A stretch of DNA of 63,267 bases, counting the filler, from Collodictyon triciliatum (taxonomy: Eukaryota), in assembly GCA_043381765.1 (NCBI GenBank). It is 4 parts of 4 records of this genome, joined end to end, with 100 filler letters (N's around TTAATTAATTAA, not from the genome) between each part and the next. Parts side by side here need not be neighbours in the genome. Positions count along the whole stretch, not along the records: positions 49,126 to 59,581 come from JBHJMP010001112.1; 3 more parts are not named here. One strand, 5' to 3'. The position numbers and the translations under genes are program-made. Under the pieces are notes generated by a model, which made no database searches, had not been told where the DNA came from, and saw nothing but the letters and a program-made list of their open reading frames with translations. Shown one piece after another: positions 1 to 63,267 of the stretch. The stretch's first letter is position 1, and each line of letters starts with the position of its first letter.

Positions 1-2
1 CG

Positions 3-3000
3 CATGGCACACAACACGCTTCGCCGCTGTCGCTGTCGCTGCCTCCGTCCAATGCGCTCACGCCAAACCACAATCTGGTTCCGCTGGCCTCGCCTGCTCT
101 TCAGCCCACCAAGCGCGAAGTCACGGCCGTGGCCTCAAAGAAGGCCCCACCATTAGCCCGCAATGCCAAAGTATCCAGCTTTGTGCAGCCCGGGCCGAGG
201 CTCTCCTCGTCCGTGGCCTCACCGCCGGCAACCGCCCAGTCCAGTGGACGATACTTTGCTTCGCCGCCCAGAACAGCAGCAGGCCGCATCGGCAGGCCCG
301 ATTCTGGCCAGGAAAGTGACCATCGGCACACCCACGATGAGCTAGTAGATGCTGGCTCTGCAGCTCAGGGAGACCGACCCGTTTCTGTCCCAGCCCAAAA
401 CATGACCCGCCTAAGAACAGCCTCCCCTCCGCCGCCATCTCAAAAGGCGCCGGTCCGCCAATCTCCTGAACAGACCCGCCCAGAGACCGAAAAGGCATTG
501 CGGAGGCGCCCGAAATCAGCCCAGATTCGCGCTCAGGTTCAGGCTGATGAGAAGAAACCTGTGGACCCTTTCGAGTTTATAGGTACGTATCCAGCGTTCT
601 ATACGCAGGATGGAATTTTTCACCAGATCGGAGACTGAAGTATCATACTTCACTCATGGATCATCTCTTTATTTTTTTTCTCTCGCTATTACCTATATTA
701 ATGCGCCGAAACAGCTTCTGTTAGGAAAGTCAAGGATTCGGTCGACTTCGTGTATATGGTTGCCCAAGATTCTGAGACCTTGAGTATTAATCCGTACAAT
801 CTCAAAATTGTATCACATTCTGATATAAATAAATCAAATTTCTACACCGCCAGCTCTGCTGGAATTACCCACTTTGTTGATGGCACAGCTGGTGAGTAAA
901 ATTTTTATATATTCTTCCTTTCAATTTGTGCAATGTGAGCTGGTGAGAAACACAATTTTCTGTGATTTTAATTTGTTGTTTTTCTCTCCTGACGCAGTTG
1001 ATAGTATCACTACCACATCATATCTCATTAACCGTCTTTAATCAAAATGTTACCAAACAAGTTACGCTGGTTGTTAGCCCATCGCACACCATGCGTAGCT
1101 ATTGACATGTTGAATCCCATGACGAATTAACTTTCTTTTTCTTTTTCTCTTTTTCTCTCTTTTTCTCTCTTTTTCTTTTTTCTTTTTTCTTTTTCTTTTT
1201 TCTTTTCTTTTCTTTTTCTTTTTCTTTTTTGTTTTTCTTTTGTTTTTCATTCTAGATTTTACTCCTCTTGATCAATGGGAGCGGGAGTTTCTCCTTTTTA
1301 GAAAGATTCTGCAAATTCCTTTTTTCAAAAAGTTTCGTCTGTGGAGATGTTATGTTGCCTGGAAGAAATTCGTGCGGTCGAAGAAAATACAAAGCAGCCG
1401 CAAATTTTTACAGGTATCACATTCTTCCAAAGAAGCATCATGTTCTGGGTATATCTTTTCTGAATTACAGAAATATCGAATAGTTGAACCGCACACCATA
1501 AAATTTTATCGAAACATATTTGCACAGGAAAATCTATTTATATTGGATAATGAACTTCGCATTTCCCTACTCTTTGTTCGGAAGACTTGCATTCAGCTGA
1601 TGTCGCATCATCTTCATGATATTAAGAGGAAGGACCCGTGAGAATATTTTATTAATTGAAACTGGCAAGCTCCTTTTAAGTCCGCTACTCAAGAATTTCT
1701 TTTTTTTTGAAAACCATTCAATTATATCAAAAAGATACACTTTGGAGGAAATGGATGCAGGTCAGAGAGCCTTTAAGAATGTGATTTACGCAGAACTTAA
1801 CTCCAACGTTGAAACTGTAAAATAGAAATAATTATAGATAAAATCTTGTTTTCTTATATATATATGGCATTATGATTTTCTTTGAAAAAAATTGTCTTGA
1901 TCACAAATTTGATTTCGAAACGAATAGTTATTGGAAGACGCCAGGTGTGCCTGTGAACACGTTTTGGAAAGAGCTGGGTTCAACTCTGAAGGGCTCAGCC
2001 CTGAGAAGCAAGATGCATCCGTATCAAATCCATATACATCTCCTGCAAAGGGCCCTGTAGCAAATCTTATCCAAGGCTACGGCGATCCCCCTTCCAGTCC
2101 ATATGCCACTTCCAAGTCTGACCCGAATGCAAGCGCTCAGTCGGCCCCGAAGGGTGCCAATTCTAACCCACAAAACCATACTAATGGTGGTAAATTGACA
2201 TACACACAAATGGCAGCCCGACGGACAGAATCAAGGCGCTTGACAAATTGTAAAAGCTTTTTTCAGCTCATACCTTAATGATATGTTTCTTCTCATTCGC
2301 TTACTTATAAAATTAAACTGATACCATAGACGTTCGCCTCATTGACTACATTGTCATCGATGTTCTGCATAATCTCGTCGTTGAAAGTGTCCGTGACCTT
2401 CTTCGCTTTGTAACCGACCTCCCCCAGCAACTTGCCGAAGAAGACCCGGCTCAAATACCGATACGATATGCTAACGCAACTGAAGCCACAACAGCAACCA
2501 AATATCTTGGGAAAGAAGTTGACCCTCTGCACATTAATAGCAAGTGAGAAACTTTCTAAAGTCAGATTACCCGTACAATGCTAGCACACTGATAAATGTT
2601 GATTATAAGCTTTGATATCCTGAGGATTCCATCTTATAAATGTACGTTAGGTTTTCCCCGCTGTTTCGGCTCCAAGTTCTCCTGAATGATGATCTCCTTC
2701 AATTCTCTCCAAGAGAGGATGACTTTAATCGTCTCGTTGATGGAGTCATAGGTGAATTTGTCTCAACAGTGACATCAATACCCAGGCTTCTTTCAAAGGT
2801 ACTATCAATCAATTAAAAAATACCACATTAACAGGCCAAAAGCAACGCCTTTTTTTCCTTTCTTTTTTTGCGGTCAGCTGATTTACATCTAAAAAAGCAC
2901 CCTCTATTTAGGAAGAATTGAAGGTATATCTTCAATTCAATATGAATGACAGAATGGACGCTGTAGCAGGTTTCAACGGACCTAATCTTCATGAAATCAT

Positions 3001-6000
3001 TTGGAAAGACGAATACTATCATAAATTGATATCTGATATAAAGGTGCTTTTATTCCCTTATTTTTATTTTCCTTCGTTCAATTTTCTTTGTAATGATACC
3101 CTCTTTATTCCGTCCTTTATTAATATCGCGAGTATTAACCAATTCATAAAACTTAGCTTGGAGTTTCAACAGCTTTCATCCGAGCTTCAAAGTACACATA
3201 TGGTTTTGAGCCACTTAGGCAGATATATATGGAAAACAAAGCACTTGATATTCAACAAATCCAAGCTGATGCTGAGAGTGGACTTCGCAATCTGGACTCG
3301 TTTAGACAAGAACTGGATAAATATGCGAAGCAGAAAGAGAGTATACAGGAGTGAGTAATGAATTGCAACATGCTTTGAATCGTCGATGCATCATACATAA
3401 CTCAACCAATATCTTGAAAATAGACTCGTTGTTGTTCGCGACGTTGGTATTATACGAGTAGAGAGCAAAACACTGAAGGAGACTTTTGCTCCGTCACCTG
3501 AGAAGTATTCGAATATTCTCTTGTTTTCATTCCTATAGTATTTTGCTATTCATTGAAGTACCGCTCTGACGCTGCATCTAACTACAGCTGCATCCGATTG
3601 ATTCATGGCTTGCTTCCTATTCTGGCAGCGTCTAAGTGCAAAAACTTATTGGATGAAATTCACAAATTTAATGACCAACTATCTACGAAACCCCAAAATG
3701 TAAGAAGAAAAAACCTACATCCCATAACAATTTCATTCTATCTCAGAAAAAAAAAACGTGAATTGTCCAGTGGGAATCTGTTTCATATCAATATATCCTC
3801 TTAGGTCGAAACATTCGTCGAATTTCTTGGCTTCTTGAACGAAATCAGTGAAAAACAGAACGATATCAAACTGAGGTTTGATGAGGTCAAGTCACATTAT
3901 ACCATGATGGATGATTATACAGTGAAAGTTCCAGCAGAGGATAAGGCGTCGTACCAGATGCTGAGGCCTCAACTGAATAAGCTGATAACCTCGATTGCCT
4001 CCTCAGAAAGATCACGGGATGAAAGTGTGTACATCAACCAACAAATGTTGTTTGTCTTGTTAGTCACATGCCGACTCTGCTTAACCAGATGCAGCAAACA
4101 TTTCCATTGAAACGAATGCACTTTTTTTTCAAACTTAAATGAATAGAAATCAATCTAATATATTGAATTTATATAGATATTACTCATTTCAACCAAGAAT
4201 TGGACAATAAGATATCTGAGTTGAAGGGCAACATCATGGAGATTCGGCTGAAAGCCCTAGACCCTATGATATCTGAGGCTGATGCTGACCCGAATATGGT
4301 CTTGGGGTATCTGAATGGCGTTTTCGACAATTTGAACGCCGAGAACGACAAAGCTGCAAAATATACTGAGTATCAAAAGGCTCTTCAAGTAAACACCACA
4401 CAATTGCTTGTGCTTAAATTCCTGAACGATATTTGTCTTTTTTTTTAAAAAAAATAAAATTGACTCCCTTATCGAAATTTGCAAATCTCTTGCAATCTAC
4501 AATTATTTAGGTGGCTGTTTCACAGTATGAAGAACTTGTAGAAACTACTAAGGACCTCCAATTAAAGAAAAAGTTATGGCAAGCTATTTTTGAATGGCAA
4601 GCGAAGAGGGAAGAATGGGGAACTACTCCTTTTGATGCTATTGACCCAGAGGAGATGAGCACCCAGGTTCATCAGTATGCCACAATAGCTTTCCAAGCAG
4701 AAAGGGAAATGCCTGACAACCCTGTCGGCCCGAAGTTTAGACGAACGGTTTGTTGACTAATTTTCCTAGGAATTATAACACCATCTCTTGGTCAACCATC
4801 GTGGTCATTACCTTTTTTTTCTTTTTTTATGGATCAACTTTTTTTTTCAAAAAAAAAATATATCATCTAATCCTAATGGTTCTTTTTCTATTTAATAGAT
4901 TGACGAGTTCAAAGGCACTCTTCCCGTTATCGTCAACTTGAGAAACCCATCCCTGAAAGAGCGCCATTATATCAGGATTGAAGACGCTCTACAAAAGAAA
5001 ATATTCAAAACAAATATTACCGTGGGCCAGCTGATTGATATGAAAGTGAATGACCACAAGGAACTGATTGAAACTGTTTCCAATGAGGCTACAAACGAAG
5101 CAGTTCTCGAAGAAAGCTTGGCAAAAGTATGTATATTTCACCCTCCTCACATACTAGGATATAAATTGAATTAAAAATTACTTTCTGAATAGGCACCAGT
5201 CAGAGTTTAAAATTTTTATCTTTTACTTTTGGTTTTCCGAAACAGATTATTAACCTCTGGGACCATACCGAATTCACGTTGCTTCCTTATAAAGACTACA
5301 AAGATGTGTACATTCTTGGTGGTGTAGATGAAATCATTCAGCAAGCCGAAGAGAGCCAAGTGCAAGTGTCAACCATCATGGGCTCACGCTTCGTTGGTGC
5401 TATTCGAAAGGTTGTGAAGCGTACATACTGATTACAAACTGTGAAAGTTTCCAATATGTCCCTGTTAATAAATAAATAATATTCTATTGATTTATAACTT
5501 GTTGTCTATAGGAGGTTGAGAAAATGGAGACCAGTCTAGACTTATTCAGTGATACTCTTGAAGAATGGCTTAACTGCCAAAGAAGCTGGATGTACCTCGA
5601 AAGTATCTTTTCAGCCCCTGACATCCAAAGGCAACTTCCTAACGAGAGCAAGATGTTTTCTGGAGTTGACCGGTCATGGAAGGATATTATGAAGAAGACG
5701 AGCGAATATTCAAATGCACTGCGGGTTAGACTATTAAACCTAATCATAAAATCATACTATGAATTGAGTTTGTTGTGAAAGAAAGCCCCTTCAATTAAAT
5801 CCGTATCATCAATCTAGTCCGGGACTCTCCCTGGCTTATTGGAAACATTTCAAAAGAACAACGAAATATTGGAACGCGTTCAAAAGAATTTAGAGGAATA
5901 TCTCGAAACGAAAAGAATGGCATTTCCAAGGTTCTATTTCTTGTCCAACGACGAACTCTTGGAAATTTTGGCTCAAACAAAAAATCCGCATGCTGTGCAG

Positions 6001-9000
6001 CCACACTTGAGGAAGTGCTTTGATAGCATCCAATCGCTGGACTTTGGGCCAGACCCTAAAAGCGTAGACATTTTTGCCATGGTTTCGGCAGAAGGTGAAA
6101 GAGTACCCCTTGGACGGAACTTGAAGGCTCGAGGAAATGTAGAAGCCTGGCTTGGAATTGTAGAGGCTGAAATGGTCAAAAGTCTCAAAAAATGCATGAA
6201 AACATCATTCATCGATTATGAACGAACACCTTACAATCAATGGGTTTTAGCCCACCCTGCACAAGTCATCCTGGCCATCGCCCAGGTATATTGGGGACGT
6301 GATGTCGAAATCTCTCTTCAAAATGACTCACCTTTAATATCACTTCGTGACTTCAAACTCAAGTGCATCGACCAGCTCTCTCAATTGGCTGCGCTTGTTC
6401 GAACAGACCTATCCAGTTTACAAAGGAGCTCTATTGTAGCCTTGATAACCATATCTGTGCATGCGCGTGATATCATTGATAAGCTTATCAACGAAGAATG
6501 CAAGGATGTGAATGACTTTTCTTGGCTGCAGCAACTACGATACATATGGGATGTGGAGCAGGATGACCTTTTTGTGAAACAGTCGAATGCCACATTGCTA
6601 TACTGTTATGAATATCTTGGAGCTACACCTCGCTTGGTCATCACACCACTTACTGACCGCTGCTACATGACGCTTACTGGTGCAATTCATCTGAATCTCG
6701 GCGGGGCACCTGCTGGACCCGCAGGAACAGGAAAGACAGAAACTGTGAAAGACCTTGCAAAGGCGCTGGCTCGGCAATGCGTTGTCTTCAATTGTGGTGA
6801 AGGCCTTGATTACAAGTTTATGGGCAAGTTCTTTTCTGGTCTGGCACAATCGGGTGCATGGGCTTGCTTCGACGAATTCAACCGCATAGATATTGAAGTG
6901 CTCTCTGTAATTGCCCAACAACTGATGACTATTCAGACGGCACTGAAGAGCAAGGTATCCAAATTTGTATTTGAAGAGCGTGAAATGAAAATCACTCGCA
7001 CGTGCGGCGTGTTCATTACTATGAATCCAGGATACGCTGGTCGCACAGAACTCCCTGACAATCTCAAAGCTCTCTTCCGACCTGTCTCCATGATGATTCC
7101 TGATTATGCTCTGATTGCAGAAATCATGCTATTCTCTGAAGGCTTTGAAAACTCAAGGTCATTATCACAGAAGATGGTGAAGTTATACATGCTGTGCAGC
7201 CAACAACTGTCGCAGCAAGACCACTATGATTTCGGCATGCGAGCAGTCAAGGCTGTGCTTGTGATGGCGGGAGGTCTGAAGAGATCAAACCCAGAGTTGC
7301 ATGAAGATATCGTCCTTATTCGAGCCATGCGAGACAGTAACATTCCAAAGTTTCTGGCTGACGATATTAACTTGTTCCAGGCTATTGTTTCAGATCTATT
7401 CCCCGGAGTTCATCTGCCTGATCATGATTATGGAGAACTTCATGTCGCTATCCACGATAATATTACTGACCAAGGACTCCAACCCGTAGAAGGCTACATC
7501 ACAAAAGTCATCCAACTGCATGAAACTATGAATGTACGATTTGGGGTCATGCTTGTAGGTCCCACTGGTGGAGGAAAGACCACCTGCTATCGTGTCTTGA
7601 AAAACGCATACACGAACCTCCGAACAAACGGCTCATCCAACCCGAAATACCAACCAGTAAAGACACATATAATGAATCCAAAATGTATTAATATGGGAGA
7701 ACTCTACGGAGAATACAACCTCAATACTCATGAATGGACGGATGGGCTTGCAGCCACCATTGTCAGACAGTGTGTCAGCGATACAAGCATGAACTATAAA
7801 TGGGTTGTCTTTGACGGTCCTGTGGATGCTTTATGGATAGAGAACATGAATACGGTCCTCGATGACAACAAGACTCTATGTTTGGCAAATGGAGAACGAA
7901 TTAAGCTCAATGACACAATGAGGATGGTTTTTGAAGTTGAAGACTTGGCTGCTGCATCCCCTGCTACTGTATCCCGGTGCGGTATGGTGTATATGCCCCC
8001 AGAAGTTCTGGGATGGAGGCCGTATGTAATCACATGGATAAATCGTGTTTTGCCACAGAATCTCTCCAAAGGATTGAAGAATAGATTAGTTGATATGTTT
8101 GACAACTACGTTCCCGCTGGATTGCAGTTTATTCGCCGAGAATGCAAAGAGGAAGTTCCGTCAAATGACCTAAATTTGGTTGTCAGTCTATGCTCTTTGT
8201 TTCAGTCATTGTTCATGCATGACCCTGGTGTTGACCTCACTGCAACGGATGAAGTTATTGGGGATATTATGGATAGCCTCTTTTTTTTCTCATTTGTTTG
8301 GTCGATTGGAGGAAATATTGTTGCAGACTCTAGATCCGTTTTTGATACATTCATCAGAGAGAAAATCAATATCGGGGTAGTTCCAGTACAAGGGACAGTC
8401 TATGATTATTATGTTGATCCAAAGACTGGGTCATTTTATCCATGGAAAGACATAATCCCAACATTTGTTTACAACCCAGAAACACCCTTCTTTAACATGA
8501 TTGTGCCCACGTCAGATTCTGTTTGCTTTTCGTTCCTTCTGGAAAAACTTATCCGTGTAGAAAAATCCGTCTTATTTGTCGGAACAACTGGGGTTGGTAA
8601 GTCTGCTATTGTCTCTGATTGTTTGAGAAGACTGGGTGAGAAAGACGTTATTACAATCGATTTACAGTTTTCTGCCCAGACAACCAGCTCGAATACTCAG
8701 TACTTGATCGAAAATAAACTAGAGAAGAAGAGAAAGAACACATTTGGAGCTCCTGTTGGAAAGAAGATTGTCGTATTTGTGGACGATGTTAATATGCCAG
8801 CAAGAGAAATATATGGTGCACAGCCACCTATCGAACTATTGAGACAGTTTCAAGACTTTCGAGGTTTCTATGACCGAAAGAAGCTACACTGGAAGGATAT
8901 TAAGGATCTAACTATTGTATCGGCATGTGCCCCTCCGGGAGGTGGTCGTAATGTCGTCACGGCAAGATTTTTCAGACACTTCAATATGTTGAATGTACCA

Positions 9001-12000
9001 GCGCCGAGTGAGGATGTAATGAAGCTCATTTACTACTCTATCTTTGATGGGTATTTGTCTGTGTTTACCGAGACTGTGAAAATATTGGCAAAGTCGATAG
9101 TAGAAATCAGTGTTGAGGTTTACCTGAGGATAGCCCGAGATTTGCTCCCAACCCCAGCTAAATCCCATTATACCTTCAACTTGAGAGATATGGCCAAAGT
9201 TTTCCAAGGAATGATGATGGTTGATAGAGGGAGTATTTCAGACAAAAAGGAAATCCTCCGACTATGGTGCCATGAAAATATGAGGGTATTCCACGATCGG
9301 TTGATTGATTCCCAGGATAAGCTCTACTTCACGACTATGCTGGTCGAGTTAATCAACAAAAAGTTTGCGATGAATTGGGACCATGATGAGGTGTTTGTAA
9401 AGAACTCCATCTTTTTCGGAGACTATTTGAAAGGACTTGCTGCCTACGTTCCTAATCGAGGTTATGAAGAAATGCCAGATCTTGTGAAGCACACCAAAAT
9501 TTTAGAAAATTATTTGGAAGAGTATAATATGACAGCCATCACTGAAATGAGGCTTGTTTTTTTCAAGGATGCTGTGGAGCACCTCTCCAGGGTATCGAGG
9601 ATTATTCGACAACCAAGAGGTAATGCCATGCTGGTTGGTGTGGGTGGCAGTGGCAGACAAAGCCTTACCCGGCTGGCTTGTTTTATGGCTGATTACAAAT
9701 GCTTCCAACTAGAAATTAAGAAGGGCTACGGGCACTTTGACTTTCGAGAGGATTTGAAAAAACTGTGCAATATTGCCGGTGTCTCTGGAAAGCCTGTTGT
9801 GTTTTTGTTATCAGACACTCAGATAACAAATGAATCATTTTTGGAGGATGTGAACAACATCCTGAACACTGGAGAGGTCCCCAATTTATTCGCCTCAGAT
9901 GAAAAGGAAAAAGTCATTAGTGATGTCCGCCCTTTTGTGCGAACTCTAGGATTACCCGAAACACGTGAATTTATTTACTCTTATTTCATTCAAAGGGTCC
10001 GGGAGAACCTTCATATTGTACTGTGCATGAGCCCTGTTGGAGATCAATTCCGCAATCGCTGCCGCCAGTTCCCATCTCTAATCAATTGCAGTACCATTGA
10101 TTGGTTTGGTGCGTGGCCGGCTGAGGCCTTGTTGTCTGTATCAAGGAAATTTTTGGAGTCTGTTGACTTACAAACTCTGGAAATTAAGAATTCGGTGATT
10201 GAGATGTGTGTTGAGATGCATCAAGACGTGAAGAAAATGGCAGACCAGTTCTATTCCGAGGTTCGAAGAAGATTCTATATTACCCCAAAGAGCTACTTGG
10301 AAGCTATCAATATGTTTGTGTCGATGTTAGAGGAGAAAAAACAAGAGCTTCACACAAATCGTCATCGTTACATAATCGGTCTAAGCAAATTGCGAGAGAC
10401 AAATGAAATGGTTGTTTTGATGGAAAAAGATTTGAGCGAGCTACAGCCTGTGTTGAAGCAAAAGGCTATTGATACAGAAACGCTCATGCAACAAGTTATG
10501 AAAGACCAAGAAAAGGCTGACCAAGTCAAGCATGTCGTTCAATCCGAAGAAGTGATTGTCAAGAAGAATGCCGAGGAGACTCAAGAAATGGCTGCAGATG
10601 CCAAGAGAGACCTTGATGAGGCTTTACCAGCTCTTGAAGCAGCCATCGAAGCCTTGAATGCATTGAACAAAAATGATATCACTGAAATTAAATCATTTGC
10701 TAAGCCACCCCCGCTTGTTTTGCTAGTCATGGAGGCCGTTTGTATTTTGCTACAGGCAAAACCGGATTGGGAAACGTCAAAAAAAGTTCTTGGAGACACC
10801 CAATTTCAAAATCGGCTGGTAAAGTATGACAAAGATAATATTCCTGAGGCGGTGCTGAAAAAGCTAAAGAGATACATCGATGACCCATCGTTTCAGCCTG
10901 CTATTGTTGCAAAACAATCCTCGGCCGCTCGTTCCTTGTGCATGTGGGTCCGAGCGATGGATACTTACTCAAAAGTCGCAAAGACAGTAGCCCCAAAGAG
11001 AGAGCGCTTGGCCATCGCAGAGGCCCAACTCAAAGAAGCGGAAGATAAGCTACGTGACAAGCAAGAAAAATTGAGGTCTATTGAAGCTGAACTGGCACTA
11101 CTCCGAAACAAATACGAGAAAAGTGTAAATGAAAAAGTCACCCTTCAGCAAAAAAGTGAAGAAACAGCAAAACGCTTGCAACGCGCCTCCAAATTAACGT
11201 CTGCCCTTGAAAGTGAATCTGTGCGCTGGAAAGAGACTGAAGCGATACTCGCAGCTAAGCAGGAATTGTTGATTGGGTCTATTTTCCTATCTTCCGCTTA
11301 CATCGCATATTGTGGGCCTTTCACTGGTCCGTATCGTGCAAAGCTAGTGGCTGGCTGGATTCAGAAATTCAAACTGAAGAGTATCCCAATTAGCGAATCA
11401 TTTACAGTTCAAGACACGCTAACGAATCCCGTGAAAATCCGTGAGTGGTCGATGTGGGGTCTTCCAACTGACCCTGTTTCAATAGACAATGCCATCTTTG
11501 TCACAAGCGGAAAGAGATGGCCGCTCATGATTGACCCACAAGGGCAAGCCAACCGTTGGATAAAAAAGAGCGAGCAATCACGGAGTTTGAAGGTTCTGAA
11601 AATCACAGACCATAACCTCGTCCGCACTGTAGAGGCATGTATCCGACTGGGAACCCCTCTTTTGATTGAGGATATTGGAGAGGAAATTGACCCAATCTTG
11701 AATCCAGTCTTAGAAAAGCAAATCACTAAACAATCTGGTCGTTACCTGATTCGAGTTGGAGATAATGATATTGATTATGACCCCAATTTTAAACTGTATT
11801 TGACAACAAAGCTGCCGAATCCGCATTATTTGCCTGAAATATGTATCAAGGTCACAATTATCAACTTTACCGTTACGTTGGAGGGACTCAATGACCAGGT
11901 TTCTATTGCTTTTGTTTTCTTTTCCTTCATTTGACTTGATTTGATTATTATTGCTCATTTTTAGGTCCGATGAATTCAAAAGACATTACACTATTATGTG

Positions 12001-15000
12001 AGCTTTTTTGTATAAAAAAAAAAACTAAAATCAGCTTTATTCGATAGCTTCTCGTCGATGTAGTTGGGATAGAGAGACCTGAGTTGGAAGAAAAGAGAGA
12101 AAAACTTGTAGTTAGTCTTGCTAACGACAAGAAGCAGCTTTCGGATTTAGAAGCCCGCATTCTGCAATTACTTTGGGAATCAAAGGGAAACATACTTGAT
12201 GATGAAGTTTTGATTAACACTTTGAATGAATCCAAATCAACATCGACTGTCATTCATGAACGTGTGACTGAGGCAGAAGAAACACAAAAGAATATTACTC
12301 TTGCACGCGCTGCTTATATTCCTGTGGCAGTGCGTGGGAGTCTATTGTATTCTGTCATAGCAGACATCGGTCTGATTGACCCTATGTACCAATTTTCCTT
12401 GGAATATTTCAAGAGATTATTCAACAACTGCATTCGGAATACACCCCAGTCACCGAATATAGACAACCATATTCAAGACCTGATGACAAATGCAACCGAG
12501 CAAATCTTCTTGAATGTTTCACGCGGTTTATTTGTAGAGCACAAGATGATATTCTCTTTCCTACTCTCTATTTCATTTTTGAGAAATTCGAAGCAAATAT
12601 CTGATGCAGAATGGTCGATGTTTCTCCGTGACCCAAGTGACTTGCCTTCGACAAATATAACAAACCCGGCTCCCAATTGGATAACGCCGCTGATGTGGAA
12701 CCGCTGTTTGTGGTTGGATTCAAAAATACCAGCATTTAGTGGTTTGTGTCAGAGTGTCACATCTGGTGCGAAGGATTGGCAAGGATTCTACAATGCCCCT
12801 GAAACACACACAGCTCAATTGCCCGGAAAGTGGGAATCATCTCTGACAGAGTTCCAACGGATGCTGGTTATTAAAGCATTCAGAGAAGAGAAACTAGTGT
12901 TTGCTGTTGCTCAATACATTCTCAAAACACTTGGAAAGCAATTCACAGAGGCTCGTCCATACAGCTTGGACTCTGTGTTTTCGTCCTCAGCAAAGGACAC
13001 CCCGATAATCTTTATTCTGTCTACTGGTGCAGACCCGACGTCATCCATATTTCGATTTGCAGAGGAACGTGGCTATTCTTCCAGGACACAATCCATCTCA
13101 TTGGGGCAAGGGCAAGGCCCCATCGCCGCTCGCATGATTCAAGATGCCTGTGCAAATGGAAATTGGGTTGTGTTGCAAAACTGTCATCTCGCTGCATCCT
13201 GGATGCCGTCCATGGAAAGAATCGTCGAGGAATTTTCAGGCTCTAGGGCAAACCAAATCAATGAGTCATTCAGGCTATGGCTCACTTCAATGCCGACAAA
13301 GGCTTTTCCGGTCTCGGTGCTTCAAAATGGAATCAAACTCACGAATGAGCCCCCAAAAGGATTGAAGGCCAACTTGCTGCGCTCATACGCATCCATGACC
13401 GACACAGAATTCGAAGGATGCCAAAAGCCTGTTCCTTGGAAGAAACTTTTGTATGGCCTGACCTTCTTCCATGCAGTTATTCAAGAACGACGCCGATTCG
13501 GGCCCTTGGGTTGGAATATTCGGGTAATTATCTATACACATATATTGAAATGGTGTATTAAGTGTGGTTTTGGTAGTGTTTCAAACATATGATGCAGCCA
13601 ATTGTTCTAACAAAACGCTCTATCCACCAAGTACGAGTTCAACGACAGTGATTTGGAGGTCTCGAGGGCTGTACTAAAAATGTTTCTGGAAGAGCAAGTT
13701 GATGTACCATGGAAGGCTTTGCGATATGTTACAGGAGAAATTAACTATGGTGGGCGAGTAACAGATGATTGGGACCGTCGCTGCCTGATGTCTATTCTGA
13801 ATCATTATTATATCGATGATATTTTGAGGGAGCGTTACAACATATCAGCCTCTGGGACTTACCATACTCCTCCCATTGGTAAAATTGAGGTATTAAAGAA
13901 AAACACATGAAAATATGAAAATTTGCTATTGCAAAACAATTCAAGTTATCTGTAGACTTTTTTTTTTGTAAAATCATCCTCAATTTATATAATGGGGACT
14001 CGTTGTGTAGGATTATAAAACATTTATCGATCGCCTGCCATTCACCGAAGACCCTGAAGTCTTTGGGTTGCATGAAAATGCAAACATCGCTTATCAACTT
14101 CAAGAAACCCGCAAGATTACTGGTATTGTAAATGAGCTACAGCCGAGGTCGATGGCCTCTTCAGATGGAATGACAAGCGAACAATATGTGGATAAATTGG
14201 TATGGGTGATTTATATATCATTGACGCTCAAATAAACAACACATCTATCTTGATTTTATATTTGCACTCAGATTGATGTTAAAAAAATTCATTGCCTTAA
14301 ATCACATCCTTTTTCTTTTTCTTTTAATTTAAAAAAGGCGAATGATATCCTTGAGAGTCTGCCGATGCCACTTTCACTGTCAGATGTCTCTGTGGATTTG
14401 ATCAGAAAGAACGCTGAGGGTCAATACAATTCGCTCACAACAGTTGTCCTTCAAGAATCGGCTCGATTCAACAAACTTTTGAATGTGATGAGGCGTAGTT
14501 TGATTGATATTCAAAAAGCAATCAAGGGGCTTGTTGTCATGAGTTCAGAGCTGGAGGCGATGTTTAACAGCCTCTTTGGAAACAAAGTGCCAGAAATATG
14601 GGGAAAGGTTCGTTTTTCGTTTTTCGTGTTTCTCTTTCTTTTTCTTTTTCTTTTTCTTTTTCTTTTTCTTTTTCTTTTCTCTTTTTTCTTCTTCTCATTT
14701 TCTCTTTCTTTTGTTCTCTCGCAATTAAGCTACAAATTGTTGAGCTGGTATGAATTATTTAATTTCATCTTAATTACATCATTATCGTTCACAAACCAGG
14801 CTGCGTATTTATCGCTAAAACCGCTTGCCTCGTGGATGACTGACTTGAAGGCTCGTGTGGAATTTGTTCGTCGGTGGTTAAGTGAAGGCCACCCAAAGTG
14901 CTTCTGGCCGTCTGGACTATTCTTCCCTCAAGGTTTTCAACCTGACCCTGCTTTACCTCAAAATTGTAATATAAATGCATTAAAAGGAATCCAGCAATAT

Positions 15001-15693
15001 GCGAATATTCTCATTGAATTTTTTTTTTCATTCAGGTTTCTTGACTGGCGTTTTGCAAAATCATGCGCGAAAGTATAAAGTAGCCATCGACACAATATCA
15101 TTCGCATATACAGTCCTTGATGTTGAGGAACCGGACATGATTGATCGCCGACCAGAAGACGGCGTTTACGTTTATGGCCTGTTCATCGAGGGAGCAAGGT
15201 TTGTATCCATATTTCCGCCCTGAAGTCAGAGTGTTAAATAAAAAAAAGCCGCCCATGAATATTTTTTTGTGATATTAACGAGACGAGAACGACTACATAG
15301 ATGGGATAAGAAAAAGAAAATGCTTACAGATGAACTTCCGATGGAAATGCAGTCCCGGCTGCCCATCATTCATTTCCAGCCAAAAGAACATCATGTCAGA
15401 AATAATGCTGACTATCAGTGCCCGCTTTACAAGACGTCTACACGAGCTGGAGTATTGTCAACCACAGGTTCTTTTCTACAAGATAAACCCTTTAATAATT
15501 GGATTTTTGCCACCCCGGCTTTAATTTCAATAGAAATAACAATAATTATAATAATGTGGACGCATCGTACTTATTTGTAAATCCCGTAGGACAATCAACA
15601 AACTTTGTGGTGGGCGTAGACTTGCCCACGAACCGAAATCCCGATGATTGGGTTCTGCGAGGAACTGCGCTTCTAACCCAACTCAACGACTGA
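3..15693 (+). CDS. DNAH6: Axonemal inner-arm dynein heavy chain, DNAH6-like (5'-partial, ~26 GT-AG introns)
   Basis: Spliced frame is open from the window start to TGA 15691-15693. Motifs: AAA1 [10 protein letters not shown] and [22 protein letters not shown]-loops [25 protein letters not shown]; stalk/MTBD; C-terminal [39 protein letters not shown] and [10 protein letters not shown] match the DNAH6 group as I recall it; subfamily needs a phylogeny. Confidence 0.93.
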
Positions 15694-16125
15694 TATATTT
15701 TTTCACATTCTAGTTTGTTTTGCTGTTTTATAAGTCGAGGCACCCTAAGAGAGAGAGAGAGAAAGAAAGAAATAAAGATATATGACCACTAGCCAAAATA
15801 AAAAAATATGGGATGGAATGTATGGAAAGGAAAGCTTTTAAGTGTCTGAGTTCTCGAACTTTATCCAGAGTTTGTTATACATATATTAATTTAAGAAAAC
15901 TCAAATTAAGGCATTTAAAGGCAATGTTTCTGGTGTGAGTGTGTGTTTTTTGTTTTTATTTTTTATTTATTTTTTATTTTTTTTTATGGTTTATGTGCTA
16001 CAGGAAAAGTGGCGATGTCTAAACAAGGACAATCTTCGTGTGGTTTACTCGCTGGTTCAGGGTGACATAAAGCTCGCGGTATCTGTCCAATCCTAGAGGC
16101 AGTAAGATTAGAGTATAAGTACAGA

Positions 16126-17441
16126 CTAGCACAACGCACGAGTTCTCTCGACACTCATTACGTCCTGAAGCTGCTCACCTTCTATTGGGACGTAGCGATA
16201 GAAGGAGACCATGTAGAGGATGGCAAGTCCCTACATAGGTTGTGCCGTGATGTCAATGACATTGCTTGAAGTATATTTTGGTCTACTGAATACCCATTTC
16301 TGGTTGGATGTGAACGCATCAGTATGACGTGATTCTTATTACCTGCACGATAATGACCAGAAGTACCCACCAAACGGAATCGAGCCCCAGGCCTATCATA
16401 ATCACAAAGCCCAGAAGCTCCAATGTCAGGTATCCTATGTACTATGTGAAGAATTTGCTCTGGTTGGTTGGGAAGACGCCTCTTCAGGGTATGCAGCAAT
16501 GTAATCACAAAGTAAATAATAGGTTCAATTGAATCTCTCCTCCAATGCTACTGCTCTTATTCTCGATCAAAGTGCATTCACACAAAAATAAGGAAAATAT
16601 TTGTATCGTGGATTACAATAAGGAGTAGGTTGCGTTTGAAGTATATGGTAGCATATATCCCGATAGGGGAAAATAGGGCCGAGATGCCTTTCCATCCATA
16701 ATGCGGTACAAAAGCCCAAAAAACCGAGAACAGCTGTGGTATTTTAGTCCATTAAATTAAAAAAATAATGGATTGATATGGATAAGTCGACACTAAGGTA
16801 TAAAATGTATCTCTAAAACCGAATGGCAGTTAGGAGAGATGTATTCTTTTATCTTCAACGAATTAATAATGACCATGATGTGTTAGACACGATAGAGAAT
16901 ACAATAAACCAGTGTAAAATACATGATTTTCATAAATTGAAGCATATTGACGTGACACACGAGGGATTAGAGAAGAGATCGAAAAAAAGAACTGATAAGT
17001 GTCTAATCACAAAGTATGACTTCCCAACAAACTACATAGACGAATATCCAAGTAAGAAAAAAATTGAAGAGAAAAATAAATAAAATAATTAGAAGGATAG
17101 AAAAAGAAGAAAATAAATGAAAGTTTTTCCCCTACAAAGTGCAGCGCAGCATAATGGACAACAACTTTCCCCCACGACAGAATCTGCCAAAACTCCACCT
17201 CCAAAGGAGACACAATGGCAACCCCAACATCAATTGGTGCCGACCCCGAAGGCAGCATTTCCTCCCAGTCAGTCAACTGCCCTGCATATGTGCGACCCTC
17301 TGTCCCTCTGGACTCTCGACTCGCTGCCTGCTCGTGCTGCTCCTCCGGCCGCCTTTCTGTCTCTCCCATATCCACAGCCACATCGTCCATCGACGCAGCA
17401 TTTCCCGCCTGTCCGGACATTTCCTGTTCGGCACAGAACAT
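16126..17441 (-). CDS. Uncharacterised multi-pass (about 4 TM) membrane protein, 4 exons, ~201-208 aa
   Basis: Exons 17441-17136, 16733-16617, 16441-16343 and 16230-16126 join in phase 0 through GT-AG introns. An acidic N-terminus is followed by hydrophobic segments (VVVHYAALHFLFSVFWAFV, ISALFSPIGIYATIYF, LLLIYIGYLTLELLGFVIMIGLGL, VWWVLLVIIVQGLAILYMVSFY), ending RALC-TAG. Confidence 0.75.
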
Positions 17442-17922
17442 GATGAGTTGAAGCTTGTGTCTGAGTGCTCGCTCTTGCGCTCCGTTTCGCAGCGGAACAC
17501 GACCCCAGCAAAGCGCTTCCAGCTAGTGTGAAAAGAGCAAAGGGTTTGTGTGTGTTTGTTTGTTTGATGAAGCCGTGCAATCTATTATCCAAATATGTAT
17601 GTAGATCAATATTGTACTAAATGTACTATATTATATTCTTGTTCCGAGAAAGTGAGTCATTTGCTATGTCTGGAATATATTTTTCTTGACTGCTTTCGTC
17701 TCGATCCTTCCCTCGATCGGCTTGCAGTTACATAATTGCTGCGTTCAACAAACACGCAAATGAACTCGCAGCAGTACCACTTTAAACATTAAGCTCTTTG
17801 CCGCTAGATATCGTCAGTGAGGCTCTGGCTTTTTGATTCACAAGATTAATGTAGTGTTCAGTTCACTTCAGCACCCTGACAAGATCCGAACCCTCGCAAA
17901 GACTAGACAACTACACCAAAAG

Positions 17923-19473
17923 ATGGGTTTGCTTACAATACTGAAGAAGGTCAAGGCCAAAGAAAAGGAAATGCGCCTGCTCGTCCTGTAAGCTCCTTGG
18001 CAAGCTTTGCTCTTCCATCCTTTATTCTTCTTTTTTTTCTTTTTTTTCTTTTTTTTCTTTTTTTTTCTTTTTTTTTTTTTTTTTTTTTATTCTACAAGTG
18101 TCGTCTCTTACCTGTTAAAAAGAGTCTTGCTGGGTCGCGTCGACGCCTCCAAAATAATGCTGTTTTGTGAACTTTTCCCAGTGGCCTGGATAACGCAGGG
18201 AAAACAACCATCGTCAAGCGGATCAACGGGGAAGACATCCATACGATCAGCCCGACTCTGGGCTTCAACATCAAGACGTTCACTTTCCCAACCGACGGAA
18301 CTGAGTTAGAATTATTTTTTTCCTTTATTCGATTCAAAGAGTTTGTTTGAATCATGATGATTAAAGAGAGAGAAAGAGAGAAAACAAAAGAGTAAAAACA
18401 ACAGAAATATTACTAAGAACAAACAAAACAAAAACATGCGAAGAACATATAGAAATGCTCCATACATGAATAAATATTGGGACTAGGGAGGCTTCTGTAC
18501 AATTATGCTTTGTGCCTAACGACACCCGCATACCCCAAAGATACAAACTCAACGTGTGGGACGTCGGAGGCCAGACAACCATCCGCTCGTATTGGCGTAA
18601 CTACTTTGAACTGACGGAGGGGCTTATCTGGGTGGTCGACAGTGCGGACCGGCGACGCCTTGCAGACTGTAGGGAGGAACTTCGGAAGCTTCTACTCCAG
18701 GAGGTAATTTTCTTTCTTTCTCATGGTCTTGGTACTTTCCCTTGTGTTGAACTATCGATTCTTTCGAGAGAAAAAAAAAACACAACTCATAAATCAGAAA
18801 CTGGCTGGTGCCACACTTCTCGTCTTTGCAAATAAACAAGACCTAAGTGGGGCCCTTTCTTCCGAGGAAATTGCTAAGGTCAACACTGGCCCTTATCTAT
18901 TCTTTTTCTTTTCTTCTTTTCTTTGTTCTTTTTTAACTGTTCCTTTTAACTGTTCTTTTTTCTTTTCTTTTTTCTTTTCTTTTTTCTTTTCTTTTTTCTT
19001 TTCTTTTTTCTTTTCTTTTTTCTTTTCTTTTTTCTTTTCTTTTTTCTTTTCTTTTTTCTTTGTTCTTTGTTTCTTTTCCTTTTTCTTCTCTCATTACGGC
19101 CATTTTTATTTATCAGTCAAAGTTCACTCTTTCTAAGGATATATTGAAAATTATATGTTACTTTAAAAATGAATCTGTTGCTGATGGAATCATATGTTAT
19201 CTCATTTAATTGTTAAATTCACCCATATGTGAATGCACTATAGCTTTCAGCTTAATTTTTGCTCTCTCGATGACTATAATTTTTTTTTTTTAAAAAAAAA
19301 AAAAAGACCCACACATATATCCTTGCTTAATTCTCTAGTTTTTGGAGCTGGACCAGATAGACGCGCGACACTGGCACATTCAAAGTTGCAGCGCAGTCAC
19401 AGGAGAAGGGCTGGAACAGGGGTTTGGGTGGATCGTGAGGGATATTGCTGCTCGCATTTACATGCTTGAGTAG
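17923..19473 (+). CDS. ARL2: ADP-ribosylation factor-like protein 2 (5 exons)
   Basis: [85 protein letters not shown]...[10 protein letters not shown]-stop. Confidence 0.95.
18315..18339 (-). mobile_element. Micro-element copy C (CTTTGAATCGAATAAAGG-A7) in ARL2 intron 2
   Basis: Exact reverse complement of the 18-nt core at 56311 and 58332. It starts 10 nt after the first base of the donor. Flanks GTTAGAATTA / GTTTGAATCA may be a decayed TSD. Confidence 0.6.
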
Positions 19474-20111
19474 GACATACCATATTTCATCGCTCGTTCG
19501 ATTTCCTCGCTTTCTTTTCTTTTTTTTAAGCCTATGAAGATGTTTCCAAAGGATATGTGTATATGACACCCTGGTGAATAAATCGTGGAGAATTTTTGAA
19601 AGAAATTTTATTGTTTAGTATAAGGCCACCTATTAAAAAAAAATTTGTTTCGTGATGTGGCTAATATAGTCCTAGTGGCCGCAAATATTTATCAGTGAGA
19701 GAATAATTGTGCGGTGAATGTATGGTCGCTTAGATGAGTTGTGAGAACACTGTTTAACTTCTGGAGATTTAGTGCACGCCATACCAGCTCTAGGGCACGT
19801 GCTTTTTATGTATTAAAATTATGTATTTTTTGGTTACGATGTATAGAATATTATCCGGTGCGAGTAGGTTTTATTATTATAAATATATTGGATACTCATG
19901 CGTAATCTCGAAATCAAAATACTTGTGTTGTACCAGGGAGTCCGATAAATATGAGAAAATTTCGCCAACTTTCAATAAGTGATACATCTCTTCGTGTAGC
20001 CCCTGTTGGTTGTTTTTTCTTTCTTGGTTTTCTCTCTGGGCGAGGGGGTGTCATTTTTCCTCGGTTTTATGGTGTAAGGAAAATAACAGGGGACGTGATT
20101 GTGATTAATTG

Positions 20112-20143
20112 TTTTTTTTTTTTCACTTTATTCAATTCAAAGT
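20112..20143 (-). mobile_element. Variant micro-element copy D (ACTTTGAATTGAATAAAGTG-A12), possibly the 3' end of a longer retroelement remnant
   Basis: Matches the core with one CpG-type transition and one extra base, followed by a 12-nt A tract. No TSD found. Confidence 0.4.
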
Positions 20144-20351
20144 GTTAGTCGTATATAATCTGATGTTTTGGAATCATAAACCCAATCTGAGAGGGAAGCA
20201 TTAAAAAGACCAGCTGTCTGTAGACTTCTGGAAATGGGAGAGTATGAAAGCAATTCATGATAATATCATTTACCAGACGCTGGCCACACCGAGTTCTTCT
20301 AGCATTAGATGATTGATAGTGGCCTGTGGACACTCGAGAAAAATACATGTA

Positions 20352-21684
20352 CTATGAAATGGACTTAAGTATTCCTATGATGTCTGTCATTGATGGCCGC
20401 TCCTTCTTGTCTGCATCCCAGGCTTTCTTCATTAAAGTGGAGTAATCTTCTGGCATCTCTGCGGGTATTTCTGGACGGATTCCTTGCATCAAATCATTCC
20501 CAACCTACAATAAATAATTAAAAATAATTAAAAAATTTCAACCCCTTCCAATAGTTTGAGGATGAACCCATATCTTGAAAAGAAGATAATCGTATTTTAA
20601 CGTACTCCATTTGGTTTTGGAAAGATTCAGGGTCTCTGGGGAAAATACATACTTTGATACCATTGCATCCATCAAAAGGAGTTTTGGTAGTCCATAGCTC
20701 CCACATTAAAATGCCAAAACTGTAAATGTCACTTTCTGCTGTGAGGGAGTCGCCTTTGTAAATATTGGGGTCTCGGTATACATAGTTGGCAGTGTCGAGC
20801 GATTGAGTGCGGAACTCTGCCTTTACTTTTTCGAATCCAAACTCACCAAGGCACACATTCCACTTCTCGTCCACCTGAACATTAAATGGAATTGTTACGG
20901 AAGAGGATTTTATATTTTGTTAGAAACTCCCACGGCAACTAATATTTCTTACATAAAATATTCATGTCCGTATGATTGCATATTACCTATCTCTCGAAAA
21001 ATAGACAAAATGGCATATTCAAATAAAAGTCGAAATATTGAACACATTTTTCATCAATAAAGAAATTATGACCAAACTACAAATACCCATATTGAAGCTG
21101 GTCGTATATTCAAATGTAGGATAGCAGGCTGTCTTGAGTGGAGATATTGAATCCCCTCTGCAATTTGTAGGAGAGTTGAATATTTTATTTTCTTCGGAGA
21201 GATACTTTTTGGATTTTTCAGAATTGTATCCAAAGTCCCTAAGGAGAAGTATTTGGTAACGTAACAAAAGTTTGCACTGTCAAAGCTGGCTGCGACTATG
21301 GGCATAATGTTGGGGTGCTTGGTAGACCTAGGGAGAGGGAACAGAGCTTGGGTATAGGTCGATGATATATGGTCAGAATAATATTTTGAATTATGAGACA
21401 TACGCGTTTCTCTTGATATCATCAACAACCGTGGCTCCATACTGATGAGAAAGAGATAGTTTGGCGTGGAACCTTGCCACCATCACAAAGTCCGACTCCA
21501 TTCTGCCTTTGTACATATTTGCATAGCCCATACTGGTGACGCAGTCCAATATCGCGAGTGACTTCGTCTTGTTTGGGTCGAATTCCTGCGTCTCGAAGGA
21601 GTAAAGTTGCACGGAGCCCAGGTCTTGGCCTTCCACTAGCGACTGGAATGGAGGCCTTTCTCCCTTTGAACAGATTCCACCCAT
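20352..21684 (-). CDS. TKL-like pseudokinase with predicted N-myristoylation (MGGIC), 4 exons
   Basis: Kinase fold landmarks are present (HPNIMPIV, IAEGIQYLHS, SDIYSFGILMWELWT, RPEIP, ERPS). Catalytic motifs are altered: HRD->HLN, DFG->EFG, APE->DPN, no VAVK lysine, no GxGxxG. Confidence 0.85.
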
Positions 21685-23197
21685 AGCCCTAGGTTGGTTC
21701 TTGGTCTTTTTATCATTATTATTTTTTATCTTTTTTTTCCTTCCTTTTTAGAGGGGAGGGAGGGAGGCACCGATGGTATTCACCTTTTTACAACCCCCCC
21801 CCCCCTTGAAACTAACGAACATGCTTGTCTTCACGCCCAAGAGGCACGAAAGAGAAAAAAACTTGACTTGAAGGAAATAGCGTTTTTTTTCTTCAATAAA
21901 CAGAGATTACAAAAGTACGGGTCAAGCAGACAGCCCAAGTCAGTATGTATGCTTCTTAAAGCCTTGCTCTTTGCAAACCCTTCAGGCAGCGGCGATCTTG
22001 TGAGCCAGCTAACTGTTTACTTTCTCGCCGCGGTGCCGCTCCGGTCGCCCTCTATGGCCACTTGCGGAAATTTGGCTGCACGGAAGACTCTGCGAAAGCG
22101 ATCAACTACGCGCCATCCGTTTGGCTTTGAAGGAATCTGCCGTGATGGCCAGCAAGAACTTTTTCTTTTTGTATGTCTTCGTCACTGAATTTTTAAATAA
22201 AATGCCAAATATAGCAAATGGAATTTTGTTGAAAAGCTTTCCTGCAAATGGGCGAATTCTTCGGAGTTCTTAATTTTGATATTTTTGGAGCTCATTTCGA
22301 TAACTGCGGATAGAGAATCCAGCCCGTCCCCGATGGTTGTGACTGTCGCGTGGGGAGGCATCCAACAAGTCTTTCTTCCTACAGAATGATGCCTTTGTTT
22401 GTCTGAAACAAGAAGACTCTTAATCGATAAAGGCCCGGTATATTTTTCCCATTCTATTTCTTATTTCTTTACTTTTCTTTTTCTCTCTTTTCTTTTTCTT
22501 TTTCTTTTCTTTTTTCTCTTTTCTTTTTTCTCTTTTCTTTTTTCTCTTTTCTTTTTTTCTCTTTTCTTTTTTTCTCTTTTCTTTTTTTCTCTTTTCTTTT
22601 TTCTCTTTTCTTTTTTCTCTTTTCTTTTTTCTCTTTTCTTTTTTCTTTTTCTTTTTCTTTTCTTTTTCTTTTTCTTTTTCTTTTTCTTTTTCTTTTTTCT
22701 TTTTTTCTCTTTTATCCTCGTTTGTAGTTAGGGAAGCAAAGGTCGAAGTTGTATTTCAGCACGCTGCCCAAGAGGCTGTATTGCACAAGGATTCCTTTAC
22801 TGGATAGATTTTATTCGTTCAGTCAAGTTGTCAGGGAAAGAGGAAGCACGAAAACTCCTCAATAACTACAGTATAGATTCCCTTGTGACTGCTAAGATTC
22901 TAGAGTCGTGGGGTGTATGGTATTGTTGGTCAACTAAGGTGTTGGATGCGCCAGTTCGGTTGTGAGCGCACTCTGGTTAATAAATCTGAGATACAAATTC
23001 CCCTACTTCGGCAACAGTGCCTTCCTTTTATCTGAAACAGCGCACTCTAAAATAGATAGCACTCTGCTTGTGTCCTAGCAAGTATGAGGTTATGCCATAC
23101 AAAGGATTGAGATATACTTTTGATTCTTTTGAAGATTTTGGAGTTTTTGTTTTTAGGGGAGCATCGATCAACAGTACAATAATTGGTTAATAAGACC

Positions 23198-24308
23198 TCA
23201 TAAGTCTGGTCCAGAGAGTGATTTAATCCCGGCGACGAGCGTCTGTGTGGAAGGACGAGTGGTTTTCTCTGTATCCCACGCTTTCCGAACCAAATCAGCG
23301 TAAGCTGCCGGCATGTCCGAAGGGATTTCAGGTCTCACCCCACGGCCAAGGTCATTCCCTACCTAATTGTGCCTCCTATTAGTATTATCATATTCTCACA
23401 AATACACGAGTAATATATAATATGGTGTACACTTGCGTGTATAGTAAGATGACAAAAATAGCAAGAGATAGATAATCGTGTGAAAAATAGGTGGATGACC
23501 AAAAGGAAAAATCGAAAATCGTGTGAAAAATATAAATCGAACGATACAAGAGTAAGATAAATTGATGAATGGAAAGCTTGTGCAAGTTCTTTTTCACCAA
23601 CCTTAACACTATTATATCCTTCAAAGGGAATTTTACAAGTCCATACTTCCCACATGATGACACCAATACTGTATATATCACTTTCGGCTGTTAGATGCCC
23701 ACCGGCAAACAAAATAGGATCTCTGTAGATTATGCTGTACGAATCGATAGATTGGGTGCGAAACTCTGCCTTGAACTTTTCGAAGCCAAACTCCCCCAAG
23801 CAAACATTCCATACAGCATCAATCTTAATTTACATAGTAAAAAATTCAAACAATGGATTTTCACTTAGTTTGGAGGAAATATAAAATTGGAAGAAAGAAA
23901 TGGGTCTAATAAGTGCGAGGTTAACCTGGCTAATATTCGTAATAATAATCATGATGATGATGATGATGATGATGATGGTAAGAATAACAATGCATATATT
24001 CATGATATCTCCTGACGAGCAAGAGTAGATGGCCAATTGTTTAACTTATACAATGAATTTAGATACCCATATTGAAGCTGGGCGGATGTTAAAATGAAAG
24101 ATGGCTGGCTGTCTCGAGTGGAGATATTGGACACCCTCTATAATTTGAATGAGTATGGAATATTTTATTCTGGGTGTCAGCCTACTTTTCGAATTCTTCA
24201 AGACTGCATCCAGTGTCCCCATAGAGAAATAATTCGAGACGAAGCAAAAGTTTGTGCTGTCAAAACTGGCCCCAATTACGGGCATAATGTTTGGGTGATG
24301 AATTTCGC
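23198..24308 (-). CDS. Paralogous TKL-like pseudokinase (5' exon lost at segment end)
   Basis: Same intron positions and motifs as its neighbour: HPNIMPVIGASFDS, FHFNIRPASIW, LGEFGFEKFKAEFRTQS, YRDP, SDIYSIGVIMWEVWT; TGA at 23198-23200. Confidence 0.82.
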
Positions 24309-24473
24309 TGTGGCATCAATTACAGGTTTTTAACAAATGAGTGATTCATCTTTGAAACAAACAAAAATTAATATGAAAAAGAAAAGGAAAAGGAAAAGGA
24401 AAAGGAAAAGGAAAAGGAAAAGGAAAAGGAAAAGGAAAAGGAAAAGGAAAAGGAAAAGGAAAAGGAAAAGGAA

Positions 24474-24573
24474 NNNNNNNNNNNNNNNNNNNNNNNNNNN
24501 NNNNNNNNNNNNNNNNNTTAATTAATTAANNNNNNNNNNNNNNNNNNNNNNNNNNNNNNNNNNNNNNNNNNNN
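24474..24573. other. Artificial assembly spacer N44-TTAATTAATTAA-N44
   Basis: Exactly 100 nt with a six-frame stop linker at 24518-24529; identical spacers occur twice more. Confidence 0.97.
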
Positions 24574-24584
24574 TGCTTTGTTAG

Positions 24585-24735
24585 CTTAGTTTACGAGGAC
24601 TTGGAGGCAAAAAGCCCCTCTAAAGTAACTGTGCTTGAAGATGGAATGACATCTTGGAAGGAATTAGAGAAGATTTTTCAACAAAAAACATTCAAGGAGG
24701 CCTTGCAATGGATAGACTACATGGAAACCAATTGA
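24585..24735 (+). CDS. Probable terminal exon of an unidentified gene cut by the spacer
   Basis: AG acceptor, then an open frame LVYEDLEAKSPSKVTVLEDGMTSWKELEKIFQQKTFKEALQWIDYMETN-TGA; no recognised motif. Confidence 0.35.
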
Positions 24736-25827
24736 TAAAAATTAAGAAATAATCAGAGTATGTTTCTTTGTTTCTTTGTTTCTTTATTTGAGAGAATGGC
24801 AATTTCATAGTTTGACCTTATCTATACCACGCGCTGTGAAAGACGTGGTGAGACCTTGGATACTAGCAGACCAGGCTTACCAATCGAAAAATTGGTACGC
24901 TCTTCCAAGTTGAGAAATAATCGGAAATGAAAAGCCAAGCAACAGAGTCAGCCATACCCATTTAAATTAATAAAAATGGAAATTAAAAATATATGATGTT
25001 TCCTTCACATATGGGCGACCATAAATTCGTCTATCTATATAATATAACTAATAATCAATTATCTTCATTCTAAACAATTTGTGACAACTATACATCAGCA
25101 AATTCCAAGGTGTTTGCAAAGAACCCACTATTTAAGCGCAACGGCCGTTACTTGTATTCCTACTTTGGCCAGCCCATTTCTTTCATAGAAATGATATTAA
25201 TTAAGAAATCCTCGAACGGAAAAAGAGCTGGGATGTCAACGCGTTAATTTCCAGAACAGCGTGTATGAATTGAATTATTCAAACCCGCCTGATTGATTGG
25301 CCGCTTCATTTCCGAGGCCCTGCTCTTGAGCACGCCAAGCAGCCAGCTACTTGCGCCCGAGTTAGATCTGTCTGTTGCGTAGTAGGCCATGAGGCCAATC
25401 ACTTGCAAGGCATCATCGACAAGGCAAAGCATTCAGCTGCAGCAAAAGCTGATCTTTCTAAGCATCGCACTGAGCGCCTCGCTAACCTTCAAAACCATTC
25501 TCAAGACATAAAACAGGATCCGCGGTGACTGGCAAGCGTGAAGCCGAACTCCTCTGACCTCGCAGCGCAATTGAGTATCCGGTATCTATTTTTTTTTTTT
25601 TGTTGGCCCTAATTAACAATGAAATATATAAATCTGTATAACAAGTAAGATAGGAACAATTAAAAAAAAGAAAAGAATAGAAAAAGAACGCAAAAAAAAA
25701 AACCCCCACTGTTATGATCTAGAAAAAGAATCCTTTGAAGCAAATAAAGGGAAAAAAAAGATCTAGAAAAAGACGAAGGAATAACAGAGACTCGCCCAAT
25801 TACACAGGACGCACATATCCGCAGCCC

Positions 25828-28800
25828 ATGTCCAGCGTCTATGCGGAGCAGCCTCCTTCCCAAACAACACAGGGCGGGCCTCTATTTCTGCGGCGATCAA
25901 CACCGCCTGCCGATCCATCTTCTGCTGATCCAAACACAACCGATCAAAAAGGCCTTCTGCGCAAATCATCCACGTCCTCCACAATATCCCTCCCCTTGTC
26001 GCTGTCCAAAGTCGCTCCGATGCCTGATCAGCAAAACTCCTCAAATCAAAGTCCCAACCCCGATGGCCTCTTGATTAATAGCGACCAAAACAATCCGAGT
26101 GGCAGCCGAAGTATCCACATGATCAATCCAGATGCTGAGCTGTCACCAAGGGTCGCATCCACACCTGCTTCCGCCCGAGCATATATTGTCCCAGAAACAG
26201 CCGAAGAGCAACCAACTAATGGGCGCAACCTTGGATCACACGGCCTCAGCGGTCGCCCCTTTGTGTTGCCAAAGCCTTCATTCTCAATGTTTGAGTGTCT
26301 GCCATCCATGGAAAACTTTTCGGCACTACGCCAACGGATTCGTGGATGGATGCGGCTATTGAAGGATTTTAGAGTGCGGCCTGACTCGTCGTGGCATGAC
26401 AATTTCGCACAGATATTGAACATATGCATTCTTTACAACACAATCATGCTTCCGTTGCGCCTTGCATTCTCTCCGGACACAATCGTCTATTACTTTTTGG
26501 ATTATCTTTGGGCAGACCCTATGTATCTTTTGGATATATTCTTTAATGCAAGGACAGCCTTTTCTCATGAAGGTTCACTGCAGACAAATGGGAAAAAGCT
26601 TTTTGACCGGTACAAATCATCCGGTGGGTTTTATCTCCACGCCTTTTGCACTATTCCCTGGGAAGTCCTTGCCCTTGCATGTGGTGGTGCAACTTGGATT
26701 CCTTACTTCCGTCTCAACAGAGTCTTCCGTCTGCTTTCTATGCCAAATGCTTTTGCAAGTGTAGAGAAACGTATCAGTCAGAATGTTAATGTCATTCGCC
26801 TTGTAAAGCTGTTTTTTGCTGTGTTGTTGTACGTCCACTGGGCTGGTTCCCTATGGTTTCTTATCGCTCAGTTCGAAACAGACAAGTATGATTCCTGGGG
26901 ACACCGATATCATGTTGATGAAGCTGAAAGCATAGACCAGTATATCACATCTATATACTGGGCACTAATTACTTTTGCAACTGTGGGATATGGTGACATC
27001 ACAGCATCAACGCGCCTTGAAAAGGTGTTTATTAATAACAAAAAAAATGTATCGGCCCTCGTCCACTATTTCAATAATGTCATGAAATTCTACATTTCTG
27101 AATGGATCCATGAGAAACATCTAATATACCTTCACTATTTTATTTTAATAGGTATACACCATTGTTGTTGTGTTCATCGGTGCTGCTGTATATGCGACTA
27201 TCTTCGGTAATATGACTAATTTAATTGCTTCCTTGGATGCTGACGGTCTTCGATATCGCGAAAAAATAGGAATGTTGAACGAATATATGAGGTTGATATG
27301 AGAATTTTCTTCATCTTACTGTCACATGCACATCATATTGTTAGTCATTATGATAATCAGTTGTTTGATACAAATCACCCTTTTTATCATAGTAAGTTCA
27401 TTATCTTTGACGTTTCTAATCTATTCATCAACAGATACCGTGGATTGCCTAACTCATTGAAAACCAGGATTAGAGACTATTACGACGTGATATGGAATCG
27501 ACATAAAGGTCTTGATGAAGCTGCAATACTAGATGATTTGCCACCTTCTCTCCGTTCTGATGTTGCTCTTTACCTTCACCACCACCTCGTGCAAAAAGTA
27601 CCTCTTTTCCAGGTTCGTTTAATTAATTATGGAGCCACATCTAAATAAATTTCTCTCTCTTTTTTTTCCCAAAAAAAGTAGCCTGTTCATACCACTACAG
27701 TTTCTCATTTATATTGTCAATTTTTTTAAACAGGATTGTGATATTCCCGGATTTATTAACTCTCTGGTAGTTAAGCTTCAGCCTCAGGTTAGCTGTGCTT
27801 TGCCTATAATATCTTTTGATAATACATGTATACGAAAAAAATATGCTTGACCGTATGTTTATGAAGCCAATTAATTGCTCTAACTTCCTTGATACGATTA
27901 CATTTCCGCACATACAAAAAATTAAGGTGGCATTACCTGGAGATTACATCATCAGACACGGGGAAATAGGCAGAGAAATGTATTTTCTTTCCAGAGGCCA
28001 AGTAGAGGTTATTTCTGGTGATGGCAACGTTGTTTATGCCACTCTGAATGAAGGAAGCTATTTTGGGGAGATTGCACTACTGTAATACTTCCTTTTGCTT
28101 TTAAAAAAAATGGTTATTTCATTTTGAACTTTTTTTTATGAACAATAAAAACAAACCCTCCCTCTTTTTTTTAAAAAAAAACTAGATTCGAAGCAAGGCG
28201 CATCGCGCATATCCGAACCACGACCTATTGTGACCTCCTGATGCTTACAAAAGATGACTTTGACTCTGTGCTGTGCTACTTTCCAACTCTTGTGGATGAA
28301 ATGCGAAGGAAAGCAAAGGAAAAAATCGGAGAACAAAGGATGCAAACTGCTGACAAGCCACCACCCAAGCCAACAGGGAAAGTTGGACTAATCCCACTCA
28401 CTGATGCAGAACAGAAAGAGTTTGACAAACGCGGAAATGGGCGACGCAGCTCAAATGCAGATGAGTCCGATAACGACAGTGGTGATGGCTCCGACGACGA
28501 CGAACCAAAGCGAAAAAACAGGCTCAGCAGTGTAGCAGTAGCAACCAATATAATGAAGGAAGCAGGGGGTTCTCTTCTGGCCGGACTCGCGGGCATTAAA
28601 GCCGCCATGAACTCAAGAGGCAGTTCTGAAACCCTAGATCCAGCGAGCTCCCACAAGGACTCCCCTGATGCGGTGGTCGGTGAAGCATCAGGGTCAGGGT
28701 TGGCTGCACAAAAGTCGTTATCCCTGCTGGAGCGCTTTGCAGAAGATGAGCGAGCTGCAGACCACCAACACATGAGTGTCACCGACATTACCTCCCAAGA

Positions 28801-30019
28801 AAACCACCCGAGTGAGACATCCTTCCACCGACCAGACCCGAACACACCTTTTTCTCCTCATATCCTCCGACAAGCAGCACATTTACCTCCGAGCACTCCT
28901 GTTTCAAATCCCCGTGAGCAATCTTACCCAAAAAAAGATAATACGCCGAATGTAATCAGTGTGGCTCCAGCAACACCCGTTCATTCTCACCACGGAAATA
29001 ATTCAGTTAGTGGTGGTGACAAACTGTCTTCAATCAAGAGTGACTTGAATGCAGCATTGACAGTCCAAAGCCTCACACAACTCCACCCCAGCAAATCCAC
29101 AGCAAACATGTCCGCCCTAAACGCTGGCGGAGGAGGACATAACGCATCTCCAAGCACAATAGTCACAGACATGGCAGTCCCGCAGCCATCGTATGCTGAT
29201 GTCACTACCGCGATTGTGGAGCCCGTTCCTTTTGCATTGATGGGAGGCGGGGCAAGAAGGCCGACAGGGAAGTCTAAAGACAAGTACATGCGCGCCAAAT
29301 GGAAGGCTGCCATGTATACCGCCTTGGCCCACAAATCAGAGCTAGAAGACCCAACCGAAGAGAGCCCGGCAGCGGGGCCCGCGAAGGAAGAACCAAGCAG
29401 CTGCCAGACGAAAGCTGGACGGCCACCCACACCGCCACCTGCCGAGCCACCGAAGCGACCGCAAACACCGACGGCAGCTTCAAGTCAACACGCTAGTCCT
29501 CTCCCTCTGCCTGCGGCGATTCAGGGCGACCCGAGTATCATCCACGCGGTGGTCAACACCCTGACCACAACAAACGACCCACACAACCCGGTGGTCGCAC
29601 AGTTGCAAGAGGCGGCAAAGCCAAATACTTTCTCGTCGGTGGAGTGGAAGGAATGGCTTCAGTTTATCGGGGACGAGATGCAAAAGACGCAAGCGACCAA
29701 TGTGGTTGCACAGGGCGAGCAGAGCCTTCAGGCGCAGAAGCAGCACAGTGCCGCACAGGACTTGTCTGTCATGAATCTGAGTCGCCCTTCCTCAAGGAGC
29801 GGTGCAGAAGCAATCGCCCCGCTTCCGGGCACAGCTTCGCCATCACAGCAGCAGCCACCACCTAGACGAAATCGGCGGATGAGCTATGTGCAGGGTACTT
29901 GGGTAAAAGTCCCCGACCTTCCGCCGCACTTATCACCAGCCATGGCGTCTTCGTCTTCATCTTCATCTCTTCTGCAGGCAAATGCAGCCCATCAAGGACG
30001 GGCTAATGAGCCCAGCTGA
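25828..30019 (+). CDS. 6-TM cyclic-nucleotide-binding-domain ion channel with K+-type filter (CNG/HCN/KCNH superfamily)
   Basis: S4 YFRLNRVFRL, pore YWALITFATVGYGDI, C-linker (LPPSLRSDVALYL..LVQKVPLF), CNBD (PGDYIIRHGEIGREMYF, GSYFGEIALLFEARRIAHIRT), long low-complexity C-tail. Confidence 0.92.
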
Positions 30020-30472
30020 GCAAAAGAGCGTACCAATATACCCCATCCCCTATGCAAATGGGATTCCCTCTAGCAACATCCTGCAACCAAAGTGCAGGAA
30101 TATGTTTATTTTTTTCTCTCTTTCGTCTTTTGTATGATTATTCCCACCTCCTTCGAATCAGACAGCACTTTGACTATACAAAGACTCATAATATCGAATA
30201 TGCCCAATGAGCCATGCTCATCATTATATCTCGTTGCTGTGGTCGTCTCTCTCTCTCTCTCTCCCTTTTTTTTTCATACCCTTTTATATAACCTATAAAC
30301 CATGTCTTGACTGATATCGCCCTCATGATTGATGTAAATGGATTTATTTCACTAATACGGGTCTTCCAAAGACGAAAACGAAAAGCAAGCACAGCCCAGG
30401 AAGAGGAAAAGGAAGAAAACAAGGGAAGAAAATGAGATTTAACAGATTTAGGAAATGATAATATCTTAGGCT

Positions 30473-31692
30473 TTAGCTTCTTTGCAGTAAAGGATGTTTG
30501 AAGTCCGGGTGATGCCGTGCCCAAACGCTGCATGACTTTGGCCTCGCCTTGGGCGCAGAGAAATCAGCGTATTGGCTCTGTTGGAGCCACCCGCCATACA
30601 CGTAATTGAGGCAGAGAACCACATCTCGTGGGAGAAACTTTGCGTAGTATCCGGGCTCGTTGTGGTCGCTCACATGGTTGGAAGAGACAAAAAAGAACGG
30701 ATCTTTTGTGTCTGGATTGAGCCCGACTCTGTCTGTGTGGATGCTTGCATATGTGCGGTTCAGAATGCGGGTGAGATTGAATGCCTTGACTGGCAAACGG
30801 AGCGTCCGTATCATATCAGCCAAAATCCTCCTCTTGTCGGTGTGCATAGTTTCGTATCGCTGGTTGTATTGGGAATGGGGAAGCCACAGCAAATACTCTA
30901 CAAAGCTGTCGTGGAGCATCATGCGGCAGCTGCGGTAGTTCTTTTCGGGCCGTTTGCTGCACCCTAGAAAGTCTTTGCGGATGAGTGAGGAGAGCACATC
31001 CCGCAGGTCGCGGTGGGACGTGAAGACAAACGTGGCTCGCTCAAGGAAGGTCGGATCGAAGTAGTGTGTCTTTGCAATTAGGACCTGTGAGTCAAACGAC
31101 GCAGGGAGCTTCTTTGCAAAGTTGAATTCGCGCGGGCCGACTGATATTGCTAGAGATTGCACAGATATTTTTGCGGCCCGTAGGATTTCGGTCAATGCGG
31201 CGTATTGCCATGTGCTGCCTGATCGCATCATCCCAGCGGCCATGATGATGGTCTTGTCTGGAAGCAGTAGCCGAAGATCAGACGTTTCTTTCCCAACAGG
31301 TCGACGAAGAAGCGAGCGAGAACTGTTCTTTGGCTGCGGATAAAGGCCTGCATCTATTTGGTTGAATTATTATTTTATTATTGTTGTTGAATACGCTTTA
31401 TTTTTTTCTCTCCTTCTTGATCTGAAGCTGAACGGTCAAGTATCATCTTGAAAGAAAAAAATAAGAGTTGCGGTGCTTCCATTCCCTTATTTATATGGGT
31501 ATATGATTTTTCTCGGTGATTGTGTTTGAGGAAAAAAGCGTGTGTTGGGGAGATTTGTTTACCTTTGTTCTTTGCAGCCGAATCGAGTGCTTTGTGTGTT
31601 GGCCACCGCGCAAGTATTTGGCTCGGGAAGAGGAAAACGCAGGACAGAACGCACAGCGTGACTGCGCAGGGGAAAAAGGCCGACTTGTTCAT
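30473..31692 (-). CDS. Type II membrane (Golgi-type) sulfotransferase, 2 exons
   Basis: Exon 1 (31692-31563) encodes a signal anchor, FFPCAVTLCVLSCVFLF. Exon 2 (31347-30473) has 5'-PSB GMMRSGSTW, KTH and 3'-PB HRDLRDVLSS. Confidence 0.8.
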
Positions 31693-32309
31693 TCGCGCGT
31701 TGGGTTTTTGCTGGAATCGTGTTTTGATGCCTTCGCAGATCGTTTCTGCAAGCGCGTGGCTTTTGGCTGTTGTGTGTCTGTCTTCTCTGTTTGGGCATCG
31801 CAACGACCGGGTTGTTCATCCTCTGCAATAGATATAAATATGGAAAATAATAATATAATTATTTTATTCAATCAATTTATATTTATGCAGTTACATGTAT
31901 ATAAAAATGTTAGAAAAAGTAATAAATTTGTAGATATGTAAAAGTCGTGTATAATTCAAAGAAAAACGTCGGGATTGTTTTTGAGATGCCACAGATTAAT
32001 CAAACTTTCTTTTGTTCGCGAGTATTGGCACAATCAAAGCCGAAGGGGAAAATATACATTCGTTGTTGTCAAAGCTTGAAAAAAAAAGAAAGAAAAAGAA
32101 AAGAAGATCCGAGTCAACCAACACAAACTTCTGCAGTCATTCATCATGTTTCCCCCCCTTCGTCCATTTTACGAAGGAGCTTAAACTATTTGCCTCCTCC
32201 AAGGATCAGCGCTGAAGCTATCCTTTCCTGTTTTCATTCCTCTTTGTTCACCCCTGTAGTATAGCTTGGAGTTTGCAGAGGCAGAGAGCGGGACTAAGCA
32301 GAAGAAACT

Positions 32310-48889
<16,580 letters not shown>

Positions 48890-49025
48890 GTAAGTTTCTT
48901 TTAATTTAATTTCATTCGTAGTTTCTTTTACTTTTACTTTTACTTTTACTTTTACTTTTACTTTTACTTTTACTTTTACTTTTACTTTTACTTTTACTTT
49001 TACTTTTACTTTTACTTTTACTTTT

Positions 49026-49125
49026 NNNNNNNNNNNNNNNNNNNNNNNNNNNNNNNNNNNNNNNNNNNNTTAATTAATTAANNNNNNNNNNNNNNNNNNN
49101 NNNNNNNNNNNNNNNNNNNNNNNNN
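49026..49125. other. Artificial assembly spacer N44-TTAATTAATTAA-N44
   Basis: Linker at 49070-49081; truncates the TOR 3' end and the HAS1 5' end. Confidence 0.97.
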
Positions 49126-49371
49126 GGGGGGGGGGGGGGGCTTTGTTTTTTTTTTTTTTTCTTGTTTTTTTTTTTTTTTTTGCTCTGTCTATTGTATTGC
49201 AAATCATGTTTTATAATTTTATTGATATATCTTAATGTATAAATATATTCATTTGAGTATTTTTATTTATTTTATTTATTTTTACGCTTTGCAGAATGTG
49301 CCAGTCATAGAAAGCTACATAATTGATTTATCCGATAAAAAAATGTATTAAAGTACCATTATATGATTACA

Positions 49372-50746
49372 GAGTCCATCCTGCTCAAGAGCATGATGAC
49401 CGACCAGCCCTTCGAAGGCTTACCGATCAGCGAGAACACAAAGAAAGGACTCAAAGACCATAATTTTGTCAATATGACTCAGGTACAGGCACAGTGCATT
49501 CCACCACTACTTTCTGGCAAAGATGTTCTCGGCCAGGCTCGCACTGGTACGGGAAAGACCCTTGCTTTTCTCATTCCTGCACTCGAGCTTCTTGCGTCAG
49601 CAAAGTTTATGCCTCGCAATGGTGAGATGATCATAACAGCTTTATCACTCGCAATGTCATGAAGTTTTGAAGGATTTTGTGTGCAACTTCAAAACTGCTA
49701 GGTCTTTTCTTTTGTATGTACATTTTTATTGGCTCTTTTACATAATCCATTTATACTATCCTATAGGAACTGGTGTCCTTATCATCTCCCCAACGCGAGA
49801 ACTTTGTTTGCAGATTTACGGCATCGCTAGGGATTTAATGAAGTACCATGTGAGTCTGCTATTAAACATGACCTAAATAATTTAGTTTTTATTAATCATT
49901 CGCATTTGACTCAACTGAAGGAGGCGCTGTTAATATTGAATTTAATAAATCATAATATCATCCATTTTTTACAGAATCAAACGCACGGCATTGTCATTGG
50001 AGGAGCTAATCGTCGCGTCGAAGCAGAGAAACTTGCCAAGGGAATCAATCTGCTAGTTGCTACCCCTGGCCGTCTCCTAGACCATCTTAGTGTAAGCTTT
50101 GTCAGTCATTCTACATTTGTATTCAATCATACATTTTAATTTAAATCACCCCTAATATTTTGTATTGCGTCGATTTATCACAGAGCACCCCTGGTTTCAT
50201 CTATAAGAACCTACAAATGCTCATCATTGATGAAGCTGATCGTATTCTCGAGATTGGTTTTGAGGAGGATATGAAACAGATTATCAAGTTGCTACCAAAA
50301 GGTAAACTTGCTGAAATTATTAACTTGAGGTTTCTTTGCTTTGATATGCTTCCGTTTACCACCAACCCCCTATTTATCCTCACTTTGACCATCATTATGT
50401 ATTTTGCAATCATTAGACCGAAAAACCGCCCTCTTCTCCGCTACACAAACAAGAAATGTGAAAGATTTAGCTCGGTTGGCAATTAAGGTAAATGAAGCCA
50501 GGTCTCGGGTTTGTCGTAACCCAAGTGCAAAGTAAAAATAATAATAATAAACCTGATGAAATGATTCAGCATATATTCTAATTAAACTATCCTCTTCGAT
50601 CTTTAAAGGACACTCCGATCTATATTGGTATCGATGATGAAAAAGATGTCAGTACTGCGCTTGGACTAGAGCAGGTATTCTTTTTCATTCCAAAATAAGG
50701 GAAGTTGCATGGCAATATATTCAAATCAATTAATGGCCCTTTTTTT

Positions 50747-50826
<80 letters not shown>

Positions 50827-52513
50827 GTCGACCGCAACCTTACCAGAATTCCTCTTTTATGATTCCAAATAACAATAAAACGTATATTGAAATCAGGGCT
50901 ATGTCATTTGCCCAAGCCAAGGCCGGTTCCTGCTATTATTTACATTCCTCAAGAAGAACCTCAAAAAGAAAGTGATTGTCTTCTTTTCTACCTGTAAATC
51001 CGTAAATTTCCATGCCGAGCTTCTCAACTACATCGACATTCCTGTGCTTGAATTACACGGCAAGCAAAGCCAGAATAAGCGAACCACTACATTCTTTGAA
51101 TTTGTCAATGCACAGAGGTTTGTCACCTCATACAAATCCAATCCAACGATGAACTAGTGTCACTCTTGTTATGATTTAATTGGACGGTGTGTCTCAAATA
51201 TCTTTATCATTGTATGTAGTGGCATTCTGCTTTGTACAGATGTCGCTGCTCGTGGTTTGGATATCCCTGCTGTCGACTGGATTATCCAATACGACCCTCC
51301 AGATGACCCTCGTGTAATTTCTACATAATTGTTTAGCAGCGTAGAGATAAAAGAAAAAGAAAAAACCTGTTCTTTTACTCAACAGCGTGGGTATACTAGG
51401 AATATATTCATCGAGTCGGTCGTACGGCTCGTGCTGGGGGGCGGGGTCGAGCTTTGCTCTTTTTGTTACCTCAAGAAGTTGGATTCTTAAAGTACCCACA
51501 ATATTTTTTTTTAAAACTTATATTTAAAAAAAAATGGACCATCAATGTTTGGATATATAAGGTGTTGTATGAATCCGTTGAGTGCTTCTCTCTTCACCGT
51601 TCAATTATATATACAATAATGAAAAAGGTATCTCAAGCAAGCAAAGGTGCCACTCAACGAATACGACTTTCCCCAGAATAAAATCGCTAATGTGCAAGAC
51701 CAGGTGTGTATCTATCCCATTCACCTAATCTCCTCAATGCTGCAATTATTCAATTAAACGTGTGTAATGAAAACGCAATAGCTGGAAAAGCTCTTGGAGA
51801 CAAACTACTATCTCAACAAGTCTTCACGCGAAGCATACCGGTACAATGCGCGTCTTAAATGAAGTTTGATAAACCATATTTGCGGTGCACTAAAGCCCCA
51901 TCCACTTATCGTCATAGCGCGTATATCCTCGCCTACCATTCGCACTCCCTGAAAAGCATATTTGATGTTGGAAGACTCGATTTACTCGCAGTGGCAAAGT
52001 CCTTCGGCTTTACAAACCCACCAAAGATTGAACTCGGTGCGTGTTTATAATATAGTATGGTATGCAAAAAAAAAAAAAAGAAACTCATTCACCTCACCTC
52101 CTTTATTTTGATAGTTGCTCCAAAAGCCCGTCGGAGGGAGTATGTCGGCACAGACGGGGCCAAGAAAGGAATCAAAAAGATCCGAACCTAGTATGCTCTC
52201 AATAACTTCATTCAGATACACATACACACCCTAGCATGCAAATAAGACTCCTTCCCTTCATGGATGAACACCTTTGTCACTCTAATCCTTTCTTTTTTCT
52301 TTTTTCTTTTTTCTTTTTTTCTTTTTTCTTTTTTTCTTTTTTCTTTTTTCTTTTTTCTTTTTTCTTTTTTCTTTTTTCTTTTTTCTTTTTTCTTTTTTCT
52401 TTTTTCTTTTTTCTTTTTTCTTTTTTCTTTTCTCACAAAGTGGGCCTCACGGCTTCAGCGAGGACGATCCGTACGGAAAAACCAAAGCCTCTGCCCCGCA
52501 GATAACTCGCTGA
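49372..52513 (+). CDS. DDX18: DEAD-box RNA helicase HAS1/DDX18 (5'-partial)
   Basis: Q motif [108 protein letters not shown] 52511-52513. Confidence 0.95.
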
Positions 52514-53135
52514 GTAAACTCTCCCTCTTTCCCCACAACCTGCTTTCGTATCCCAATCCTATATTTCTTATTTTATCCCCTCTTTTGTTTCCCTCACCAC
52601 AGCCAAAGCAGCCGCCCGACTGGATAAAACTTCGCATCAAGAAAGTGCTTATCATCGACTTTGTATATTTATTTTGGCTAGTATCAGGAGAGTGGAAGGG
52701 AAGTGCTCGGACCGGGCTTTGGGGGCTGTTGTCCAGGAGTCTTTTCAGAAAAGGAGTGCGATGGCTTGGGGAGTGGTTTCTCCGCCCGTCGAAAATGAAT
52801 GGCTCGTGGAGGTGGAAGAGGCAAGAGAAGAATGGGAGCGAGTGGGGAGAGAGCAACAGACACGTATCATGGGCGGTGTTTTCCACTAATCATACATTCA
52901 TAATGTGTGTTCTGTTCTGGGTGATTGAGAGAGAAGGAGCGAAGGGAAAGGGGGTGTCTGACTCTGTTTACGTCCACTCGTCGAAGTGGCCAGAGTGTGT
53001 TCTGCGGGCCTCCACCCAACAGTTGCGGACAATATTGACGACGTTGTTGTTCTTGGTGTCTCTCTTGTTGATGGTGATGCCATCAAACTTCAATCATCTG
53101 TTAAGACAGACGCGCATATACCCGGCTATTGACCT

Positions 53136-56100
53136 TTACCAGTCCCCAGACGGTGCGATAGTTGCGTTGGGCGCCGTGTTTGTGACTGGCGCGGGTGTCC
53201 TCTTTCTTGCATAAAACATATCGTATGTCCGGCCTCCGTACGTGTATGACTTTTGGCGGTCTTCGAACTCGATGTCTGCATCGTCTCCAATCAGGCCGCG
53301 CGTGACATGAGACACATTGATGCATCCAGGCGTCCCGTTTGATTCCATCTTGGATGCAACGTTGACATTCTCTCCCCAGATGTCAAAGACCTGAGTGAAG
53401 GAAGCGATGTGAATTGTTAGTGCCTGCGGTATGCTTGGGCACTTGCGGCGACTCAAGTAGCCAATCATTTTTCAAAAGATAAAAAAAAAATCAATATGTT
53501 AAACAGATAAGCATACGAATAATGTCTGTCTTTTTAAAGTTTAATGGAAGCTTTTGCGCGCGGTTGTTGATATAAAAAAAATACATAGAAATATACGTCA
53601 TTTATTGCTTGTAATATATAAACGCGCATAGGAAAATGAATTGCTCCTTTTTTTTCTCTTTTTCATTTTTCGTACCATCTTGCTCAATCCAACGATGCCA
53701 CCTACAACCGGGCCACTGTGAACTCCGATGCGCACATTCACACGAAGTCCTTCAATCTCAGGGTACGCTGCAACAATCGAAGCCATCGCAAGCCCCATTT
53801 CTACTGTTACCTGGTAAACGAATGCCCCAACAAGAAAACACCTTTAATTCAATCTCCAAGACTTATTTATACATACATAAATCCCTCGTTATGAACCCAC
53901 GAAACTCCTCTCCATGGATTGATTCAGTCTTTCGCAGGCTTGTTCAACCGGAAAAAAAATGATTATAGAAACAATAGGAACCTTGGCATGGTCTGGACGA
54001 GGATATGGGAGCCCGCAGACTACCATATATGCGTCGCCTGTCAACCATTATTTATTTATCGTTAGTTGTTTTCGTAATTATAATATGTTTTTAAAAAATA
54101 TGGATGAAACATTTAAAACACTGTTTCACATAGTCTTAAATGCTACTACTCTAAAATCCTTACCAATCGTCTTGATTTTTTCCAATCCTTTTTCTTCGGC
54201 GAATGAATCGAACTGTTACGATAGGTAAGATGGTACATAAATAAGGTATTGACATCCCCTTGATTGGGCCCAATGTTTGGAAGAATACAAAATGAGGAGG
54301 TATATTGAATGAGGGGGAAAAATCCAAAATGAAATGAAAAATACCTGGCAAAAGAGGTTATTGAGCATGGTAACGATGCTGCGCGCGTCCAACTTAGATG
54401 ACAAGACAGTGAAACTGTTGGGTTATTTATTGGTTATGATTCAGTTCCTTAAAAGAAAAAACAAAAACAAAAACAAAAAAGGGGGTAATGCTTGGGTTTT
54501 AAAACGGTGGAATTGGTGAAAATCCATACCCGACAATGTCAGCGAACAAAACAGAGGCATTATCGTAGGAATCAATTAACCGCCCGTCTCCACCTCTCAT
54601 CTTGTCAATTACAGCTTCAGGAAGGATATTGTCTAAATTTCAAGAAAATTGGGAAACAATCAGCTTGCTCCTTTAAACATTAATAAAATAAAATAAAACC
54701 GAAAAATAGACATAAGAGATGGACATGGCTTATTTTGCTAGGTATTGCTTACGCAAAAGTCTCTCCGATTCCTCTCGCTGTTTGATGACTTTAGCTCTTT
54801 CTTCATCGGCCATGTGGGACATAAGGAATTCACACCTAGTCATTAAAAAAAATGTGTAAATATGAGTCTGTCACCCCAGAACAGTCATAGTACAGTCAGT
54901 TACCGATTGTGCTTCTCGACCATTCCAGCAGTCACTTGGCCAAACAAGGTGATGGTCGCATAGAATAGAATGGCGTGGACATCAAACTCTTTCATGTTAA
55001 AGAAGATGCAGAACAGCTAGATGGATTCGAGGTGTCGATTAGAATCTATGAGCACGGAATTATGGTTGTCTTTGAAGTAACATCCGTGGGTGTAGTTAAC
55101 TATTCGCCAGAGATAAAGGTTTTAAACATAGAATTACAGCGAATATCCCTAGTGTGAGCATGACGATGGCATTGGAGACAACGTATGGGATTCGCGAGCT
55201 CATGAAAGTCAAAATTGAAAAGATCTGCGTGATTTGGAAATAGAAGCGGACCACGGTTGACGTGTCCATCCTGTATTGAAAGACATAAAATATTATGAGT
55301 TGCTTTTCATATCCAGTTCTATGCTTCCATTTTTCTTTAAATGTGTCAAATATGTCAGGAAAACTGAAAAAAAATCATGCCCGTTGCATTGGCAAACCTG
55401 TAATAAATAAGCAGGCATAAAAGAACCATGTGCACACTAATCACACTGTAGACATTCATCAGATATCCCATATCAGGCTTCAGCTTGGTAACACCGATTA
55501 ATGCCATCTAGAAAGTTTTATTAAATGTAAATAAATAAATAAAAAATACCACAAAATTGCAGATTGGTAGAGTAATAGTTTAACAAAATTCCCAGTGGCA
55601 CATAGCGTGCTTTAACGATGGTGAACAATGTGTAGTCTTGATATTAACAGAGTATGAATAACCTGGAATAACGCACAAACACCCATGGAGAGGTAATAGA
55701 GGGAAATATCGTGCGAAGCTGTGGAGAAACGGAGAATTCCAGGGCCAACCGCCATCATTATACCGATGTAAAGGAGAGTGACATTTATCATCACTTCGTT
55801 TCCTTTCCGCATTTGGGATTCACGAAACTCCTTTTCAACATGAGGCTCTGTAAAGGTCAGGATAGTTCCATGTACCAGTTTGATTTTGGATGACAGGACA
55901 GCATCAAGCTCGTCATTCCTCTTCTTCATAGCTTCACGAGCCTTACGCTTCTTTCTCTCTGCAGCAGAAAGTTTCTTATCTCCGTTGTTTTCGTCTAGAT
56001 ATGGTTTGATATTACTCTAATGGTACTTTATGGCGAATCATATGGATTTAACCTCATACTCTTCTTATTTTCCTGTTGTAAAATAGAATTCTGTTGTTGT

Positions 56101-59100
56101 TGTTGTTGTTTTGTTTGAAAGAGAAAAAAAGGAACTCACCTTCAGTCTCTTGATTCCCAACTCCATTTCCAGCCCCACCATTAGTTCCGTCTTGATTTGC
56201 TTGTTTGCTGAGGTCCTCGGCCGATGAGACTGATTGCGGAAGTGACTTCCTATGGGGTTAAGTGAAAAAAAATTGAATGATGGTTAAAATATATATTGAA
56301 CGTGATTATACTTTGAATCGAATAAAGGAAAAAATATTGAACGTGATTATTTTACGCATATCAAGTGATAAAGATTTATTATATAAATTAATTATAAAAT
56401 CTTGCGAATGTATAGATCATACAACAATCCACCAGAACTTACTTTCCCACTAAGTAGTACGTCTGCATCAAGCCTTTTCCCTTCACTTCTATTTTGGGTC
56501 TCTGCTCAAACTCAAAGTGAGACTTGAGGAGCTCTTGGAATTCAGATGTCACATGAATCCTCCCTGTCTCTCCATGTGATTGCATGCGACTTGCTTTATG
56601 TTGATTCAAAAGGAATCCATGTTAGTCTGGTAGCCAAATTCCGTGTGAAAAATAAAGTATGTATCTTGTCTTGCCTAGCTTTTTCCATGTAGCAATTTCA
56701 TATTTTTTTCGTGGCGATTAAATCTAAGTGAAATGACCGTGGATTTCATGATTCATTATGATTAAAATGTCTTGCCTGTGTTTACAGAGTCTCCCCAAAG
56801 GTCGTAAAGAAACTTAGTTTTACCTGGGTTATAATGTGCTTAATGAAAGTCCATTCAAGTGCATAGTTCCATACTTGAAAAAGATATACAATTCAGCTCT
56901 TCATTAATATGTATATTCGCATCTTTCATTGATATGTAAGATCTGTTCATATGATAACAAAAATGATGGTATTTCGGCCCTCATACCTATGACTCCAGCC
57001 ACTACAGGGCCTGTATGTATTCCAATTGTTATTTGGATGGTTCTTCGCTTCATCACTGATAACCCTTCCACCTGAAAAAATTGCAGTTATTCTTCCATGA
57101 ATAATAATTAATGGCTATTTCATCATTGAGAGCCCCTCTATTCTATTGTTGATTGCTGGAGGGGAAAAATACTTACAGCTCGGAGCATATCGAGTGCAAA
57201 TGATGCCATCTTGCGCGCGCTGTGAATCGCTGGTATTGGTTCCGGTAACCCACATCCTACAAGGTAACCTGAACGACGATATGATAAAATATTCATAATT
57301 ATTCTCTTTTAATTTCTTCTTTCATAATATTAAAGAGATCCGATGAATGGAACATATGCGGTATGACAATATGTTTATGAATCATACCGTCTCCAATTGT
57401 CTTGATTTTCTCGATCTTGTAGGCCTGTGTAAGCCTATCAAAATTTCCCACAATTTCACCAAGCAGCGTAACAGCCTCTGTAGGAGGCAAAGAACGTGCG
57501 ATTTCGGTCCACCCGACAAGGTCGGCGAAAAGAACAGTGACATGACTGTATCCATCAGATATAACCTGGGGTGAGCAAAACCATCAGTGCATATTTTCTT
57601 TTTTTTTTTTTTTCCCCTCATCATTTCCGAGAGCCTTGAAATGTTTTGCATCACTTTATTGGTATGGTTATCAATTATTTCCTCACTTCCTCTCCGTCCA
57701 TCAATCTGCGTGCAATTTTATTAGGAAGAATGTTAAGCAGTAGCTTTTCCTACATTTCCAAGTAACCGTAAGGAAACAGGGCTGCGCTACAACTTTATCC
57801 TATTTATGAGATTGTCAGCACGAATGAATCGTGTATTACCGTAACCATCTTTTCTTTGACGACTTCTTCAGTGTGTTTCAGAATACCAGCACGACGAATC
57901 TGAATCATGTTGTGTTGTATTAAGTATCTCTTCTATATTATATATATATCTACTCGAATGAACGCATAATGACTACCATAATTAAAAAAATCGTTATATC
58001 TAAACAATTCAATCGTTTAATCAGGCACATACATCTTGTCTACGGTTAGCCAGTTCGCTCTTGTAGCAAGTGACCAGCATGGGTCCAGTGGTCATGATAA
58101 TGTAGATGAGATTCTCGAGATAGTCCAAGGGCTCCGTGGTGGGGAAGAGCGAGATGAAGATGAAGTAGATAATGTCAATTATCACAGACAATAGGAGTGC
58201 TTCCTGTGGGTAGGGGGAAAAAAAAGTTGCTCAGATTTTTTTGGGTATTTCGGCTATTAAATCCTCTTTCATGTGTGTGTGAAAGTTCTTTAAGAGGGTG
58301 GATATGAGACTTATTATCCTACGCGAAACGGCTTTGAATCGAATAAAGGGGAAAAAAATCCTACGCGAAACGGGAATCGCAGAGCCATGACAATGGCATA
58401 TTGAGCAATCGTGTACACCACTGAAAGGTAACGAGCATCGGAGATTGTAATCATGTACGGCTCGTCCAAATCAAAGTCGGTAAAGAAGCGGGCCACTCCT
58501 AGTCCCGTTACTTCAAAGATGCCGAGGGCTGCCACCAGAGACATGTGGTAATGATGAATCCATCTACAGCAGGTTTATTTATGAATTATTAGATAAAGAG
58601 GATCTCTAACTTCGACTGCTGTAAAAAATAACAGAGTTGTTCTATATTTGCTGAAAAGAGACACACACAAATACAAAAAAAATGTAACAACGAGGTCATG
58701 GAATAGTCTGGTACTTTTGTCCTAGCATATAGAGGACGATGGCAGTGATGAAGACCATCACGGCGTATGTGAGCATGAGTCCGACTTTCTGGTGAGTGAG
58801 AACATAGAGTCCGACGAAGGAGCTGAGTGCAAAGGCAATAAAGCCGCAAAAGATTTTGTGCATGAGCGTTGAGGAATAGAAGGTCTTTTGGAAATACTCG
58901 TCTTCGAGCGTCTCATCCTAAATGCGGAAAATATCTCATTATTGTTGCTCTTGTCCCCGTGGTTACTGTTTTCTTAATAATTTTGGCTAAAACCATAATG
59001 TATGAACCGTCTGTTTGAATTAACTTACGATAAACTTCATGAAGCGCCCCATCGCGTACTTTGCCTCGACTTCCTTTGCAATATTGGCATCCATTTCTTC

Positions 59101-59283
59101 GACGTTGTCTTTGCGATTCCACACGTTGGACAGATCTCCGATGTCCATCAGCCCGCCGGTGGCTGTGGATGACAGCGACATACGAAGCAGCTTCGCTTCG
59201 TCAACCGGCCCATTTGCCACGCTGCCGCCTGCGTTGCCTTTGGACAGCCCGTAGGGTGATGAGTCATCTTTGAGGTGCGACAT
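53136..59283 (-). CDS. Membrane class III adenylyl cyclase, M1-C-M2-C architecture
   Basis: Two hydrophobic blocks, each followed by NILP and a cyclase domain. Domain 1: FADLVG, EKIKTIGDGY, YDLWGDSVNTASRM, VKGKG. Domain 2: FADIVG, EKIKTIGDAY, FDIWGENVNVASKM. The Lys/Asp pairs indicate ATP specificity. Confidence 0.9.
56310..56333 (+). mobile_element. Micro-element copy A with 17-bp TSD
   Basis: ATATTGAACGTGATTAT (56293-56309) - ACTTTGAATCGAATAAAGGAAAAA - ATATTGAACGTGATTAT (56334-56350). Confidence 0.8.
58332..58357 (+). mobile_element. Micro-element copy B with 16-bp TSD spanning a splice donor
   Basis: ATCCTACGCGAAACGG (58316-58331) - CTTTGAATCGAATAAAGGGGAAAAAA - ATCCTACGCGAAACGG (58358-58373). 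Confidence 0.8.
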
Positions 59284-59476
59284 TTGTAGCTAATCAGCTT
59301 TGATCCTTTTCTGGTCCCAGTTGGTACTTTATCTGCTAGTGACTGGGGGGATTTGATGTGTTCTGCGGTTGGAAAGAGAAAAGAAAAAAATGGTGAGCTC
59401 TTTGGTGAAGTACTGGTCATGATATTGACCGAAAGACAAGTGTATTTTCTATCCTTCTGATAATTGACCGTCTTCT

Positions 59477-59510
<34 letters not shown>

Positions 59511-59581
59511 AACAACCCCCAACAAAAAAAAAAAAAAAAACCCCCCAAAAAACCCCCCAAACACCCAAAAACACAAAAAAA

Positions 59582-59681
59582 NNNNNNNNNNNNNNNNNNN
59601 NNNNNNNNNNNNNNNNNNNNNNNNNTTAATTAATTAANNNNNNNNNNNNNNNNNNNNNNNNNNNNNNNNNNNNNNNNNNNN
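59582..59681. other. Artificial assembly spacer N44-TTAATTAATTAA-N44
   Basis: Linker at 59626-59637. Confidence 0.97.
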
Positions 59682-60508
59682 TCCCCCCCCCAAAAAAAAT
59701 TTTTTTTTTTTTTACAAACCCCCAACTTCCCCAAAAAAAAAAAAAAAAAAAAACCTGCTTGGCCATGTGGCTCGGCCGTCTCCCCCACCACCATCCTTTC
59801 AAATCCCAATTACCTGAATGATTAAAGAAAAGAAAATGAATTGTTTGAGCACGAGAAGATTGAACCCACCCTTACAAGAGAAGAGTTGAGAAACAAAACA
59901 AACTGAAGCAAAAGCACCCATCATCTGCTCCACCAACTGCGTCCCACGCAACCAAGTAACTCTGTCTCTCCTTGTAAAGAAACCAAACAAGACAATCACT
60001 GCCTCCTCGAAACACTCTCCTCCCACACGCCACCGAAACGAAAAGCACAAACACGCCTCATTCATGCCCGCGCGTCTGAAAGGAAAAGAAAGTGGGTGGG
60101 AGATTGGCAAAGATACCGACGCATGCAACAACAAAAAAAAAAAATCACTCTTCTCTATCACAACCATTCATCATCCAATGTCCTTCTTTAAGCCATCCCA
60201 TCACACCACAGCATCACAGATACGCACTTGACTGAAGAGAAAAACAGTAGAAAGAATGAGAGGAGTAGGGCTTCTGTGTCATACCAGAGCACGGGATTAG
60301 GACGAAACAACACAACAACAACAACAACAACAACAACAGGGAGAGCACGAAAGGCAGTTTGACAGACTCACTCACACACTCCTCTCACCTTTTCCCAAGA
60401 GCAGAGGACGATAGATACGCACAAAGAACAGAGACAAGAGACCCGCCCGCAAACGCCAAGCAGATCAGCCCATGGGGCCGCCCTGATCTCCCTGGCTGAT
60501 CTGCACAG

Positions 60509-61208
60509 CAACGATCGCAAGGACAAGGACAAGGACAAGGACAAGCTCAAAAAGCAGGTGAGGCGATCAGTTCACAGCCGCCTTCGAAGGAGGAGCTGCA
60601 GTTGGCCAGGGGGAAGTGCATCCTGGAGATCATCGGTATTTTCTGTGCCCTTAATTTTTTTGTTTACATTTTGTTATTTACGGTTTCTATTGTTATTATT
60701 ATTATTATTATGGGGTTCATTGTTACTATTATGTTTTATCTGGTATTTCCTCTTTCCTGTCCTTTCGTTGCCTTCTCTGCTTTCCTAGAGATGAAGGAGC
60801 GTCTGTTCGAGTCACTCAAGGACGATGCGCAGATTGCGTTTCAGGCTGTGGTTGAGAATGCGGCAGTAATGGCGAAGCCGGAGACATACAAAACCTGCGC
60901 CGTGCTGGTATACACAAGTCTCTGGGGGGACTCGTGGGTTTTCCATATTATTTTTGTTCCCTTCGGATTCCTTTTTCTTTTTCTTCTTTCTCTATCATAT
61001 GCACGCGCAGATTCACAAAAGGTAAAAAAAAAAAAAGAATAATAAGACAAACGCTATCCATCTCTGTATTCAATTAACTGTGGTGTTTTCACCTGCATTG
61101 GCGAGTTTGATGGATTCTAACTTTACAATTCATCCAACATACAATGTGTCCAGGAAACGAATCGTGGAGTATGTAAGTTCGACGGTCTCAAAAGGAGGAA
61201 AGTCGTAA
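60509..61208 (+). CDS. Small hypothetical protein, 5' end unresolved, probable 11-nt microexon
   Basis: GC-rich exons joined by GT-AG introns give ...PSKEELQLARGKCILEIIEMKERLFESLKDDAQIAFQAVVENAAVMAKPETYKTCAVL|IHKR|KRIVEYVSSTVSKGGKS-TAA. Confidence 0.5.
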
Positions 61209-61559
61209 GCTCCGCAGCCACTGTGAATGACTCGCAAAAAAAAAAAAAGAGTACAAAGTGCGAAAAACATGCATAGAAAGGGAGGGATAATAAAATAAAG
61301 ATCAATATACACAAGCAGGCATGTAAATTGATGTATCCTTGAAATGTGATTATTTATAAACCCTACAGTCCGAAGAGAAGAAAACTATTGCATATTGAAA
61401 ATTAAAAAAAATGCATTTATTGCAACCTGCAACGAAAATAATACTCTTGGTCAGGTTTTCTTTATTTCAATGCGCTCTTGTCTATTTTCGTTTGCGATTT
61501 CTTTTTAGGGCTTTGAGAAGCAGGCCACGCATAAACAGAAACGAAGCAAAACTCATTTG

Positions 61560-63267
<1,708 letters not shown>

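Follow-up and report, generated by a model that had tools for sequence, protein, structure and literature searches.

Short units of ~25 bp in a 63,267-nt stretch of DNA from Collodictyon triciliatum (the whole stretch that was analysed, hereafter the window) very probably represent the last 18 nt and the A tail of an L1-like LINE, inserted by target-primed reverse transcription; we assign this reading a probability of about 0.9. The copies have the anatomy of insertions with A tails and target-site duplications (TSDs), their common core is the terminus of a LINE, and this LINE is present in sequencing runs, which together argue for L1-type target-primed insertions of the LINE tail. By origin, the units are ordinary LINE-tail litter, and they are unusual only in the stop base that the window copies share.

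Five tailed copies of an 18-nt core

The window has eukaryotic gene content, including an axonemal dynein heavy chain with very long exons (5839-13592), whose best named relatives are only ~50% identical and which has one unnamed transcriptome protein at 75% identity. Within this window, the 18-nt core CTTTGAATCGAATAAAGG was found in five copies, each followed by an A run either directly or after 1-2 nt:

56293..56309, plus strand: 5' TSD of copy A, 17 nt, read directly and recovered by an exact-repeat search
56310..56333, plus strand: copy A unit, 24 nt, consisting of an extra A, the exact core (56311-56328) and A5
56334..56350, plus strand: 3' TSD of copy A, the same 17 nt as 56293-56309
58316..58331, plus strand: 5' TSD of copy B, 16 nt
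58332..58357, plus strand: copy B unit, 26 nt, consisting of the exact core (58332-58349), GG and A6, with no extra 5' base
58358..58373, plus strand: 3' TSD of copy B, the same 16 nt as 58316-58331
25716..25773, plus strand: copy C, a 14-nt TSD (25716-25729 and 25760-25773) around ATC, the core with 2 mismatches (25733-25750), G and A8
18315..18339, minus strand: copy D, the exact core (18322-18339) and A7, with no extra 5' base and no recognisable TSD
20112..20142, minus strand: copy E, the core with 1 mismatch, CpG to TpG (20126-20142), TG and A12, with no extra 5' base and no recognisable TSD

A sequence-only reading of this DNA had described the core plus an A tract between two different perfect repeats (17 nt at 56293/56334 and 16 nt at 58316/58358), as direct reading of the letters bears out, and an exact recurrence at 18322-18339, which is present on the minus strand with A7 after it; copies C and E are additional to those three. 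The A run follows the core in all five copies (A5-A12) and begins 2-4 nt past the AATAAA that the core copies contain. Perfect TSDs abut the unit in three of the five (17, 16 and 14 nt in copies A, B and C, respectively), and no flanking duplication was recognisable at copy D (18322) or copy E (20126). The cuts on the primed strand are AT-rich in the three copies with TSDs (AT/ATAT, AT/AATA and TC/ATAA for A, B and C, where the slash marks the cut). Copy C lies immediately 5' of an ion-channel ORF.

Chance was excluded both for the recurrence of the core and for the close flanking repeats. At up to 2 mismatches, the core had 5 matches in the window against 0.06 expected, a number reached in none of 100 shuffles. 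Likewise, exact non-low-complexity direct repeats of at least 14 nt at a spacing of 14-60 numbered 5 in the window against none in 200 block shuffles. Three of these 5 repeats surround the core, one surrounds another insert of 27 nt, and the last forms a 15-nt tandem repeat. The 27-nt insert (23490-23516) is unrelated to the core and has a 16-nt duplication and a geometry like that of the core copies; it is a singleton, and its tail is impure. Four more repeats next to A tails, 11-13 nt long and separated by 2.9-6.3 kb, were dismissed as chance, by their length alone.

The anatomy of the copies also bears on whether they arose by retroposition at all. The core is loosely palindromic, as might be expected of a DNA-transposon excision footprint or of templated repair filler, but the A tail stands on one side only, the same insert occurs at unrelated loci, and the core matches base for base the 3' end of an element that encodes a zf-RVT domain (see below), which leaves such an origin hardly credible. 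A DNA-transposon footprint or MITE fails, moreover, on fixed-length duplication and on inverted termini, as the TSDs are 14, 16 and 17 nt long and terminal inverted repeats are absent. A SINE was rejected as well. The units do have the SINE-like trait of a 3' end in common with a partner LINE combined with a defined 5' end, but they have no small-RNA head with a Pol III promoter, their 18 nt derive from the LINE UTR and leave no room for A and B boxes, and the whole window yielded 0 tRNA genes (ARAGORN) and 0 Rfam families.

The LINE that ends in the core

A scan of metagenome contigs returned a single match for the core plus A run, in a contig of 1157 nt (L001), and the genome contigs scanned gave 0 matches for this combination. 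The bare 18-mer had its sole match among viral contigs within a coding region and with no A tail (L002), and this was judged to be chance. On its minus strand, L001 carries an ORF that is open at the contig end and matches the Pfam family zf-RVT (E 1.5e-7, 32.4 bits at a cut-off of 27.5), a C-terminal zinc domain of LINE reverse transcriptases. The frame resumes past a one-base shift and reaches its stop at L001 205; a database protein that is 98% identical (P0121) spans the frameshift uninterrupted, and most contigs from the sequencing runs have an extra G behind L001 position 593, at the place of the frameshift. The 3' UTR that follows is 93 nt long and closes with the core as its final 18 nt (L001 129 to 112); A10 comes next, ahead of unrelated AT-rich DNA.

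As the 5' part of L001 is cut off ahead of the RT, the RT and endonuclease of the parent had to be taken from relatives. A full HMMER search across 1.84 billion representatives gave 14 proteins with E of 0.001 or less, 6 of which were covered by the Pfam scan. The four long relatives (P0129-P0132; 1226-1275 aa, 29-38% identity) all have Exo_endo_phos and RVT_1, and three of the four have zf-RVT. Compared with solved structures, P0129 matched human L1 ORF2p best (E 3.4e-57), with R2 proteins at 9.2e-24. A word-based search gave no close relative of greater length for the L001 ORF, and no relatives of P0122 were present in viral contigs or genome contigs. The Exo_endo_phos and RVT_1 domains of the relatives and the proximity of P0129 to L1 ORF2p suggest that the parent is an L1-like, APE-type, poly(A) LINE, with an RT and an endonuclease predicted from proteins ~30% identical.

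Remains of this kind of LINE are also present in the window itself, where an RT-coding copy was absent (tblastn with 12 LINE proteins: P0121-P0125, P0127-P0132 and P0134). The sole match of these 12 proteins was a relic at 22815-22967, and a separate short stretch was identical to part of the LINE 3' UTR:

22740..22991, minus strand: decayed LINE relic, the end of ORF2, with stops in every frame
23086..23105, minus strand: 20-mer identical to a LINE 3' UTR stretch that in L001 stops 6 nt ahead of the core

The relic is 68% identical to L001 over 206 nt (blastn, E 1.6e-15), aligns locally to positions 540-812 of the L001 reverse-complement, matches P0121 by tblastn (E 2e-5), and is followed by a (GAAAAA)n run that reaches ~22560. 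The 20-mer had 1 match in the window against 0 expected, and its surroundings are unexplained.

The LINE is abundant in two sequencing runs, X1 and X2, which contain part of the window: 0.36 and 0.29, respectively, of the sampled words of window positions 52000-59500 were found in them. Six further runs from lake, freshwater and subsurface metagenomes (X3-X8) contained only small shares of this stretch. Contigs matching L001 were counted as follows:

X1: 306 contigs, 129 of them at least 99% alike
X2: 344 contigs, 128 of them at least 99% alike
X3: 28 contigs, 0 of them at least 99% alike
X4: 83 contigs, 15 of them at least 99% alike

Contigs that part where the A run ends (L001 102-104) and pass into discordant flanks numbered 5 in X1, 4 in X2 and 2+3 in X3 (agreement 0.55-0.7), which shows that the LINE has inserted at many sites and terminates in the core. 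Depth in the runs was weighted to the 3' end, with a summed word depth in X1 of 4915 at L001 118-156, ~3300 at 235-312, ~1250 at 313-468 and ~70-120 from 625 onward; this bias may be partly a library effect, because the RNA-or-DNA kind of X1 and X2 is a guess and summed depth is not copy number. The 3' excess was only ~2-6 fold in X3, which is labelled 'DNA?'. Loose ends on the 5' side fell at L001 149, 249, 269, 509 and 590 among those listed, with 170 more. Overall, the sequence-only attribution of the units to target-primed reverse transcription by a non-LTR retrotransposon is sustained by the A tails, by the variable TSDs of 14-17 nt, and by a parent LINE with the same 18-nt end.

A shared 5' end in the window copies

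All five copies start at the first base of the core, with extra 5' bases in copies A (A) and C (ATC) but not in B, D or E, so that the matches are 18-21 nt long when these extras are included. The extra A of copy A is also the base that precedes the core in the LINE of L001. Upstream of the copies (300 nt), similarity to the LINE UTR rose above shuffles in 0 of 5, with local scores of 16-18 against 95th percentiles of 20-23. The common start of the copies had been noted earlier for the three copies then known (to within 1 nt), and it extends to all five within 3 nt. We regard this single 5' end as a real regularity that lacks an explanation, drawn from five copies in a single window.

Ordinary random 5' truncation, with the shared end a product of coincidence and ascertainment, is one possible account. 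Copies in the runs are truncated at many different 5' ends, and fragments of the Ylli LINE of Yarrowia are as short as 30 bp in the portions of the source available (PMC5014426). The search by core was blind to copy length, however, because any copy that keeps the LINE 3' end contains the core, and it returned 18-21 nt in all five cases and LINE UTR upstream in none. If ends were spread over the last 300 nt, five of them within a 4-nt span would by our own estimate be vanishingly unlikely, and random truncation is accordingly a very improbable source of the shared end. Thus the earlier argument that random truncation would not give matching 5' ends holds for the five window copies, and the scattered ends that would have marked ordinary truncation are a feature of LINE copies in the runs but not of the copies in the window, which share one end within 3 nt.

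Since tails vary from 5 to 12 A's without compensation at the 5' side, the 5' end is fixed on the body of the RNA and not by the length of the cDNA. Together with the absence of LINE UTR upstream, the common start at the first base of the core points to either a fixed early stop of the RT or a template RNA that ends there. We lean, at slightly better than even odds, toward a preferred early RT stop on the LINE RNA (a 'strong stop') as opposed to a separate RNA. The sequence-only reading had offered a similar pair of alternatives. Reverse transcription of a LINE that halts at a fixed point is the better fit; the 18 nt form the 3' end of an L1-like LINE that abounds in the runs containing part of the window. 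A separate ~20-nt RNA mobilised in trans is the less likely of the two. Mechanistically, the endonuclease would nick an AT-rich site, the nicked strand would act as primer at the A tail of LINE RNA, and a cut in the second strand 14-17 bp away would give rise to the duplication; cDNA synthesis would stop after 18 nt, and with 0-3 untemplated bases added, the product would be joined to the upstream end. Among the points against this explanation are that two of the five copies have no duplication and that no RNA structure accounts for the stop.

The second of these points was followed at the level of RNA folding and of known RNA families. The 23-nt core RNA has no fold (MFE 0 kcal/mol, with 200 of 200 shuffles equal or better), and the near-palindrome to which the sequence-only reading had drawn attention is therefore without structural weight. 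Folds of the LINE 3' UTR were no better than those of shuffles (z of -0.04 and 0.87). An RNA structure acting as a roadblock or recognition hairpin was dropped for want of any fold beyond shuffles. Rfam at E up to 1 returned nothing relevant on L001 (2 chance-level lncRNA rows), and a ribozyme or known RNA at the core boundary was dropped on the same grounds for L001 and the window.

A discrete short template, an RNA of only the 18-nt core plus poly(A) that the LINE enzyme copies to run-off, is unlikely in our assessment. Such an RNA could come from cleavage of the LINE RNA, or from 5'-to-3' trimming up to a tail-bound protein, and would functionally be a minimal non-autonomous retroposon. Its end would be set on the RNA body, as the common 5' end of all five copies despite tails of 5-12 A's suggests, and one X2 contig joins L001 129, exactly the first base of the core, to position 230 with 3 extra letters between. 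The 0-3 junction bases are what a polymerase adds at template run-off (PMC2718515, in the passages available); they do not discriminate, because truncated copies show them too. The 27-nt insert described above, with its 16-nt duplication and like geometry, tentatively suggests that the stop depends on distance from the tail and not on sequence, but it is a singleton with an impure tail. Against a short template, too, an 18-nt unit could not hold a promoter, so new copies would be no sources themselves, and Rfam placed neither a ribozyme nor a known RNA family on or close to the boundary in L001 and the window. The early stop and the short template would both yield an identical DNA product, and five copies from one window do not tell them apart.

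A 5' end defined exactly by sequence would also result if the LINE RNA started and ended with the same 18 nt, in the manner of a retroviral R region, and a jump of nascent cDNA from the 3' to the 5' copy, or recombination between DNA copies, then left a 'solo' core plus tail; the shared end would in that case be the true 5' end of the element. At its 5' edge (CCTTTGTAT), the 20-mer of 23086-23105 is similar to the core at its own 5' edge (CTTTGAAT), which shows the recurrence of related motifs in the element. However, the 5' end of the LINE was not recovered (L001 is cut, and the searches gave no long close relative), and an AATAAA at the 5' end would have to be ignored. We know of no such terminal redundancy in LINEs, and we consider this origin improbable.

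Comparison with known elements and implications

Human L1 truncated insertions (ORF2p structures 8uw3 and 8sxt) have much in common with the window units: an A tail, variable TSDs (14-17 nt here), an AT-rich nick, and copies biased to the 3' end. The layout of human L1 ORF2p (endonuclease, RT and C-terminal zinc domain) is also that of the distant full-length relatives of the parent LINE, which match L1 ORF2p best. L1 truncation points are broadly spread, whereas all five copies in the window share a single end point that lies only 18 nt from the tail; their tails are short (5-12 A's), and the A run begins 2-4 nt after AATAAA.

Another parallel is Ylli, an L1-family LINE of Yarrowia lipolytica, whose fragments in the range from 30 bp to 1 kb number 104 in strain CLIB89 in the available portions of the source (PMC5014426). 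Like the window units, many of these are very short 5'-truncated pieces with poly(A) downstream; the host is a fungus, no TSDs were identified, and a discrete length class is not described in those portions (PMC5014426). RTE elements offer a precedent for the confusion such pieces can cause, as LINE 3' ends flanked by duplications in Lepidoptera and others were mistaken for SINEs until the parent was found, according to the passages available (PMC2887409); RTE tails are simple repeats, whereas those of the window units are poly(A). The 5' junctions of R1 and R2 in Drosophila are either precise or extended by a few non-templated bases, also in truncated copies, and R2 polymerase adds bases at template run-off, which resembles the 0-3 extra bases of the window copies (PMC2718515, in the passages available). 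R1 and R2 differ in being site-specific, with a nuclease that is restriction-like (R2) or APE (R1), and a fixed ultra-short product is not described there (PMC2718515).

By analogy only, the units recall the minus-strand strong-stop DNA of retroviruses as a discrete, short first cDNA set by the end of the template. That DNA is primed by a tRNA close to the 5' end of the RNA and serves as an obligatory intermediate, whereas the core units are inserted end products. A discrete ultra-short LINE product was not found described in the literature, as far as the listings and passages show.

Given a LINE-tail origin, the units belong to common genomic litter, and their reading as a minimal retroposon mostly loses its force. 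It is a rather doubtful proposition that the commonest product of this L1-like enzyme is a complete insertion of just the 18-nt 3' tag with its short A tail, whether through a strong stop or a tail-protected RNA fragment. If a fixed 18-nt cDNA were the dominant product, the units would be a natural read-out of pausing by an L1-type RT, or of template trimming, just after initiation, a step that is hard to observe in vivo. If true, the 24-30-bp unit would be the shortest recurrent retroposed element described and would mark the minimal RNA that the parent RT needs in cis, and the 27-nt insert with its like geometry would point to a length set by distance from the tail, as an enzyme footprint. 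The units carry AATAAA and adjoin genes. Because of their small size, they would evade all repeat maskers, and they could therefore inflate the apparent 'indel' variation in this organism.

A possible second kind of micro-insert and a short match to the LINE 3' UTR

Beyond the copies of the core (the 18-nt 3' terminus of the L1-like LINE), two further short features were found in the window:

23474-23489 and 23517-23532, perfect 16-nt direct repeat enclosing a 27-nt insert
23086-23105 (-), 20 nt identical to part of the LINE 3' UTR; in L001, the metagenome contig with the parent LINE 3' end, this stretch stops 6 nt short of the core

The 27-nt insert is unrelated to the core and carries an impure A run at its end. 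Its repeat spacing of 43 matches the geometry of the three LINE-tail units (41-44), in which the core and its A run lie between direct repeats, and it may represent a micro-insertion from another template. The insert is a singleton in the window, where its sole further match has 3 mismatches and is at chance level.

The UTR match has a 5' edge similar to that of the core. It sits in the 3' flank of a gene that appears kinase-like from a reading of its translation, and the LINE relic, a decayed end of a related ORF2, lies about 95 nt downstream of it.

Simple repeats and host genes

The window is rich in long microsatellites of the (GAAAAA)n type, which read CTTTTT on the + strand, and in T runs. 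These were recorded together with another simple repeat, host genes and N blocks:

22560-22720, 52300-52430, 18950-19070, 14600-14700 and 1100-1270, (GAAAAA)n-type microsatellites
41023-41137 and 50746-50820, T runs, between 75 and about 115 nt long
44695-44742, about three perfect tandem repeats of a 15-nt unit, beside an (AAAAAC)n run
5839-13592 (+), axonemal dynein heavy chain; its two open frames, of 2031 and 502 aa, are very long and lie about 150 nt apart
25735-27210, ion-channel ORF, starting just after LINE-tail copy C
24474-24573, 49026-49125 and 59582-59681, N blocks with an unusual layout (44 N, 12 bases, 44 N)
36907-37646, block of 740 N

One of the microsatellites directly adjoins the LINE relic on its 3' side, and some of the microsatellites and T runs may therefore be expanded retroposon tails. 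Given an axonemal dynein heavy chain in open frames of this length, the host is an intron-poor eukaryote that bears flagella. The N blocks indicate that the window is a scaffold or partly masked, in keeping with the segments mentioned in the note.

Variants of the parent LINE

Contigs of the sequencing runs X1-X4 were aligned on L001. In one contig of X2, a run that contains part of the window, the first base of the core (L001 position 129) is fused to position 230, which lies 100 nt higher in the UTR, and 3 extra letters separate the two. This joint reflects either a deletion in that variant or a switch of template, placed precisely at the core boundary. Elsewhere, L001 lacks one G at about position 593 that is present in most aligned contigs, and with this extra G the zf-RVT frame runs on into the one downstream of it as a single ORF, as in P0121, a database protein 98% identical to the L001 ORF. 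Its presence in most aligned contigs suggests that this part of ORF2 has kept one continuous frame in many LINE copies.

Follow-up and report, generated by a model that had tools for sequence, protein, structure and literature searches.

The closest described counterparts of the locus studied here are retrotransposed sequences lying at or near splice sites. In human MET, L1-type insertions at exon 14, comprising 194-254 nt of the element, lead to exon skipping (bioRxiv 10.64898/2026.02.19.706876). In the canine PMEL gene, Merle is caused by an antisense SINEC_Cf at an intron-exon boundary, with transcript evidence for an in-frame insertion of 52 amino acids; the short Merle alleles retain the original site, and splice sites of retrotransposon origin are as a rule less efficient (PMC6091007). 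Introners are transposons that have turned into introns by drawing their splice sites from their own sequence or from the TSD, and about 5% of the classified ones are non-LTR elements (PMC11282704, PMC12130899). Word searches of narrow scope for literature on TSD-copied donors, on duplicated-donor experiments and on the retrotransposons of this protist group returned nothing relevant.

The window analysed here, a stretch of 63,267 nt of Collodictyon triciliatum DNA, contains on its minus strand a gene for a two-block membrane adenylyl cyclase (53136..59283, the 3' limit being approximate), whose first half is defined by 11 RNA-supported introns and whose second half by Pfam and homology. At an exon-intron border within the first membrane block lie two perfect 16-bp copies of one sequence (58358-58373 and 58316-58331, minus strand), with a period of 42 and an insert of 26 nt (58332-58357) between them. 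On the minus strand the order is GCGATTC, then CCGTTTCGCGTAGGAT, the insert TTTTTTCCCCTTTATTCGATTCAAAG, the second CCGTTTCGCGTAGGAT and AATAAG. The upstream copy (58358..58373) is made up of the 9 nt that end the exon (Pro-Phe-Arg) and of GTAGGAT, and holds D1, the donor in use (G of the GT at 58364); the downstream copy (58316..58331), now intronic, holds D2 (G at 58322). The earlier note had claimed that identical donors 42 nt apart arose here from an insertion with its TSD, and the minus-strand sequence bears this out, the two donors being identical from -9 to +7. The same holds for its claim of an open frame between them: the 42 nt that use of D2 would add to the mRNA (58323..58364, minus strand) translate in the exon frame as VGFFSPLFDSKPFR, stop-free. 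By a rough estimate, about 0.003 16-bp repeats within 60 bp are expected by chance anywhere in the window, and a genome search found the duplicated site only once, at G000:C1112.

On the gene strand the insert consists of a T-run and pyrimidines and ends in AG; on the plus strand it reads CTTTGAATCGAATAAAGGGGAAAAAA, with an A-rich 3' tail, GGGGAAAAAA, and it sits at a TT|AT target. With up to 3 mismatches allowed, its 18-mer core matches the window 5 times, where shuffled sequence gives 0.13, and exact copies of its 17-mer core number at least 1,954 across the 75 Mb of the genome (at least 1000 forward and 954 reverse), against 0 for the reversed control. Among 184 distinct core hits fetched as loci, 71 have a perfect TSD of at least 12 bp nearby (range 12-19 bp, 12 bp being the floor of this survey, whose sample was partly enriched by donor-pattern searches). 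The TSD measures 16-17 bp in 39 of the 71 family copies, and 39 of 71 short copies have 5' starts that agree to within one base; the commonest targets (n=71) are ATT|AA, ATT|AT, TTT|AA and AAT|AT. Inserts of the family measure 20-31, 151, 234, 236, 250, 300, 405 and 467 nt, with a common 3' end and a varying 5' end; the longer 5'-truncated copies, of 234-467 nt, have TSDs of 15-19 bp, and the family copies inspected end in A-runs.

A parent for these fragments was found at locus L130, where an ORF matching RVT_1 (E 3e-17) is followed by an ORF matching zf-RVT (E 2e-7), then by a 3' UTR and finally by this tail. An APE-type endonuclease domain (Exo_endo_phos) accompanies RVT_1 in L126, a related LINE whose RT piece shares 80% identity with the query; among the copies examined, no endonuclease domain was found joined to the tail of the insert. 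L126 and L127 represent a second LINE subfamily with another C-terminus and another 3' end, sharing the RT type. A 5'-truncated L1-type LINE inserted by target-primed reverse transcription has a TSD of about 7-20 bp. The cyclase locus shows a 16-bp TSD, an A-rich tail and the 3' end of an RT-encoding parent with varying 5' ends, and a T/A cut preference is seen. Because of the TSDs of the family, the shared 3' end and the position of the tail behind the RT ORFs in L130, the 26-nt insert is the tip of an L1-like LINE, made up of its last 18 nt and a short G/A tail on the plus strand, antisense to the cyclase gene. What had been called a micro-element is a truncated LINE tail and not an element of its own.

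Further traces of such insertions were observed both around the cyclase locus and elsewhere. A second LINE-tail insertion of 24 nt with a 17-bp TSD (56293..56350, plus strand) lies within the cyclase intron 56250-56442 and affects no splice site, and the paralogous cyclase genes L120 and L123 carry their own sense-strand LINE-tail copies in the same intron at other positions. In the window, copies without a clean TSD were found at 18322-18339 and 20125-20142, and a degenerate one with a 14-bp TSD at 25716-25773; at 23474-23532, a 27-nt insert of unlike sequence between perfect 16-bp repeats is probably another short retro-insertion. A sense-strand insert at L149:1492-1550 (G000:C2762), flanked by a 17-bp TSD, places a stop in the middle of a frame otherwise open for at least 991 codons, which encodes a cysteine-rich membrane-like protein, and looks like a recent gene-breaking insertion.

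Set against the described systems, the cyclase insertion shares with the MET and L1-type cases the 3' end of an element with its A-tail, the TSD, the 5' truncation, the T/A-rich cut and the neighbourhood of a splice site (10.64898/2026.02.19.706876), but only 18 nt of the element were copied, the TSD straddles the donor and no damage to splicing was seen. As in Merle, an antisense retro-insertion at a splice boundary presents a leading T-run and the possibility of an in-frame extension (PMC6091007); in Merle, however, an acceptor is concerned and the alternative site lies in the SINE, whereas in the cyclase gene a donor was copied by the TSD and the extension of 14 residues is only predicted. 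The splice site within the TSD, the gene-strand AG at the end of the insert and the high copy number recall introners, yet this copy lies within an old intron and made no new one. The encoded protein resembles the mammalian 12-helix cyclases AC5, AC8 and AC9 in having a class III catalytic domain behind each of its two membrane blocks, but unlike them it belongs to a multi-member protist family, with cyclase activity predicted from sequence.

We then considered which of the two donors represents the ancestral junction. The cyclase gene has a Pfam Guanylate_cyc match, no Pfam match was found for its two membrane exons, and AC5, AC8 and AC9 are the best PDB matches of the family profile. RNA joints carry the gene on past 56442, and the one over intron 56250-56442 extends it into the second membrane and catalytic half; a GC-AG intron at 56594-56775 is also joined in both runs taken as RNA, X1 and X2. 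At the duplicated site, RNA joints define an upstream exon (58365..58563, minus strand) ending in MALRFPFR, and the RNA joint and paralogue alignment define a downstream exon (58033..58203) beginning with EALLLSVIID. The intron between them, as spliced, is a phase-0 GT-AG intron of 161 nt (58204..58364). Eighteen places in the genome match the upstream exon, namely this gene and 17 others, a lower bound for the further family matches. Loci were fetched for 15 of the 18, this gene included. In 14/14 fetched paralogues a phase-0 GT occurs at the same codon and the next exons align without gaps to the exon after 58204, and none of the 14 transcript-derived homologues (P0002-P0015) has extra residues at the junction. 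The D1 product is colinear with all 14 paralogues and all 14 transcript proteins, and aligns to P0002 in one block fewer than the D2 product. Since the junctions of paralogues and transcript homologues match D1, D1 is the ancestral junction as judged by sequence, and the intron would have measured 119 nt before the insertion.

To determine which donor is represented in RNA, four runs, X1 to X4, were compared over 56200-59400, all as assembled contigs. X1 and X2 come from one study with two organism labels and, although not recorded as RNA, were taken as spliced RNA from their 11 GT/GC-AG joints each. Both contain the D1 joint (58202->58364; depth 24.4 in X1 and 6.73 in X2), and no joint at 58322 occurs among those listed for either, at depths of about 7-24 and in contigs, which can drop rare forms. 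This outcome of the junction check comes near to what the earlier note had named as its refutation. X1 also has two non-canonical joints, 57032->57507 and 57421->57501, which may derive from a paralogue or from template switching.

The true test of D2 is X2, which bears the insert but may hold two alleles; X1 has no unspliced contig over this intron. One unspliced contig of X2 (58174-58393), with a depth of 9.49, covers the whole insert plus 158 and 36 letters on either side of it, and is unbroken at 58322. It differs from the window in 6 letters and 2 indels, the placed differences all falling within 58217-58301 and a sixth being unplaced, and the insert is common to two or more alleles with several letter differences in the intron. 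In the downstream exon of X2 (bin 58126-58232), a depth of 18.3 was observed against 18.36 computed from the depths of the D1 joint and of two contigs, that of the exon and the unspliced one; because the listed contigs account for this depth, no room is left for a D2 contig. The extra X2 depth in bins 58233-58446 fits, by our own arithmetic over the listed contigs, contigs from other copies of the insert, and since the downstream exon has no surplus it does not come from a D2 joint. The DNA runs X3 and X4 yielded scattered short contigs, among which record 16 of X3 stops 5 letters into the insert and is too short to bridge it. D2 appears to be a latent donor, used rarely or never, and minor use of it is compatible with the contig data. 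RNA folding did not separate the donors (unpaired fraction 0.25-0.28 for D1 and 0.19-0.45 for D2). In other systems, earlier transcription, exon context and a U-rich stretch behind a donor can each favour it, and D1 has all of these.

The insertion is real and largely ordinary, resembling any truncated L1-type insertion at a splice boundary, and we consider it very probable that it is a tolerated LINE-tail scar, with D1 used, D2 used rarely or never and the protein unchanged. Judging by its hallmarks, an L1-like LINE enzyme would first have nicked the plus strand 7 nt into the intron (att|ATCC), and target-primed reverse transcription on the LINE's own RNA would have covered the A-tail and 18 nt before halting. 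With the second nick at a distance of 16 nt, which places it 9 nt into the exon, repair would have copied the exon end together with the donor. The upstream copy would have stayed joined to the intact exon and been picked by the spliceosome, as the D1 joint in the contigs indicates, and the insert and D2 would leave within the 161-nt intron, giving the same protein as before. The survival of out-of-frame donor duplications in the HECT, RhoGAP and malonyl-transacylase genes described below fits the idea that second donors are mostly ignored.

The main alternative is that D2 serves as a minor or conditional donor and lengthens the cyclase by 14 residues, as had been proposed for the first membrane block. 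Two parts of that proposal stand, the donor having been copied and the addition being in frame; use of the second donor is not supported, D1 being the only donor of this intron among the joints listed for X1 and X2. In favour of such use, D2 would recreate the ancestral intron length of 119 nt, within the 68-473 nt range of the 53 annotated introns. In the AlphaFold model of P0002 (mean pLDDT 68.9, and 79-87 around the junction stretch), the junction, after K212, lies at the start of helix 211-230 behind a four-residue loop, 207-210, and the repeat of Pro-Phe-Arg means that the added residues would lengthen this loop, which may be tolerated. Against it, in addition to the unbroken contig and the lack of spare depth in X2, the insertion-free ancestral state represented by paralogues and transcript proteins has no such residues, and similar events elsewhere show no in-frame excess. 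We therefore hold use of D2 to be quite unlikely.

We regard as very unlikely that the insertion, by setting two weak donors in competition, weakens splicing and leads to more retention and a truncated 235-aa product, read-through meeting a stop two codons past D2. The donor itself lends some weight to the idea, a matrix derived from this genome giving CGC|GTAGGA a score of -2.6, which is under the 5th percentile of -0.3, where all 14 paralogues have AAG|GT; in insert-bearing X2, moreover, unspliced depth exceeds spliced depth at this intron (contigs at 9.49 vs 6.73). However, X2 shows like ratios at introns 58918-59028 (8 vs 7.1) and 57750-57839 (10.6 vs 7), and X1 has unspliced contigs at four introns and none at this one. 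We do not tie the retention to the insert, because partial splicing is general in these libraries.

Use of the terminal AG of the insert as an acceptor, which would create a 33-nt intron and a 9-nt microexon (Pro-Phe-Arg) or a removal in two steps, is highly improbable. The gene-strand T-run and pyrimidine tract with AAG right before the second copy would suit such an acceptor, the product would be in frame, and AAG acceptors occur in 3/53 annotated introns; but the shortest of those introns measures 68 nt, no joint at this AG is found among those listed for X1 and X2, and among the 30 loci examined (of 36 with a GT after the insert) none splits a recognisable exon on the antisense strand. Finally, although the assembly is broken up into 14,576 contigs and the inserted repeat has a high copy number, there is next to no chance that the duplication is an assembly artefact, the misassembly that the earlier note had asked about being refuted by an independent X2 contig that spans the insert with differences of its own, and by a TSD length and target that match the preference of the family.

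To place this locus among other copies, the genome was searched for inserts with a donor-like word behind them (loci examined: 30/36, 27/27, 14/14 and 30/38), counting as events those with the donor inside the TSD and an exon with a database match. Seven further donor-duplicating LINE-tail events were found in recognisable genes among the loci examined: a HECT gene (L136, period 46), a topoisomerase II gene (L165, 42), a C1-domain gene (L179, 42), a malonyl transacylase gene (L180, 47), a RhoGAP gene (L183, 40) and, with weak matches, a Yip1-like gene (L204, 47; E 0.011) and an LRR gene (L197, 41; E 0.012). L179 apart, one of these is in frame and the rest shift the frame. With the cyclase locus included, 3/8 events are in frame against one third expected by chance (binomial P 0.53), a small count with little power, and in a wider sample the figure is 28/71. 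No preference for in-frame copies shows in these eight events, frameshifting ones persist in conserved genes, and the frames lend no support to the view that such insertions are a general route to new isoforms.

Ten candidates whose exon has no database match were left out of this count (periods: L166 42, L174 47, L177 43, L187 40, L188 43, L195 42, L203 41, L207 43, L216 41 and L222 47), 2 of the 10 being in frame. L025 was dropped with its donor probably upstream of the TSD, as were L168 and L171, which are not coding-like or contain a stop, and L205 was not counted apart, having the same target as L197. The GTRAG search (30/38 loci seen) gave no additional recognisable exon. At L195 (G000:C775), a possible donor, AAGCAG|GTAACG, occurs in three copies with two short A-tailed inserts between them, which makes two insertions at one target.

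In the gene with two C1 domains at L179 (G000:C4421, about 5800-5830, minus strand), the TSD ends at the GT, and the native AAG|GTATAA survives in the downstream donor alone, the upstream one having become AAG|GTTTTT. The period of 42 leaves an open frame, and its 14 residues would be added to the linker that connects the two domains. By its sequence, this locus is the best candidate for a real donor shift, ahead of the cyclase locus. Inserts of this kind, numbering thousands, with periods of 39-48 nt and some frames open, might repeatedly copy donors and supply in-frame copies that serve as alternative or replacement donors adding 13-15 residues, L179 being the best candidate; we think this unlikely on the whole. 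If true, L179 would be a snapshot of a splice-site shift by retro-insertion.

None of the 30 loci examined out of the 36 with a GT after the insert contains an exon-splitting copy that could be excised exactly. Two candidates for intron gain were rejected, L164, where the frame is open across the empty site yet the opposite strand has a 409-aa ORF just ahead of it, and L136, which is a donor duplication. The insertion at the cyclase locus is not an introner, because the intron position is common to 14/14 paralogues.

As the data stand, the LINE-tail insertion made an exact copy of a donor, yet the upstream copy is the one seen in RNA. If D2 were used, a 26-base retrotransposon scrap would have given rise to a further form of the protein at a single stroke, and the locus would be a clean, datable example of how an alternative splice site is born. 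The eight loci at which a donor has been duplicated naturally, some in frame and some out, constitute a small, ready test of donor choice in a little-studied protist.
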